Source: an uncultured bacterium
GTDB lineage: Bacteria > Patescibacteriota > Minisyncoccia > Phycocordibacterales > GWA1-40-21
Direction: 5' to 3'
Assembly: GCA_963804975.1 (NCBI GenBank)
Contig: CAWDSG010000002.1
Location: forward strand, 133,288-197,287
Length of the DNA stretch: 64,000 nucleotides
A program made the translations under genes and the position numbers. Shown one piece after another: positions 1-64,000 of this stretch. Each line of letters opens with the position of its first letter. Position 1 is the stretch's first letter. The notes beneath the pieces are model-generated. The model did no database searches. It saw nothing but the letters and a program-made list of their open reading frames with translations, and was not told where the DNA came from.

Positions 1-637
1 TTTTCTTCTCTTCAGTTTTTTCCTCTTCAATTTGTTTTGTTTGCGGAAGTATTTCGTTTTTATTGTCGGTTATTTTTAAATCCTTGATTTCATCTTCCCT
101 TTCTTCTTTTTTGAATTTTTTCCAGAACAGAATAGATTCCATTGTCAGCTTTGTTTCAAATACGATGAGGCATGCGATAACAATAAGCGCAAGCAGAATT
201 ATCATGCTTGCGTAAAAACCGAATAAATTTCCAAGCGGTGTGGAAATAAGCCAGCCGAGTTCTCCTCCTTTTGCGGTCCAGTATGTTTTTGACACAAGAT
301 CAATAAGGCCGAGACCCGAGACAAAAAATAATAACCCGCCAAAAACCTTGAGCCTGTTGAATTCTTTCTCTTCGGCTTTGAAGAATGAAACGGAAAGCAT
401 AAGAAAGAAAAGCGGTATAAGGAAATATCCTATGCCAAGAAGTGTGGAAAGCAGGGAATAGATATGGTCTCCGGCCGTACCTGCTTTTCCGAATGATGAC
501 AGGGTGAAGATTACAAAAAGCACAAAAAACGTGACCGCAATAATATCCTGTTTTGTATCGCTTTTTATCCTTTCCCACGAACTCGGTTTCTGGTCTGTTT
601 TTTTGCCATTTTTTTCTTTTTGTTGCTTTGAAGCCAT
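1..637 (-). CDS. DNA translocase FtsK-like N-terminal membrane domain (5' part only; gene runs off the window start)
   Basis: Minus-strand frame from ATG (rc of 635-637) reads MASKQQKEKNGKKTDQKPSSWERIKSDTKQDIIAVTFFVLFVIFTLSSFGKAGTAGDHIYSLLSTLLGIGYFLIPLFFL... with several TM helices and Gly-rich loops typical of the FtsK 4TM N-terminus. No stop is reached before position 1, which is why it is absent from the ORF track. Confidence 0.5.
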   Translation of the reverse strand, partial: MASKQQKEKNGKKTDQKPSSWERIKSDTKQDIIAVTFFVLFVIFTLSSFGKAGTAGDHIYSLLSTLLGIGYFLIPLFFLMLSVSFFKAEEKEFNRLKVFGGLLFFVSGLGLIDLVSKTYWTAKGGELGWLISTPLGNLFGFYASMIILLALIVIACLIVFETKLTMESILFWKKFKKEEREDEIKDLKITDNKNEILPQTKQIEEEKTEEKK

Positions 638-833
638 ATATCAGCCAATTATAACAAATCAACCGAATAATTTCCTGTTCACAATGAGATAATGACAAAA
701 AAATTGCAAAAATAAAATATTTACGGATGGATGCGAATTATTTTTTAGAGCCGATTATACGTTTAAATAAAGTCATATTTTTTGGTGCCGTCTTGCATGT
801 TTTTGGGACTTGTTTTCTGGCGTCATTTTATAT

Positions 834-867
834 TTGACAAATTCTAAAGGACATACTATAATGTCCT
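834..867 (+). promoter_or_regulatory. sigma70-like promoter TTGACA-17-TATAAT with a perfect inverted repeat AGGACATAC/TATAAT/GTCCT over the -10 (likely operator)
   Basis: TTGACA at 834-839, TATAAT at 857-862, palindrome 848-867. Further GGACAT-like half-sites at 909-918 and 883-893. About 100 bp upstream of the wHTH gene. Confidence 0.45.
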
Positions 868-962
868 AGAAGCATTAATTTGTCCTTAAGAGCCGTTAAA
901 GACACATAATAGGACATATAAAAGATACTCTGCGCATTATAAGACATTCAAAAATATTATTT

Positions 963-1793
963 ATGAACGAAGAAAAAAAAGATAATTTGGTAAGCTTGGA
1001 AACCCAAAATAATCCTGTAGTCAAAACAGATATTAATGTTCTGTTTGCCGGGGATTCTTTTGGCCTTTTTGTTTTTAAAAAGACAGAAAAAATAGTTACT
1101 GCCATATATCTTCTTACCGGACTTATGTCCGACAAAGAGCCGATGAAAGAAAAATTGCGAGACCTTGCCACCAACATGCTTTCAAATTCACTCCTTATGT
1201 CCGAGAGGGTATGGGGCGAAGAAACGTACCAAAAAAATCTTTCAAGCGCTCTCTGCGAAATGTCGGTTCTTTTTGACATCGCTGAGACCGCAAAAATGAT
1301 ATCAAAAATGAATCACAAAATTATCACCGATGAATTAAAAAAACTGCTTGATTTCCTTACCGTATCATCTTCAAATTATTCATCGGCGAAAATCGCTTTT
1401 CCTTCCGAGATGTTTGATGGGGACTACAGCTACACTCCCGAGCAGGCGTATCAAGCTGATAATCTTAACGCTTCAAAAGATGCTAATTCCGATAAATCAA
1501 ATCTTTTTCAAGGACAAGGACAGATAAAGGACATTCAAAAAAATATGCCAGCAAATAAAATGTCCTTAATGAAACCGGAAAAAAATAAGAGAAGCGTAAA
1601 GGACAAAAACAACAGGCAAGAAATAATTTTATCAATGCTCTCGGGCGGAGCAAAGCTTACGATAAAGGATTTTGCAAAAAATATAAAGAATTGCAGCGAC
1701 AAAACGATCCAAAGGGAGCTAATATCTCTGGTTTCAAAAGGAGTGCTGAAAAAAGAAGGGGAAAGGAGATGGTCAAAGTACTTTTTGGCATAA
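963..1793 (+). CDS. hypothetical protein with C-terminal winged-helix DNA-binding domain
   Basis: 276-aa ORF. C-terminus ...ILSMLSGGAKLTIKDFAKNIKNCSDKTIQRELISLVSKGVLKKEGERRWSKY resembles a wHTH. The palindromic promoter upstream suggests autoregulation. Confidence 0.55.
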   Translation: MNEEKKDNLVSLETQNNPVVKTDINVLFAGDSFGLFVFKKTEKIVTAIYLLTGLMSDKEPMKEKLRDLATNMLSNSLLMSERVWGEETYQKNLSSALCEMSVLFDIAETAKMISKMNHKIITDELKKLLDFLTVSSSNYSSAKIAFPSEMFDGDYSYTPEQAYQADNLNASKDANSDKSNLFQGQGQIKDIQKNMPANKMSLMKPEKNKRSVKDKNNRQEIILSMLSGGAKLTIKDFAKNIKNCSDKTIQRELISLVSKGVLKKEGERRWSKYFLA

Positions 1794-2520
1794 AATTTGC
1801 ATAAAAAGCATAAATTCTCAAAAAGCCAATAAGCTGCTAGCCGCAGCTTATTTCAGTTATCCACAGTTATGTATTTTGCTTGTTTTTGTGGCAAGATATA
1901 TAATATTAGCAAGATACGGGTTGCATTTAATCAAGATGCTGCCTCGTATCTCAAAACAAGACAAGCATGAAAATGCTCGTCTAATTTTAGGCGATTCGCA
2001 AGTTTCGCCTTGTACAGAAATACTGGTTCGGGCCTGCTCAAGCCCTATTGTCAGTGGTCGAGAACTTTGACAATTGAATAATCGGAATTACAGAAGGTCA
2101 GTTTTGTTCATGCAAACTAATCCGCTTTCTTGTGTCGAACTCATCCGCAAGTTTTTCAAATTTTTGAAAAAATAAATTTTTATCCGCTCAAGATAAAAAT
2201 TGCATTTGAGAATATGAGAGAGGGGAATAGTAGAAGAAGTCGCGCGGGCAATTCGCCGGCCGCGCGGTATCTCTGAATTTTTATCTGCCGTAGGTAGACG
2301 AAAGTTGGGAGAGTAGAGGCGATCGTCAGTTCAAAGATAAAAGGTTTTTAGTCGAAGTTTTTTATCTTGCTTGAACCGGAAAAATAGAACCTGAAAAATT
2401 CTTTTTTCGACACATCAAGTTTCACTGGCGGAAATATAAGAAACTCTTTCCAAAATTATTAGCTTTTATTAGTTAAGTGCGGGAAAGTTTTTCTTTAAAG
2501 TAAAAATTATAAATTCATTT

Positions 2521-5500
2521 ATGAAAAAATTAAGTTTAAGATTGGCAACATCAGCTGTCTCATTGGCAATGGTGTTTTCAATGGTAGGAATGACGGTTGC
2601 TCAGGCAGCCGCTCTTACGTCAGCGCAGATAAGCGCGATTGTTTCATTGCTTCAATCATTTGGAGCTGATGCTTCAACCGTTGCAAACGTTCAGGCCACC
2701 CTTAGCGGTACGTCTGTATCAATGCCTGCGATGACATCCGGTACATCTGCATACACTTTCACTTCTGATCTCACGATTGGAAGCACTGGTGCGGCAGTTA
2801 CAGCGTTGCAGAATATTCTTATCGCTAAAGGTGATCTCGTTATGCCGGCAGGCGTAGCGGAAGGTTACTTCGGAACGCTTACGCAAGCGGCTCTCGCCAA
2901 ATTCCAAGTTGCAAACGGTATTTCACCGGCAGCGGGATATTTCGGCCCTAAGACAAGAGCTGTCGTGAACGCAATAGGTGGGGTCTCTGTAAATCCTGTA
3001 ACAGGAATAGTGACTTCAGCCGGTTCGGTTTCAGTCGCTCTTGCGGCCACATCGCCTATCGGAGGCACTGTGGTATCGCCGTCAGCAACCGCTCTTCTTG
3101 CTCAGTATGTTTTTAGCGGCTCTGGCCAAATCAACAGCGTTGTCCTTCAGAGAACCGGTGTTTCGTCAGACAATACACTCAATAATGTGTACTTGTACCA
3201 AGGCGCAACCCGTCTCACTGATGCAGCGACAGTTGCAAACGGTATCATCAGTTTCAACAGTCCGAATGGTCTCTTTACGGTAAGCGGCTCAATGACAATT
3301 TCTGTCAGAGCTGATATCGCGACAGGCCAAGGAGGCGAGACAGTTGGTGTATCACTCATATCGCTTACGACAGCGGGTTCATCCGCAGCTGTAAATGTAA
3401 ATGTCTCAGGTTCAACTCAGACAATTGCAAATAACGCGACAGCAGCCGGAGTTACAATTGGTACAAATACCGTTGCAAACTCTTCGGTAAATGCCGGCAC
3501 GGTCAATTACAATATTTGGGCAGCTCCTTTGACGGTCTCAACACGAGCCGTCTATCTTGACGCACTTACGTTGAAATACATAGGTTCAGCTCCGGCATCC
3601 GCATTCCAAAACTTGTCACTTTTTGTTGACGGTTCAAAGGTAGGAACCGCAAGCATCAACAGCAACAATTTTGCTGTCTTTGATCTTTCGGCTTCTCCTT
3701 TCTCGCTTACAACAGGAGGTCACACAGTTGAAGTCCATGCGGACATCGTTGGTGGCGCAAATTACAATGGTTCATTCACTCTTCAGAATCAGGCGGACGT
3801 AATGCTTGCCGATTCTCAGCTTCAGGGTGTCTACATTGCAATTTTGAACGTAAGCTCATCCGTATTCTCACAGAATGTCGGAGGCACGGTTGCCATCAAC
3901 CCCGGTTCAATCACGGTTTCACAGGATCCTTCATTCAGCACTACACAGATTACTGGCGGTTCAACAAACGTTGCCATCGCCCAGTTTTTGCTGAAGGACT
4001 ACGGTGAAGCGGTCAAAATTTCACAATTGTCAGTACAGCCAACTCTCGCGAGTGCCTACATTGCAGGCGTAAGCAGCACAACGGCATCGTCATTGAATAA
4101 TGTCGGATTGTATGTAAACGGCTCTCAAGTAGGTTCACTCACGAACTGGACAGGCACTGCGATCACATTCAATCTCGGTTCATCCTTGGTTGTTCAGGCA
4201 GGCCAAACTGTCACATTGACAGTCAAAGCTGACTCAATCAATTCAGGATATCAGAATTACACAGCGGGCAGCTTATATGTCACTCTCTCGGGTGTTGCAA
4301 ACAACGCTCAAGGTTTGACTTCAAGCGCCATCTCAACTGTCCCGGCAACCGGAGTTCAAAGCACCACTTTGTCCTTGGGTTCTGGGGTGACATCACTCGC
4401 AGCAAATTCTGCGTATTCAAGCCAGCAAGTTCTTGCTAACTCAAGCGGTCCGGTGAAAATCGGTTCATTCATGTTGCAAGACGGTTCATTCGAAGATGTT
4501 CAATTGACAAACATTAATGTCGCTGTGGGAGGCACTCTTCCTTTGACAAGCTTGTCAAATCTGTACACTTCGGAGAATACGACACCTGTTAACCCGGCGG
4601 CTTCAAACAGCTTCTCGGTCAACGATGTCATCGCAAAGAACTCTTCAAAACAGATTGATGTCTATGCAAATGTCGGCCAGATTCCTTCAACACAAACGAC
4701 AGCTACAACTTCGATTGCTTTTGCTGGAAGCTTTGGTGGCACCACAGCAACAACATCTATTGGTGTTGGTTCTGCAACAAGCACTTTCGTTGTTCTAGCT
4801 GGAAATTATAGCTATGTGGTATCGCAATTGGTCTCGGCGATTAATGCTTCATCTACGTCATTGGTAACCGCTGCTGTTACTGCTACAGGCGCGACTTCAC
4901 AGACAATTACTTTGACTGCTAAATCAGCTGGTTCAGATGGAAATAAAATCAAGTATATAATTGCAGGAGCTGCTACTGGTACAATTAACGGAGGAGGATC
5001 AGGAGCAGGAGGTACAGGAACTCTTGCTGGCGGTGGAGGTGTCGCTTCAAGCGCGACAATTGTCACAACTTTGACTGTTACAGCTCAGGGTATGACAAGC
5101 CATTCGCCTGTAAGTTTCTCACCTTCTGCATCACAAGTAGGGCAGACAATTACAGTTACAAGCGGTGGAATGACTATCGCTGACGCTATCGTGAGCACTT
5201 CACCAATTTCTCAGCTTGTTGTCGGAGGTTCAACGTTCTCTGTTGCGGTCTACAACGCGGTTTCATCCGTGGGTAACTCAACAATTACGGAAATGGACTT
5301 CGCAACAGATAATAGCGATTCGGCAAGCAGCACGATTTCTTCGGTTACTGTGGGCGGCCAAACCGCTTCGGTAGTCGGAAATGTGGCTAAAGTTACCGGT
5401 CTTAACATCACTGTCCCTCAAGGACTTGCTGGTACGAATATTCCGGTTTCAGTCACTTACAACAATGTTGGTATAGGCGGTCTCCAGATAGATAATCAAG

Positions 5501-6111
5501 CAAGCAATGTGGAATTGACTCTTGTTAAATCGCAATCTGGCAGTTCGCAGGTTACTACATTAGGTCCTGATGCAAACAATCTTCCTGTCACAGCAAACTC
5601 AATGTATCTTGTCGCTTCAAAACCGACAATTACGGTTTCTGGGCCGGCAAGCAATATTTTGCAGGGTACACAGAACGTTATTAACGTTACAATATCAGCA
5701 GACAGCGCTGGACCAATAAGTTTGGGCCAATTGCCTATAGTGATATCGTTGGCAGGCAGCGGAATGTACATGGCATCTCAGACACCGGTTGTGAAAGTTG
5801 ACGGAGCTACTCTAAACGGCTCACTCTATGAGGCTCTTGCATCTTCATCACCAAACGATTCGGATACTGTGGACATAGTGTTTGGTCCTGAATACGGACC
5901 ATTCACTGGCACCCATACATTCCAGATCTACGTTAATTTATCCGGCAACATAACAAGCGGCACGTCTGTTCAGACGAAGCTTGATACAGCGGATCAATTC
6001 CTGTGGACTGATGTAAACGGCAGTGTTAACGATACCGGTCTAGATTTGGACGCTACAAACGTAACCAATTATCCAACTAACGCCATAACAGGCGTAAGTT
6101 CAGGTTCATAA
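2521..6111 (+). CDS. secreted cell-surface protein: signal peptide + peptidoglycan-binding domain + ~1000 aa S/T/G/A/V-rich repetitive region
   Basis: N-terminus MKKLSLRLATSAVSLAMVFSMVGMTVAQAAA (signal peptide). GSTGAAVTALQNILIAKGDL...GYFGTLTQAALAKFQVANGISPAAGYFGPKTRAVVN matches the PG_binding_1 fold. The rest is low-complexity Ser/Thr-rich. Confidence 0.8.
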   Translation: MKKLSLRLATSAVSLAMVFSMVGMTVAQAAALTSAQISAIVSLLQSFGADASTVANVQATLSGTSVSMPAMTSGTSAYTFTSDLTIGSTGAAVTALQNILIAKGDLVMPAGVAEGYFGTLTQAALAKFQVANGISPAAGYFGPKTRAVVNAIGGVSVNPVTGIVTSAGSVSVALAATSPIGGTVVSPSATALLAQYVFSGSGQINSVVLQRTGVSSDNTLNNVYLYQGATRLTDAATVANGIISFNSPNGLFTVSGSMTISVRADIATGQGGETVGVSLISLTTAGSSAAVNVNVSGSTQTIANNATAAGVTIGTNTVANSSVNAGTVNYNIWAAPLTVSTRAVYLDALTLKYIGSAPASAFQNLSLFVDGSKVGTASINSNNFAVFDLSASPFSLTTGGHTVEVHADIVGGANYNGSFTLQNQADVMLADSQLQGVYIAILNVSSSVFSQNVGGTVAINPGSITVSQDPSFSTTQITGGSTNVAIAQFLLKDYGEAVKISQLSVQPTLASAYIAGVSSTTASSLNNVGLYVNGSQVGSLTNWTGTAITFNLGSSLVVQAGQTVTLTVKADSINSGYQNYTAGSLYVTLSGVANNAQGLTSSAISTVPATGVQSTTLSLGSGVTSLAANSAYSSQQVLANSSGPVKIGSFMLQDGSFEDVQLTNINVAVGGTLPLTSLSNLYTSENTTPVNPAASNSFSVNDVIAKNSSKQIDVYANVGQIPSTQTTATTSIAFAGSFGGTTATTSIGVGSATSTFVVLAGNYSYVVSQLVSAINASSTSLVTAAVTATGATSQTITLTAKSAGSDGNKIKYIIAGAATGTINGGGSGAGGTGTLAGGGGVASSATIVTTLTVTAQGMTSHSPVSFSPSASQVGQTITVTSGGMTIADAIVSTSPISQLVVGGSTFSVAVYNAVSSVGNSTITEMDFATDNSDSASSTISSVTVGGQTASVVGNVAKVTGLNITVPQGLAGTNIPVSVTYNNVGIGGLQIDNQASNVELTLVKSQSGSSQVTTLGPDANNLPVTANSMYLVASKPTITVSGPASNILQGTQNVINVTISADSAGPISLGQLPIVISLAGSGMYMASQTPVVKVDGATLNGSLYEALASSSPNDSDTVDIVFGPEYGPFTGTHTFQIYVNLSGNITSGTSVQTKLDTADQFLWTDVNGSVNDTGLDLDATNVTNYPTNAITGVSSGS

Positions 6112-6159
6112 CCACTTGTGATCAAGCAGTAACTTCTGGTTATTGTTTGATGGTTAAAC

Positions 6160-6189
6160 AAAAATCCCCGAAAGGGGATTTTTGTTTTG
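6160..6189 (+). terminator. rho-independent terminator (AUCCCC-GAAA-GGGGAU + U-tract)
   Basis: aaaaatccccgaaaggggatttttgtttt immediately after the stop of the 2521..6111 gene. Confidence 0.8.
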
Positions 6190-6203
6190 CCAAAAAATCT
6201 CTC

Positions 6204-6240
6204 CCCCGAGGTTAAACCTCGGGGGAATTATCCACAGAAA
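6204..6240 (+). repeat. hairpin repeat copy 1 (left end of IS200-like element)
   Basis: cccccgaggttaaacctcgggggaattatccacagaaa. Confidence 0.8.
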
Positions 6241-6280
6241 TTTATAATAAAAATATTCTTTACTATATAATATGTAGCAA

Positions 6281-7027
6281 ATGCAAAGATCGTTGAATTT
6301 TTCCGAAGGCGAATATTATCATGTATACAACAGAGGAGTGGAGAAAAGAAAGATATTTATTGACCAAAATGATTATCAAAGATTTGTTCTTCTATTGAAT
6401 ATTTTTAACGGAAGCGAATCCGTAAATGTAAGGGATCTCAAAGAAAAATCGGAGCCCATAAGCCCTATCTACCGGCTCCGAGGTTTAACCTCGGGGGAAT
6501 TATCCACTTTGAAATTGGCAAAATCAGAAAAAATCAAAGAAAACCTTGTGGATATAGGGGTTTATTGCCTTATGCCGAATCATTTCCATTTTTTAATAAA
6601 GGAAATAAAAGAAGGCGGAATAACTGATTTTATGCATAAATTGACCACTGGTTACACGATGTACTTCAATAAGAGGTACGAAAGAGTGGGCTCTCTTTTT
6701 CAAGGCACGTTTAAAGCGGAGCATGCCGATACGGATGAATATCTGAAATATCTTTATTCTTACATACATTTGAATCCCATAAAACTGATCCAATCGGATT
6801 GGGAAGAAAAAGGGATACACGATATGAAAAGAGCTAAAAATTTTTTAAAAAATTACGAATATTCAAGTTATTGCAACTATCACAATCCGAAAAAATGCAA
6901 TTTGGGGATAATAAACAAAAAATCATTCCCGGAATATTTTTCTTTACCGAGCGATTTTGATAAAAATATATTTAACTGGATAAACCCCGAGGTTAAACCT
7001 CGGGGTAATTGTCCACAGAATTTTTGA
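6281..7027 (+). CDS. tnpA: IS200/IS605-type / RAYT-like Y1 (HUH) transposase TnpA, carrying an in-frame copy of the element hairpin
   Basis: Motifs YHVYNRG (N-terminal), CLMPNHFHFLI (HUH), YSYIHLNPIK (catalytic Tyr + NP). A ~40-aa insertion (…PIYRLRGLTSGELSTLK…) coincides with repeat copy 2. Confidence 0.75.
   Translation: MQRSLNFSEGEYYHVYNRGVEKRKIFIDQNDYQRFVLLLNIFNGSESVNVRDLKEKSEPISPIYRLRGLTSGELSTLKLAKSEKIKENLVDIGVYCLMPNHFHFLIKEIKEGGITDFMHKLTTGYTMYFNKRYERVGSLFQGTFKAEHADTDEYLKYLYSYIHLNPIKLIQSDWEEKGIHDMKRAKNFLKNYEYSSYCNYHNPKKCNLGIINKKSFPEYFSLPSDFDKNIFNWINPEVKPRGNCPQNF
6476..6507 (+). repeat. hairpin repeat copy 2 (internal, inside tnpA, in frame)
   Basis: ctccgaggtttaacctcgggggaattatccac. 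The loop is TTTAA rather than TTAAA. Confidence 0.8.
6985..7020 (+). repeat. hairpin repeat copy 3 (right end; overlaps the last 14 codons of tnpA)
   Basis: ccccgaggttaaacctcggggtaattgtccacagaa. Confidence 0.8.
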
Positions 7028-7061
7028 AAAACAAAATTTTTTATTGATAGAATAGGCCATA

Positions 7062-8588
7062 ATGATTTCAAAAAATAAATTCCATATTATGGCCGCCGTT
7101 ATCGCGGCAATTTCTTTTTTTGGTTTTATATTTGTAAATCAAGCATTTGCAAAAATATCTATTGTTGAGGTTATGTATGATGCTAAAGGAACTGATACCG
7201 ACAAAGAATGGGTTAAAATAGTAAATGACAATGAATCGGATTATGATATTTCTAAAATTAAATTAACTATCAATGGCAGTAATCACTTAGTAAAAGATCC
7301 TAACGGTTCAACTGTTATAAATAAAGGCGATTCTATTATTTTAGCGGATAATCCTGATAATTTTAAAATTAATTATCCCAATTATAACGGAAAATTATTT
7401 GATAGCGTTGTTTCTTTGACAAACACTTCCGGAACAGTGGCAATTAATTATAATGATACACTGATTGATTCAATGTCTTATGATTCTTCAATGGGGGCGT
7501 CTGGAGACGGTAATTCTTTACAAAAGATTGATAATGTCTGGAAAGCAGAAACTCCAACAATTGGCTTTCCCGAAGATTATGAACCGACTCAAAATCCTCC
7601 GGCCACGACCACCCCCGATAATTCAGATGATTCCGGTGATGCAAGTACAACTTCTACAACCTCGGCAACCTCAACCGCTACTACGACTGTTATCACCAAA
7701 ATAGTATACGTTTCAAGTCACGCAAGCCCGGAGGACTTGAGCGATTTGGAAATAACCCCGGCATTTGAGATTTCCGCGGGCAGGGAGAGAACAGCATCTG
7801 TTGGCGCGCCGGTGCAATTTTCCGCAAAATACAGCGCTTCACAGGATCTATCAATATATCCGCAGATATTTGACTGGTCATTCGGCGATGGCACATCGGC
7901 TTCAGGCAAAGATATTTCGCACATTTATAAATATCATGGTGATTACACGGTGATTTTGAATGGTACGTGCAACGGCATTGATTCCGTTTCTCGTACGACG
8001 GTGCATGCGCTTTCTCCCGATGTTTCGATTATTGCAATTCTAAACGGTGATGTACAGATTATGGATAATAGCGATACTGAAATCAATCTCGGCAACTGGA
8101 AGCTGAAAGATTTATCCGGCGAATTTATTTTTCCCGCAGATACCATAGTACTTCCGGGCAAAAGTATTATCCTTTCAAACGAAGATACAAAAATAAAAGC
8201 AGGCACGAATGACAAATTATATCTTTATAATCCTTCGGGCGGGCAAGTCGCCTTCGCAAATTTTTCGAATAATGAATTTCCATCCGCGTCTTCAAGCGAA
8301 GTTTTAAGCGGCATTGTTGAGGATAATTTAAACTCAACAGTGGAAAAAGCGGAGGCACTCGTGTCTCTTTTGAAAAAATATAATGCGTCTTTTCCGATAA
8401 AAAATATTCAAACGGCAAAGGCTTCCGCCACCGCGATAACTTCGATTTCGCTTGGCGACGGCAATCTGCTTCCGCAAAAGCAAAATATGGCGCAGACGGC
8501 ATCGGCCGCGGAGAGCTTAAATTTTTCCGCTGCAGCAACAACCTCCCGCGGATTCTGGGCCCGATTCAAGGAATTTTTCCATCTCTGA
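7062..8588 (+). CDS. secreted protein with two lamin-tail domains and a PKD domain
   Basis: Signal peptide. ISIVEVMYDAKGTDTDKEWVKIVNDN..ISKIKL (LTD-like). FDWSFGDGTSASGKDISHIYKYHGDYTV (PKD). Second LTD-like segment NLGNWKLKDLSGEFIFPADTIVLPGKSIIL. Confidence 0.7.
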   Translation: MISKNKFHIMAAVIAAISFFGFIFVNQAFAKISIVEVMYDAKGTDTDKEWVKIVNDNESDYDISKIKLTINGSNHLVKDPNGSTVINKGDSIILADNPDNFKINYPNYNGKLFDSVVSLTNTSGTVAINYNDTLIDSMSYDSSMGASGDGNSLQKIDNVWKAETPTIGFPEDYEPTQNPPATTTPDNSDDSGDASTTSTTSATSTATTTVITKIVYVSSHASPEDLSDLEITPAFEISAGRERTASVGAPVQFSAKYSASQDLSIYPQIFDWSFGDGTSASGKDISHIYKYHGDYTVILNGTCNGIDSVSRTTVHALSPDVSIIAILNGDVQIMDNSDTEINLGNWKLKDLSGEFIFPADTIVLPGKSIILSNEDTKIKAGTNDKLYLYNPSGGQVAFANFSNNEFPSASSSEVLSGIVEDNLNSTVEKAEALVSLLKKYNASFPIKNIQTAKASATAITSISLGDGNLLPQKQNMAQTASAAESLNFSAAATTSRGFWARFKEFFHL

Positions 8589-8739
8589 GCTTTATGGCTT
8601 TTTAAAAAATGGTATAATATGCGCATAAAAAACACATGTTTGATTCCACATTTTTTAAATTTTTGATCATCTTTATATTGATAGTGGGCCTGAGTTTTGT
8701 CGTTATGAATGTTGTCGGCCACTGATTCAAACGGAACGG

Positions 8740-8767
8740 TTGACATTCCTATTAATTTTGCTACTAT
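8740..8767 (+). promoter_or_regulatory. candidate promoter TTGACA-16-TACTAT upstream of rpsS
   Basis: ttgacattcctattaattttgctactat. Confidence 0.3.
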
Positions 8768-8804
8768 CTTAACTCAAGCTCTTCGGGGCTTTTAGAAAAA
8801 TAAG

Positions 8805-8926
8805 AAGAAAGCGACTATATTTTTCTTAACCCTGTGCAGTAAAAATCTTTAGATTTTATCACGCTAAATCGCGATGCTGCACAGGGTGAAGATTTTTATA
8901 GTCATTTTATTCCTTAAAAATCATTC
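8805..8926 (+). repeat. ERIC/MITE-like imperfect-palindrome intergenic element, copy A (variant), ends at the rpsS ATG
   Basis: 5' arm AGAAAGCGACTATATTTTTCTTAACCCTGTGCAG. 3' arm CTGCACAGGGTGAAGATTTTTATAGTCATTTTATTCCTTAAAAATCATTC. The ATG follows directly. Confidence 0.7.
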
Positions 8927-9268
8927 ATGGCACGATCGCTTAAAAAAGGACCGTATACGGACGAAAAACTTCTAAAAAAAATAGAAGACAAAAAACCGAT
9001 TGAAACCGGTGTTATTAAAACGTGGTCGCGAAGAAGCCAGATATCACCGGAAATGGTGGGTTTTATGTTTGGCGTCCACAACGGCAAGCAGCATATTGAG
9101 GTTCTTGTAACCGAAGATATGGTTGGTCACAGGCTTGGTGAATTTTCCCCCACGAGGAAGTTTACAAAACACGGCGGCAGGATGCAAAAGGATATTGAAA
9201 TGGCTGCGAAAGAATCCGAAACCAATGCGGCGAAAGCGGCAAAGGCCTCGGTAGAAGCCAAAAAGTAA
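8927..9268 (+). CDS. rpsS: 30S ribosomal protein S19 (with Lys/Ala-rich C-terminal extension)
   Basis: [12 protein letters not shown]...[52 protein letters not shown]. Confidence 0.93.
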
Positions 9269-9320
9269 TATGCGAAAATTACGCTAAATTGCGAATAGCG
9301 GCGAAAATTTAAATTCAAAT

Positions 9321-9713
9321 ATGGAAATAACAGCAAAATTAAATGATTATAGGCAATCGCCGAGAAAAGTGCGGCTGCTCGTTAATCTGATAAAAGGCAA
9401 GAAAGTGGAGGACGCGAAAAATTCACTTACTTTTTTGATAAAAAGGGCGGCAAAGCCGCTTTTGAATCTGCTTGATTCGGCTGTGGCGAATGCAAAAAAT
9501 AATTTTAATATAGAAAGCGATAAGCTTTTCGTAAAAAATTTCAGAGTTGATGAGGGTGTCGTATTGAAACGAAGAAGGCCGAGAGCTCGAGGTATGGCAT
9601 ATCCGATAAACAAAAGAACAAGCCATGTTTTCATTGAACTTGATACCACGGACAATATGCCGGCCAAGAAATCAAAAGTTAAACGTATAAAGCCGAAAGA
9701 AATCAAAAAATAA
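9321..9713 (+). CDS. rplV: 50S ribosomal protein L22
   Basis: MEITAKLNDYRQSPRKVRLLVNLIKGKKVEDA...; operon position. Confidence 0.9.
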   Translation: MEITAKLNDYRQSPRKVRLLVNLIKGKKVEDAKNSLTFLIKRAAKPLLNLLDSAVANAKNNFNIESDKLFVKNFRVDEGVVLKRRRPRARGMAYPINKRTSHVFIELDTTDNMPAKKSKVKRIKPKEIKK

Positions 9714-9717
9714 TTTT

Positions 9718-10389
9718 ATGTCGCACACGGTACATCCATATTCACACAGATTGGGAATCATCAGGGACTGGAAATCCCGCTGGTTTTCGTCCGGCCAAAA
9801 ATACAAGGATTTTTTAAGGGCCGATACGATGCTTCGGGAATATCTTGAAAAGAAAATGAGGGGCCAGTACATCGCTTCCATAGAAATGGAAAGAAACGAC
9901 AAGACATTCAGATTGATCGTGAAGACATCAAGGCCGGGCGTCATTATCGGCAGAAGCGGAGAGGGCTCGGTCAAATTAAGGAATGAAATAATGAAATTTG
10001 CGGCAAAGAACGAACTTTCAATTCCGAAAGATTTTAAATTGGATATTGAGGAAGTAAAATCTCCGGAATCAAACGCCGCTATCGTTTCTCAAATGATTGC
10101 CGAAGGGCTTGAAAAAAGATTGCCGTTTCGAAGGGTTATGAAGCAGACCGTTGAAAAGGTCATGGCAAACCGCGATGTGAAAGGCGTAAGGATTTATTGC
10201 GGAGGAAGATTGGGCGGCGCGGATATTGCCCGCTCGGAAGAATTGAAAAAAGGAAGGATTCCACTTCAAACCTTGAGAGCCGATATTGATTATGCGGAGG
10301 AAAAAGCCCATATGACATACGGCGACCTGGGAATAAAGGTTTGGATTTATAAAGGCGATATTTTCAATGAAAAACAACGAACAAAGTGA
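9718..10389 (+). CDS. rpsC: 30S ribosomal protein S3
   Basis: VHPYSHRLGIIRDWKSRWFS... KH domain; operon position. Confidence 0.93.
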   Translation: MSHTVHPYSHRLGIIRDWKSRWFSSGQKYKDFLRADTMLREYLEKKMRGQYIASIEMERNDKTFRLIVKTSRPGVIIGRSGEGSVKLRNEIMKFAAKNELSIPKDFKLDIEEVKSPESNAAIVSQMIAEGLEKRLPFRRVMKQTVEKVMANRDVKGVRIYCGGRLGGADIARSEELKKGRIPLQTLRADIDYAEEKAHMTYGDLGIKVWIYKGDIFNEKQRTK

Positions 10390-10540
10390 GTATGTTTTTC
10401 TTGACCCTGTGAAATAGGATCAAGAATAAATAGTTTGCTTTATAAAAATAAATGATATATATTCAAAACAATTAAATATTTACAGTATTATTTCACAGGG
10501 TGATGATTTTTATATTCACTCTGTTCATTAAAAATCAATC
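10376..10540 (+). repeat. ERIC/MITE-like element copy B; 5' arm overlaps the rpsC stop, 3' arm ends at the rplP ATG
   Basis: AACGAACAAAGTGAGTATGTTTTTCTTGACCCTGTGAAATA ... TATTTCACAGGGTGATGATTTTTATATTCACTCTGTTCATTAAAAATCAATC + ATG. Confidence 0.75.
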
Positions 10541-10957
10541 ATGTTAGTGCCAAAAAAAGTAAAATACAGAAAAGCGCACACTTTCAGGGAAAATCAAGGA
10601 AAAGTCGGCGTGGAATCAAGAGGGACAAGAGTTTCTTTCGGATCTTTCGGCTTGAAATCGCTTGATGCCGGAAGGATAAAATCAAACCAGATAGAATCGG
10701 CGAGAAAAGCCATCGCCCACTTGATGAGCAAAAGCGGAAAAATGTGGACAAGGATTTTTCCTGACCATCCCTACACTCAAAAACCTGCCGAAGTCAAAAT
10801 GGGCAAAGGAAAGGGTGAGCTTCAGGGATATGTCGCTATAGTCAAGCCAGGAAGAGTGCTTTTTGAAGTGGACGGAGTTCCGGAGGAGGCGGCCAGGGAA
10901 ATGCTCCGAAAAGGCGGCACGAAACTGCCCGTAAAAACAAAAATTATCGCCAGATAA
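10541..10957 (+). CDS. rplP: 50S ribosomal protein L16
   Basis: MLVPKKVKYRKAHTFRENQGK...IFPDHPYTQKPAEVKMGKGKGE. Confidence 0.93.
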   Translation: MLVPKKVKYRKAHTFRENQGKVGVESRGTRVSFGSFGLKSLDAGRIKSNQIESARKAIAHLMSKSGKMWTRIFPDHPYTQKPAEVKMGKGKGELQGYVAIVKPGRVLFEVDGVPEEAAREMLRKGGTKLPVKTKIIAR

Positions 10958-10972
10958 TCGATCAAAATCACC

Positions 10973-11164
10973 ATGAGTATAAAAGATTTAAGAAAAAAAA
11001 GTATCGGGGAGCTCGAAAATGAACTGAAGGACAAAATCCAATCCCTGAATAATTTTAAGCTCGGCATATCAAAAAGTTCGGTAAAGAATGTGAAGCACGG
11101 AAGGAATCTTAAAAAAGAAATCGCCCGGATACTGACTCTTTTGAAAGAATCTCAAAAAGCATAA
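10973..11164 (+). CDS. rpmC: 50S ribosomal protein L29
   Basis: MSIKDLRKKSIGELENELKDKIQSL; position between L16 and S17. Confidence 0.85.
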   Translation: MSIKDLRKKSIGELENELKDKIQSLNNFKLGISKSSVKNVKHGRNLKKEIARILTLLKESQKA

Positions 11165-11181
11165 ATTGCAGCGTATACAAT

Positions 11182-11445
11182 ATGGAAAAACAAACAATAC
11201 AAAAAAATAAAGGAAAAATCTTGAAAGGCCGCGTCGTTTCCTCAAAAATGAAAGATACGGTAGTTGTTTCCGTTGATTCGTTCAAAAAACATCCGAAATA
11301 CGGCAAATTTATCAAAAGGCAGAATAAAATCATGGCAGATGACCTCGGCAACAAGCATAAAGAAGGCGAAATAATCGAGATAATTGAGACAAAACCGATT
11401 TCAAAAAATAAAAGATTTAAAGTATTGGAACGGAATTCAAAATAA
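11182..11445 (+). CDS. rpsQ: 30S ribosomal protein S17
   Basis: KGRVVSSKMKDTVVVSVDSFKKHPKYGKFIKRQNKIMADD. Confidence 0.9.
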   Translation: MEKQTIQKNKGKILKGRVVSSKMKDTVVVSVDSFKKHPKYGKFIKRQNKIMADDLGNKHKEGEIIEIIETKPISKNKRFKVLERNSK

Positions 11446-11454
11446 TTAAAATTT

Positions 11455-11826
11455 ATGATACAAGACAAATCACTCGTGCATATTACGGATAATTCGGGCG
11501 CCAAAATAGGCCGGGTTTTTAAGATACTCGGAAGTTCGAAAAAGAGATGGGCAAAAATCGGCGAGATAGTCGTCCTGTCCGTCCAGAAAGCCGAACCGAG
11601 GAAACAGGTAAAGAAAAAAGATATTCTTTACGGCGTCGTTGTCAGACAGAGGCAGCCGCTGAGGAGAGATGACGGTTCGTACATCAGATTTGACGAGAAC
11701 GCGGTTGTAATCCTTGAAAAAGGCAAAAAAGAGCCGATCGCAGGAAGAATTTTTGGCCCTATTCCGAGGGAAATCGCGGATTTGGGCTTCAAGAAAATTG
11801 CTTCACTTGCGCCGGAAATTGTTTAA
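11455..11826 (+). CDS. rplN: 50S ribosomal protein L14
   Basis: MIQDKSLVHITDNSGAKIGRVFKILGSSKKRWAKIGEIVV. Confidence 0.93.
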   Translation: MIQDKSLVHITDNSGAKIGRVFKILGSSKKRWAKIGEIVVLSVQKAEPRKQVKKKDILYGVVVRQRQPLRRDDGSYIRFDENAVVILEKGKKEPIAGRIFGPIPREIADLGFKKIASLAPEIV

Positions 11827-11837
11827 ATAAAATCAAT

Positions 11838-12137
11838 ATGAAAATCAAGAAAGGAGACAATATAATAGTCATAGCCGGAAAAGACAAGGGTAAAGTCGGC
11901 AAGGTGCTTGCGGCTTATCCGAAAAACAACGCCATTCTTGTTGAAGGAATCAATATGCACAAGAAGCATGAGAAGGCCAGGAAATCCGGTTCAAAAGGCC
12001 AGACAATAGACAAAGCTATGCCGATAAATGTTTCAAACGTTATGATAAATAAAGACGGAAAAAGAGCCAGAGTTGGCAAAAAAATGATCGGCGGAAAATA
12101 TGTAAGAATCAACAAAAAAACCGGAGAAGAAATTTAG
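11838..12137 (+). CDS. rplX: 50S ribosomal protein L24
   Basis: MKIKKGDNIIVIAGKDKGKVGKVL (KOW motif). Confidence 0.9.
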   Translation: MKIKKGDNIIVIAGKDKGKVGKVLAAYPKNNAILVEGINMHKKHEKARKSGSKGQTIDKAMPINVSNVMINKDGKRARVGKKMIGGKYVRINKKTGEEI

Positions 12138-12143
12138 AAAAAT

Positions 12144-12310
12144 AACGAGCAAAGCGAGTATATTTTTCTTAACCCTGTGAAATAGGTTTATGAAAAAATT
12201 AGTTGCTTTATAAAAAAATAAATGATATATATTCAAAACAGTTAATTATTTACAGTATTATTTCACAGGGTGATGATTTTTATATTCACTCTGTTCATTA
12301 AAAATCAATC
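12144..12310 (+). repeat. ERIC/MITE-like element copy C (≈97% identical to copy B), ends at the rplE ATG
   Basis: AACGAGCAAAGCGAGTATATTTTTCTTAACCCTGTGAAATA ... TATTTCACAGGGTGATGATTTTTATATTCACTCTGTTCATTAAAAATCAATC + ATG. Confidence 0.75.
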
Positions 12311-12880
12311 ATGATATCGCTTAAAGAAAAACAGAATAAAGCATTTGATGCGCTTAAGGAAACGCTTGGCCTTAAAAATAAAATGCAGTCGCCGAAAATC
12401 ACAAAAGTGGTTTTGAATGTCGGCACCGGCTCGTTCAAAGACAAGAACAAGAATAAAATTGTTGATGACCGGCTTACGAAAATTTCCGGACAGAAAGCGG
12501 TTTTGAAAACAGCAAAGAAATCCATTGCGACTTTCAAAGTCAGGGAAGGAGATCCGGTGGGATATCAGGTGACGCTCCGAGGGCCGAGGATGTTTGATTT
12601 TTTGAACAAGCTTGTTTATGTAGCTCTGCCGAGAATGAAAGATTTCAGAGGGCTTTCGGCAAGCGCCATAGACAATATGGGCAATTTCACCATCGGTATA
12701 AAAGAAAATACGATTTTTCCGGAATCATCAGACGAAGAATTGAAAGATGTTTTTGGAATAGGAATAACAATTGTAACGAATGTGAAAAATAAAAAAACCG
12801 CCAAAACCTTCTTTGAATATCTCGGATTCCCATTCAGGAAAGTTGAAGAAGCCAGAATAAAAAAATCAAAAAAACACTAA
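12311..12880 (+). CDS. rplE: 50S ribosomal protein L5
   Basis: SPKITKVVLNVGTGS...GYQVTLRGPRMFDFLNKLVYVALPRMKDFRGLS. Confidence 0.93.
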   Translation: MISLKEKQNKAFDALKETLGLKNKMQSPKITKVVLNVGTGSFKDKNKNKIVDDRLTKISGQKAVLKTAKKSIATFKVREGDPVGYQVTLRGPRMFDFLNKLVYVALPRMKDFRGLSASAIDNMGNFTIGIKENTIFPESSDEELKDVFGIGITIVTNVKNKKTAKTFFEYLGFPFRKVEEARIKKSKKH

Positions 12881-13016
12881 ATTACTTAAAAATATCCGCG
12901 AAATGCGGGTATTTTTCTGTCCAAGTCGTATATTTAGAGATTAATCTTTCCGTTGACTTAAGCATAGTTTCTTGCTAATATTTCCAAACAAGCTTTTGGG
13001 AAGCTTTATTTAATTT

Positions 13017-13202
13017 ATGGCAAAAAAATCAGTAATAGCAAGATCAAAAAAGAAACCAAAATTCTCTTCAAGGATCGTGAGGAGATGTTTCCGCTGCGGA
13101 AGAAAGCACGGCTATATGAGGGATTTTGACCTGTGCAGAATCTGCTTCAGGGAGTTTGCCAACGAGGGAAAAATTCCGGGAATAAAAAAATCATCATGGT
13201 AA
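13017..13202 (+). CDS. rpsN: 30S ribosomal protein S14 (Zn-ribbon type Z)
   Basis: 61 aa; [24 protein letters not shown] (C4 zinc ribbon). Confidence 0.9.
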
Positions 13203-13585
13203 CCGATAAAATAGGAGATTTAATAATAAGAATCAAGAATGCAAACCTTGCAAAGAAGGAATCGGTCTCTTTATATTCTTCAAAAATCAAGGAAACTGTT
13301 GCCGAAGCGATTGCAAGAGCCGGTTTTGTAAAATCAGTTTCAAAAAGCAAAAATGGAAAAATGCTGGAAATCGCACTTTTATATAAAGCCGATAAAACTC
13401 CAAGAATACAAAATGTGGAAAGAGTATCAAAACCGTCAAGAAGAGTTTACAGAAGTGTTTTGGAAATCAAACCGTTCAAAAACGGTTTCGGCGCGATAAT
13501 ATTTTCCACGCCAAAAGGCATACTTTCAGACAAAGAAGCAAGGAAGCAAAAAGTCGGCGGAGAGGCTATGTTTAAGATTTGGTAA
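13196..13585 (+). CDS. rpsH: 30S ribosomal protein S8 (start at ATG 13196, overlapping the rpsN stop as ATGGTAA)
   Basis: [24 protein letters not shown]... The track ORF starts at 13133 in the same frame. The ATGG-TAA overlap with the rpsN stop suggests the shorter start. Confidence 0.85.
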
Positions 13586-13611
13586 CAATATAATTTTAAT
13601 AAAAGATTATC

Positions 13612-14145
13612 ATGTCAAGAATAGGCAAAAAACCAATAGATATTCCCGCGAAAACCGAAGTCAAAGTTGGCAATGGCATAGTTTCCGTCAAGGGCCCGCT
13701 TGGGGAACTCTCAAGAAATTTTAAGAAAGATATAATTGTCACGGTTTCGGGTAATAAGGTTGAATTGAAGCCGGCAAAGGAGAGCTTGGAAAATAACGCG
13801 CTCTGGGGAACTTACGCTTCGCATATAAAAAATATGATCGCCGGAGTAAACAAGGATTTCACCAAAAGATTGATTGTGGAAGGAATAGGATTCAAGGCGG
13901 ATGTCACACCAGCAGAGATAACTTTCAAGCTCGGTTTTTCGCACCCTGTAAAAGTCCAGATACCAAAAGGCCTAAAAGTGGTTTCCGATAAAGGTGTTCT
14001 TGTCATAAGCGGAACGGACAAAGAGCTTGTAAGCAGTTTCGCTTCAAGTTTGAAGGCCATAAAAAAACCGGAACCGTATAAAGGCAAAGGCATAAGATTT
14101 GAAAATGAAGTTATAAGAAGAAAGGAAGGAAAGAAAACAGCATAA
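13612..14145 (+). CDS. rplF: 50S ribosomal protein L6
   Basis: MSRIGKKPIDIPAKTEVKVGNGIVSVKGPLGEL. Confidence 0.93.
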   Translation: MSRIGKKPIDIPAKTEVKVGNGIVSVKGPLGELSRNFKKDIIVTVSGNKVELKPAKESLENNALWGTYASHIKNMIAGVNKDFTKRLIVEGIGFKADVTPAEITFKLGFSHPVKVQIPKGLKVVSDKGVLVISGTDKELVSSFASSLKAIKKPEPYKGKGIRFENEVIRRKEGKKTA

Positions 14146-14151
14146 AATAAA

Positions 14152-14502
14152 ATGAAAAGATTAACCGATAAAAAAACAAAAATACAGATAAGGCACAACA
14201 GGATCAGGGCAAAAATCTCAGGAACAAAAGAGATGCCGAGATTTTCCGTTTACAAATCAAACACTTCTGTTTATGGCCAGATCATTGACGATACAAAAGG
14301 CGTGACGCTTGCCGCATATTCCGCCGACAAAGCTTCGGGAAAAGGCATGCTTCAAAAATCAAGGAACGCCGGTATGGAAATTGCCAAGCTTGCGATCGGG
14401 AAAGGCGTAAAAAAAGTAGTTTTTGACAGAGGCGGTTTCATTTACACGGGCAAAATAAAAGCTTTTGCCGATGGCGCAAGGGAAGGCGGGCTTAAATTTT
14501 AA
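14152..14502 (+). CDS. rplR: 50S ribosomal protein L18
   Basis: RIRAKISGTKEMPRFSVYKSNTSVYGQIIDD... Confidence 0.9.
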   Translation: MKRLTDKKTKIQIRHNRIRAKISGTKEMPRFSVYKSNTSVYGQIIDDTKGVTLAAYSADKASGKGMLQKSRNAGMEIAKLAIGKGVKKVVFDRGGFIYTGKIKAFADGAREGGLKF

Positions 14503-14507
14503 TAATT

Positions 14508-15179
14508 ATGGATACGGAAATCAAAAAAACAGACAATGCAAATGCAACAGCTCCTGTAAATGCGGAAGCGAAAATTTCGGTGGCGAAAAAACCATTTCCG
14601 GAAAGAAAACCTTTCCCGAGGAAAGGGCCGGAAGGCGAGCGGGTCAAGAATCGCAGAAGAAGTTCCGGTGGCAGACCAGAGAGAGTAAAGCCGGAATTTG
14701 ACCAGAAAATTTTGAATATAAGAAGAGTGACCAGAGTCACCAAAGGCGGGAAAAGGATGAATTTCAGCGTCTGTGTCGCTGTTGGCAATAAAAAGGGCTC
14801 TGTCGGAGTAGGCACGGGCAAAGCAAATGACACTTCGGCCGCGATAGACAAGGCCTACAGAAACGCAAAGAAAAATGTTATACAGCTGAATCTGACCAAA
14901 CAGATGTCCATTCCTCACGATGTCAGCGCAAAGTATTGCAGCGGAAAGGTCTCAATAATACCGGCTCCGGGGAGGGGAGTTTCTGCGGGAAGCGCTTTGA
15001 AAAATGTTATCGAACTTGCCGGCATCAATGATGTGACAGGAAAAATAATTTCTCCGTCAAAGAATAAATTAAATATTTCAAAAGCGGCTATTTTGGCTTT
15101 ATCCGCTTTTGACAAGAAAAAAATTGCCGCACCGCAAAAAACAGAAGCAAAACTAGCTGAAGAAAAAACCGAAAAATAA
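14508..15179 (+). CDS. rpsE: 30S ribosomal protein S5 (N- and C-terminal extensions)
   Basis: RRVTRVTKGGKRMNFSVCVAVGNKKGSVGVGTGKANDTSAAIDKAYRNAKKN. Confidence 0.93.
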   Translation: MDTEIKKTDNANATAPVNAEAKISVAKKPFPERKPFPRKGPEGERVKNRRRSSGGRPERVKPEFDQKILNIRRVTRVTKGGKRMNFSVCVAVGNKKGSVGVGTGKANDTSAAIDKAYRNAKKNVIQLNLTKQMSIPHDVSAKYCSGKVSIIPAPGRGVSAGSALKNVIELAGINDVTGKIISPSKNKLNISKAAILALSAFDKKKIAAPQKTEAKLAEEKTEK

Positions 15180-15300
15180 CAAATATTACTTGTCCCGTTG
15201 TAAATTACGGACAAATGGTATAAATTAAAATAATAATCAATCATTGAATAAATAAGATAAATTAACAAAACATTAGTAGCTTTAAAATTTTACAACTGGG

Positions 15301-15732
15301 ATGAAAATACACGAGCTTAAAAGAATAACAAAAAATAAAAAGTTTACCGTTGTCGGCAGAGGCGGCAAAAGAGGAAAAACCTCCGGCAGGGGAGGAAAAG
15401 GCCAGACAGCGCGCGCCGGGCACAAAGCAAGACCTGAAATGAGGGATATTATCAAGAGAATGCCGAAACTCAGAGGATATTCTTTCAAAGGAAGAGCTAA
15501 AAAACCGATTATCATCAATATAAGCGATCTTGAGGCTGTTTTTGCAAATGATTCAAAAATCACACCAAAAATTCTTGTTGAAAAAGGCGTTGTGGAAATG
15601 AATGCCGGCAAAAATCCGGTAATAAAAATCCTGGCTTCAGGCGATCTTACAAAGAAACTTCTTGTTTCAAAGTGCGCCGTTTCAGGAGAAGCAAAAGAAA
15701 AAATAGAAAAAGCGGGCGGCAAGGTTTTATAA
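15301..15732 (+). CDS. rplO: 50S ribosomal protein L15 (no L30 gene between S5 and L15)
   Basis: GRGGKRGKTSGRGGKGQTARAGHKARPE... Confidence 0.9.
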   Translation: MKIHELKRITKNKKFTVVGRGGKRGKTSGRGGKGQTARAGHKARPEMRDIIKRMPKLRGYSFKGRAKKPIIINISDLEAVFANDSKITPKILVEKGVVEMNAGKNPVIKILASGDLTKKLLVSKCAVSGEAKEKIEKAGGKVL

Positions 15733-15742
15733 TTAAATTTAT

Positions 15743-17014
15743 ATGAATTTTTGGAGCAAACTCAAAATGATTTTGGAAGACAAAGGTCTGAGGAACAGAT
15801 TGCTCTTTTTGGCGCTTGCGCTTGTCATCTCAAGGCTTCTTTCAACAGTCCCTATTCCTGGGATAGACGCGGCGAAACTGAACGAATTTTTTTCCGGAAG
15901 CGAATTTTTCAGTTTCCTGAATATTTTTTCGGGCGGCGGCATGTCACATCTTTCCATCGTTATGCTCGGAGTCAGCCCTTACATTACCGCTTCGGTTGCA
16001 ATGCAGCTTTTGACCATGGTATCGGGAAAATTAAAATCAATGTATCAGGAAGAAGGCGAAGCCGGCAGAAGCAAATTCAATCAGATATCGCGTATCATTA
16101 CGGTGCCAATCGCTTTTGTGCAAGCATTCGGCTTTTTGATGCTCTTGGCAAACTCCGGGATTATTTCAAATCTCAGCCATATCCAGCTTTTGGTCAATGT
16201 TATCGTCATTACCGCCGGCTCAATACTCTTTATGTGGATCGGCGAACTTATGACGGAATTCGGCATCGGAAACGGCATCTCGCTTCTTATTTTTGCCGGC
16301 ATCGTCGCAAGATTGCCTAGTACGATTACGCAATTGAGCCTAACATTCAGCATATCGCAAATTCCGATGTATCTTTTGTTTGCCGCATTTTCTCTGATTG
16401 TCATATACGGAGTGGTGTTCATTTCCGAGGCAGAAAGGCCGGTGCCGGTCACTTACGCAAAGACAATAAGAGGATCAAAAGTTTCCGGCGGGATTTCAAC
16501 GTATCTGCCTCTGCGGGTAAGCCAGGCAGGAGTGATGCCGATTATTTTCGGTATGTCCATTCTTCTCTTTCCTCAGATGATATTCAAATTTCTTGCGTCG
16601 GCCCATGTCAGTGCGGCTATAAAATCAATATCTGCCACGCTCAACAACTGGATGTCAAATCAATTAATCTATGCGATACTGTATTTTATTCTTGTTTTTC
16701 TTTTTACGTATTTTTACACCGCCGTTACATTCGATCCCGACCAAATATCGAAAAATCTCCAGCAATCCGGAGCGTTCATTCCGGGAGTCAGGCCGGGACA
16801 GTCCACATCGGAGTATTTGGGCAAAGTGCTTACGAGAATCACGCTTCTTGGGGCGGTATTTCTTAGCGTTGTTGCCGTATTGCCGCTTGCCGTCAGGTCA
16901 ATTACCGGCATCGCTTCGCTTGCCGTGGGAGGCACGGCGCTTCTTATCGTCGTGACTGTGGTAATAGATCTTATCAAGAAAGTTGATGCGCAGATTACAA
17001 TGAGGGAATATTAA
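15743..17014 (+). CDS. secY: preprotein translocase subunit SecY
   Basis: 10-TM protein, LLSTVPIPGID...; follows rplO. Confidence 0.93.
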   Translation: MNFWSKLKMILEDKGLRNRLLFLALALVISRLLSTVPIPGIDAAKLNEFFSGSEFFSFLNIFSGGGMSHLSIVMLGVSPYITASVAMQLLTMVSGKLKSMYQEEGEAGRSKFNQISRIITVPIAFVQAFGFLMLLANSGIISNLSHIQLLVNVIVITAGSILFMWIGELMTEFGIGNGISLLIFAGIVARLPSTITQLSLTFSISQIPMYLLFAAFSLIVIYGVVFISEAERPVPVTYAKTIRGSKVSGGISTYLPLRVSQAGVMPIIFGMSILLFPQMIFKFLASAHVSAAIKSISATLNNWMSNQLIYAILYFILVFLFTYFYTAVTFDPDQISKNLQQSGAFIPGVRPGQSTSEYLGKVLTRITLLGAVFLSVVAVLPLAVRSITGIASLAVGGTALLIVVTVVIDLIKKVDAQITMREY

Positions 17015-17021
17015 AAACAAC

Positions 17022-17663
17022 TTGCAGTTTTTTATGTTTAATTTATTTAAAAAAGAAAATAAAAAATATGCCAACTTCGCGCCTATGGCATATGTTTTTA
17101 TCGGCAGATCCGGTTCCGGCAAAGGTACACAGGTGCAATTGCTCAAGGACGAATTTGAAAAAAGAAATGTCAGGGTTCTTCATATAGAAACAGGTTCTCT
17201 TTTGCGCGAATACGCAAAAGGCGGTTCCTATGTGCAAAAAATCGTGAAAAATATAATGCAGACGGGACATCTTGTACCCGACCCGGTTGTTATCGGTTTG
17301 TGGATGAACTATACCACCGGCAACTTTACCGGAAAAGAACAGATTATTTTTGACGGCGCTCCCAGGAAACTCGTGGAAGCGGTATTTCTTGACAGCACTA
17401 TGAGATTCCTGCAGATTCAAAAATATAAAATCATTTATATAGATGTCAGCCGGGAAAGCTGCATCAAACGGCTTACGGAAAGGAACAGAAACGACGATAC
17501 GGCGTCTGCTATAGAAAACAGAATGAATTGGTTTGATAATGATGTAATGCCGGCGGTTGAATTTTTCAGAAAAAACAAAGATTGCATTGTTTTGGATATC
17601 AACGGAGAGCAAAGCATTCCTGCCATTCACGATGAAATTATGAGAAAATTGCATCTTGTATAG
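17022..17663 (+). CDS. adk: adenylate kinase (true start possibly Met at ~17085, MAYVFIGRSGSGKGTQ)
   Basis: P-loop GRSGSGKGTQ; position after secY. Confidence 0.85.
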   Translation: MQFFMFNLFKKENKKYANFAPMAYVFIGRSGSGKGTQVQLLKDEFEKRNVRVLHIETGSLLREYAKGGSYVQKIVKNIMQTGHLVPDPVVIGLWMNYTTGNFTGKEQIIFDGAPRKLVEAVFLDSTMRFLQIQKYKIIYIDVSRESCIKRLTERNRNDDTASAIENRMNWFDNDVMPAVEFFRKNKDCIVLDINGEQSIPAIHDEIMRKLHLV

Positions 17664-18434
17664 ATGATTACCATAAAAACAAAAGAAGAAATAAAAATAT
17701 TGCGCGAAGGAGGAAGGCATCTGGCGGCTATCTTGGAAAAACTCGTGAAAGCGGTGAAGCCGGGAGTTTCCACCGATGATTTGGATAAGCTTGCCCGCAA
17801 GCTCGTGAAAGAAAACGGAGATATCCCCTCACTTTTAGGTTACAGGCCGAAAGGCGCAAAAAGGCCATATCCGGCCGCCGTTTGCATTTCACTCAATGAC
17901 GAGGTTGTCCACGGGATACCGAATGAATTTCCGAAAATTCTCAAAGACGGCGATATGATTTCTTTTGATATGTGCCTTACCCATAAAGGCCTTATAACCG
18001 ATTCCACCGTTACCGCGCCTGTGGGAAAAATTGATGCCGGAGCGCAAAAATTGATAAATGTCACAAAAAATGCTTTATATGCGGGCATTAAAGCGGCGAG
18101 AGGAAACAAGCATATCGGCGATATCGGTTTTGAGGTTGAGCGCACCGCCAAAGCAAACGGTTTTTCGGTTATTGAAGATCTTTGCGGGCACGGCGTAGGA
18201 TATGGCGTGCATGAAGATCCTCAAGTCCCGAACTTCGGCAGCAAAGGAAAAGGAGAAAAGTTAAAACCGGGAATGGTCATTGCGATAGAACCGATGCTTG
18301 CGGAAGGCGATAAAAATATATATCTGGACAAAGACGGCTATACATATAAAACAGTGGACGGTTCGCGAAGCGCGCATTTTGAACATACGGTTGCTATTAC
18401 GAACGGCGAGCCGGAGATATTGACAAAAATCTAG
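17664..18434 (+). CDS. map: type I methionine aminopeptidase
   Basis: MITIKTKEEIKILREGGRHLAAIL...; metal-binding D/H/E residues; position after adk. Confidence 0.9.
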   Translation: MITIKTKEEIKILREGGRHLAAILEKLVKAVKPGVSTDDLDKLARKLVKENGDIPSLLGYRPKGAKRPYPAAVCISLNDEVVHGIPNEFPKILKDGDMISFDMCLTHKGLITDSTVTAPVGKIDAGAQKLINVTKNALYAGIKAARGNKHIGDIGFEVERTAKANGFSVIEDLCGHGVGYGVHEDPQVPNFGSKGKGEKLKPGMVIAIEPMLAEGDKNIYLDKDGYTYKTVDGSRSAHFEHTVAITNGEPEILTKI

Positions 18435-18584
18435 AATAGTGTATACTATTAGTAGTTCTTTTAAATTAACTTGCAAAAATAGTCATAGCCAAAAGCCCTT
18501 AAATTATTGAGATTTTCTGGCTATGACTATATTTGATGTTCGGTCAAAGCTCCTACCTCGGATTAGAGGAATTTAAAATGCGCA

Positions 18585-19269
18585 ATGAAGCGCAGAAGGA
18601 GCAGTATCATGGAGAAGCCAGCATTTGTAACTGCCGATGTAACGCAGGGAACGCTGAACGCTCTGGTGAAAAACATCATGAGCCAGACGGGAGCAACTGA
18701 TCCGAACGAAGCGGTCAGGCTCGTCAACTCGGGGACATGGGCTCTCAAGCAGGTCACCAAGTGGTACGGAAAAAGACGGCGTGATTTACTTCACCCTCGT
18801 TTCAAACGGAATGACGGGCAAGGAGTGGATCAAGCACTTTGAGGCGAAGGGAATCAACGTTGGCGACTATGCCAAACAACTCCTTTTGTCCAAAGCTTTC
18901 AAGCCGAGCAAAAAGGGCACGATCTACAATATAGCGGTCATCAAAGGGGAGTTTTTCTCCGATGACAACCGCATCACGTCAAACATTCGGGAAGAGGCAG
19001 ACAAACGCAAGTTTGGAAAGCCGAATGCCGAAGTTTCGCCCCTCACCCGAGACATGTTCACGAACGAGGAGATCAAGGCGATGGGTCTTTACTGGATCGT
19101 GCCGATGCACGAACCCATCAAGGATTCTGACGGCGATCCTAGCTTGCTCGGTGCGGGCCGTCGCGATGGCAGGCCGTGGCTCGGTGCGTATGACGGCAGG
19201 TCTGACAGCAGGTGGGGTCGTGAGGACGGGTTCGCTTTTTTGGCTCCGCAAGTTAGTTCTCAAAACTAA
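18585..19269 (+). CDS. DGR target (variable) protein; reading frame broken at an A5 run (18770-18774); C-terminal variable repeat
   Basis: ORFs 18585..18842 and 18781..19269 fuse (…VTKWYGK|DGVIYFTLVSNG…) if one A is removed from GGAAAAAGAC. GC content is higher than in flanking DNA. VR at 19126-19249. Confidence 0.7.
19126..19249 (+). other. DGR variable repeat (VR), 124 bp, at the 3' end of the target gene
   Basis: Identical to the TR except at 16 positions, all with A in the TR. The 3' end TTCGCTTTTTTGGCTCCGC is conserved (IMH-like). Confidence 0.9.
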
Positions 19270-19306
19270 GTAACTTAGGACTGCTGTCCTTTGAAACTTA
19301 GTCCTT

Positions 19307-19339
19307 GGGCCCCGCGCATTTTGGCGGGGCCCTTTTTTT
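19307..19339 (+). terminator. GC-rich hairpin + U-tract downstream of the VR (terminator / DGR homing hairpin)
   Basis: gggccccgcgcattttggcggggccc + ttttttt, 57 bp after the VR end. A smaller hairpin aggac-tgct-gtcct lies at 19278-19291. Confidence 0.75.
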
Positions 19340-19577
19340 ATGCTAAAATAAAAATGGTAGTAGGCGAATATGTGGGTGATCAAGGTTTCTCACTGCCGAA
19401 TCCAGTATCCATAAGTTGAGAGCGTTTGCGATTACGATTTCAAACGGAGGACTTATGTAGACTCTTCACAAAAAATGAAGATACTTGGTACAGAATATTA
19501 AGGTATTTAAAATACCACATCAGATACAACTCTGAGAGCATTCAAGGAGTGGTGACATAGGCGGTATTCTGTACATT

Positions 19578-19701
19578 TCTGACGGCGATCCTAACTTGCT
19601 CGGTACGAACCGTAACGATGACAGGCCGTGGCTCAATGCGTATAACGACAGGTCTGACAACAGGTGGAATCGTGAGAACGGGTTCGCTTTTTTGGCTCCG
19701 C
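19578..19701 (+). other. DGR template repeat (TR), 124 bp
   Basis: Same orientation as the VR. More A-rich, with AAC codons where the VR has AGC/GGC/CGC/GAC etc. Confidence 0.9.
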
Positions 19702-19709
19702 TAATCTTT

Positions 19710-20075
19710 TCATTTCTCTCCTGCTTTTGCGGGAGAGTTTTGTTTTAATATTTGTCCGTTCCAACCGCCGAGCATTTTTCCGATTTCGTCCAGGTGAAGG
19801 GATAAAGCAATATATTTTTTGTTATCAAGCGATTTTGTTTCCCAGAGAACCATCAGTAATATCTTGAGAGTATCAAGTTTCCTGATAGCAATAGAAATAT
19901 AAGGACGTTTTTCTTCTTTCGGCAAAAAACTTGCGATTGAGATTGATTCAATAATTTCCACAAAAAGAGTATCAACCCTGTTTCCAAGAGAATATCGATG
20001 CGGTTTAGGCAGGATTTGATAGTATTCATACCAAAGAATGTAAGCGGTTTTCACTTTCTGCAAAAGAGGCAACAA
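19710..20075 (-). CDS. avd: DGR accessory variability determinant (Avd), four-helix-bundle protein
   Basis: 121 aa. ...IALSLHLDEIGKMLGGWNGQ resembles the Avd C-terminal motif (…EVGRILGSW…). Sits between the TR and the RT but on the opposite strand. Confidence 0.65.
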   Translation of the reverse strand: MLPLLQKVKTAYILWYEYYQILPKPHRYSLGNRVDTLFVEIIESISIASFLPKEEKRPYISIAIRKLDTLKILLMVLWETKSLDNKKYIALSLHLDEIGKMLGGWNGQILKQNSPAKAGEK

Positions 20076-20108
20076 TTTTGCGGGGGGGGGGCATTATAGT
20101 CATATATT

Positions 20109-21125
20109 TTGTGTTGTAATATGTCTAAAATTAAATTTACTGACAGTTATGAGAATATCATTGAAATGGAAAATCTCCTAGAAGCGTGGAGAGAATTTGT
20201 TGTTGGCAAAAAATCCCGCAAGGATGTGGAAGAATTTCAAAGGTATTTAATGCAAAATATTATTTCCCTAAACAGGGAATTAGAAACCAAAACCTACAAA
20301 CATTCTCTGTACGAAGCGTTTAATATATCCGATCCGAAGCCAAGAAATATACACAAAGCAAAGGTAAGGGACAGATTATTGCACCACGCTTTATACAGAA
20401 AACTCTATCCATTTTTTGACAAAACTTTTACTTCCGACTCGTATTCTTGCAGATTGGGAAAGGGAACCCACAAAGCCATTGAAAGATTTCAGTCATTTGC
20501 GAACAAAGTATCAAAAAATAATACAAAAACGGTCTGGATTTTAAAATGCGATATACGAAAATTCTTTGCTTCCATAGACCAAGAAATTTTATTGAAAATA
20601 CTGAATGAATATATACCTGACAAAGATATTATCGCTGTTCTATCAGAAATCATTCACAGTTTTTGTTCCATTGAAAAAGGAAAAGGATTGCCTCTTGGAA
20701 ATCTGACATCACAGCTTCTAGTGAATATTTATATGAATAAGTTTGACCAGTTTGCAAAACACAAGCTAAAAGCAAAATATTATATAAGATACGCCGATGA
20801 CTTCGTTTTGTTATCGGAGGACAAAACGTGGCTTGAAAGTGCAATACAAAAAATCAGTGATTTTTTGTGGAACAAACTAACACTAAAATTACATCCAAAA
20901 AAACTGTTTCTGCAAACACTGGCTTCAGGCGTTGATTTTCTCGGCTGGGTTCACTTTCCAAATCATCGCGTTATACGAACTGTTACAAAAAGAAGAATGT
21001 TTAAAAATATCAAGCTGAAAAATGGAAAGATAGAAACAGTTCAATCTTATCTTGGTTTGCTATCTCATGGGAATGCTAAAAAATTGGCTGTAGAAATAGA
21101 TAATATTGTTAAAACTAATTTATGA
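20109..21125 (+). CDS. DGR reverse transcriptase (likely start at Met 20121, MSKIKF)
   Basis: RT motifs: PRNIHKAKVRDRLLHHAL (1/2), SYSCRLGKGTHKA, GLPLGNLTSQLLVNIYMNKFDQF (LGxxxSQ, DGR-RT hallmark), RYADDFVLL (YxDD), GVDFLGW. Confidence 0.85.
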   Translation: MCCNMSKIKFTDSYENIIEMENLLEAWREFVVGKKSRKDVEEFQRYLMQNIISLNRELETKTYKHSLYEAFNISDPKPRNIHKAKVRDRLLHHALYRKLYPFFDKTFTSDSYSCRLGKGTHKAIERFQSFANKVSKNNTKTVWILKCDIRKFFASIDQEILLKILNEYIPDKDIIAVLSEIIHSFCSIEKGKGLPLGNLTSQLLVNIYMNKFDQFAKHKLKAKYYIRYADDFVLLSEDKTWLESAIQKISDFLWNKLTLKLHPKKLFLQTLASGVDFLGWVHFPNHRVIRTVTKRRMFKNIKLKNGKIETVQSYLGLLSHGNAKKLAVEIDNIVKTNL

Positions 21126-21139
21126 TATAATTTACCAAT

Positions 21140-23926
21140 ATGGCAGAGCAATTTGTACCTGAAAAAATAGAGCAGAAATTCAAGACCCCGGAGGAGGAAC
21201 TGCGGTTTTTGCGCGCAGAAGTTTTAAAGCACGAAAAAACAATTGCGGAGCGCAATGAGACGCCGCTTCGCGAGGAGATTATACGGAGCCAGCTTAAAGT
21301 TCATGCGCAGAGGAAAAAAGAGGATGTTTTGGAAAAAAATTATGCTCTGAAAAATAAAGAGGCGGAAGCCATTGTTTTGGATTTGTCGCCGGAGGAGCAC
21401 GATTATAAGATGGCCGAGCTCATTACGATTTTGCAGGAAAAAGGGGTTCTCAATACGCTTTCTGTCGTTGAAAAATTGAAAGATCCGCATTTGGAGGACG
21501 ATTTTCACAGATTCCTGATTCAATACATAAAATCCGGTTTTTCTGTCGGAAGAAATAACGAAAAAAGTCCAGTTTTGAAAGCGCTCAAAATGACGCTCTT
21601 TGAAGTTTCTCTTCCCGGAATCGCAAAAGATGATGCGCAAAAAGGAAAGCATCTGAAAGAATTGATATCAAAAATGGAGCAATTTTACGCAGGCATGCTT
21701 TCCGTGGAATCAAACGATAAAGATGGCGCGGGATATTTTTCACTTGAACTTACAAGCGCAAATCACTCAAGTGAAATAATTTTTTACATATCGGTTCCCG
21801 ACGGTAAAAAATCTTTGTTTGAAAAGCAGGCGCAATCTATTTTTCAGGATATAAAAATCACGGAGAAAAAAGACGATTATAATATTTTCAATGAGGAAGG
21901 GGATTATGTCGGATCATACGGAGAGTTTAACGAAAATCATATTTTTCCGCTGAAGACATACGAGCAATATGATTATGATCCGCTCAATGTCATCCTAAAC
22001 AGCTTTTCAAAGATTGATAAAGACGGCGAAGGTGCGGCAATACAGATAATCGTCAAGCCGGCGGAAAGCGAAAAAATGAGTTTTTACAAACGAGTGCTCA
22101 CAGAAATGGAAAAAGGCGCCAAGTTCAAAGATGCGCTTGAAAAGGCGGATTCTTCTTTTCTCGGCATTTTCAAGCAAGTCGGCAAGGATCTTATCGGCGC
22201 AAATGAAAAAAAAGACAAAAATGAAAAACCAGAAAATGCAGGCATTTCCAACCAAGTGCCCATTGAAAACATAAAAATAAAAACCGCAAGCCCGCTTGTA
22301 GATATTAACGTGCGCATTATGGCTTCAGGCGTCACCAGGGAAGAAGCCGGAGCAATACTTTCCGATATAGAATCAGCTTTCAATCAGTTTGAAAATACGA
22401 ATGGCAACAAATTTGTTTTTGACCGCATAGAGGGCAGGAATCTCCTGAAAATGGCGCGCGATTTTTCATTCAGGATTTTTGATGAAGAAAATGCCTTGGC
22501 GGTCAATTTGAAAGAGCTGACGACAGTGATGCATTTGCCCGAAGTTGATTTCGGCGAAGCATCGCAATTGAAACAGACAGCCGCAAATACCGCGCCGGCT
22601 CCGCTTGATTTGCCGATAAAAGGAATCCTTTTGGGAACAAATAAATTCAGGAGTAACGAGACCCCGATTCATATTACGGCAGAAGACCGCTTGAGGCATT
22701 TTTATATCATTGGACAGACCGGTACAGGCAAAACGACGCTTTTGAAAACCATGATCCGCCAGGATATCTTAAACGGCGAAGGCGTCTGCATGATTGATCC
22801 GCACGGTTCCGATATCCAGGAAGTGCTTTCTTTCGTTCCGCCTGAGAGATATCAGGATGTGATTTACTTTGACCCGAGCTACACGGCAAGGCCTTTCGGC
22901 TTAAATATGCTTGAATACGATGCAAGATTTCCGGAGCAAAAGACATTCGTGGTGAATGAAATGGTTTCTATTTTCAATAAGCTTTTTGATATGAAAACAA
23001 CCGGAGGCCCGATGTTTGAGCAGTATTTCAGGAATGCTACCAATCTTGTCCTGGATGATCCGGAATCAGGATGCACACTTCTTGATATTTCAAGAGTAAT
23101 GGCGGATAAAAATTTCAGGGATCTGAAGCTTTCAAAATGCAAGAATCCTCTCGTCGTCCAGTTTTGGAAAGATATCGCTCTTAAGGCCGGCGGAGAAGCA
23201 TCGCTTGCTAATATGGTCCCTTACATCACTTCAAAATTCGACGTATTCCTTTCAAATGAAATAATGCGCCCGATAGTATCCCAGGAAAAATCATCTTTTG
23301 ATTTCCGTGATATCATGGACAACAAGAAAATTCTTCTGGTGAATCTTGCAAAAGGGCGCCTTGGAGATATCAACTCAAACCTTATCGGCCTTATCATTGT
23401 GGGCAAGCTTTTGATGGCCGCTCTTTCAAGAACCGATTCGTTCGGAGAAAATTTTCCGCCATTTTATCTCTACATTGATGAATTCCAGAATATTACGACG
23501 GATTCCATTTCAACAATCCTTTCCGAAGCCAGAAAATACAAACTTGCGCTTACCATAGCCCATCAATTCATCGCCCAGCTTGAAGATAAAATCAAAAATG
23601 CGGTTTTTGGAAACGTCGGTTCAATGGCGGTATTCCGCGTAAGTTCCGAGGATGCCGAATATCTGGCAAAGCAATTTACGCCGGTATTCACTGCAAAAGA
23701 CCTGATGAATATTGATATCCATAGTTCGTATGTGAAATTGCTTGCAAACGGCAGGCCGGCAAAACCGTTTTCCATGGAAACAAATCTGCCTCCGCGAGGC
23801 GACAAGCTTCTGCTTGATAAAATCAAAGAATTGTCGTATCTTACTTACGGCAAGGATAGGAATGAGGTTGAAGAAGAAATCGCCAAAAAATTCAGGAAAT
23901 CTGAGCCAGTGATGCCAAAAATTTAG
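21140..23926 (+). CDS. TraD/TraG/VirD4-like (T4SS coupling-protein-type, FtsK-HerA superfamily) P-loop ATPase with ~500-aa N-terminal extension
   Basis: Walker A GQTGTGKTT, IDPHG, Walker B YLYIDEFQ, RKYKLALTIAHQ...QL, VFGNVGSMAVFRV (TraG-D_C-like). Paralogous to 45910..47793. Confidence 0.6.
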   Translation: MAEQFVPEKIEQKFKTPEEELRFLRAEVLKHEKTIAERNETPLREEIIRSQLKVHAQRKKEDVLEKNYALKNKEAEAIVLDLSPEEHDYKMAELITILQEKGVLNTLSVVEKLKDPHLEDDFHRFLIQYIKSGFSVGRNNEKSPVLKALKMTLFEVSLPGIAKDDAQKGKHLKELISKMEQFYAGMLSVESNDKDGAGYFSLELTSANHSSEIIFYISVPDGKKSLFEKQAQSIFQDIKITEKKDDYNIFNEEGDYVGSYGEFNENHIFPLKTYEQYDYDPLNVILNSFSKIDKDGEGAAIQIIVKPAESEKMSFYKRVLTEMEKGAKFKDALEKADSSFLGIFKQVGKDLIGANEKKDKNEKPENAGISNQVPIENIKIKTASPLVDINVRIMASGVTREEAGAILSDIESAFNQFENTNGNKFVFDRIEGRNLLKMARDFSFRIFDEENALAVNLKELTTVMHLPEVDFGEASQLKQTAANTAPAPLDLPIKGILLGTNKFRSNETPIHITAEDRLRHFYIIGQTGTGKTTLLKTMIRQDILNGEGVCMIDPHGSDIQEVLSFVPPERYQDVIYFDPSYTARPFGLNMLEYDARFPEQKTFVVNEMVSIFNKLFDMKTTGGPMFEQYFRNATNLVLDDPESGCTLLDISRVMADKNFRDLKLSKCKNPLVVQFWKDIALKAGGEASLANMVPYITSKFDVFLSNEIMRPIVSQEKSSFDFRDIMDNKKILLVNLAKGRLGDINSNLIGLIIVGKLLMAALSRTDSFGENFPPFYLYIDEFQNITTDSISTILSEARKYKLALTIAHQFIAQLEDKIKNAVFGNVGSMAVFRVSSEDAEYLAKQFTPVFTAKDLMNIDIHSSYVKLLANGRPAKPFSMETNLPPRGDKLLLDKIKELSYLTYGKDRNEVEEEIAKKFRKSEPVMPKI

Positions 23927-23932
23927 TAAATT

Positions 23933-24036
23933 AACGAGCAAAGCGAGTATAATTTTCTTAACCCCGTGAAATAAGAATTCAAAATTTCACAGGGTGATGA
24001 TTTTAAAAATTCGCTCTGCTCACAATAAAATCAATC
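23933..24036 (+). repeat. ERIC/MITE-like element copy D (short form), ends at the ndk ATG
   Basis: AACGAGCAAAGCGAGTATAATTTTCTTAACCCCGTGAAATAAGAATTCAAAATTTCACAGGGTGATGATTTTAAAAATTCGCTCTGCTCACAATAAAATCAATC + ATG. Confidence 0.7.
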
Positions 24037-24633
24037 ATGAAAAAAGAAAGAACTTTTGTAATGATAAAACCTGACGGAATCCAGAGGTCGCTTATCGGAG
24101 AAATTTTGGGCAGGTTTGAAAAAGTCGGATTGAAGCTTTGCGCCATGAAAATGATTGTTCCCACAAAAGAGATGGTGGAAAAACATTATACGCTTGATCC
24201 GACATGGCTCGAAAGAACAGGAACAAAAACAATTGCGAATTATGAAAAAAAAGGATTGAAACCTCCATTGGATAATCCGATAGATGTCGGCAATAGAACT
24301 CTCGGCATATTGATTAAATATTTGGCAAGCGGACCGGTAATAGCGATGGTCTGGCAAGGAGCGCACGCTGTTGAAATTACCAGAAAGCTTGTTGGCGGAA
24401 CTGAACCTTTGAGTTCAGATGTCGGAACGATACGCGGAGATTTTGTCTTGGATTCGTATCAAATATCCGATATTGACGGCAGGGCAATAAGAAATCTGAT
24501 ACACGCGTCCGGCTCTGTGGCGGAAGCCAAAGCGGAAATTGGTTTGTGGTTCAAGAATAATGAGGTTATAGATTATCGGCTTATCCAGGACGCCATACTT
24601 TATGATGTGGATTTGAAGGGAATTTTGGAGTAA
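24037..24633 (+). CDS. ndk: nucleoside diphosphate kinase (long form, C-terminal extension)
   Basis: ERTFVMIKPDGIQRSLIGEILGRFEKVGLKL...NLIHASGSVAEAKAEIGLWF (NxxHGSD-type motif). Confidence 0.88.
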   Translation: MKKERTFVMIKPDGIQRSLIGEILGRFEKVGLKLCAMKMIVPTKEMVEKHYTLDPTWLERTGTKTIANYEKKGLKPPLDNPIDVGNRTLGILIKYLASGPVIAMVWQGAHAVEITRKLVGGTEPLSSDVGTIRGDFVLDSYQISDIDGRAIRNLIHASGSVAEAKAEIGLWFKNNEVIDYRLIQDAILYDVDLKGILE

Positions 24634-24650
24634 TTTTTCTTGCAAATGTG

Positions 24651-24681
24651 AAAAAAGCCAGTAGTTTACTGGCTTTTTTAA
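24651..24681 (+). terminator. rho-independent terminator after ndk
   Basis: aaaaaagccagtagtttactggctttttta. Confidence 0.75.
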
Positions 24682-25670
24682 TTTGTACTGGCGAAATTGC
24701 AAAAAAGCGGGAAATTTCCTTGACTTTATTCCGCTTTCCTATATACTTCTTGCTTACAGATATGTTGAACAAAAACTTAGCAAAAAAGCGGAAAGTATAG
24801 TCAGCATTTTTGATGTTGCCTCTACAGACCGCGAAAGCGGTTTTTTTGTCGGAAAGATTGAAACTTGTCAAATAAGATTCAGATTTGAACAATTCTCCTT
24901 CCGGAGGATGATTAAAATTTAAATCTTTATTCTGTCGCGATATCACCAATTTAATTTGGGTCTTTTATAGACATCGCAGACAGGCAGGTGAATCAATCAA
25001 TTTTTTTGAAGAGAATTGATATGATTTAAAAACTGTTATATGGAATTGATTTTATATAACAGGTTAGAACATGAATCGTGTTCGCCTTAAAAACGAATAC
25101 GAAGAATTGTGGTTTTTAAATTTCCTAATGGGAAATTTAAGGGCGTACGGTGGATGCCTTGACTCTAATAAGCGATGAAGGACGCAGCAATGCTTGCGAT
25201 AAGCTTCGGGGAGGTGCCTAGCAACCTTTGATCCGGAGATTTCCGAATGGGGAAACCCAGCCGATTTTATCGGCTATCTTATAAATTATATAAGTTGCTC
25301 ACCCAGGGAAGTAAAACATTTCAGTACCTGGAGGAATAGAAAACAATGCCGCGCAAGCGGTGAAATTTCCTTAGTAGCGGCGAGCGAAAAGGAAACAGCC
25401 CAAACCGATCACAAACTTTGTGCGTAAATTTATTTGCGCGTAAAGTTTGTAATCGGTGTAGTAAGGTGAAAACGTCATTTATTTATAGATGAAAAAAGTT
25501 ACAAAATATTTTGTTAGCAGAATCTGCTGGGAAGCAGAACCCCAGAGGGTAATAGTCCCGTAAGCGAAAATAAAATATCTTTTTTGTTTTGATTCTTGAG
25601 TACCTCAGGACACGAAAAGCTTGAGGGAACCTGCCGGAACTAACCGGTAAGGCTAAATATTGTTAGAGAT

Positions 25671-25707
<37 letters not shown>

Positions 25708-27362
25708 CAGCCCGTTAAGGGCGGTGAAATAGACCTGAAACCGTATGCCTACAAGGAGTCGGAGCGGGCAGCACAATGTCTGCAACAAAGCTTCGCATAT
25801 GTATTTTGAAAAGCACGATAAAAATTTTGCCGACGCAAAATTTTTTCTCTACTCAAAGAATTTTTTGCTAAAAATTCTTCTCCGTAAGGCATTTCAAAAC
25901 ACAATGCTTCGCTTTTTTGTTGTTGATAATGTGCTGTCCGTCACGGCGTGCCTATTGAAGAATGAGCCAACGAGTTGATGTATGAAGCAGGCTAAGTCCT
26001 TTGCAGGATGGAGCCATAGGGAAACCGAGTATTAATAGTGCGTTTGTTTTATACATCAGACCCGAAGCCAGAGCGAGCTTATCTTGAGCAGGGTGAACCT
26101 TTGAGAAATCAGAGGGGAGGCCCGAACTGTTTAGCCGTGCAATACTATCGGATGACTTGAGATAAGAAGTGAAAAGCTAATCGAGCCTGGTAATAGCTGG
26201 TTCTCTCCGAAATAGCTCTAGGGCTAGCGTCTAATGTACTTTCTGGGGGTAGAGCACTGGAAGGTCTTGACAGGTAGAAATACCGCAAGACCTATCAAAC
26301 TCCGAATACCAGAAATAAATTGTTAGGCAGTTAGACTGTGGAGGCTAAGCCCCGTGGTCAAAAGGGAAACAGCCCGCATCTATATTTAAGGTCCCTAAAT
26401 CTATGTTAAGTACACTTAAGGTGGTAATTTTTCTCAGACAGTAAGGAGGTTGGCTTAGAGGCAGCCATCCTTTAAAGATAGCGTAACAGCTCACTTACTA
26501 AGAGATTTTGCGCCGCAGATAATCGGGGTTAAACATAGTACCGAAACTTAGGAATGCGATAGTTTTCGAACTACTGTATTGGTAGGAGAGTATTCAACTC
26601 TGCAATGAAGGTAAAGGGGTGACCCATACTGGAGCGTGTTGAAGTAAGAATGTTGGCACAAGTAACCACAATGCGGGTGAGAACCCCGCACACCGAAAAA
26701 CCGAGGTTTCCTTTGCGATGACAATCAGCGAAGGGTTAGTCGGGCCTAAGGCAATGGCGAGAGCCGCAGCCGATGGACACATGGTTAATATTCCATGACT
26801 TTTATATGTTGCGATGGGAGGACGAAGTTTAGTATGGTACGCGCATTATTGGATTTGCGTTCGTGCCGTGATTGCGATTTGGAGGTAAATCCCCAAACTT
26901 CCTTAAATGGTATGCAAAAGCGGAGCGAAAATTCTGCGGTTCGCCGTGGAAAATGCATCAAAGCAAGCTTCCGAGAAAATTCTCTAAGCATAAACATATG
27001 AAAACCGTACCGCAAACCGACACAGGTGGTTAGCTCGAGTAGAGTAAGGTGAACGAGTGATAGATCTTCAAGGAACTCGGCAAAATAGCAGCCGTAAGTT
27101 AGCGATAAGGCTCGCCCTGTGGAATAAGGAATCAAAATAAATAAAGTAAAACATGAATATTATATTTATGTGCTTTTTGTTCAAGATTTGATTTTTTATT
27201 CCACGGGGTAGCATCAAAAGCATCACTGCCAACTGTTTATCAAAAACACAGCTCCCTGCGAAGTCGCAAGACGATGTATAGGGGGTGACACTTGACCAAT
27301 GCCAGAAGGTCAACCAACGACGTTGTTATCCGCAAGGGTAATGGTGATTGTTGTAAGCCCTG

Positions 27363-27413
<51 letters not shown>

Positions 27414-28061
27414 TGGTAAGTTCAGACGCGCTTGAATAGTGTAATGAGTGGTGAACTGTCTCGAAGATCAACTCGGTGAAAATGCAATACCGGTGAAGAT
27501 GCCGGTTACCTGCAGTTAGACGAAAAGACCCTAGAAGCTTTACTACAGCTTGATATTGAGTATATGTTTTAGATGCGTAGCGTAGACGGGAGGATTTGAA
27601 GTTTTTCTTTCGGGGGAAGATGGATCCGCAAGTGAAATACCGTTCTTTTTGAATATATATTCTAATCTTTGAGGCAAAAACTCATAGAAACATTATCTGG
27701 CAGGTAGTTTTAGTGGGGCGCTATCCTCCCAAAAAGTAACGGAGGAGTCTATTAAGGTCGGCTAGGCGCGAATGGAAACCGTGCCGATAGCATATTGGCA
27801 AATGCCGGCTTAACTGCAAGACGTAAGTGTCGAGCAGGTGCGAAAGCAGAGCAAAGTGATCCGACGGTCCGTGTTAGACGCGGCCGGAGCTCATCTGACA
27901 AAAGCTACTCTAGGGATAACAGGCTAGTTCCGCCTAAGAGTTCATATCGACGGCGGAGTTCGGCACCTCGATGTCGGCTCATCTTATCCTGGGGGTGGAG
28001 AAGCTCCCAAGGGTATGGCTGTTCGCCATTTAAAAAGATACGCGAGCTGGGTTCAAACCGT

Positions 28062-28462
28062 TAAGAAGACAAATTTTGTCTTTTTGACAGTTTGAATCCC
28101 ATTGAAGAAGTTATGGAACAAGAAATTTTTTCGTTTAGAAACTCAAAGACAAGATGAGTAATTTTGTCGTGAGTATAAAAGAAAGGAGAAGAAAAGACAC
28201 TCCAGTCAAATAAAAATTGACGGGGCAAGCAATCAAATCACGGCGGTCCAGCACCATTTTTTAAAATAGTGCTGAATGAAGCTGGTTTATATCGGTAAAA
28301 TCTTTTGAGATTTTATCCCGAGTGAAATCGAGGGATGAAATTTGTGAGACAATACCGAGGGAAAATTAATTTATTTTAATTGCCCGTAGAGACTAAATAC
28401 CAGCAGCGCGCGAAAGCGTGTGAAGCTATAGTCCAATGCAGTGAGCAATCACTGATATCATG
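28062..28462 (+). other. group I intron 1 in 23S rRNA (ORF-less, ~401 nt), at the site equivalent to E. coli ~2593
   Basis: Exon ...GGGTTCAAACCGT | intron | CGTGAGACAGGTTGG... restores the conserved GAACGUCGUGAGACAG. Intron carries a P7-like CGTAGAGACTAAATACC and ends in G. Confidence 0.7.
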
Positions 28463-28512
28463 CGTGAGACAGGTTGGTCTCCTATCTACTGTAGGCGTAG
28501 AATTTTGATGGG

Positions 28513-29309
28513 ATTTGACTTTAGTAAATTTTGCTACTTCAGAAAGTAATTTCTGATGACAAAGTGGCTAATAACGGTGAAATCTTGAATTTTTCAAAGT
28601 CCGTTGATAACTATTATTTGATTAGTCCTCTGATAATAGTACAATAGTATCTATGATACTTGAGGACCAGAAAAAACAAGACAATACCGTGGGAAGTCGA
28701 TCTAAAATTGATTTAGCTTATATAGCAGGTTTTTTAGATGGCGATGGAAGCATAATGCTCCAAGTTAAGAAAAGAAAGGATGGCAAGAATAAATTCAGGT
28801 TTATGGCTACCATTTGTTTCTATCAAGATACTCGTCATGAAAAAGATCTGTATTGGATAAGAAAAATTTTGGGAATCGGATATATCATCAAAAGAAACGA
28901 TGGTATGACCGAACTCAGAATAAACGGATATTCTCAGATAAAGAATATCTTGAAAGCACTAATATCTTTCATTAAATTTAAAAAAATTCAATGCAAGGCG
29001 CTGTTAAAAGCGTGTGAAATATTATCCAGTATAAAATATAAGAAATTAAATCAAAAACATCTCAAAACAATCGTTAATTTTGTTTTGGAAATACAGAGTG
29101 AAAACTATGCAACCAAAAGAAAAAAGACAAAAAATGAGCTGTTTGAAATTTTAGGTTTGACCCCGTAACGACTCTCCGGCTTAGGTCGGAGGACTTGCAT
29201 AATGGTGAATCGTTTCTTTGAAAACGACAGCTTATGCTTGTAATACGCCAACACCCTAAAACATAATATGTTCGGGTGAAGATATAGTCTGCACTCCTCG
29301 TGAGAGGGG
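28513..29309 (+). other. group I intron 2 in 23S rRNA (boundaries ±20 nt), encoding a LAGLIDADG endonuclease
   Basis: Interrupts the conserved ...GAACTGAGGGG|GGCTGCTCCTAGTACGAGAGGACC region. 3' part AAGATATAGTCTGCACTCCTC resembles the Tetrahymena P9 region (AAGAUAUAGUCGGACCUCUCC). Exon resumes GTGCGACGAGAGGACC. Confidence 0.6.
28653..29168 (+). CDS. LAGLIDADG homing endonuclease (single-motif, I-CreI-like), intron-encoded
   Basis: [14 protein letters not shown] motif. 171 aa. Lies inside the 23S intron. Confidence 0.85.
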
Positions 29310-29687
29310 AATTGTGCGACGAGAGGACCAAGTTGAACGCACCTCTGGTCTATCTGCTGTTCCTGCCAAGGGCAACGCAGAGTAGCTATGTGCGGAACGG
29401 ATAAACTCTGAAAGCATCTAAGAGTGAAGCCGTCCCAAAGATTAGAATTCAATTGAGGACCCTCCGAGATGAGGAGGTTGATAGGTTCGAGCTGTAAGCC
29501 GAGCAATCGGTTCAGGCGACGAATACTAATTATCCGATTCTTATTAGGAAATTTAAAAATACACAACATCGTTCTAACCTGTTATGTGGAATTAATTTGA
29601 TAATAATATCGAATATTTTTCACCTGATTCATTCCGAATCAGAAGTTATAAAAAATGCTTTTTTGAAAATAAAATATTGAAAGTTTA

Positions 29688-29800
29688 GTTCTGGTGCTTC
29701 GTCGCGGAGGTCACACCTGATCTCATTCCGAACTCAGAAGTTAAGCTCCGTTGAGGCGATGATACTCTCTATGAAGGGGAAAGTAGCTAAGCGCCGGAAC
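29688..29800 (+). rRNA. rrf: 5S rRNA
   Basis: GTTCTGGTGCTTCG...CACCTGATCTCATTCCGAACTCAGAAGTTAAGC...GGGAAAGTAGCTAAGCGCCGGAAC. Helix I pairs 5' GUUCUGGUGCUU with 3' AAGCGCCGGAAC. Confidence 0.85.
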
Positions 29801-30052
29801 TAAGTTTTTAATATTTTCAAAAAGCATTTTTTAATTAAGCCCGTTGATTAAGGGGAAAACATGCCCCGTAGCTAACCGAGCTATCGCGAGGTTATGGTAC
29901 CGGGGTAGCTAGCCGCCGGAACCTGCCTGCGCAGGTAGGCAAAGAATTTAACTCATTAAAAATTTTTAATTTAAGCTTTTTATATAGTCGATGGAAATTT
30001 GCTATATTAGTCAATATATGATACTTTATTAATAATATTAAAATACAAAAAC

Positions 30053-30532
30053 ATGGAAAATTTTGAAAGTCCAAATATAGAAGTTCCTATCCGATTGAAG
30101 AGAGAGAACAAATGGGAAGATTTGAATGCACTGAATCCAGAAGAAGTTACTGATGCCGAATTCAGAGAATGGTACAAAGGTTTTATAAAATCAAGGCTCA
30201 ATGTAATGCCGAATCCCGAACTGGATGTTACAGATGTCAGTACCTTATCAGCAAGACAAGAACTTCTTAATTTTTTATCGAAAGGAACATCAAAAGAAAA
30301 AAAATTTGAAAGGATAATAAAAGTTGGGGACCAAGCAGCTTTTGAAGTATATGTTGAGGGAGTTCTCACTGCGCTTAAAGCGGTAAACGAGACGTCTCTT
30401 ATGAGATTACGAGTAAGAATGGAACAGGCTGGCAAAACACCAGATGAAATTAATGAAGAACTTTTCAAAATTAAATTAATGGCTTTAAATCTAAAGAATA
30501 TTCTAAACGATACAACGCAATCCACTGGTTAG
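30053..30532 (+). CDS. hypothetical protein (all-alpha, acidic), inside the segment bracketed by 5S 3'-end repeats
   Basis: 159-aa ORF; no recognisable motif. Confidence 0.45.
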   Translation: MENFESPNIEVPIRLKRENKWEDLNALNPEEVTDAEFREWYKGFIKSRLNVMPNPELDVTDVSTLSARQELLNFLSKGTSKEKKFERIIKVGDQAAFEVYVEGVLTALKAVNETSLMRLRVRMEQAGKTPDEINEELFKIKLMALNLKNILNDTTQSTG

Positions 30533-30686
30533 TTTTTCAATAAGGAAAGTAGCTAACCGTCGGAACTAGATACTCAATCAAATCTCACAAAATAGCATTA
30601 AAAGATGCTATTTTTTGTTTAGTTATATGGGCATTTCTTATAATAAAAAGCACAGTATTGCTACCGTGCTTTTGGTTTGGCTCGAG

Positions 30687-30785
30687 TTAACTTTCGAAAG
30701 AAACCTCCATCATCAACTCTTCAATAGAGAAATCTTCCTCAGTCACTTCAAGCTTTTTCTCAGGTTTTGTGGCATGTATTGCCAT
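30687..30785 (-). CDS. small acidic ORF (32 aa) with strong Shine-Dalgarno GGAGGTG
   Basis: rc gives GGAGGTGAAATATGGCAATACATGCC...; MAIHATKPEKKLEVTEEDFSIEELMMEVSFES. Confidence 0.25.
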   Translation of the reverse strand: MAIHATKPEKKLEVTEEDFSIEELMMEVSFES

Positions 30786-30910
30786 ATTTCACCTCCAGAG
30801 AATGAGCTAAGTTTATTATATCATTTTTACAAATTTAGTAAAAATGTTATTCATATCTGTTTAGATTACTTCTTTATACTTTATACAAAATACTATATAC
30901 TTATTGCAAT

Positions 30911-31672
30911 ATGTCTTGGGCACAGCGAAGAAAAGCAACATATACTCTGTCTTTCATATCAATTGTAATAATAATTCTGATTATTATATTTTTTTCCGTT
31001 TTTTATAAAAAGCCGACTTGCTTTGACGGAATACAAAACGAAGGCGAGCAAGGGATAGATTGTGGCGGTCCGTGTACGAAACTCTGCAGGGCAAATTATG
31101 TAAACCCGACTGTCTTGTGGATCAGGTGGGCAAAGGTTTTGAGTTCCGGCGCTTACAATATTTTGGCATACGCGGAAAATCCGAACATCGGCGTCGGCGC
31201 GTCGAATGTTCCTTATGAGTTTAAAATATATGATAAAAACAGTATTTTGCTTTATGATGGAAAAGGCTTCGCTTCCATACCGGCAAACAATGATTTTGTC
31301 GCATTTGTAAGCGGCATCAATATTCATGACAAAATTCCCACCCGAATTGATTTTGAATTTACAGGGGCTTTCAATTGGAAAAAAATTCCCAATGTGGAGA
31401 AAGATATTGTCGTATCGTCAAAAAATCTGATAAACGAAGATACGGCGCCGAAATTGTTCGCAACACTGCAAAACGGCACTTTGAATCAAGTGGACAATAT
31501 AGAGTCCGTGGCGATTCTTTACGATCAAAACGCAAACGCAATCGCTTTTTCTAAAACAGTCACGGATTCAATCGCTCCCGGCGCCTCTGCCGATATCGTC
31601 TTTACTTGGCCCGAGCCGTTCGGAAGCCAGGTGTATAAAATAGATATTATTTCTCAGGTTTTGCAACAATAA
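30911..31672 (+). CDS. hypothetical membrane-anchored (N-terminal TM) extracytoplasmic protein
   Basis: TM helix LSFISIVIIILIIIFFSVF, then a Cys-containing soluble domain. Confidence 0.55.
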   Translation: MSWAQRRKATYTLSFISIVIIILIIIFFSVFYKKPTCFDGIQNEGEQGIDCGGPCTKLCRANYVNPTVLWIRWAKVLSSGAYNILAYAENPNIGVGASNVPYEFKIYDKNSILLYDGKGFASIPANNDFVAFVSGINIHDKIPTRIDFEFTGAFNWKKIPNVEKDIVVSSKNLINEDTAPKLFATLQNGTLNQVDNIESVAILYDQNANAIAFSKTVTDSIAPGASADIVFTWPEPFGSQVYKIDIISQVLQQ

Positions 31673-31673
31673 C

Positions 31674-32834
31674 ATGCCACCTGCCAAAAGAAATGAAAAT
31701 TCATCAGGCCTGTTCTCGATATTTTCCGGCATCAATGTGGATTGGATAATGTTCGGTTCCGTTCTCGTGATTTCATTTCTCGGGCTTTTGACCATGGCCT
31801 CATTTTCCGGGGATGACACGTCTCTCATCAAGCAGATTTCATGGCTTTTGATATCCGTTTTTGTTTTTTTATTTTTAAGCACCCTTGATTACGGTTTTTT
31901 GAAAAAAACAAAAGTGGTTGCCTGGATTTTTGTCATCTCTATTTTTCTCTTATCCACGCTTTTTATTGTTGGCCATATCGCACAAGGAGCGCAAAAATGG
32001 TTCGCAATCGGCGGGCTTTCATTCCAGCCGTCCGACCCGATAAAGCTTGGGCTCATCATCCTGCTTGCGAAATATTTTTCAAGAAGGCATGTGGAAATCG
32101 CAAATATACGGCATATTCTGGTTTCCGGTTTTTATGCGTTTGTAATATTTACTCTTATTTTTTTCCAGCCGGATTTCGGCTCTGCGCTCATAGTGTTTTT
32201 TATCTGGCTTGGCATGATTTTGGTGTCAGGTGTCTCAAAAAAACATCTTCTTGCGGTATTTCTTCTCGGTCTTGCCGTCTTTTCAGGGCTTTGGTTTTAT
32301 GGATTGAAAGATTACCAGAAACAGCGGGTGATAAATTTTATACATCCGCTTGCCAATGTGCAGGGCTCCGGCTACAACGCCTATCAATCGACAATCGCAA
32401 TCGGTTCGGGAGAGATTTTAGGCAAAGGAATCGGCTATGGAACCCAATCTCGCCTGAAATTTTTGCCTGAGTACAAGACAGATTTCATATTTGCGGCTTA
32501 TGCAGAGGAGTGGGGGCTTGTCGGGGTTTTTATATTGTTTTTATTTTTCGGAATATTCATATGGAGAATCATATATAACGCGTATCTCGGCGCGACAAAT
32601 TTTGAGATTTTCTTCGGCCTCGGGCTTGCCATTATGTTCATAAGTCATTTTATCGTCAATGTCGGAATGTGCCTCGGACTTATGCCGGTAACAGGCATTA
32701 ATTTCCCGTTTATGAGCTATGGAGGCACAAATCTTCTGTCATCATTTGTCGGTTTGGGAATATTGATGGGTATGGGAAAATACAAGCGAAGCGCCCACAA
32801 AGACGCCACAAAAAACGAGTTTTTGGGGCTTTAA
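31674..32834 (+). CDS. SEDS-family peptidoglycan glycosyltransferase FtsW/RodA
   Basis: Multi-TM. ...FQPSDPIKLGLIILLAKYF..., ...GSGYNAYQSTIAIGSGEILGKGIGYGTQSRLKFLPEYKTDFIFAAYAEEWGLVG... Confidence 0.85.
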   Translation: MPPAKRNENSSGLFSIFSGINVDWIMFGSVLVISFLGLLTMASFSGDDTSLIKQISWLLISVFVFLFLSTLDYGFLKKTKVVAWIFVISIFLLSTLFIVGHIAQGAQKWFAIGGLSFQPSDPIKLGLIILLAKYFSRRHVEIANIRHILVSGFYAFVIFTLIFFQPDFGSALIVFFIWLGMILVSGVSKKHLLAVFLLGLAVFSGLWFYGLKDYQKQRVINFIHPLANVQGSGYNAYQSTIAIGSGEILGKGIGYGTQSRLKFLPEYKTDFIFAAYAEEWGLVGVFILFLFFGIFIWRIIYNAYLGATNFEIFFGLGLAIMFISHFIVNVGMCLGLMPVTGINFPFMSYGGTNLLSSFVGLGILMGMGKYKRSAHKDATKNEFLGL

Positions 32835-32858
32835 AATTAATTATCAATTAAAAGCCAA

Positions 32859-33311
32859 TTACGGCGTTATATCATAACAGAGATCAGGAATTGTCGCTGC
32901 CGTTGCACAATCAGTGCTTGAACCGACCAAACTGCCGGTAGTTATGTCTTTATCAAAAGAAAGAGCGCTATTATCGCTTCTGGCCAGTACGATGCCTAAA
33001 TGATATGAGGGGCAATTTGATGCGCAAACAGTATTATTCATATTTGTACTCTGGTATTTAATAGTCGGATCTATTGAACCGATGTATTTCGGCACAAGAA
33101 TGCTGAGGTTGGTTCCTGTAGGATAATATCCATAATCTGTGACATACAGTTGCAAAGCTTTTTGGATTTGCTGAACTGCCTGTACTTTTGCGGTATCGCT
33201 GCCTTTTTGTTTTGGCGCAGTCATCATGAAAAGCACTATTGAGGTAAGCACAGCGATAATCCCTATTACAACTATAAGTTCTATCAATGTGAAACCTTGT
33301 TTGTTTTTCAT
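32859..33311 (-). CDS. type IV pilin / pseudopilin (prepilin-type N-terminal cleavage-methylation domain)
   Basis: MKNKQGFTLIELIVVIGIIAVLTSIV (class III signal G|FTLIELIVV). Confidence 0.8.
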   Translation of the reverse strand: MKNKQGFTLIELIVVIGIIAVLTSIVLFMMTAPKQKGSDTAKVQAVQQIQKALQLYVTDYGYYPTGTNLSILVPKYIGSIDPTIKYQSTNMNNTVCASNCPSYHLGIVLARSDNSALSFDKDITTGSLVGSSTDCATAATIPDLCYDITP

Positions 33312-33352
33312 TTTATTGGTTATTATTTTCTAATTAATCTCCTAATATTCTA

Positions 33353-34522
33353 TCATATTTTATAAAGTGCGACAGTCTTTTTCACCATATTTTGAAGATT
33401 AAATTCCTTGTTTATTTTTTTCTTGAGTTTTTGGCCAAAAACACCTGCTTTTCGATGGTTTTCCAGTACATATTCTATCGCTCTTTTTATTTCTTCGGAA
33501 CTTTTTGGCCGTATCAATATTCCGCTTACTCCATTTTCTATAATTTCCGGTATGCCACCAACATTGCTTGCAATAACCGGCAATCCAGCCGCTCCTGCTT
33601 CAAGAAGGGCATAAGGAAGCCCTTCGGTAAAGGATGTCAATGTTAGAATATCAAAAGCTCTGAGATACGACGATGCAGATTCAATTTTTCCTGCTAAAAA
33701 TATTTTATTTGAAATCTTTAAGCAATTTATCAATTCTTCAAAGTTTTTTCTTTCCTCACCTTCTCCGATAATGATAAAAATAACATTTTTTATTTTGGAA
33801 ACGGCTTCAATCGCATAATTCAGACCCTTTGTCTTGTGAAGCTCTGAAATCGTGCCTATCCAGACGGGATTTTTTGAAAGAATTTTCATAGCACCAGGAT
33901 TTTTTTCTGTGATTTTTGCCGACAATATTTCTTTGGCTGATGCTTTATCCTTGAAATCAATCGCTTTCAAACCGTTCCGTATCACGGTCATTTTTTTATT
34001 CCATGGCTTGCCGATCTGATCTTTGGTAATTTGCGATACCGCTATCGAATTATGGCTAAGCATGATTGTAAGAACATGAAGTATTCTGAAAAATAATTTT
34101 TGCAGCCACGGTCTGTTCTCATTGAAAGCCCACCCATGTCCGGTAAAAATTATTTTTTTAATTCCGGCAATCCTGCCTGCAAGCGCGCCAACAAAACCCA
34201 TCTTTGAACTGTTGACGTGTATGATCTCAGGTTTTTCTTTTTTGAATATTTTTATCAGTTCAAACAGAAGGCCGAATTCTTTCAAAATATTTATGTCCCG
34301 CTCGGAATTTTTCAGGGGAATTGTTTTAACTCCGGCTTCATCAAGCTGTCTTTTAAGCTCGCCTGCCTGGCCGGTAGGCAGGCCATTTCCGCCAAGAAGA
34401 ACCGAAACATCAAAATCATTTTTGGGAATGTTGGTGGCAAGGTCATACACGTATTTTTGGGCTCCGCCCCAAGGTTCCGATTTGGTTATGCAGATGAATA
34501 TCTTTTTATTTTGTCCAGTCAT
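33353..34522 (-). CDS. glycosyltransferase family 4 (GT-B, Glycos_transf_1)
   Basis: ...LTSFTEGLPYALLEAGAAGLPVIASNVGGIPEIIENGVSGILI... Confidence 0.8.
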   Translation of the reverse strand: MTGQNKKIFICITKSEPWGGAQKYVYDLATNIPKNDFDVSVLLGGNGLPTGQAGELKRQLDEAGVKTIPLKNSERDINILKEFGLLFELIKIFKKEKPEIIHVNSSKMGFVGALAGRIAGIKKIIFTGHGWAFNENRPWLQKLFFRILHVLTIMLSHNSIAVSQITKDQIGKPWNKKMTVIRNGLKAIDFKDKASAKEILSAKITEKNPGAMKILSKNPVWIGTISELHKTKGLNYAIEAVSKIKNVIFIIIGEGEERKNFEELINCLKISNKIFLAGKIESASSYLRAFDILTLTSFTEGLPYALLEAGAAGLPVIASNVGGIPEIIENGVSGILIRPKSSEEIKRAIEYVLENHRKAGVFGQKLKKKINKEFNLQNMVKKTVALYKI

Positions 34523-34575
34523 ATACTTTTATTATATAGAAAAAGTGTTATAATTTCTATCACTTTTTCAAAATT

Positions 34576-35928
34576 ATGGCTATATCTAACAAAAAAGAGC
34601 CCATTCTGCTGTTTATCGGCGATATTTTGATATTTGCCCTGTCTTTGATGATTTCTCTTCTTTTGAGGGGAACTGACGGCAATTTCTGGGCCACATATGC
34701 CATACACATCGTGCCCTTTTCCATCATATTTATTGCATGGATACTCGTGTTTTTTATCGCCGGACTTTATGACAAATACACGACGATTCTGAAAGAAAAA
34801 ATTTCTTCCACCATATTTTATGCTCAGTTTACAAACAGCGCCATTGCTGTCACATTTTTTTATCTGATTCCATATTTTGGCATTACTCCAAAAACAGTTC
34901 TTTTTATTGATCTTGTAATTTCTTTAATTCTTATATACGGATGGAGAATTTACAGTCATCGGCTTTTTGGCCTTAAGAGAAAAGAGCCGGCAATCATTGT
35001 CGGCAGCGGGGAAGATATGAAGACGCTTGAAAAAGAGGTTAATGAAAATCCGCGTTCTGAATTGGAGTTTGTTTCATCCATAGATTTGGACAAAGTAAAA
35101 GGCATTGATTTTGTGGACGAGATTGCAGACAGAGTTTACGCGGAGCGTATCGGAATAATCGTTGTTGACTTGAAAGACGAAAGAGTGGAGCCGATTCTGC
35201 CGCATTTGTACAATCTGATTTTTTCCGGAGTGAGATTCATAGATATGTATAAAGTTTATGAAGATGTTTTTGACAGGGAGCCGCTGTCGCTTGTAAGATA
35301 CAATTGGTTTTTGGAAAATCTTTCGTTTTCGCCGAAATTCACCTATGATGCGCTTAAGCGGTTTGCAGATATTATTTTTGGAATTATCGGAGGAATCATT
35401 TCTTTAATTTTTTATCCTTTGGTCATGGTTCTTCTTTTGTGCGATGAAGGGCACGGATTTTTCAGTATACAGGAGAGAATCGGTAAAGATAACAAACCGA
35501 TAAAAATGTACAAATTCCGCACTATGAAGATCGCCAACGATGCCGGCAAATGGAATACCGGAGAGAAAAATTACGTTACAAAAATCGGCGCATTTTTGAG
35601 AAAAACCCGCCTGGATGAATTGCCGCAGTTTTGGAATGTGATTCTTGGCGATGTGTCTTTAATCGGTCCTCGTCCGGAATTTCCCGATGCGGTCAAAACC
35701 TATGAAAAAGAAATTCCTTATTACGATATCCGCTATCTGATCAAGCCGGGGCTTTCCGGCTGGGCGCAGATCTATCATGACAATCATCCTCATCATGGCA
35801 TCGGCATTGCAGAAACAAAAGAGAAATTGTCGTATGATCTCTACTATATAAAAAATCGCTCATTTATGCTTGATATGCAGATCGGCCTCAAAACAATCAA
35901 AAAATTATTGTCTATTGCTGGGAAATAA
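34576..35928 (+). CDS. polyprenyl-phosphate sugar phosphotransferase (bacterial sugar transferase, WbaP/CpsE-like)
   Basis: C-terminal ...KMYKFRTMKIANDAG...LDELPQFWNVILGDVSLIGPRPEFPD... Confidence 0.85.
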   Translation: MAISNKKEPILLFIGDILIFALSLMISLLLRGTDGNFWATYAIHIVPFSIIFIAWILVFFIAGLYDKYTTILKEKISSTIFYAQFTNSAIAVTFFYLIPYFGITPKTVLFIDLVISLILIYGWRIYSHRLFGLKRKEPAIIVGSGEDMKTLEKEVNENPRSELEFVSSIDLDKVKGIDFVDEIADRVYAERIGIIVVDLKDERVEPILPHLYNLIFSGVRFIDMYKVYEDVFDREPLSLVRYNWFLENLSFSPKFTYDALKRFADIIFGIIGGIISLIFYPLVMVLLLCDEGHGFFSIQERIGKDNKPIKMYKFRTMKIANDAGKWNTGEKNYVTKIGAFLRKTRLDELPQFWNVILGDVSLIGPRPEFPDAVKTYEKEIPYYDIRYLIKPGLSGWAQIYHDNHPHHGIGIAETKEKLSYDLYYIKNRSFMLDMQIGLKTIKKLLSIAGK

Positions 35929-35978
35929 CGCCTGAAAGAACTGTTGCAAAATGATTAAAAATAGCTATACTACTTACC

Positions 35979-37364
35979 ATGATTAAAAGAAGGTTCTGGG
36001 CTGTGGTGCTTATAATTATCTCATTTTTTGTGGGATATTTTGTTTATTCCAGCCAAAAAAACCCAGCTTCAAATTTCAGATTCAAACTCGGCCTTGACTT
36101 GAACGGCGGGACGGAGCTTGTCTACAAACCTGATTTGTCTAAAGCTTCCTCAACTATTTCTGATGTCCAAAGTTCCATGAATGTCCTTCGAGACGTGATT
36201 GAAAGAAGGGTAAATATTTTCGGGGTTTCCGAGCCGGTTGTCCGCGTTGAGCAAGTCGGTTTTACCGGCTCAAACAATAATGAACAACTGACAGTTGACC
36301 TTCCGGGGATTACCAATATTGATCAGGCGGTTGCTATGATCGGAGCTACGCCAACTTTGGATTTCAGATTGCTTTCTACGAGTTCGGAAAAACTGACAGG
36401 CGATGAGCTTAATGCAAAAATCGCATCAAGCGGAATGAGCAGTGTTTTTGAAGTAACCGGTTTGACCGGAGAATATCTCAAAACTTCATCGCTCCAATTC
36501 GACCAGACATCAGGCGAGCCGATGGTTTCTCTCCAATTCAATTCCAAAGGGAGCGATTTATTCGCGAGCATTACAAAAAACAATATCGGCAGAAAACTTG
36601 CAATTTTTCTTGATGGGCAATTAGAATCCATGCCGAACATCAAAGAGGAAATTGACGGTGGAAATGCAGTCATCTCCGGCGGATTTACCGGAAGCGCTGG
36701 TATAAAAGAAGCAAGAAAGCTTGTTGACGATTTGAATCTCGGCGCTCTGCCTATTCCGATACAGCTTATTTCAACGCAGACAATCGGCGCATCGCTCGGC
36801 CATGACGCGGTGCAGGCCTCCACAAAAGCCGGCATAATCGCATTTATTGTCATTGCGCTTTTCTTGATTTTGGTTTACAGATTGCCTGGTTTGCTTGCGG
36901 TTATTGCGCTTTGTATTTATACAGCTCTTACTTTGGCGATTTTTAAAATCATTCCTGTCACGCTTACGGCCGCCGGCATCGCCGCATTCATACTTAGCGT
37001 CGGTATGGCGGTGGATGCGAACATTCTTATTTTTGAACGTATGAAAGAAGAATTCAGAAGGGGAAGGGAAATCGGCGACGCGGTTTCGGAAGGTTTCCAC
37101 CGGGCGTGGACTTCAATCCGCGACTCAAACACTTCAAGTATGATTACCGCCGTTATTCTTTATATGTTCTCATCCACATCGGTCGTCAAAGGTTTTGCGC
37201 TCGTCTTTTTCATCGGTGTTGCGGTTTCAATGTTCACAGCCATCACCGCTTCGCGAACTTTGCTTTTGGCCATAAAGCACGACCATGCTGGAGGATTTCT
37301 TAAATGGCTTTTTGGCGGACAGATTAAAAATCCGGAAAATACGGAATTAAAATCAAACAAATAA
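35979..37364 (+). CDS. secD: protein translocase subunit SecD
   Basis: LGLDLNGGTELVYKPD...; C-terminal 6-TM; followed by secF. Confidence 0.88.
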   Translation: MIKRRFWAVVLIIISFFVGYFVYSSQKNPASNFRFKLGLDLNGGTELVYKPDLSKASSTISDVQSSMNVLRDVIERRVNIFGVSEPVVRVEQVGFTGSNNNEQLTVDLPGITNIDQAVAMIGATPTLDFRLLSTSSEKLTGDELNAKIASSGMSSVFEVTGLTGEYLKTSSLQFDQTSGEPMVSLQFNSKGSDLFASITKNNIGRKLAIFLDGQLESMPNIKEEIDGGNAVISGGFTGSAGIKEARKLVDDLNLGALPIPIQLISTQTIGASLGHDAVQASTKAGIIAFIVIALFLILVYRLPGLLAVIALCIYTALTLAIFKIIPVTLTAAGIAAFILSVGMAVDANILIFERMKEEFRRGREIGDAVSEGFHRAWTSIRDSNTSSMITAVILYMFSSTSVVKGFALVFFIGVAVSMFTAITASRTLLLAIKHDHAGGFLKWLFGGQIKNPENTELKSNK

Positions 37365-37365
37365 T

Positions 37366-38316
37366 ATGTTTATCGTAAAAAACAGAAAAATATTTTATAC
37401 ATTCTCAATCTTGCTTGTCGCCGCGTCAATCGCAGCGCTTTGCATCTGGGGCCTTTCTTACAGCATAGATTTTACGGGCGGTTCATCGGTGCAATTCCAA
37501 TATAAAAATGTCAGGCCGGATATAAGCGTGGTGAAATCTGAAATTGATTCGCTCACATTTGATCCGACCATCAAAGGCACGTATTCTCTCATTCCAAACG
37601 GCACCAATAGCTATGTACTAAATCTGAGGACGATTACGGATTCGGAGCGCTCTTTGCTCACAGGAGTCCTTTCTTCAGACGCATCAAACACGCCTCAAAT
37701 ATCGCAATTCAGCTCCATCGGTCCTGTTCTCGGCCAGCAAGCCGCTTCAAAATCTATAATGGCGATTATTTTGGTGATTATCTGCATCGTGCTTTTCATA
37801 ACATTCGCTTTCAGAAAAGTTTCGGAACCGGTCTCTTCGTGGAAATACGGCATTGTCTCAATCATCGCGCTCTGCCACGATATGATTATTCCGACAGGCG
37901 TATTCATCGTCCTCAATCATTTCTTCCATGGATATGAGATTGATACGCTTTTTGTGACCGCAATCCTCGTCATTCTCGGATTTTCAATCCACGACACAAT
38001 CGTCGTTTTTGACAGAGTCAGGGAAAATCTCCGCGTCAATTCGGGAAATAAAATTAAGAAAACATTTGAAGAAACTGTCGGCGCCTCCATTTCGCAGACA
38101 TTCATAAGGTCCATCAACACATCTCTTACCACGCTTCTCGCCATTCTTGTCGTCTATCTTGCCGGCCCTGTCGCCACCAAGCATTTCGCCCTCGCCCTTC
38201 TTGTCGGTATTTTCTTCGGAACGTATTCGTCAATATTCATCGGCTCAAACTTGCTCGTCACCCTTGAAAAAGCGCAGCAAAAAAAACTTGAAGCCAAAAA
38301 AGCAGGGAAGAAATAA
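37366..38316 (+). CDS. secF: protein translocase subunit SecF
   Basis: SIDFTGGSSVQFQY...; 6 TM; 2-bp gap after secD. Confidence 0.88.
   Translation: MFIVKNRKIFYTFSILLVAASIAALCIWGLSYSIDFTGGSSVQFQYKNVRPDISVVKSEIDSLTFDPTIKGTYSLIPNGTNSYVLNLRTITDSERSLLTGVLSSDASNTPQISQFSSIGPVLGQQAASKSIMAIILVIICIVLFITFAFRKVSEPVSSWKYGIVSIIALCHDMIIPTGVFIVLNHFFHGYEIDTLFVTAILVILGFSIHDTIVVFDRVRENLRVNSGNKIKKTFEETVGASISQTFIRSINTSLTTLLAILVVYLAGPVATKHFALALLVGIFFGTYSSIFIGSNLLVTLEKAQQKKLEAKKAGKK
38281..38316 (+). repeat. 36-bp direct repeat copy 1 (3' end of secF)
   Basis: AAAAAACTTGAAGCCAAAAAAGCAGGGAAGAAATAA. Identical copy at 39215-39250. Confidence 0.9.
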
Positions 38317-38332
38317 TTATCCACCTAACCAT

Positions 38333-38361
38333 TTGACTTATGTATATACAAAGTATATACT
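38333..38361 (+). promoter_or_regulatory. promoter TTGACT-17-TATACT with tandem palindromic GTATATAC boxes (putative MazE operator)
   Basis: ttgacttatgtatatacaaagtatatact. Confidence 0.5.
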
Positions 38362-38367
38362 TTTATT

Positions 38368-38631
38368 ATGACAACAAAAATACAAAGATGGGGAAATAGT
38401 TTTGGCATCCGCTTGCCAAAAGCGGTATTTGAATCAGGACAATTTTCCGAAGGCATGCTTGTGGACTTGAACCAAAAAGGTCCGGAAATTATCTTGCGCG
38501 CAGTAAAACCAAAAAAAGCGGCGAAATCGAAATACCCATCCCTTAAAGAAATTATGAAAGGCATTGATGCTTCCGTTTTTCATCCAGAGACTGATTGGGG
38601 ACCGGACGTCGGTAAAGAAATACTAGAATGA
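38368..38631 (+). CDS. mazE: MazE/AbrB/SpoVT-family antitoxin
   Basis: MTTKIQRWGNSFGIRLPKAVFE...; 4-nt overlap (ATGA) with the toxin gene. Confidence 0.8.
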   Translation: MTTKIQRWGNSFGIRLPKAVFESGQFSEGMLVDLNQKGPEIILRAVKPKKAAKSKYPSLKEIMKGIDASVFHPETDWGPDVGKEILE

Positions 38632-38963
38632 ATATAAATCCGCCGAAACGAGGTGATATTTTTGTGTGCGATTTTTCTCCTACCATGGGACATGAGCAAA
38701 GCGGAATAAGACCAGCTATTGTTTTGTCTGATTCTGATTTTAATGCAAAAACTGATCTGATTCTTGCTTGCCCGATTACCACTAGCGAACGCGGATATTT
38801 TTTTGAAGTAAAAGTGAAGACAGAAAAAACAAAAGGTGTTATTTTGACTCATCATATACGAACGATTGATTTTGTGGCGAGGCACGGTAAAGTAGTCGAT
38901 AAGGTAGATAAAAAAACGCTGAAAGAAGTGATAGAGAAAATTAAAGTTTTGATTGAGAGATAA
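38628..38963 (+). CDS. mazF: MazF/PemK-family endoribonuclease toxin
   Basis: RGDIFVCDFSPTMGHEQSGIRPAIVLSDSDFN...LACPITT. Confidence 0.8.
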   Translation: MNINPPKRGDIFVCDFSPTMGHEQSGIRPAIVLSDSDFNAKTDLILACPITTSERGYFFEVKVKTEKTKGVILTHHIRTIDFVARHGKVVDKVDKKTLKEVIEKIKVLIER

Positions 38964-38964
38964 T

Positions 38965-39216
38965 ATGAAAATAGATTACGACAAAATCGCCGATGCTATG
39001 TATATATACTTGGCAAAAGGCGCAATGTGAGGTAAAATTAAAAAGACCATCGAGGTCGGCAATTGTTTGCTTGTTGATGTGGATAAAGACGGAAATATAC
39101 TCGGTATTGAGATACTTTTTGTTTCTTCGTGGCTCAACACGAAAAATATTGAAAAAGATTTCAAAAAAGGTTTGCTTCCCGTCAGCATCATTTCCAAATT
39201 GCCAGCGATGGCGTAA
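38965..39216 (+). pseudogene. DUF2283-family small protein gene interrupted by an in-frame TGA (39028-39030)
   Basis: MKIDYDKIADAMYIYLAKGAM*GKIKKTIEVGNCLLVDVDKDGNILGIEILFVSS... (DUF2283-like MKIxYDxxxDxLYIxL...DxDxxGNIVGIEIL). Confidence 0.55.
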
Positions 39217-39250
39217 AAAACTTGAAGCCAAAAAAGCAGGGAAGAAATAA
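39215..39250 (+). repeat. 36-bp direct repeat copy 2
   Basis: AAAAAACTTGAAGCCAAAAAAGCAGGGAAGAAATAA, followed by AAT-ATG of the next gene. Confidence 0.9.
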
Positions 39251-39253
39251 AAT

Positions 39254-39787
39254 ATGAAAAAATTAATCAATATTTTGTTTGTTCGCAGACCAGAGATAGA
39301 AAATAAATGGTGGAACCGTTTATTTAATGTTTTTCTTGTTCTTACGGGAATTTTTGTATTTATTTTGGCTTTAGGTCAAGTTATTACCAGTTATCATAAT
39401 AGTTGGTTTAGTTATTATAATCCGACAGCACTTAGTTTAGAGTCAAACAATCTAACCACAAATCTTTCATTTAGTGATTTGAAAGAAAATATTGCCGCTC
39501 TTCAAAAGAACAATGTAAGTTCTTCAAATATTCAGAGTTATATAAATAATTATGTTTCAGATGGAAATGGAGGATATGTTTTAAAAAATCAAACCGCTAT
39601 ACCGAATACCACATCAACACAAAACACTCAACGGAGTAATAGTTTTATAAACGATCTAGGAAATATATTAATTGATATTGCAATGTGGATTATTATTCCA
39701 ATTTTTGCAGTATTACTCTGGATTATATTTTTGAGTTCTATTGTTTACAGAACTATTTTATATATAATTTTTGGTAAGAAAAAATAA
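39254..39787 (+). CDS. hypothetical membrane protein (2 TM, Asn/Ser-rich loop)
   Basis: 177-aa ORF; TM helices at the N- and C-termini. Confidence 0.55.
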   Translation: MKKLINILFVRRPEIENKWWNRLFNVFLVLTGIFVFILALGQVITSYHNSWFSYYNPTALSLESNNLTTNLSFSDLKENIAALQKNNVSSSNIQSYINNYVSDGNGGYVLKNQTAIPNTTSTQNTQRSNSFINDLGNILIDIAMWIIIPIFAVLLWIIFLSSIVYRTILYIIFGKKK

Positions 39788-40574
39788 AGTAAAATAGTTC
39801 AATCTTGATATTTAATAAAACTGTGGATAGCCATTTTGTCAAATGAGATGATTATATAAAGGTCTTTTAACAAAAAATAAGTTTTATAGCTTTTATATTA
39901 TTGATTTCTTAAAGTTAGTGATTTACCATAAATGTAACAAAAAACCTCCCCTGAGTTCGGAACTAGAAGAGGTTTTTGTTATCTAGTTTTTAACTAGATA
40001 AGATATCAGTTTGCAAAGGTCTCGTTATCTTTTTTAAAGGTTTCGAGACTTTTGTTTTGCTATTATTTTTTGTGGCTGGAAATGGGTGTGCCCATGTTCC
40101 ATTGTGATTTTGACACCACATTAAACCATCTGAAAAATAACAAAAAGCAAATTTACTCATAAGTTTTTTATTTTTTTTATATTCTTTTGACTAGAAAGAA
40201 CTAGATGTTGTGACCGACCACACTTATTAAAATCATCCCTGCAATACCTAACATTCTACTGATGGCATGATTATAATAATTTTCATCCAACAAAAAACTC
40301 CTATACTGAATCGGAGTATCAAGGAACACTCATTTTTTTAGAAAGAATGTGCCTCAACTTGTAGGAGTATAAAGGTTTTATTCTTGATACTCCGATTCAA
40401 AACGGGAGTTCTGTTTTTTCCAATATGGGGATTTGTACTTTACTAATTAAATGAATGTCAACCAATAACACTCCTACCTTTATATTTTAGCATAAATGTT
40501 TTGAAGAAAGCAAAATCTATAATTGTGGATAACTCAAGGCAAAATTCTCCATATTTTTCAACCCTTTTTTCTCC

Positions 40575-40602
40575 TTGACTCCAATTCAAATCCGAGTATA
40601 AT
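40575..40602 (+). promoter_or_regulatory. near-consensus sigma70 promoter TTGACT-16-TATAAT (candidate 16S rRNA promoter)
   Basis: ttgactccaattcaaatccgagtataat, ~360 bp upstream of the 16S 5' end. Confidence 0.5.
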
Positions 40603-40959
40603 AACCAAGCTGTATATTAAATAAGAACCTTTCAAAAAAGAATAGGTTTTCCGAGTAAATCCCGCAGCTTGCGGGTTTTGCATTCAGAAAAATTTAATAA
40701 GCAGTGTTCCTTAACAACAAAATAGTACAAGATTTAAGAAATGCTTTACCTTTTTAAACATGAGAGGTATTGCATAATGTGCGAGTCTAGATCAAATCGT
40801 TCAAGTAAGAACGACTCAGAGTCTGCTCCGTTGTTACGTTTAATAATGCGTAAAAAATGGCAGGCCTCTAAAAAATCAGGAAATAAAAAAGAAAAAACTA
40901 AATATTGTTTTTTATTTTGTTCCGTTTCCGAAAAGAAATGCATTTATGCATTTTATTTT

Positions 40960-42492
<1,533 letters not shown>

Positions 42493-42661
42493 TCGAACAC
42501 GATTCGACCTCGGTCGGATCTGATCGGTCGGTTTTCAATGCCTCAATTGAGCATTGAAGGGTTTTGTGTAAACCTAAAATACACTATACAGCGGGAAAGA
42601 CCGCAAAAATCCGCCAGGATGCGGATAAGAAACGGAACAAAATAAAGAACAATATTAAAAA

Positions 42662-42702
42662 AATCACAAAAATAGCCCTATTTATAGGGTTATTTTTGTG
42701 AT
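42662..42702 (+). terminator. long near-perfect hairpin downstream of 16S (terminator/processing)
   Basis: atcacaaaaatagccctatttatagggttatttttgtgat. Confidence 0.5.
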
Positions 42703-42790
42703 TGACTTTTAGGTTTAAATATGCTAAGATTGTTTTTGGAGATTAAAACGCAGTTCTCTTCAATACCATTTCTATTCTAGGAGAATTGAG

Positions 42791-43036
42791 ATGAAAAAAA
42801 TCAGTAACGATGCAATAGGTGGTCTTCTAATGGCCATTCTTCTGGTGGTGTTTTTTCTTTATTCTGTAATCCAAGAAACGAACGGACCAAGAGGATACAG
42901 AAGTCATATCACAGGAGAAGTTGCTTTTGTTGATTTACCAAACGGGCGAAGAATTTTTTCAAATCATAAAAGATTCGAAGAAGTTCTAAGGATTGCCAAA
43001 AGTGATCCGCGTTATAAAGAGGAACCAACGAAGTAA
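42791..43036 (+). CDS. hypothetical small membrane protein
   Basis: 81 aa, one TM helix; SD-like AGGAGA upstream; terminator follows. Confidence 0.35.
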   Translation: MKKISNDAIGGLLMAILLVVFFLYSVIQETNGPRGYRSHITGEVAFVDLPNGRRIFSNHKRFEEVLRIAKSDPRYKEEPTK

Positions 43037-43058
43037 TATCAAAAAGCATTTTATCGTA

Positions 43059-43092
43059 AGCCCCGATGTCAATAAGACACTCGGGGCTTTTT
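43059..43092 (+). terminator. rho-independent terminator
   Basis: agccccgatgtcaataagacactcggggcttttt. Confidence 0.7.
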
Positions 43093-43135
43093 GTTTGTAT
43101 TTCAGTCATTTTTTTGCTATATTTTGCTTTGGTTT

Positions 43136-43209
43136 GCGCGTGTAGCTCAGGTGGTTAGAGCGCGTCACTGATAATGACGAGGTCCCAGGTTCGAGTCCTG
43201 GCACGCGCA
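43136..43209 (+). tRNA. tRNA-Ile (anticodon GAU)
   Basis: Acceptor GCGCGTG/CACGCGC. D-arm GCTCAGGTGGTTAGAGC. Anticodon loop CTGATAA. T-arm CCAGGTTCGAGTCCTGG. Confidence 0.85.
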
Positions 43210-43222
43210 CAGTTTTATTAAT

Positions 43223-43304
43223 GGGCATGTGGTGGAACTGGTATACACGTACGCTTCAGAAGCGTATTCCGAAAGGATTGAGAGTTCGAGTCTCTCCATG
43301 CCCA
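43223..43304 (+). tRNA. tRNA-Leu (anticodon CAG), class II long variable arm
   Basis: Acceptor GGGCATG/CATGCCC. Anticodon stem TACGC/GCGTA with loop TTCAGAA. Variable arm TTCCGAAAGGATT. T-arm GAGAGTTCGAGTCTCTC. Confidence 0.8.
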
Positions 43305-43310
43305 CAAAAT
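43287..43310 (+). repeat. 24-bp direct repeat copy 1 (tRNA-Leu 3' end + 6 nt)
   Basis: CGAGTCTCTCCATGCCCACAAAAT. Identical copy at 43432-43455. Confidence 0.85.
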
Positions 43311-43431
43311 TACGATAGTAATTTTGTGTAGGGAGAGCTCGAAAGACGGAGCTCATTTTTTCACAGCAGAAAAAATGAGTGAGTCGGGGTCGCGGCTTTT
43401 TCAGAGCGACGGCGAGGAAAAAAGCTGTGAC

Positions 43432-43455
43432 CGAGTCTCTCCATGCCCACAAAAT
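43432..43455 (+). repeat. 24-bp direct repeat copy 2
   Basis: CGAGTCTCTCCATGCCCACAAAAT. Confidence 0.85.
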
Positions 43456-43536
43456 CAAATTTGACTTTACTTTTATATAATGCTATCCTGTCGGTTCAGT
43501 TTTTATTTGTTCATTCTAGATTAAAAGGAGTAGGTA

Positions 43537-43779
43537 ATGCCTAGTAATTCAGCAATGCTTCTTGGAGTTCAGCTTCCGGAGGGAATGAACCCCGAGGATC
43601 CTCTGGTGCAGTTAGCGGCAGGGATTGGCCATGTCATAAAACCGGGAGAAGTGGTGCATATCCCTAAAGAAGTTCGGCCAATAGTTGATAAAGAAAGCAA
43701 CCGCCTGATGAATCCGTATGAGGTCAAAAGGCGTTTCCTGGTTCCTTACACAGAAAGAATTTTTGGGGGAAATAACTAA
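43537..43779 (+). CDS. hypothetical protein (GC-richer, with AAAGGAG Shine-Dalgarno)
   Basis: 80-aa ORF. ttaaaaggagtaggtaATG. Composition differs from the neighbouring genes. Confidence 0.4.
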   Translation: MPSNSAMLLGVQLPEGMNPEDPLVQLAAGIGHVIKPGEVVHIPKEVRPIVDKESNRLMNPYEVKRRFLVPYTERIFGGNN

Positions 43780-43891
43780 ATCCCCAAGGGTCCATTGAGG
43801 CCCAAATCCCAAAACTCTGGTCGTTGCGGCAACAACCGCACGATCGGAGTTTTATTTTTGCCACATTTTTATTTTAGTGTAAGATAATCTT

Positions 43892-44878
43892 ATGGATAAA
43901 ACCAAGTTATTTTTTACCACGTCCAATATTTGTTCATATATTAAAAAAGAGAATTTTTCTCATATTGTTGTTATATCTTCAAAAAATATCTTTAATAAGC
44001 ATAAATGGATTTTTAATCTTATAAATAAATGCGGTTTGGATGTTAAAACAATTTTTGTCAAAGACGGAGAAAAAGCAAAAAGTTTTGAACAATTTAAATA
44101 TCTGCTGGGACAATTTTCAAAATTTAAATTGGACAAATCATCGCTAATAATATGCATAGGTGGCGGTTCCGTCGGAGATTTGTCCGGTTTTGCGGCATTC
44201 GTGTATTTGAGAGGCATTGGCTTTATCAATATCCCAACAACTCTGCTTGCCCAGGTTGACAGCGCACATGGCGGCAAAAACGGAATAAATTTCAATGGTT
44301 TTAAGAATCAAATCGGCACCATATATTTGCCAAAAGCTGTTTTTATAGATGCAAAATTTCTCAAAACTCTAAATAAAGACCAAATCATTGACGGATTAGG
44401 CGAGATAATAAAATACGGTTTTATAAAAGATAAATCAATCTTGTCAGATTTAAACGATTTGAATAAAAATTTGCTGAAAATTATCAGAAAATCCATCAAA
44501 TGTAAATATTTTTACATAGACAAAGATTTGAAAGAAAATTCTGTAAGGAAAATATTGAATATAGGACATACTTTTGGTCATGCTCTTGAGCTGAAATATA
44601 AATTATCACACGGCAAATCGGTCATAATCGGAATGGTGAAAGAATTTGAATTTTGCAAGAAAATCGGTCTATCGGAAGCGGATGTAAAAACAAAATTAAT
44701 CAATATTTTGGATAAATTAAAAATCAATATTGATTTTGATAAATACATTGTTGATAAAAGAGCTTTATTGCATGACAAAAAAGTCAAATCTAATTTTATA
44801 GATTTTCCGATAGTAAAGGAATCTGGAAAATCTTTTATTAAAAAACTGAATATTGATTCAATTAAAAAATATATATGA
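43892..44878 (+). CDS. 3-dehydroquinate synthase-like (DHQS/iron-containing alcohol dehydrogenase superfamily)
   Basis: GGGSVGDLSGFAAFVYLRGIGFINIPTTLLAQVDSAHGGKNGINF...NIGHTFGHALE. Confidence 0.7.
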   Translation: MDKTKLFFTTSNICSYIKKENFSHIVVISSKNIFNKHKWIFNLINKCGLDVKTIFVKDGEKAKSFEQFKYLLGQFSKFKLDKSSLIICIGGGSVGDLSGFAAFVYLRGIGFINIPTTLLAQVDSAHGGKNGINFNGFKNQIGTIYLPKAVFIDAKFLKTLNKDQIIDGLGEIIKYGFIKDKSILSDLNDLNKNLLKIIRKSIKCKYFYIDKDLKENSVRKILNIGHTFGHALELKYKLSHGKSVIIGMVKEFEFCKKIGLSEADVKTKLINILDKLKINIDFDKYIVDKRALLHDKKVKSNFIDFPIVKESGKSFIKKLNIDSIKKYI

Positions 44879-45552
44879 ATAAATTCTACGTAATAGGAAC
44901 GCCGATAGGGAATTTGGAAGATATCACGTACAGAGCGGTAAGGATTTTGGGTGAAGTTGATCTGATACTTTGCGAAGATACAAGAGTTACGATAAATCTT
45001 TTGAATAAATACGAAATCAAAAAGCCGACCATGAGCTACCATTCCCAAAGCAAAATTTCAAAAACAGAGAAAATTATTGAGATGATAAAAGAAGGAAAAA
45101 CTCTGGCTTTGGTTTCTGATGCCGGCACGCCGGCAATTTCCGACCCCGGCTCTATGCTCGTTTCAAAAATTCGTGAAAATTTTCCGGAAATTGAAATTAT
45201 CGCCATTCCTGGGCCGAGTGCTTTGACATCAGCACTTTCTGTTTCAGGTCTGCCCAGCTCGGAATTTCTTTTCCTTGGTTTTTTGCCGCATAAAAAAGGC
45301 AGAGAAACCTTATTCAAAGAAATCAGCGAATCGGAAAGAACAGTCGTGTTTTATGAATCTCCGCACAGAATATTGAAAACTTTGGCTTCTTTAAAAAAAT
45401 ATACGGATAAAAGAAAAATCGTCATTGCGCGCGAACTTTCAAAAATATACGAACAGATAATTTCCGGCACTCCGCTTGAAGTTGAAAGGTATTTTTCTGA
45501 TAATAAAGACAAAATTCGTGGCGAGTTTGTGGTAATGGTAAGCGCCAGATGA
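44875..45552 (+). CDS. rsmI: 16S rRNA (cytidine1402-2'-O)-methyltransferase RsmI-like (tetrapyrrole methylase fold)
   Basis: FYVIGTPIGNLEDITYRAVRILGEVDLILCEDTR... Confidence 0.8.
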   Translation: MNKFYVIGTPIGNLEDITYRAVRILGEVDLILCEDTRVTINLLNKYEIKKPTMSYHSQSKISKTEKIIEMIKEGKTLALVSDAGTPAISDPGSMLVSKIRENFPEIEIIAIPGPSALTSALSVSGLPSSEFLFLGFLPHKKGRETLFKEISESERTVVFYESPHRILKTLASLKKYTDKRKIVIARELSKIYEQIISGTPLEVERYFSDNKDKIRGEFVVMVSAR

Positions 45553-45589
45553 TATTTATTTTTATTCTCAATTATGCTAATATATCAAT

Positions 45590-45826
45590 ATGATTAAAAT
45601 TTCAACGATTTTCATATTAGGCATTTGTATATTTTTCATCCAATTTTTGGGCATTCCAATGGGTTGGAAAAATTTTCTTTACGCAGTTTTCGGCTTAGCC
45701 ATTGCAATATTATCTATCCTTATACGGAGAGAACTTCACGAGGTGCTGAGGCATCTTCATACCGAGCCGATCAGCACCGAAACGTTTTCGGAAAGCAGGC
45801 CGAAAGAGTCAGAATCCATCCAATAA
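45590..45826 (+). CDS. hypothetical small membrane protein (2 TM)
   Basis: 78 aa; followed by a terminator. Confidence 0.45.
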   Translation: MIKISTIFILGICIFFIQFLGIPMGWKNFLYAVFGLAIAILSILIRRELHEVLRHLHTEPISTETFSESRPKESESIQ

Positions 45827-45851
45827 AAAACTCCTTAAAAAGGAGTTTTTT
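45825..45851 (+). terminator. rho-independent terminator
   Basis: aaaaaactccttaaaaaggagtttttt. Confidence 0.75.
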
Positions 45852-45909
45852 ATTGCAAGCAGGCGGATATTCTTTTAAAAAATCCAAACAAGTGTTACAA
45901 TAACGGCAA

Positions 45910-47793
45910 ATGGATCATGAAAGAATCACATATTTTGGGGAGACCGATTCACGCAACAGGCGAGTGAAATTTGGCATTAAAGCCAAAGACAGAACAAAAC
46001 ATGTTTATGTGATAGGAAAGACGGGTATGGGAAAATCCACTCTCCTTGAGAATATGGCTATCCAGGACCTTCAAAATGGCGAAGGAATGGCGTTTATAGA
46101 TCCTCATGGTAAGACGGCTGATCTCCTCTTGAATTTCGTGCCTGCGGAAAGAATAAAAGATGTGGTTTATTTCGCCCCTTTTGACACGGATTATCCGATT
46201 TCTTTCAATATCATGGAAGATGTCGGTCCGGAAAAGCGGCATCTTGTGGTCTCCGGCCTTATGAGCGCATTCAAGAAACTTTTCGGCGAGGAAAGTTTTT
46301 CAGACCGTATGCAATATATTCTGCAAAACACGATTCTTGCTTTGCTTGAATATCCGGGTGCGACGATGCTTGGCATTAACAGAATGCTTACAGATAAAAT
46401 ATACAGGAATAAAGTCATAGCGAATGTCACCGATATGTCAGTGAAAACTTATTGGACTGCCGAATATGCCGGATATACTGAGCGATACGCCGCTGAAGCT
46501 GTTCCTGCAATCCAGAATAAAATCGGCCAGTTCACTTCAAATCCTCTGATACGAAATATTGTCGGCCAGCCAAAATCCAGTTTTGATTTCCGCAAGATAA
46601 TGGATGAAAGCAAAATTGTGATCATAAATCTTTCAAAAGGCCTTGTGGGCGAGTCGAATGCAAATCTGCTCGGTTCTATGCTTATTACCAAGATTTATCT
46701 GGCGGCGATGTCCCGCGCCAATATATCGCAAAAAGTGCTTAAAAATCTTCCGAATTTTTATCTGTATGTGGATGAATTCCAATCTTTTGCCAATGAATCT
46801 TTTGCGGATATTCTTTCCGAAGCAAGAAAATACAAGCTGAATCTTACGATTGCCCATCAGTACGTAGAGCAGATGTCCGAAGAGGTGCGCGCTGCGGTTT
46901 TTGGCAACGTCGGCACAATGATTACTTTCAGAGTCGGCGCGTATGATGCGGAAATTCTTGAAAAAGAATTCGCTCCGCAATTTACGATAGAAGATTTGGT
47001 CAATCTCGGCAAATATCAGATGTATCTGAAACTGATGATAGACGAAGTCAGCTCCGCTCCGTTCTCGGCCTCCTCTTTGCCGCCGTTTCCGGAACCGGTC
47101 ATTTCTTATAAAAAGGAAATAATTGAAAGTTCAAGAGAGCAATTTACCGTGAAAAAATCGGAAATTGAAAGTTTCATACAAAAATGGCATGACGAAGGGA
47201 AACCTCCTCCAAAAATCCCACAAACTCAGGCTAGGCCGCAAAATATACAGAGAGATAATTCAAGAAATTTTGCGAAAGCCGAAGTTCCGGCCCAAATGTA
47301 TAAAGAAACAAGGCCGGAAACAAGAAGGCCTATGGATGAAAAGACGTATAAAACAACGCCGATCCATCCGCCGATTGAAACCGAGATCGGTGGAGAATTC
47401 TTGCCGCTGAAAGATTTCGCCAAAAAAACCGTTATACCGCCAAAAGACCTGGCCCCTGGCCGGGCAGGCGGTCAGGCAGAAAAAAAGGCAGAAATAGCTC
47501 CTCAAAAAAATAATAATCCAGAATCAAAAACCACTCCTCATGTTCAGAGTAAAACTATGAGCAAGGAGAATCTTTCCGATTTGAGATCGGCTCTTGAAGC
47601 GGTTATGAAACAAAAATCTCCGAATAATCCAGAATCAAATGCCGCGAAAACGGAGCCGGAAACAAAAACAATTCCAAAACAATCGGAACATCATGCGAAA
47701 GAAAAAGTTGAAAATAAGAAAGAAGAGGCAAAATCGGCAAATGATATGAAAGAAATTCCTGAGAAGGATTTGAAAAAAATATTTGATCTATAA
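45910..47793 (+). CDS. TraD/TraG/VirD4-like P-loop ATPase (paralogue of 21140..23926) with K/E/P-rich disordered C-terminal tail
   Basis: GKTGMGKSTLL, IDPHG, FYLYVDEFQ, RKYKLNLTIAHQYVEQM, VFGNVGTMITFRV. Confidence 0.6.
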   Translation: MDHERITYFGETDSRNRRVKFGIKAKDRTKHVYVIGKTGMGKSTLLENMAIQDLQNGEGMAFIDPHGKTADLLLNFVPAERIKDVVYFAPFDTDYPISFNIMEDVGPEKRHLVVSGLMSAFKKLFGEESFSDRMQYILQNTILALLEYPGATMLGINRMLTDKIYRNKVIANVTDMSVKTYWTAEYAGYTERYAAEAVPAIQNKIGQFTSNPLIRNIVGQPKSSFDFRKIMDESKIVIINLSKGLVGESNANLLGSMLITKIYLAAMSRANISQKVLKNLPNFYLYVDEFQSFANESFADILSEARKYKLNLTIAHQYVEQMSEEVRAAVFGNVGTMITFRVGAYDAEILEKEFAPQFTIEDLVNLGKYQMYLKLMIDEVSSAPFSASSLPPFPEPVISYKKEIIESSREQFTVKKSEIESFIQKWHDEGKPPPKIPQTQARPQNIQRDNSRNFAKAEVPAQMYKETRPETRRPMDEKTYKTTPIHPPIETEIGGEFLPLKDFAKKTVIPPKDLAPGRAGGQAEKKAEIAPQKNNNPESKTTPHVQSKTMSKENLSDLRSALEAVMKQKSPNNPESNAAKTEPETKTIPKQSEHHAKEKVENKKEEAKSANDMKEIPEKDLKKIFDL

Positions 47794-47934
47794 TATGTGG
47801 ATTTTTGCAGTTATTTTTTTGATTATTTTTGCTTTGATTGTTGCTGTTTGGGCAAAAATTGAAGGTAGAAAAGAAAAAGATCGCCTTGAAAAAGGCAGGC
47901 TTTCAGCCGAAGATTTTGAGATTATTGAGGGAGA

Positions 47935-48696
47935 TTAAAATAAATTTTTTAAAATCCTCAGTTTGGCGACAATTATTCCGGATAGCCAATTCGGATATTT
48001 GCCGAAATTTTTGAATACTATTTTATAATTATTCCAAGCCATGGATATTTTTCTTTCGTAAGAAATTCCGCCGGAATGCCGCGTATAAGCTGTCGTGATT
48101 TCTTTTAAATTTTTCATTTTTCCGAGCAATCCCAATTTTAAAAATAAATCCAAATCTTCCACACAGGATAATTTTTCATCATATCCGCCGATTTTTTCAG
48201 CGGTTTTTTTCCTGCACATTACTGCCGACTGGGCAATCTGATTGAATCTAAGCATTTTATTCCTTATATCACTATCCTCGGTTTTAAAATCGGTATTTTT
48301 TATGAAATTATTTTTTTCATCGACAATTTTGATATTTGAACCGATTAAAACATAATCCGGATTATTTTCGAGATACTCGAATTGTTTCTGCAGTTTATTT
48401 TTATCAATCCAATAATCATCGCTATCAAGCACTGCGATATATTCTCCTTTTGACAGGGAAAGTCCAAGATTTCTGCTCTTGGAAATTCCCAGAAAAGATT
48501 TATTTTTATTATATTTTATTCTTTTGTCTTTGGCGGCAAAAGGCTCCACGATGGCTCTCGTATCATCTACAGAACCGTCATCAATAATTATAAGTTCCCA
48601 GCCAGAAAATGTCTGATCCAAGATGCTTTCTATGGCTTTAGCGATAAAATCAGCCCTGTTTCTTGTTATGGTAATTATGCTTATTTTCGGATTCAT
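47935..48696 (-). CDS. glycosyltransferase family 2
   Basis: ISIITITRNRADFIAKAIESILDQTF...ELIIIDDGSVDDT...DSDD. Confidence 0.75.
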   Translation of the reverse strand: MNPKISIITITRNRADFIAKAIESILDQTFSGWELIIIDDGSVDDTRAIVEPFAAKDKRIKYNKNKSFLGISKSRNLGLSLSKGEYIAVLDSDDYWIDKNKLQKQFEYLENNPDYVLIGSNIKIVDEKNNFIKNTDFKTEDSDIRNKMLRFNQIAQSAVMCRKKTAEKIGGYDEKLSCVEDLDLFLKLGLLGKMKNLKEITTAYTRHSGGISYERKISMAWNNYKIVFKNFGKYPNWLSGIIVAKLRILKNLF

Positions 48697-48697
48697 A

Positions 48698-49564
48698 TTA
48701 TATTTTTATCCATTCTTTAGGTATGAGGTCTATTTCATCTGTGGTTTTTTTTGCAATCCATTGTTTAGGAACGATTATAATTTTGTTTTTATTGGGATTA
48801 AGCCATGCGCCCCACCAGGAAAAAGTGGAATTTGCAGCAATATGATGCGTGCATTTGCTCATCAAGATAATTTCTTCATAATCCGGAATATCTGGATTTG
48901 AGACAAAATGCATCGGACAAAGCAATTTTAAATTTTCTTTTGCCCAAGATATATCGTCGGAAAAAACAAATACGGATATTTTTTTAAGATATTTTGACAA
49001 TAACAAATCAACAGCTTTTTCATAATAGGGAATTTCGAGCAGTCCGTTATATGCCACTGAATAAGGATTGGATACAAAATCGCCTCGGCGAATATGCAAA
49101 GACACAGGAATTTCGCCTCTGGATGAGCAATCGGACATCTGAAGAATTATTTTTTTTGCAGATTTACCTAAAGGATTTTTCAAGGATAATTCTTTGCGGA
49201 TCAAATTCTCGTATTTCAGGAAATATTTTTGATTTCCCCAGTATCCTTCGTAATATGTTGATTTTGATTTCATGAAAGAAGGATAATAAGCATATTCATC
49301 TATTTTTCTTATGTGCCTTAATATTTTTCTTAAGATAACCTTGAATTTTGTATTGAATTTCTCAGATAATTCTTCGGATGCGATATCCGCTTTTATATTG
49401 AATTTATCAAGAACAAAATTTCTTTTAGCGTCGCGTTCCGGCTGATTATCATAGTATGAAATATCCAAATATAAAGGTTCTTTGCGCTCCAAAGACAAAG
49501 CTCTGCCAAAAGCGTATTGAAACATCTGATTGCCAATACCGGCTTTTATTTTAACGATAATCAT
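48698..49564 (-). CDS. alpha-1,2-fucosyltransferase (GT11)
   Basis: N-terminal GIGNQMFQYAFGRAL and HIRRGDF motifs typical of GT11. Confidence 0.7.
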   Translation of the reverse strand: MIIVKIKAGIGNQMFQYAFGRALSLERKEPLYLDISYYDNQPERDAKRNFVLDKFNIKADIASEELSEKFNTKFKVILRKILRHIRKIDEYAYYPSFMKSKSTYYEGYWGNQKYFLKYENLIRKELSLKNPLGKSAKKIILQMSDCSSRGEIPVSLHIRRGDFVSNPYSVAYNGLLEIPYYEKAVDLLLSKYLKKISVFVFSDDISWAKENLKLLCPMHFVSNPDIPDYEEIILMSKCTHHIAANSTFSWWGAWLNPNKNKIIIVPKQWIAKKTTDEIDLIPKEWIKI

Positions 49565-51064
49565 TTATTTTTTGAGCTTAGCGAAATAATTCACAGTAGT
49601 AAAAATTTCCTGCAATTCCGAATATTGTTTTATTTCATATAAACTGTTTTGCAATATTCTGTATATTTTATAGGTATTTTTTAATAGGTAATAGAAATCT
49701 TGAAAATATGTCCTTGAATCTATATTTGCCCCGCCGAATTCAAACTGAATGGCTTTTATGGCTTTTTTCTCCAGCATATTTTTTGCGCCTTTTAACACTT
49801 CGAGCTCGTGCCCTTCAACATCTATTTTAAGCAAATCAATATTTTTAATTTTATTTTCTTCGCAAAAATCATCCAGTTTTTTTATTCTGACGGTTTCTTT
49901 CTGAGCAAATTTTTTGTTTACATGCTCAAGCTGTCTTTTATATACTGAAGCAAGTCCGGATCCGGCTTCATCATAATATAAATATTCTTTTTTTCCGGCA
50001 GATCCGAACCCTAAATTATATCTTTCAATATTTTTAATTTGCGAAGTGTTTTTGAGCAGCTCGGAATAGGTGATTTTACCCGGTTCAAACGAATAAATTT
50101 TTGCATTGCCGTGAAATATGCTGTCAATAAGATTGGCATATTGGCCCTTATTTGCTCCGATGTCGAATATGACGGGGAATAGGGTTTTGTTTTTGGCACG
50201 GATCATTTCAAGAATATATTTTTCGCCGCTATTTGTTACTTCACTGAAGCCAAAATTCATGCCTTTGAGGGATATTTTATGAAGCAATTCAAAAAATCTC
50301 TGAAAAAATGCTTTTCCCCAAAACAAATATTCGAGTTTTTTCAGGCATTTTTTTATTTTCGAAAAAAACATTATCCGTAATTTTGTAAAAGATAATTTTA
50401 CCGAATGATAATCTTTCTCGTCTATTTTGACATTCAAAGTGCCGCTATATCCTTCGATTATAGGGACTTCGCTAAAATTAATACATGTTTTTTTATCAGC
50501 CAAAGCGTCTTTGATGGCGAGATTGAGAGCCATTTCCATCGGCTGATTTTTTGAATCATTTATAAAATTATCATATTTAAAAAGATATTTTGTGAAAAAA
50601 TCAGGTTTGGCGATGAATATGCCGCTGTAAGCGTATATCTTGTTTGGATCAAAATCAGAAATTACATAAACGTCATCTCGGATTGACGATATTATTTTAT
50701 TCAAATTCTTAATATAATATCTGCCGGTAATTTTGACTATAAAATCGCTTTGTTTCAGGACGGCTGATTGGCTCAACGCATGTTTCATAAGAAGCATTTC
50801 CTCATAACCCTTGCCATATTGGGGAGGGAAGGGTTTTCTGTGGTATTCCACAATTTCGGACAGTTTATTTTTATTAAATAGGTCCGATATTTTTTTTGAT
50901 TTATAATTCGAACTATCGCAAAAAACTATGGGATATTTTACAGATTGGTGAAGTTTTTCGATTACTGAGGCGTAGTCCTGCTCTCTTACGGCTGGATCCG
51001 TCCGCTTTAAACGAAAAGTCGTGGATGGATTTATTGAAGCTGTTAAAAAAATGGATATTTTCAT
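49565..51064 (-). CDS. FkbM-family methyltransferase domain protein (N-terminal unknown domain)
   Basis: C-terminal FDIGANKGQYANLI...IYSFEP... Confidence 0.55.
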   Translation of the reverse strand: MKISIFLTASINPSTTFRLKRTDPAVREQDYASVIEKLHQSVKYPIVFCDSSNYKSKKISDLFNKNKLSEIVEYHRKPFPPQYGKGYEEMLLMKHALSQSAVLKQSDFIVKITGRYYIKNLNKIISSIRDDVYVISDFDPNKIYAYSGIFIAKPDFFTKYLFKYDNFINDSKNQPMEMALNLAIKDALADKKTCINFSEVPIIEGYSGTLNVKIDEKDYHSVKLSFTKLRIMFFSKIKKCLKKLEYLFWGKAFFQRFFELLHKISLKGMNFGFSEVTNSGEKYILEMIRAKNKTLFPVIFDIGANKGQYANLIDSIFHGNAKIYSFEPGKITYSELLKNTSQIKNIERYNLGFGSAGKKEYLYYDEAGSGLASVYKRQLEHVNKKFAQKETVRIKKLDDFCEENKIKNIDLLKIDVEGHELEVLKGAKNMLEKKAIKAIQFEFGGANIDSRTYFQDFYYLLKNTYKIYRILQNSLYEIKQYSELQEIFTTVNYFAKLKK

Positions 51065-51067
51065 AAT

Positions 51068-52048
51068 TTATGATTTGAAAAGCAGATTTAATTTTATAAA
51101 ATCCTTGATTTTCACGAAAGTTTTGTACCAAAATGCATCATTTCTCCATTTGCCTGCCCTGATGATTTTTTCATTGAATCCGGATTTAACCGTCAGATTA
51201 AAGTATTTTTCATATAAGAAAAGCAGTTTTTTCGCTTGCCCGGCTGGACTGAAATTTTCTTCGACATATGCTCTCGGATTGAATGATTTCCATCTTGCTT
51301 CCATAATCTTAACTCCTTCCGATAAAGATTCCAAACCTTTTATTTTTAGGCCGCACTGATCGCTGAAATAAGGCGCAGATGAGATTCCACCTTCCCACTT
51401 TGATTCAAATTCTTTATCAATCACCAATATTGGCGTATTGAGAGCAAGAGCTTCAAGAAGAGCGATCCCTTGGCTTTCAAAGCAGCCGAGCCAAATGATA
51501 TATTTGCTGTTATTAACAGCTTCTTTATAAACACTTTCTTTGTATGAACCGTATTTTATGACAGCAAAGGCAATATTAAGATTTTTAAGGATACCGGTGA
51601 CTTTGTCCAGTTCTTCTTCTTTTCGTTGCTTGAAATAAATCAATACCTGATTTTTTTTATTTGCTTTTTCATTGAAATCCGACAAATCCACTCCGCTTGC
51701 CCATATTTCGGTAGGGGATTTATCATATCCTTTTGCTATCCAAACTTTCCGGATATTTTCTGACGGTTGGAGATATATCGTGTTCGGCAATTTCATCCCG
51801 GCGGGTATTTCCTGAGGAATCAAAAAAAGATTCGGACCGGCCAATACATGAACATATGATGGGAGATCATCTATTTGTTTGAAAGCGCGGATATCGTCAT
51901 GTATCCAGAGCCGTTTTGTGGAATCCAGCCGCTGATTGATGACATAAGGATAGCCGATTTCATCGAGGCCTTTTATAAGATTATCAACGACCTTTTTTGG
52001 CCCGCGGATTTCTTTGCTATATATTGATTTGGAAATTATATTGATCAT
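51068..52048 (-). CDS. glycosyltransferase (GT-B, group 1-like)
   Basis: C-terminal ...ESQGIALLEALALNTPILV... (GT1/GT4 E-x7-E-like region). Confidence 0.5.
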   Translation of the reverse strand: MINIISKSIYSKEIRGPKKVVDNLIKGLDEIGYPYVINQRLDSTKRLWIHDDIRAFKQIDDLPSYVHVLAGPNLFLIPQEIPAGMKLPNTIYLQPSENIRKVWIAKGYDKSPTEIWASGVDLSDFNEKANKKNQVLIYFKQRKEEELDKVTGILKNLNIAFAVIKYGSYKESVYKEAVNNSKYIIWLGCFESQGIALLEALALNTPILVIDKEFESKWEGGISSAPYFSDQCGLKIKGLESLSEGVKIMEARWKSFNPRAYVEENFSPAGQAKKLLFLYEKYFNLTVKSGFNEKIIRAGKWRNDAFWYKTFVKIKDFIKLNLLFKS

Positions 52049-52063
52049 AAATTGAAAAATCGA

Positions 52064-53254
52064 TTATTTCTGCGGATAACCCTGACGGTTTGTTATTTTT
52101 TTGAACAAGTATGTTCCAAGCTTTTGTCCAGGCAATTCAATATATCTGAATGTAATTGAAGCGATTATGATTGAAAGGATGCTTGTGGCGATAAAAAGGA
52201 ATATATATTCAACATAATCATTTGTAAAATGACTTGCGAAACCGGGATAAAGATTATTTTTTGTAATAATGATAAAACTGATGAAATGTATCAAGTATAT
52301 GCTGTAGCTGATTTTCCCTATATATTGCAGCACTTTGTTTTGCAGAAAATAAGCATATCCTTTTGAGAAAAGCAGTATAACTCCGAGGAAACATACCGAC
52401 TCTATATAAACTCTCGGCGTAGCTATGGAGATATCTATACTGTGCGTTATTAAAAATTTAATAATAACAAACGCTATTTCACAAGTGAAAACGGTTTCTA
52501 AAAGAAGCATGAATTCTTTCATATATGAAATAGGCTTGAGTTCTTGGTCTTTTTTGAATAATAGGAAGAAAACGACAAAACCAAGCATAAAAGTAGGAAG
52601 CTGTATCGGAACGGAATAAAAAAGGAAAGTTTTTATATTCTCGCTTATATTCGCGGGAAACAGGAGCGGCAGCACCAATTCTATAAGGCAGGCAATGACC
52701 AAAGACCACACAAAATATTTTTTTGCCGTACGAAGATTTTTTATTCTCAGGAATAAAAATGGGGTTATGAAACAGAAAAAAATTTCAACAGCTATGAACC
52801 ATTGTCCGGGAACAATAACATTCATATATTGAGGCACGAAATTATTGGTGAAAGTGATTGAAGTGACGATACTCCATAAATTGACATTCAGATTCAGCCA
52901 TCCGGGTTTATAGAAAAAAATTGTCAGCGCCAAAATGGAAAATACGCCTATCATGATATAAAACATCGGCGCAATCCTGAAAAATCTCCTGAAAAAGAAT
53001 TTTATTTTTTCCATCCGTTTTCCTGAAAATGAATTTCTGGACAAGCTCGTAAAAAGCGTGAGAGCGCTTATTATAAAGAAAAGCTGGACGCCCCGGGCTC
53101 CTTCGCCGGATATTCTGTAGAGGAAATTTGTCGCGGGATGAACCATAAAAATGGTCGTATGGAACAAGATTATGAGCAAGATCGCTATTCCTCTCAGAGC
53201 ATCCAAATACGGATATCTCTGTTTTTCTTCGCTTTTGACTGTATTTGGCGGCAT
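52064..53254 (-). CDS. acyltransferase family 3 (membrane O-acyltransferase)
   Basis: YPYLDALRGIAILLIILFH... plus ~10 TM helices. Confidence 0.75.
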   Translation of the reverse strand: MPPNTVKSEEKQRYPYLDALRGIAILLIILFHTTIFMVHPATNFLYRISGEGARGVQLFFIISALTLFTSLSRNSFSGKRMEKIKFFFRRFFRIAPMFYIMIGVFSILALTIFFYKPGWLNLNVNLWSIVTSITFTNNFVPQYMNVIVPGQWFIAVEIFFCFITPFLFLRIKNLRTAKKYFVWSLVIACLIELVLPLLFPANISENIKTFLFYSVPIQLPTFMLGFVVFFLLFKKDQELKPISYMKEFMLLLETVFTCEIAFVIIKFLITHSIDISIATPRVYIESVCFLGVILLFSKGYAYFLQNKVLQYIGKISYSIYLIHFISFIIITKNNLYPGFASHFTNDYVEYIFLFIATSILSIIIASITFRYIELPGQKLGTYLFKKITNRQGYPQK

Positions 53255-53255
53255 A

Positions 53256-54323
53256 TTATCGCATTAATTTTTTCTTAAAATATTTTTGCTTGAAATTTTC
53301 AAGGAAACCCAATTTTTTAAACGGCTGATAGAGTTTTGCTAATATTTTTTTTATCAAAGCCTGCTTTCTGGCATGTTTCATGATAATCATTTCATTTTTT
53401 TCTAATGCCATAGCGCGTGCGCCGTTTATGGTTCGGCGAGGCGCGTATTCTAGCGGCTGGTCAAAAATATTTTTTAAAAATTTTTCAAGGCCGCCCAGAG
53501 CTATTTTGAAGCTATAACCTTTGGCGAATAAGGGCTCATTCATTATTTTGATATACAAATCGTCATTATTGTCTATTTCCTTTACCCGCTCCACTACTTG
53601 ATCGAATGATTCGCAATTATGGCAGTTTATAAAACGTTTGGTGTTGAATTCGCGGCCGATCGCAGGATTGCCCCAGTATATGGGTATGGTGCTTGCCATG
53701 AAAGAATCAACGATCCTATCAGTGGTATATCCGTCTCGGCATGAATTCTCAATCGCCATGGAAAATTTATGCTTCATTTCAAAACCTAATTTATTATCGG
53801 TGGGACCGCCGATATTGTTTAAATATTTTCCTCCGGAATCTACTTTTTTATACGCATTTAACTTGTCAAGGAGGATTTTTCTTCTGTCATCAGCGAGATA
53901 ATTTGAATAGACAAAACTGCAAAAATCCGTCTTTTTATCAAGATCTTCCCGGGTAAAGGTTCTTGGTTTTGTGATATTAATATCCTTAGCCATTTCCAAA
54001 TCTTTTTTATGATAAAACGTAGCTATAAAATAAGAAGACAATCTATAATGCCTGTCCTCGAAATTCATATAATCATAACTGATGGCATAATCGCAAAGAT
54101 TGAAGTTCGGACTTATATTTTCTGAAGTGTAGAATATCCTGATGCAATCATATTTCAAATATTCATAGGTTGATTCGTGATAAAAAACATAGTCCGGATT
54201 ATCCGATATTTCAACATCATAATATTTTTTGAGAATATTATTTAAAAAATAATTGTATGAAAGGGGGGATTTTTCATCCATTTCATTATATTTGCAATAT
54301 TTTACTTTTATTTTTTTCTTCAT
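53256..54323 (-). CDS. alpha-1,3/4-fucosyltransferase-like (GT10); start probably the internal Met (MKKKIKV) at 54323
   Basis: KHKFSMAIENSCRDGYTTDRI resembles the GT10 motif (FKFxLAFENSxxxDYVTEK). The track ORF start at 54368 would overlap the upstream gene by 49 nt. Confidence 0.55.
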   Translation of the reverse strand: MKKKIKVKYCKYNEMDEKSPLSYNYFLNNILKKYYDVEISDNPDYVFYHESTYEYLKYDCIRIFYTSENISPNFNLCDYAISYDYMNFEDRHYRLSSYFIATFYHKKDLEMAKDINITKPRTFTREDLDKKTDFCSFVYSNYLADDRRKILLDKLNAYKKVDSGGKYLNNIGGPTDNKLGFEMKHKFSMAIENSCRDGYTTDRIVDSFMASTIPIYWGNPAIGREFNTKRFINCHNCESFDQVVERVKEIDNNDDLYIKIMNEPLFAKGYSFKIALGGLEKFLKNIFDQPLEYAPRRTINGARAMALEKNEMIIMKHARKQALIKKILAKLYQPFKKLGFLENFKQKYFKKKLMR

Positions 54324-55255
54324 TTGATGTGGGCGATTATTTGGCTCAAATATTTTTTGTCTTTGCAATCTTCGGGATTTCTCTCATTGATCTCATTGAA
54401 ATATTTATATTTTACTTTTACCCGCTTATTTTCTTTTTTCAAAAACATCTCATATTCCATATCGATATGGCCGATATCAATAACCCTATATCCTGTCAAG
54501 AATAAATCATAGGCTAGCACTTTTGCGGTTGGACCGAGTGAAATCAAGATCAATTTATGCTTATCTATTTTACCGGCTTCCATTAATATTTTATCATATT
54601 TTGTAAAGGCATTTTCAGCCGGGCACAATATTCTTTTTATTGATTTTACGCCATTAAATAGGTCATTTCCCACGCCAAGCCGGCTTTTTTCTCCTTCAAT
54701 CAAAACGACATCTTTTGCTTCCCATATTGATTTTAATTTTTGAAATATATGGCTTGACTGAGATTTATCATCAAAAGGGATATAAGGGCGAGTTATAAAT
54801 GTATCGCCATATATTTGATTAAGAGACAATAAACTTTTCCATACAGATCCATGCTTAAAAAGATGATGTATGCTAAATAAAAATGTTTCTTTATTAAAAT
54901 TATTCATTTTTCCCCACATCTCCGGAATGCAGATAAGCAATCCTTTTTTATTTGTCCGTAATATGGTTTTCAGTTTTTCAGCCAAGTCCTTATCGTATTT
55001 TTGAAAGGCCAAATCAATACCATCAATAAGAGATATTTCTCCGTCGCCGAAGCGTATGACAGAAAGATTTTCTTTTATAATTTTATCAAGCGTCTGTTCA
55101 ATGGATAATACTTTTGGTGCACCCGGATCTTTTTGTATGTATACTCTGACAAAATAGGCAATATATGCAATTACCGGACCTACTTTTATTCTAATGGAAA
55201 GGGGAATAATTTTTCTTAATTTATCTATAATTTTATTGATAAATGATTTTTTCAT
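54320..55255 (-). CDS. GT-D-type glycosyltransferase (DUF1792-like)
   Basis: VIRFGDGEISLIDG motif. Confidence 0.5.
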   Translation of the reverse strand: MKKSFINKIIDKLRKIIPLSIRIKVGPVIAYIAYFVRVYIQKDPGAPKVLSIEQTLDKIIKENLSVIRFGDGEISLIDGIDLAFQKYDKDLAEKLKTILRTNKKGLLICIPEMWGKMNNFNKETFLFSIHHLFKHGSVWKSLLSLNQIYGDTFITRPYIPFDDKSQSSHIFQKLKSIWEAKDVVLIEGEKSRLGVGNDLFNGVKSIKRILCPAENAFTKYDKILMEAGKIDKHKLILISLGPTAKVLAYDLFLTGYRVIDIGHIDMEYEMFLKKENKRVKVKYKYFNEINERNPEDCKDKKYLSQIIAHIK

Positions 55256-55256
55256 A

Positions 55257-56204
55257 TTATAATCTAAAATTCTTAATTTTATTTTTTATATCGTTTAACT
55301 TTATTATCCATCGGGAAACTATTTTGGGAACAGGAATTCCGCCGGTTCTTTTTTCGAACTCATTTTTGAATGTTTTGTTATCCCAGATATCCAATGGTTC
55401 AAAGAATTCTATGCCGTATTTATCAAACCAATTAAAGATCTCCGTAAAACGCCAATCTGTCTTGTAATCATACCGTGTAACGGAGTTATCGGTTATTTTA
55501 AAGTCGGAATCCGAAAGAATAGGTCTTGTTTTTATATTTTTTATATCTTTTTGGATATCATAAGTGACATTTATTCTTTGTGCGGATCTGTCAGCTTTGA
55601 TAAGTTCGCTGCACATGTACCATGCGCGTTTCATAGCCGATCTTTCCGTATTTAAAAATTGGAAATGAATAACCGAACCATGTTTTCTGTCAATAACGAG
55701 TTTATAATCAGGATTGCCGGGAGTTCTGCTTACCCCAAGAAAAACATATTTAAAAGCTGCGTTTTTATCGTCGCAAAAAATAAAACTTTTGTTTAATTTA
55801 TCATATACGCCGTCTATCCTTTCCGTTTTAAGATTCCCATATAGATTAATCCAATCCATCCATAAGCTTTGGCCCGGTTTCAGCGATAGAATGGTTTCTC
55901 TCGCGGAATTAAAGAAATTATTTGAAAAAATCTCATCGCAATCAAGGCAGATAAAATGGGTTCCTCCTTCTTTCCGGCCTTCATCCAAAAGCCGTTCCCT
56001 TATCTTATATTCAGTCCAGCCGGATTCTTTTTCATAATTTTCCGTGATTATTTTAGCTCCGGCTTTTTCCAGCAATGATCTGCTCTTATCCGTTGAATTG
56101 TCGTCAAAAGCAATTATAAAATCAGTAATTTTCTTTATGGAATTTATATATTCTTTCAATATCCACTCCTCATTTTTGAATGGTAATAATGCTATTATTT
56201 TCAT
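55257..56204 (-). CDS. glycosyltransferase family 2-like
   Basis: MKIIALLPFKNEEWILKEYINSIKKITDFIIAFDDNSTDKS. Confidence 0.55.
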   Translation of the reverse strand: MKIIALLPFKNEEWILKEYINSIKKITDFIIAFDDNSTDKSRSLLEKAGAKIITENYEKESGWTEYKIRERLLDEGRKEGGTHFICLDCDEIFSNNFFNSARETILSLKPGQSLWMDWINLYGNLKTERIDGVYDKLNKSFIFCDDKNAAFKYVFLGVSRTPGNPDYKLVIDRKHGSVIHFQFLNTERSAMKRAWYMCSELIKADRSAQRINVTYDIQKDIKNIKTRPILSDSDFKITDNSVTRYDYKTDWRFTEIFNWFDKYGIEFFEPLDIWDNKTFKNEFEKRTGGIPVPKIVSRWIIKLNDIKNKIKNFRL

Positions 56205-56216
56205 TTTCAGTAAAAA

Positions 56217-56987
56217 TTATTTTCTACAAACAGCGATTAAATAACTGGCTGTCTCATTATCGTTAATTTTTGTCGGTATAAAACTTTCTTTTCTAACAAG
56301 ATTTTTATTTACGGCGCTGTTTCCAATACTGTTATCAATATTTAACCTTAATTTTTTGGGAAAAATTTTATGCCGAATCTTGAATTTATCCAATTTAACC
56401 AATTTATGCAATAATTTTGCAATTAATAAAGAGAAACTATTGCCATACGGTTTGATGTCCTGGCCATACAAACCAATAATTTTGAAATTTTTACTTAACA
56501 TCCTTAAAAATTGAGCTTTGCTCATTTCACAAACATGAAATTCATTATGGCCTTCTCCCGTTACATCTTTGTCTGGAGTTGAAACTATAAATGTTCCTCC
56601 GGGTTTTAACACCCTGTATGCTTCTTGCAAGAATTTCTCCTGTTTTTTGTGTTTGACATGTTCGATTGTTTCAAATGAAATTACCACATCAACAGATTCG
56701 TTTGGTGTAGAAATATTTTCCACATCCCCAACACAAAAAGAAAGATTATTTTTTTTATATTTGCTTTTTGCGTGTTCTATTGTCTCTGGATTTATATCAA
56801 TACCAACAACTTTATTTGAAATTTTAGCTAATTGATCGGAGCCGTATCCTTCGCCGCAAGCTATATCAATAACTGATTTTGCTCGAACATATGATTGGGC
56901 AAAATCATATCTATTCAAATGTATTTCAGAAATATTGTCTGATTTATTAAATTCATCCGGCATATATCTCTCTCCTGTGAATTTCAT
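56217..56987 (-). CDS. class I SAM-dependent methyltransferase
   Basis: VIDIACGEGYGS...VLKPGGTFIVSTP. Confidence 0.7.
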   Translation of the reverse strand: MKFTGERYMPDEFNKSDNISEIHLNRYDFAQSYVRAKSVIDIACGEGYGSDQLAKISNKVVGIDINPETIEHAKSKYKKNNLSFCVGDVENISTPNESVDVVISFETIEHVKHKKQEKFLQEAYRVLKPGGTFIVSTPDKDVTGEGHNEFHVCEMSKAQFLRMLSKNFKIIGLYGQDIKPYGNSFSLLIAKLLHKLVKLDKFKIRHKIFPKKLRLNIDNSIGNSAVNKNLVRKESFIPTKINDNETASYLIAVCRK

Positions 56988-57041
56988 GTTTTTATATTAA
57001 AATTTGTAATAAATATCTGTTTTAGTAAATTATCTCAACAT

Positions 57042-57908
57042 TTATTTTTTTGGCATTCCGGGATATTTCTCTGGATGAGCTTTCATTTCTTTGACTATGC
57101 GAGAAATGCCTTCACCCAGTCCTGTTTTTGGCTTCCAGTATGTAAAAATATATTGATCCGGCTCATTTTTCTTATTCTGCTGAACAGTATCTTTTTGTCG
57201 GGGATTTGGAATTATTTTTGCGCCGGGAAAATGCTTTGAAATGATGTCGGCTAGATCAAGAATAGAGTGCCATTTGAAGCTTGTGATATGCAATTGCTTG
57301 TCTCTCGGTATTTTATGATATTTTTTTGACAATTCTATCAGACATTCGCTGCAATCATCGGCGTAAAGAAACTGCCGTTCCTCAGTTCCGTCAGTCATCA
57401 AATCCATCACGCCGTTTGTTGCCGCCTTGATGATAAGATCGGCAATCACATGATATTTATCTTCATCGCGCTCCAATCCATATACGTTCCAGAATTTAAC
57501 CACAAGCCCGCCTAAAACCCCCGTCTTTTTTTCACCGATTGATTTGAGGAGGCCGTAGCTGGAATAAGACATATTTGCCATTTGGCTTGAAGCGAAAATA
57601 AAAGGTTTCTTGTGTTTTTTAAGCGCATCAAATGTCCGGTCTATGATTTTGATATTGTTTGATATGAAATCATACGTGTTCTGGTATGCTTTCAGATACC
57701 GCGAACCCCCGACGTCAAAAGCCAAAAAGAAAACAAAATCCGCCTTTTTAATAGTTTTATCCAACAGTTTATTGTTATATATCCTCAGATCCTGAGACGG
57801 ATGATTTTCTATGTCAAATTCAAGAACTTCATGTTTTTTATCTTCTTTTATCTTACTTACGAGAGCTGAACCGATCTGGCCTGCCGATCCCAATACTAAG
57901 TATCTCAT
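57042..57908 (-). CDS. NAD-dependent epimerase/dehydratase family protein
   Basis: MRYLVLGSAGQIGSALV (Rossmann GxxGxxG); SDR-extended length. Confidence 0.6.
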   Translation of the reverse strand: MRYLVLGSAGQIGSALVSKIKEDKKHEVLEFDIENHPSQDLRIYNNKLLDKTIKKADFVFFLAFDVGGSRYLKAYQNTYDFISNNIKIIDRTFDALKKHKKPFIFASSQMANMSYSSYGLLKSIGEKKTGVLGGLVVKFWNVYGLERDEDKYHVIADLIIKAATNGVMDLMTDGTEERQFLYADDCSECLIELSKKYHKIPRDKQLHITSFKWHSILDLADIISKHFPGAKIIPNPRQKDTVQQNKKNEPDQYIFTYWKPKTGLGEGISRIVKEMKAHPEKYPGMPKK

Positions 57909-58052
57909 GGCTTTTATTGCAACATTATTATCTTGCTAAGAACTGCCATTATAGCAAAATTATCTCAGCTTTTCCATGTGATACAGTATTTACTAATATT
58001 TCAAAATAAAAACAAAATTTCCGGCCGGATATTCATTATTTAATCAGTTATC

Positions 58053-58784
58053 TCATTTAAATTTTCTTTTCAAATTTCTTATTATTCTGGAAATTTTATT
58101 TTTTATTCCGTCAAAAAACCACGATATGTTTTCTTTGAACGTGGGAATATATTTATTTATAACATTTTTTTCTCCGACTTTTACACCATATATTCCGCTT
58201 TTATATCCGTCGATTTCCAGGTCAAAAAAATCAAGCTGCCATTCGGATAAATTTTTTGCCCACCAGTATTTTCGTCTTATATGCCAAAGTTTTTGCTGAA
58301 GATTCTTGTCATAATTTTCCGCAAAATACAGCACAGAATCTTTGGGTACTTCGTTTAACAATTTTAAAAATTCCTTCACATAGTAATCTTTTATGTGGGA
58401 TAAGACTGTGGAGGTGGTAAAAAATGACGGTTCAGAGATATCCAGCCCTAAAATGCCGTCAATCATATCTTTGTTTATGAGCTTGATGTTTTTAATATTT
58501 GATTCCTTGATCAGTTTTTCGGCATTTTCTACGGCTGTTTTTGACGGTTCTATGCCGATTACTTTATCAAATAAATCCGAAGTTTTTATGACAAGCCAGC
58601 CGCCGCCGGAGCCTATGTCTATATGCACTTTTGCCTTATTCGGCATGGAAAATGCTTTTTTAAAACCAGCTGTTTCAAAGGTATTATCTTCTCTGGTTTG
58701 CTTGAGTGTTTTTTTAAAACAATTAGTGTCGGATTTTATATACTGAATATCGTGTTCTTTGAAGCTCAATAGGTCTTTTTTCAT
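58053..58784 (-). CDS. class I SAM-dependent methyltransferase
   Basis: HIDIGSGGGWLVIKT. Confidence 0.5.
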   Translation of the reverse strand: MKKDLLSFKEHDIQYIKSDTNCFKKTLKQTREDNTFETAGFKKAFSMPNKAKVHIDIGSGGGWLVIKTSDLFDKVIGIEPSKTAVENAEKLIKESNIKNIKLINKDMIDGILGLDISEPSFFTTSTVLSHIKDYYVKEFLKLLNEVPKDSVLYFAENYDKNLQQKLWHIRRKYWWAKNLSEWQLDFFDLEIDGYKSGIYGVKVGEKNVINKYIPTFKENISWFFDGIKNKISRIIRNLKRKFK

Positions 58785-58793
58785 TTTTTTATA

Positions 58794-59498
58794 TTATTTA
58801 ATCCTTTTTAAATATCCGTCTATGTTGAAAGTCGCATTCTTGCCGAAAAAATCGCACCATTTCCTGTCTATCTTAAAATCATTATTATTTTTCAAAAATT
58901 CACGGATTGCCCTTACCGGACCACCGTTGAATTTCTTTTTCATTCCAAGCTCATCGACTATTCCATCTTCAATGATCAGGTAGGAACCTACGGAGACGAT
59001 AGGGGAGAATTTTTTAATCGCTCCGATGGATTGTTCGTATGTATGGGCGCCATCCTCAATAACCAGTATTTTGGAAAATCCTTTCACTTCTTTCAGATTA
59101 TAATTTTCCCAGCCATTGGAAAACGTTTTAATCCTTGGGTGATTAAGCAGGATTTTGTCGTACAATGGCTCAATATCGATTGTATGAATCATTCCGAATC
59201 CAAACGTATTCAATAAATCGCCAAGATATAAAGCGCCGCCTCCTTTGTACGTTCCTATTTCTATTATCAAATCGGGCTTTAATTCCGAAATTATCATCTG
59301 ATAAAGCACATAGTCAAAAGGGCACCTTGTGGCTTTTATACCTCTATAAGTGACATTCAGATGTCCGGCATATATTGAACGTACATTAAAATTCGTATGC
59401 ACATTCCTATCTGTGAAAAAATGATAAATTTTTACTAAAAATTTATAAATTGGTTCAGGTAATACTTTTTTTATGGCCGAGATATAATTATTATTCAT
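58794..59498 (-). CDS. CmcI/macrocin-O-methyltransferase-like class I methyltransferase
   Basis: IIEIGTYKGGGALYLGDLL...LIIEDGAHTYE. Confidence 0.5.
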   Translation of the reverse strand: MNNNYISAIKKVLPEPIYKFLVKIYHFFTDRNVHTNFNVRSIYAGHLNVTYRGIKATRCPFDYVLYQMIISELKPDLIIEIGTYKGGGALYLGDLLNTFGFGMIHTIDIEPLYDKILLNHPRIKTFSNGWENYNLKEVKGFSKILVIEDGAHTYEQSIGAIKKFSPIVSVGSYLIIEDGIVDELGMKKKFNGGPVRAIREFLKNNNDFKIDRKWCDFFGKNATFNIDGYLKRIK

Positions 59499-59532
59499 GA
59501 TTTTATCTTATCATATTTTATTTAAATGACTA

Positions 59533-60882
59533 TTATTTATTTTTTATTTTAAAAACACCCAATATCATATTTCTTGTTTGTTTGAACAAAATCAACGAAC
59601 AGAAAGGTATGATATATGAAATCAGGCTTGCAAATGCGGCTCCGGATATTCCGTATCTCGGTATCAAAAAAATATTCAGCAGGACATTTGTCGCCATTCC
59701 TAAAAATGAAGTCAGCAATATTATTTTCGTGTAATTTTCCGTGATAAGCAACTGCTGGGCGAACGCGTTCAAAGCTCCGCCTATATTACTCCAAACATAT
59801 ATTTGAAGAACGCCAAATGCACCGGAAAAACCTGCACCGAATATTATGGTTATAATGGGTTTTGAAAATATCGCTGTGGGAAGCGCGGTTACTGCCGATA
59901 TCAATATTAATACCCAGAATAATTTCTTGATTCTTTCATAGTATAGTTTTTCCGATGTTTTTTTTGCATTTATAATTGCAGGAAAAATTGCTGAAATTAT
60001 TATATTCGGGATAAAATACCAAACTTCCGATACTGAAACTGCCGAGCTATAAAGTCCGACCGATGCCGCGCCCATCATATTTTTCAGCATAACCTGGTCT
60101 ATTCGCGAATATATCGCAAAGAAAGCTCCCGCAAAAATAAGAGGGAACGAATCTTTCAGGATTGATACGGCTATTGCCTTGTCAAAACTCCAATATTTTA
60201 TTGTTCCGTATACTTTTATCCTGAAATATATAAAACCAATCGCATAAAGTATCGGTTCAAGCAGGACAACGAGTGCAAGATATATGACGCCCTTGCCGTA
60301 CATAATCACTATTATTTTCAGGACATTCAATATGAGAACCACAATCAGGGAAATCAAAGAAGGATATTTTTGGTTTGCCTCCGCTTGGAACTCATAGCTT
60401 ATCAATTGAAATGTGCTGAACACGAATGTTAAGCTGACAATGAAAATTAACAATAACGAAACATCCCTTGCCGAGAATATAAAGGCAAAGAGCATACAGA
60501 GTATCACTGTTATGACAGAGGCAATCATCCTTACAGCGAGCGCAGAACCGAGAAATTTATCTCTTTTTTCAGGATATTTTATGAGATCCCTGTACAGTAT
60601 CTGGTCTATGCCTAAAGTGGCGATAAAACCAAAAAGTCCGACAAAACTCAATGCGTAATTCAATTGCCCGTAATTTGTCGGTCCCAAGCGCCTTGCAATG
60701 AAAATGGTGGCAATGAAGGAAATAACCATGCTTGCTATTTTTACAGCAAACATCCAGCCCATATTTTTTGAGTGCTTTCGAAATCCGGGATGTCTTATTT
60801 TTCCTTTCGCGTAATTTTTAAACGTGTCCCAGCTTGAAAAAGCGTCAAGAAGTCCAACCTCGTTTTGTGGTGATATTTCCAT
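59533..60882 (-). CDS. Wzx-like oligosaccharide flippase (polysaccharide biosynthesis protein, MOP superfamily)
   Basis: ~12 TM helices, 449 aa, located in the glycan locus. Confidence 0.65.
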   Translation of the reverse strand: MEISPQNEVGLLDAFSSWDTFKNYAKGKIRHPGFRKHSKNMGWMFAVKIASMVISFIATIFIARRLGPTNYGQLNYALSFVGLFGFIATLGIDQILYRDLIKYPEKRDKFLGSALAVRMIASVITVILCMLFAFIFSARDVSLLLIFIVSLTFVFSTFQLISYEFQAEANQKYPSLISLIVVLILNVLKIIVIMYGKGVIYLALVVLLEPILYAIGFIYFRIKVYGTIKYWSFDKAIAVSILKDSFPLIFAGAFFAIYSRIDQVMLKNMMGAASVGLYSSAVSVSEVWYFIPNIIISAIFPAIINAKKTSEKLYYERIKKLFWVLILISAVTALPTAIFSKPIITIIFGAGFSGAFGVLQIYVWSNIGGALNAFAQQLLITENYTKIILLTSFLGMATNVLLNIFLIPRYGISGAAFASLISYIIPFCSLILFKQTRNMILGVFKIKNK

Positions 60883-60919
60883 AATTTATACCATATATCG
60901 GTATCTTTTTATCGAATTT

Positions 60920-61897
60920 TTATTTGGATTTTTTTACTTGCTCTTCAATCCAGGCGTAAGTTTTTTCCATACCTTTTCTTAATGGAATACTGGGAGCCCA
61001 GCCAAGTTTGCTTTTAATCAATTTGTTGTCAGAATTTCTGCCACGGACGCCAAGAGGTCCGTCAATATGCTTGATTTTAAGTTTTTTACCGGCAATTTCC
61101 ATTGCCATTTTTGCAAGATTATTTATGGCAATCATTTCCTCGGAACCGATATTCACTGGCCCGTTGAAATCCGAATCCATAAGCCTTCTTATGCCTTCCA
61201 AGCATTCGTCTATAAACAGGAATGATCTTGTCTGTTTTCCGTCGCCCCAAATTTCCATTTCACCTCCATCCGGCGTCTCAGCGACTTTTCTGCACATTGC
61301 AGCCGGCGCTTTTTCTTTTCCCCCTTTCCAAGTGCCTTCGGGTCCGAATATATTATGGAATCTCGCAATACGGACATTCAGTCCATAGTTGCGCATAAAA
61401 GAAAGATACATTCTTTCGCTGAATAATTTTTCCCAGCCGTATTCGCTGTCCGGTGCGGCAGGGTATGCCGAGTCCTCGGAACAATTCGGATTATCGGGAT
61501 CTTTTTGATTATAAGCGGGGTATATGCAGGCCGACGAAGAATAAAAGATTTTTTTTATTCCGGCTTTTTGTCCGTAATAAACCATATTGAGATTGATTGT
61601 CGCGGAATTGTGCATAACATCCGCATCATGATCTCCGGTAAAAATATATCCCGCTCCGCCCATATCGGCTGCAAGTTGGTATACTTCGTCAAATGCCCGA
61701 TCAAGTATTTTTTGGCAGACCAGCTGATCCCGCAAATCCGCAACAACAAAATCATCGGCTTCGGTCTTGCTGAATTCCGGTTTTTTCAAATCAACGCCTC
61801 GTACCCAGAATCCTTCCTTTTTCAATTTTTTTACGAGATGGCTCCCGATAAATCCTCCTGCGCCGCAGACGAGGGCTGTTTTTTGTTCTTTTTTCAT
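60920..61897 (-). CDS. GDP-mannose 3,5-epimerase-like NAD-dependent epimerase
   Basis: GAGGFIGSHL; SSACIYP; ARFHNIFGPEGTWKGGKEKAPAAMCRK; GDGKQTRSF; GVRGRNSDN. Closely mirrors plant/bacterial GME signature blocks. Confidence 0.6.
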   Translation of the reverse strand: MKKEQKTALVCGAGGFIGSHLVKKLKKEGFWVRGVDLKKPEFSKTEADDFVVADLRDQLVCQKILDRAFDEVYQLAADMGGAGYIFTGDHDADVMHNSATINLNMVYYGQKAGIKKIFYSSSACIYPAYNQKDPDNPNCSEDSAYPAAPDSEYGWEKLFSERMYLSFMRNYGLNVRIARFHNIFGPEGTWKGGKEKAPAAMCRKVAETPDGGEMEIWGDGKQTRSFLFIDECLEGIRRLMDSDFNGPVNIGSEEMIAINNLAKMAMEIAGKKLKIKHIDGPLGVRGRNSDNKLIKSKLGWAPSIPLRKGMEKTYAWIEEQVKKSK

Positions 61898-61942
61898 ATC
61901 AATAATCTTATAAATTTATAATTAATCATTCTAATTTAAGCA

Positions 61943-62779
61943 TTATTTTTGATAATATTCAATATTATATCTGCACTTGAATTTGTGCTTAAAAACTTTT
62001 CCGCAATAAATAATGAAGAGATATATTCTTTTCCAGATCGGGAAATTCTTGTTTTTGTAAAGCTCTTTTACGTATTTTATGCTTTTTTCCACGTCGTCGT
62101 TTATGTTGTTTTTTCTTTTTGTAAACATTCCAAATCTGTTATTTTCATGCTGCCTGTAATCCTGCAGGATATTTTTTATACGCACGCCTTTGTCCGGGTA
62201 AAGCACAAGCTGCATATACGAATCATGGCCTGGGGCATATTCGCTGATAGGCCAAAATTTTTTCAGAGATTTCGCGCGGTACGATGTTGCGCATCCTATT
62301 ATGCATCTTCCGCCGGTGCGATAAAACAAACCCTTGACGTTGTAATAATTTTTATCGGCATCCGTCATAAGACCGATATTTTTTCCTTGATCGTCTATCA
62401 ATCTTACTTCATTGTATGCCCATTTTGCATTTTTATTTTCGTAAACTTTCATATGCCGTTCAATTTTATCCGCATACCAGATATCGTCCTGATCGCATAA
62501 AAAAATAATCTCTCCTTTGCACATCAAAATAGCTCTTTCAAAATTTTTAATATATCCCATTGTTGAGGAATTTTTAGAAAAAATAATCCTGCCGTCTTTC
62601 TTGGAATATTCCTCAATAATAGATATTGTTTTGTCAGTGCTAGCGTCATCGCTTATGGCGATTTCAAAATTCTGATAGGTTTGATTCAGTATCGAATCCA
62701 ATTGCTCGCGCAAGAATCTTTCTCCGTTATAAGTGGCCATTGCAACAGAAACAAAAGGATTTTTATTATGATTTTTCAT
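61943..62779 (-). CDS. glycosyltransferase family 2
   Basis: VSVAMATYNGERFLREQLDSILNQTY...ISDDASTDKT. Confidence 0.75.
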   Translation of the reverse strand: MKNHNKNPFVSVAMATYNGERFLREQLDSILNQTYQNFEIAISDDASTDKTISIIEEYSKKDGRIIFSKNSSTMGYIKNFERAILMCKGEIIFLCDQDDIWYADKIERHMKVYENKNAKWAYNEVRLIDDQGKNIGLMTDADKNYYNVKGLFYRTGGRCIIGCATSYRAKSLKKFWPISEYAPGHDSYMQLVLYPDKGVRIKNILQDYRQHENNRFGMFTKRKNNINDDVEKSIKYVKELYKNKNFPIWKRIYLFIIYCGKVFKHKFKCRYNIEYYQK

Positions 62780-62899
62780 ATTTTTTCATAATATCATTTT
62801 AAACCGGGAAATAAAACTTGATTTGTTCGGCCTATATTGACTGTTATTTTATATGCTATAATGGCGGGTATTAAAAACATTATAAAATAAATCATAAAC

Positions 62900-64000
62900 A
62901 TGAAAAATCTTTTCAGATATCTAATCTATATCGGTTTGTGGTCACTGCTTCTTATTCCGTTTTTTGTAGCGAACAAGATGTTTTTCCCGTACATTTCCGG
63001 CAAAAATTTCGCTTTCAGGATAATCATTGAAATTATTTTTGCGCTCTGGGTTTATCTGGCCTATGCGGATGAAAAATACAGGCCTAAACTCTCATGGCTT
63101 TTCAAGGCAATCGGACTTTTCGTACTCATTATGCTGATTGCCGACATTTTTGCGGTCAATCCGATGAAAGCGCTGTGGAGCAATTACGAAAGGATGGACG
63201 GCTGGATCACGCTTATCCATATGTTCATGTATTTCCTGGTATTCGCCTCAATGATGAAGACGGAAAAGATTTGGCTGTGGTTTTTCAGATCATCCCTGAT
63301 TGCATCGGCGATTATGTTTATCATTGCCGTTCAGGAATATACCTCCGGCGGCAGCGTTGCCGCAATGACGACGCTTGGCAATACGATATATGTGGCGGTA
63401 TATTTCCTTTTCAATTTCTTTTTTGCGCTAATCCTGCTTTATAAGGATGTAATTGTAAAATCCGCCGGCACGCTGAAGTCAATATTAATAAATTGGTTCA
63501 CTTACATCTACTTGGCTGCGGCGATTTTCTGCGCGTACGGAATCTGGATAACAGGCACAAGAGGAGCAATTCTCGGCCTTATCGGCGGTCTTGTAATGAC
63601 GGCGCTTATAGTTATATTTTTGGAGAAAGAAAATAAATTGGTAAAAAAGTTTTCTATAAGCTTGCTTATTCTGATAGCTATTATTGTCGGAGGATTTTTT
63701 GCCATGAAAAATACAAAATTTGTCCAACAGAATCCCGTTCTTCATAGTTTTGCCGTCATATCATGGAACAGCATTCAAGGACAAGGGCAGGCGAGGCAAC
63801 TTATCTGGCCTCTTGCTATCAAAGGGTTTCTTGAAAAGCCGATACTCGGTTGGGGACAGGAAGGATTTAATTACGTTTTCAACAAATATTATGATCCGAG
63901 ATTATACTCTCAGGAGCAATGGTTTGATCGATCTCACGATGAGCCACTTGACATGCTTGTTGCCGGCGGAGCATTGGGGCTTCTCTCTTATTTTTTGATT
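62900..64000 (+). CDS. O-antigen ligase / Wzy_C-domain membrane protein (partial, continues beyond the window)
   Basis: Continuous frame from ATG 62900, translated by hand (absent from the track because no stop is reached). Multi-TM. ...WFDRSHDEPLDMLVAGGALGLLSY resembles the Wzy_C motif. Confidence 0.5.
   Translation, partial: MKNLFRYLIYIGLWSLLLIPFFVANKMFFPYISGKNFAFRIIIEIIFALWVYLAYADEKYRPKLSWLFKAIGLFVLIMLIADIFAVNPMKALWSNYERMDGWITLIHMFMYFLVFASMMKTEKIWLWFFRSSLIASAIMFIIAVQEYTSGGSVAAMTTLGNTIYVAVYFLFNFFFALILLYKDVIVKSAGTLKSILINWFTYIYLAAAIFCAYGIWITGTRGAILGLIGGLVMTALIVIFLEKENKLVKKFSISLLILIAIIVGGFFAMKNTKFVQQNPVLHSFAVISWNSIQGQGQARQLIWPLAIKGFLEKPILGWGQEGFNYVFNKYYDPRLYSQEQWFDRSHDEPLDMLVAGGALGLLSYFLI

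Follow-up and report, generated by a model that had tools for sequence, protein, structure and literature searches.

Variable regions, or integration hotspots, between conserved core genes are a general concept in bacterial pangenomics. Among att-flanked elements, CIMEs, described for the ICESt1/ICESt3 family, are derivatives devoid of an integrase. Chromosomal type II MazEF systems are antitoxin-first bicistrons with overlapping stop and start codons, a MazE-type (AbrB/SpoVT) DNA-binding domain in the antitoxin, a full-length PemK/MazF fold in the toxin (PF02452; PDB 7bye, 1ub4, 5ck9) and palindromes overlapping the promoter, at which MazE, alone or together with MazF, represses the operon. 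Duplications of host sequence around an insert are also known from recombination: a single crossover by a circularised molecule leaves the insert flanked by the duplicated homologous segment, and illegitimate joints typically involve 3–10 bp of microhomology (PMC3240628). The locus analysed here, the secF–16S rRNA spacer in a 64-kb window (the whole stretch of DNA analysed, to which all coordinates refer) of a ~606-kb Patescibacteria/Paceibacterota genome, shares features with each of these systems (Table 1). It had been predicted to carry a mazEF–DUF2283 cassette acquired by insertion and flanked by a 36-bp duplication of the secF terminus.

Table 1. Features of the secF–16S rRNA region in the window.
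Feature	Coordinates	Strand	Evidence and remarks
secD	35979..37364	+	Pfam SecD_1st, SecDF_P1_head, SecD_SecF_C; syntenic in L002, L004, L006, L021
secF, conserved left flank of the spacer	37366..38316	+	316 aa; PF02355, E 6.8e-48
Repeat copy 1 (R1)	38281..38316	+	Last 11 secF codons and stop; 36/36 match to 39215-39250; translates KKLEAKKAGKK-stop
Segment between repeats (mazEF and disrupted DUF2283)	38317..39214	+	898 bp
DnaA-box-like motif TTATCCACC	38317..38325	+	Opens the insert and marks the left end of the conserved module
mazEF promoter TTGACT-17-TATACT, putative operator	38333..38361	+	Promoter scan 10/12; two GTATATAC palindromes overlap
mazE, antitoxin	38368..38631	+	87 aa; PF04014, 25.1 bits (cut-off 24.7)
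mazF, toxin, intact	38628..38963	+	111 aa; PF02452, E 1.4e-26, profile positions 1-108 of 109
DUF2283 gene, disrupted	38965..39216	+	PF10049, E 1.2e-14
Repeat copy 2 (R2)	39215..39250	+	Non-coding duplicate of the secF end; 3 nt 5′ of ORF177
ORF177, orphan, predicted membrane protein	39254..39787	+	~27% GC
AT-rich non-coding block	39788..40541		No counterpart in relatives; homology to L009 resumes at ~40542
16S leader with rRNA promoter, conserved right flank of the spacer	40542..40952	+	85.6% identical to L009 2558-2815
16S rRNA gene	40953..42493	+	Rfam RF00177, 1317 bits

The content that had been proposed for the DNA between the repeats (a promoter with tandem palindromes, mazE, mazF with a 4-nt overlap and a DUF2283 pseudogene) was confirmed in all gene calls, and these three genes are the only ones present. 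Judged from its sequence, the segment is an intact type II toxin–antitoxin operon, mazE–mazF, with its own promoter, followed by a broken DUF2283 gene. The antitoxin gives weak matches to the NCBIfam MazE/ChpS profiles and is 67–75% identical to the MazE proteins of the related loci L011, L021, and L026. The toxin, whose start codon overlaps the mazE stop codon (ATGA, 38628–38631), matches the NCBIfam endoribonuclease MazF profile (E 1e-28), aligns over its full length with solved MazF structures (7bye_B and 1ub4) and keeps the GHEQxGxRPA and CPIT segments. Gene order, overlap, folds, and promoter palindromes are those of chromosomal type II MazEF; the difference is that the toxin scores below the NCBIfam equivalog cut-off (99.6 bits versus 120), which marks it as a divergent lineage. 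The promoter hexamers, TTGACT (38333–38338) and TATACT (38356–38361), are separated by 17 nt, and the palindromes (38342–38349 and 38353–38360), which overlap the spacer and the −10 hexamer, are kept across lineages. The putative operator, GTATATACAAAGTATATAC, recurs unchanged in the L011 and L026 groups and almost unchanged in L021 and L030; the promoter, with its overlapping palindromes, looks autoregulated. The DnaA-box-like motif is semi-conserved 5′ of the −35 hexamer in four of the five aligned lineages and adjoins the stop codon of the preceding gene both in the window and in L011.

The DUF2283 domain is present, its reading frame is not intact, and the gene was rightly called a pseudogene, with one minor correction: it starts at 38965 rather than 38966, and the in-frame TGA that interrupts it lies at 39028–39030. 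This codon ends a 12-nt insertion (39019–39030) encoding GAM-stop, which is missing from all eight homologs in the alignment. Recoding of the TGA (genetic code 25) was considered and dropped: TGA terminates mazE and rpsC, and the codon in question lies within the insertion that the homologs lack. The C-terminus of the DUF2283 product is complete, ending in ...IISKLPAMA as in P0146/P0147, and its TAA stop codon consists of T39214 and the first two A residues of R2; the right junction of the segment therefore coincides exactly with the DUF2283 stop codon and an A-run.

The 36-mer AAAAAACTTGAAGCCAAAAAAGCAGGGAAGAAATAA occurs in two exact copies in the window, as had been claimed, and none of 100 shuffled sequences contained any match. 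Outside the repeat the two copies diverge at both borders (A versus T on the left, T versus A on the right). Translation of R1 agrees with the proposed reconstitution of the secF C-terminus, and the repeat is native secF sequence, the SecF proteins of relatives ending in ...KKLAAKKAGKK-stop (L009) and ...KKLEAKRAGKK-stop (L010). Its right border is the secF stop codon and its left border the A-run overlapping the DUF2283 stop codon. R2 is followed by AAT and the ATG of ORF177; a layout of secF stop codon, 3 nt and small membrane ORF is also present in L009. With R for the repeat, the filled junctions read secF-R-TTATCCACC... and ...GATGGCGT-R-AATATG, a hypothetical empty site is written as secF-R-AATATGAAAAAATTA, and the junction of a hypothetical circle as ...CCAGCGATGGCGT-R-TTATCCACCTAACC, or ...GATGGCGT-R-TTATCCACC.... 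A search of metagenomes with the codon-degenerate 36-mer returned five loci, none similar to the window (chance matches). Neither secondary structure nor dyad symmetry was found in the repeat and its junctions. An integron attC-like or dif-like site was accordingly dropped, as no such structure is present.

The cassette is 100% identical in an independent short-read assembly (Logan ERR10755942), where contig L001 (958 bp) consists of the insert flanked on either side by 30 nt of the repeat. We attribute these ends to a break of the de Bruijn graph in the repeat, with k = 31 inferred from the 30-nt overlaps; L001 supports the sequence of the cassette, not its arrangement. An exact look-up of SecF gave no match, and those of MazF and ORF177 returned only the same Logan run, the contigs of which break at the repeat and hold no strain-level empty site. 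No near-identical strain with a donor allele, an empty site or a circular junction was found, the organism being present only in its own assembly and in one Logan run. It is extremely unlikely that the arrangement is an assembly artefact in which a free 934-bp circle, or a cassette that only some cells carry, was assembled into the chromosomal sequence by way of the shared 36-mer. The short-read contigs L001 and L020 do break exactly at the repeat and leave the linear order unconfirmed, but no read is as short as the repeat or nearly so, which means that reads would span it, and the source contig measures 606 kb. Moreover, the arrangement is biologically coherent, with secF intact and the spacing of ORF177 preserved, and the same locus is occupied by mazEF in other lineages.

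The secF–16S spacer is a cargo hotspot in this clade, with conserved flanks (the secF 3′ end on one side, the rRNA promoter and 16S rRNA gene on the other) and a content that is different in every lineage examined. The order secF to 16S is also found in L004, L006, L009, L021, and L026, and the rRNA promoter (TTGACT-16-TATAAT, 40575–40602) is the best promoter match of the region (11/12). In the window, lineage-specific DNA occupies ~2.2 kb of the spacer (38317 to ~40541), not only 934 bp, and its GC content is 25–30% in the ORF177 block versus ~38% in the cassette. ORF177 has no Pfam or PADLOC match and no homolog in the spacers of relatives, and it was found only in the source and in the same Logan run. 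The AT-rich block contains a long hairpin (40289–40417; dG −23 kcal/mol, z −4.5) and an inverted TTATCCACA at 40524–40532; remnants of the relatives' cargo genes were sought in it, and none were found. The secF-downstream regions of relatives, proposed earlier as a check on insertion, behave as expected, in that the five closest secF loci (L004/5, L006–8, L009, L010, and L002; SecF identity 83–86%) have no mazEF after secF. Since these closest relatives lack the cassette, the region has been rearranged by insertion. In L004 and L006, secF is followed by ~400–460 bp without cargo and then by 16S. The spacer holds ORF73 and a reverse-strand DUF3800 gene in L009, another small ORF in L010, mazEF and ORF142 in L021, and ORF65 and mazEF in L026. 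Compared between lineages, the cargo has nothing in common except mazEF itself, which is found at this locus in three of them; PADLOC gave zero matches to the cargo proteins. A scan of the genome collection with SecF yielded one usable relative (72% identity). The signal in a sliding-window identity plot was too weak for secF mosaicism to be used as a sign of recombination. As in pangenome hotspots between core genes, conserved flanks enclose differing small accessory genes, including toxin–antitoxin genes and orphan or defence-like ones, DUF3800 among them; the present spacer differs in being tiny (0.4–2.6 kb), in lying directly 5′ of an rRNA promoter and in belonging to ~0.6-Mb streamlined genomes. 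Our literature search found no description of a secF–16S hotspot in Patescibacteria.

Nothing shows that the cassette is self-mobile. It contains no transposase, integrase or terminal inverted repeats, and no recombinase was recognised when the ORF translations of the 64-kb window were read. A weak RAYT-like Y1 ORF at 6281–7027, 31 kb away, is the only recombinase candidate in the window. A search of phage records, plasmid records, and viral contigs found no relative of the cassette, and, with no structured att or attC site either, the mobile toxin–antitoxin module implied by the original prediction is not borne out. Transposons and insertion sequences combine a transposase and terminal inverted repeats with target-site duplications of typically 2–15 bp at every insertion; here the repeat measures 36 bp, and the module stands in L011 and L021 without any duplication. 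An integron cassette does not fit either, given the module's own promoter, the unstructured repeat and junctions, and the absence of an intI-like ORF from those seen. The idea that TTATCCAC forms the inverted ends of a 2.2-kb element, with one copy at 38317 (+ strand) and the other at 40524 (− strand), was dropped as unsupported: the right copy lies ~10 nt inside the boundary, several other copies are coincidences of V-D-K codons, and the motif is enriched genome-wide.

A layout familiar from integrative elements is nevertheless present, namely a conserved gene whose 3′ end is restored by a direct repeat located there. The 934-bp unit (cassette and one repeat) could have integrated at the secF 3′ end as a non-autonomous, CIME-like or mobilisable cassette served in trans by a tyrosine or serine recombinase whose gene lies on a helper element or in another part of the ~606-kb genome, of which the window covers 64 kb. 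We regard this as unlikely, and give no better odds to the corresponding reading of the 36 bp as the attL/attR identity block restoring secF. In its favour, besides the layout, are duplicated tRNA 3′ ends 4–5 kb downstream in the window and in L006, a serine recombinase at the tRNA-Leu gene of L004, and the presence of mazEF at the same locus in three lineages, explicable by site preference. The duplicated tRNA ends lie at 43287–43310 and 43432–43455 in the window and at 9820–9849 and 9922–9951 in L006, and the recombinase adjoining tRNA-Leu in L004 is a large serine recombinase; together they show that integrase-type events do occur in this neighbourhood. The likeness to CIMEs consists in the gene-restoring direct repeat and in cargo without a recombinase. 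The differences are that no integrase gene was found in the element or in the 64-kb window, that the element, at merely 0.9 kb, is far smaller, and that the repeat shows neither dyad symmetry nor a core and arm structure. Nor is the same core found around related elements, mazEF of L021 having no flanking repeat, the duplicated sequence in L009 being unrelated, and the insertion in L011 showing no repeat when compared with the empty site.

Duplicated edges surround other cargo as well. In L026, a second fragment of a secF terminus is closer to the L021-type terminus (28/33 nt matching, E 2e-6) than to that of L026 itself (20/26), and the two termini bracket a 65-nt hairpin, not mazEF, again at odds with integration at an att site. 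In L009, the −35 region of the rRNA promoter has a 31-nt duplicate (30/31) located 940 bp 5′ of the real promoter; the real promoter copy and its left flank are ancestral, because they are shared with the window. The geometry of this pair (31 nt, spacing 940) resembles that in the window (36 nt, spacing 934) around different cargo, and the two repeat sequences are unrelated, as target duplications would be. A transposition-like insertion, in which a long-stagger enzyme inserts promoter-to-stop cassettes with long (~30–36 bp) target-site duplications, is nonetheless very unlikely. The two inserts share neither conserved ends nor inverted repeats, the ancestral sequence left of the second copy in L009 implies that its repeat brackets no clean insertion, the L026 duplicate is a different allele rather than a self-copy, and other arrivals of the module left no duplication. 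To our knowledge, no transposase family makes duplications of 30–36 bp, which also counts against this explanation; the nearest analogy is the repeat duplication by Cas1–Cas2.

Homologs of mazEF occupy the same secF–16S position in two more distant lineages, L021–25 and L026–29 (MazF 62–64% identical), directly after secF in L021–24, and in neither are they bracketed by a repeat. Relatives with the same arrangement and non-identical flanks, which according to the original prediction would point to an ancient event rather than an insertion, thus exist in part. The mazE–mazF pairing is kept in four lineages besides the window: the two just named and two in which mazEF lies 5′ of ribosomal-protein genes. 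All five lineages have a ribosomal operon downstream of the module (the 16S rRNA gene in three cases, rpsS or rplC in the other two). In L011, mazEF directly follows the stop codon of a PKD/LTD gene, 5′ of rpsS; the same site is empty in the window, and the comparison shows no flanking duplication, so the module can arrive without one. In two cases not a single nucleotide separates its left end from the stop codon of the preceding gene. MazF is 62–68% identical in all pairs while SecF ranges from 54 to 86% and 16S from 86.5 to 92.6%; MazF identity is 64% at a SecF identity of 54%, yet 62% at a 16S identity of 92.5%. Module and host are therefore not co-diverging. To date, all 25 homologs found of this lineage, none of them more than 70% identical, come from Patescibacteria metagenome contigs. 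The earlier proposal to look for the same cassette elsewhere was thus borne out for the mazEF lineage, which occurs in other contexts, but there is no sign of self-mobility.

Presence of mazEF at the same locus in three lineages (16S identity 86.5–92.5%) could alternatively reflect an ancient, vertically inherited secF–mazEF–16S arrangement, with the cassette lost in the closest relatives and the repeat either produced by a later local event, for instance insertion of R2 and ORF177, or kept identical by gene conversion. The compositional outlier is indeed the ORF177 block (25–30% GC against ~38% for the cassette), and an old cassette would have had time enough for the disruption of DUF2283. 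Such a history, which we consider improbable, requires at least four independent losses (L004, L006, L009, L010, and L002), and it is at variance with a MazF divergence that does not track host divergence and with the location of the closest MazF (68.5–70%) at a different locus. On the formation of the repeat it overlaps with the explanation that we prefer, differing only in which block is older.

That explanation, to which we assign a probability of roughly one half, is homology-driven recombination between alternative cargo alleles, by a Campbell-type single crossover or a one-sided join. Two versions of the hotspot, secF-[mazEF-DUF2283] and secF-[ORF177...], would have recombined such that a piece of the conserved left flank was duplicated. 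This could have happened by integration of a small circle, carrying one cargo and the secF terminus, through a single crossover within the 36 bp, or by homologous exchange of a linear fragment on one side (secF or the 16S leader) and an illegitimate join at the A-run on the other. Both routes fit the edges of the repeat: on the right it ends with the secF stop codon, at which homology between the versions would cease, and on the left it begins with an A6 run that overlaps the DUF2283 TAA and would provide microhomology for an illegitimate joint. The duplicated host segment does end at the secF stop codon, and the sequence downstream differs in every relative. Against this reading, 36 bp is close to the minimum length for RecA-dependent exchange. 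Campbell-type integration and HFIR (PMC3240628) provide a close parallel, in that the inserted DNA lies between direct copies of a host segment that the incoming molecule would also have carried, one joint would lie at a short homopolymer microhomology and no element-encoded enzyme is necessary. They differ in the length of homology (109–950 bp there, 36 bp here) and in that HFIR deletes rather than duplicates; classical one-sided illegitimate recombination usually yields insertion plus deletion, not duplication, which counts against this reading (PMC3240628), and the process proposed here is deduced from structure. The three edge duplications, in the window, L009, and L026, are not alike in their details and may have arisen independently, from unrelated causes.

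The 36-bp repeat is, accordingly, best read as a scar left in the hotspot by a single recent recombination event, not as the signature of movement of a toxin–antitoxin module. It is no proof that the cassette is the newcomer, since the same structure would result if R2, ORF177, and the AT-rich block had joined a resident cassette; the order of arrival cannot be told, and either block could be the newcomer. Of the claim of a clean signature of toxin–antitoxin acquisition by insertion, the absence of the cassette from the closest relatives stands, while the repeat fits import of the ORF177 block beside a resident cassette equally well. Recombination between direct repeats can delete the DNA between them, and toxin addiction would penalise loss of the cassette and thereby favour its persistence.

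The recurrence of mazEF in front of ribosomal operons raises a further idea, which we offer as a long shot: this mazEF lineage of Patescibacteria may constitute a compact module that lacks a recombinase, extends from the DnaA-box-like left-end motif through the promoter–operator to mazE–mazF and prefers sites immediately 5′ of, and co-oriented with, ribosomal operons. If true, such a preference could reflect either a targeting or insertion mechanism not yet recognised or a functional link of MazF to ribosome synthesis; cleavage of rRNA precursors is known for MazF toxins (PMC12541390).

Taken alone, the locus is one more horizontally shuffled toxin–antitoxin operon with an adjoining recombination scar. 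It also cautions against taking direct repeats as proof of a mobile cassette, the repeat belonging here to the locus and not to the cassette. More broadly, in these streamlined genomes of very small size the short stretch that separates secF from the 16S promoter is a miniature cargo hotspot in which duplicated flank edges record the addition of cargo, and the recurrent position of mazEF 5′ of ribosomal operons provides a lead on where Patescibacteria tolerate or use toxin–antitoxin modules.

Exactly two copies of the 36-mer AAAAAACTTGAAGCCAAAAAAGCAGGGAAGAAATAA are present in the 64-kb window, one being the end of secF (copy R1), which translates as VTLEKAQQKKLEAKKAGKK followed by the stop, and the other (copy R2) lying ahead of AAT and the ATG of an orphan 177-aa ORF of ~27% GC (ORF177). 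The pair was recovered by two independent repeat scans and the 36-mer was matched in none of 100 shuffles; because the copies diverge beyond both edges, the repeat is 36 bp and no longer, and it has neither dyad symmetry nor a fold (z = +0.9). The perfect duplication of the secF terminus described in the original prediction is thus borne out, and its coordinates are correct overall, apart from the start of the DUF2283 ORF (Table); the interpretation placed on it, acquisition of mazEF and DUF2283 by insertion, finds partial support. The 898 bp between the copies (the cassette) were found 100% identical in the independent Logan assembly ERR10755942, where a 958-bp contig (L001) spans the insert and carries 30 nt of repeat sequence on each side, and its neighbour (L020) begins 30 nt inside R2. 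In our reading, the assembly graph broke at the repeat, with k=31 deduced from the 30-nt overlaps; these contigs support the sequence of the cassette, not the order of the pieces. That the duplication is an assembly artefact is hardly credible.

The cassette encodes MazE (PF04014), with an AbrB/MazE DNA-binding domain, and MazF (PF02452, E 1.4e-26), which aligns over its full length with solved MazF endoribonuclease structures; the two genes overlap at ATGA, and the pair is a divergent yet ordinary member of the MazEF family. Its promoter, TTGACT-17-TATACT, is overlapped by two GTATATAC palindromes. Alignment of five upstream regions revealed a nearly invariant putative operator, GTATATACAAAGTATATAC, and homology reaching a DnaA-box-like motif ~10 nt 5′ of the -35 element (TTATCCACC in the window and TGTCCACA, TTATTCACA and TTACCCACA in contigs L011, L021 and L026 of relatives), which constitutes exactly the first bases of the window insert. 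Downstream, module-to-module homology stops at the mazF stop codon, so that the DUF2283 gene (PF10049) is a window-specific addition. Its single in-frame TGA cannot be taken as recoded, since the four-codon insertion GAM-stop is missing from all eight aligned homologs; the gene is disrupted, in agreement with its earlier description as a pseudogene. Its C-terminus is complete, homologs P0146 and P0147 sharing the ending ...IISKLPAMA, and its stop codon consists of T39214 and the first two A of R2, which places the right junction on the stop codon and an A-run.

The local order glycosyltransferase, sugar transferase, secD, secF, 16S, tRNA-Ile, tRNA-Leu is kept in relatives, and, among SecF homologs that carry a name, the closest bear the labels Patescibacteria or Candidatus Paceibacterota. 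The window, in which the rRNA genes are unlinked, also holds a type IV pilin-like ORF and many glycosyltransferases. Its secF-16S spacer measures 2,637 bp; in L004 and L006 (SecF 83-84% and 16S 91-93% identical to the window), a terminator hairpin and ~400-460 bp are all that separates secF from 16S, cargo being absent. Homology to relatives restarts only at ~40542 (L009) or ~40690-40705 (L004, L006), so ~2.2 kb of the spacer is lineage-specific, namely the toxin-antitoxin (TA) segment, R2, ORF177 and an AT-rich non-coding stretch of ~750 bp that includes a strong hairpin. L009 (83%) carries, 3 nt after secF, a 73-aa membrane ORF (ORF73) and then a reverse-strand DUF3800 gene, promoter and 16S; L010 (86%) has a different small ORF after secF, and no cargo gene was common to two lineages among the spacers compared. 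Conserved flanks with cargo differing by lineage thus define a small cargo hotspot, no description of which was found in the literature searched on Patescibacteria. The hairpin upstream of the rRNA promoter is long and imperfect, with 35-nt arms (dG -23 kcal/mol, z -4.5; equally stable shuffles 0/200), and its Rfam matches, to microRNA precursor families, are at chance level.

Several results argue against the proposal that the repeat is a signature of cassette mobility. The insert contains no transposase, recombinase or terminal inverted repeats, and no recombinase was recognised when the ORF translations of the 64-kb window were read, the one candidate, a RAYT-like ORF 31 kb away, being weak. 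No repeat flanks mazEF in L021. For the L011 site, the true empty counterpart is the window itself: both share a PKD/LTD gene, a TGGTATAAT promoter, a conserved ~30-aa ORF (MFDSTFFKFL...) and rpsS, only L011 has mazEF directly after the PKD stop codon (TGA, then TGTCCACA), and comparison with the empty site revealed no flanking duplication. The ~30-aa ORF, hydrophobic and served by that promoter as its own, probably encodes a leader peptide or a small membrane protein that has escaped annotation. Edge copies also occur around other cargo. In L026, a second secF-terminus fragment lies 65 nt past the real stop, before ORF65 and not around mazEF; its match to the L021-type terminus (28/33) is better than to that of L026 (20/26), so it represents an allele that was displaced or imported and not a self-copy in decay. 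In L009, 31 nt of the rRNA promoter -35 region are duplicated (30/31) at a site 940 bp before the real promoter, a spacing close to the 934 bp of the window repeat, with the DUF3800 gene between; as the window also has the real copy and its left flank, the extra copy is the upstream one, and no clean insertion is bracketed by the pair. The cassette does not qualify as a transposon or an integron cassette, nor, judged on the 64 kb visible, as an integrative element, and long-stagger transposition is very unlikely.

An att-site recombinase acting in trans is possible but doubtful; it is favoured by duplicated tRNA 3′ ends and a nearby serine recombinase in the clade, and an integrase-less att-flanked element would leave a scar similar, more loosely, to that observed. 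In the window, tRNA-Leu(CAG) ends in 24 nt that, with 5 nt beyond them, are duplicated exactly 145 bp downstream; L006 shows the final 30 nt of tRNA-Ile again 102 bp downstream, after an apparent decayed tRNA 5′ half; and a 564-aa serine recombinase adjoins tRNA-Leu in L004. All three resemble sites or scars of integrative elements beside the rRNA locus.

We assign a probability of about one half to homology-driven recombination, by which two alternative hotspot versions, secF-mazEF-DUF2283 and secF-ORF177, would have been joined. A small circular molecule bearing one cargo and the secF terminus could have entered the chromosome by a single crossover, or one conserved flank could have undergone homologous exchange, the other side being joined through microhomology at the A-run. 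The repeat ends on the right with the secF stop codon, where all hotspot versions cease to resemble each other, and its left edge is the A-run overlapping the DUF2283 stop codon, as expected if two versions recombined. Duplication of the homologous segment is a product of single crossovers by circularised molecules, and one-sided illegitimate recombination usually entails insertion plus deletion with 3-10 bp of microhomology (PMC3240628); Campbell-type and one-sided recombinational insertions leave a similar scar. Arrival of the TA block last or of R2 and ORF177 last would yield the same structure, so the data are neutral as to order. The 3-nt spacing between R2 and ORF177, the same as at the secF-ORF73 junction of L009, suggests that an original secF-ORF177 junction has been preserved there.

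The window MazF has no close copy elsewhere (best match 70% identical). Context look-ups revealed mazEF in four further lineages, arranged as PKD/LTD protein, mazEF, rpsS operon (L011-14); secD, secF, 84 nt, mazEF, ORF142, promoter, 16S (L021-25); secF, ORF65, mazEF, promoter, 16S (L026-29); and ORF140, mazEF, rplC-rplD-rplW (L030-36). Thus, mazEF sits just upstream of a ribosomal operon in all five lineages, three of them at one locus. Relatives sharing the arrangement with non-identical flanks had been named as evidence against insertion, and this is partly what we observe, since the family occupies the secF-16S locus in other lineages without identical flanks; an old resident cassette with a later local event is unlikely. 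MazF and MazE are 60-75% identical in every pair, although host SecF identity ranges from 54 to 86% and 16S identity from 86.5 to 92.6%, and the module is missing from hosts as close as L026 (e.g., L004 and L006), a pattern at odds with simple vertical inheritance. Judged from these comparisons, the module looks horizontally mobile over evolutionary time, with a preference for positions directly before ribosomal operons; searches of viral contigs, phages and plasmids revealed no vehicle.

Other elements were observed in the window and its relatives. A ~120-190 bp repeat family occupies the whole interval between the preceding gene's stop codon and the ATG of rpsS, rplP, rplE and ndk, with two conserved halves forming a CCCTGTGAAAT/ATTTCACAGGG stem around a variable centre and a 67-nt stretch identical in two copies; it could be a shared promoter/processing element or a miniature mobile element within the ribosomal-protein operon. 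The cumulative GC skew minimum at ~5-6 kb and clustered DnaA-box-like 9-mers mark a candidate replication origin. LAGLIDADG-type and GIY-YIG ORFs, the latter inside the L021 16S gene, which exceeds the model length by ~160 nt, probably encode homing endonucleases located in or next to rRNA genes. The L011 RVT_1 gene adjoins a repeat pair overlapping an Lcl_C-domain gene and looks like a diversity-generating retroelement with template and variable repeats.

Table. Positions of features in the window and in contigs of relatives
Sequence	Positions	Feature
Window	~5300-7100	Candidate replication origin
Window	5382-7009	Six DnaA-box-like 9-mers
Window	6204, 6478 (within 248-aa ORF), 6985	Hairpin repeats CCCCGAGGTTAAACCTCGGGG and AATTATCCAC
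Window	6281-7027	248-aa ORF, weak REP-associated tyrosine transposase match (E 1.6e-8, below cut-off)
Window	8600-8730	MFDSTFFKFLI... ORF, upstream of rpsS
Window	8787-8926, 10362-10543, 12130-12313, 23919-24039	~120-190 bp repeat family
Window	19125-19249, 19577-19701	125-nt repeat pair, 88% identical
Window	20109-21125	Reverse-transcriptase-like ORF near 125-nt pair
Window	25127-28105	23S rRNA
Window	28653-29168	LAGLIDADG-type ORF between 23S and 5S
Window	29690	5S rRNA
Window	38281-38316	R1
Window	38965	DUF2283 ORF start
Window	39215-39250	R2
Window	40280-40425	Hairpin in AT-rich block
Window	40953-42493	16S rRNA
Window	43287-43310, 43432-43455	tRNA-Leu(CAG) end and copy
L004	9840-11534	Serine recombinase
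L006	9820-9849, 9922-9951	tRNA-Ile end and copy
L009	1641-1671, 2581-2611	31-nt pair
L011	8390-8503	MFDSTFFKFLI... ORF
L011	12809-12949, 13548-13688	Repeat pair
L011	13717-14799	RVT_1 gene
L021	6495-6752	GIY-YIG ORF

Cleavage of rRNA precursors by MazF toxins is known (PMC12541390). Recurrent siting upstream of ribosomal operons is the only feature here that could grow into something new; five lineages, three of them sharing a locus, do not suffice for a claim of targeting. Operation of the cassette is taken to follow established MazEF knowledge, and the conserved palindromes over the -10 element would fit autorepression. Direct repeats permit deletion, and toxin addiction would counter-select loss; this balance may be part of why a TA module persists in a recombination-prone spacer.
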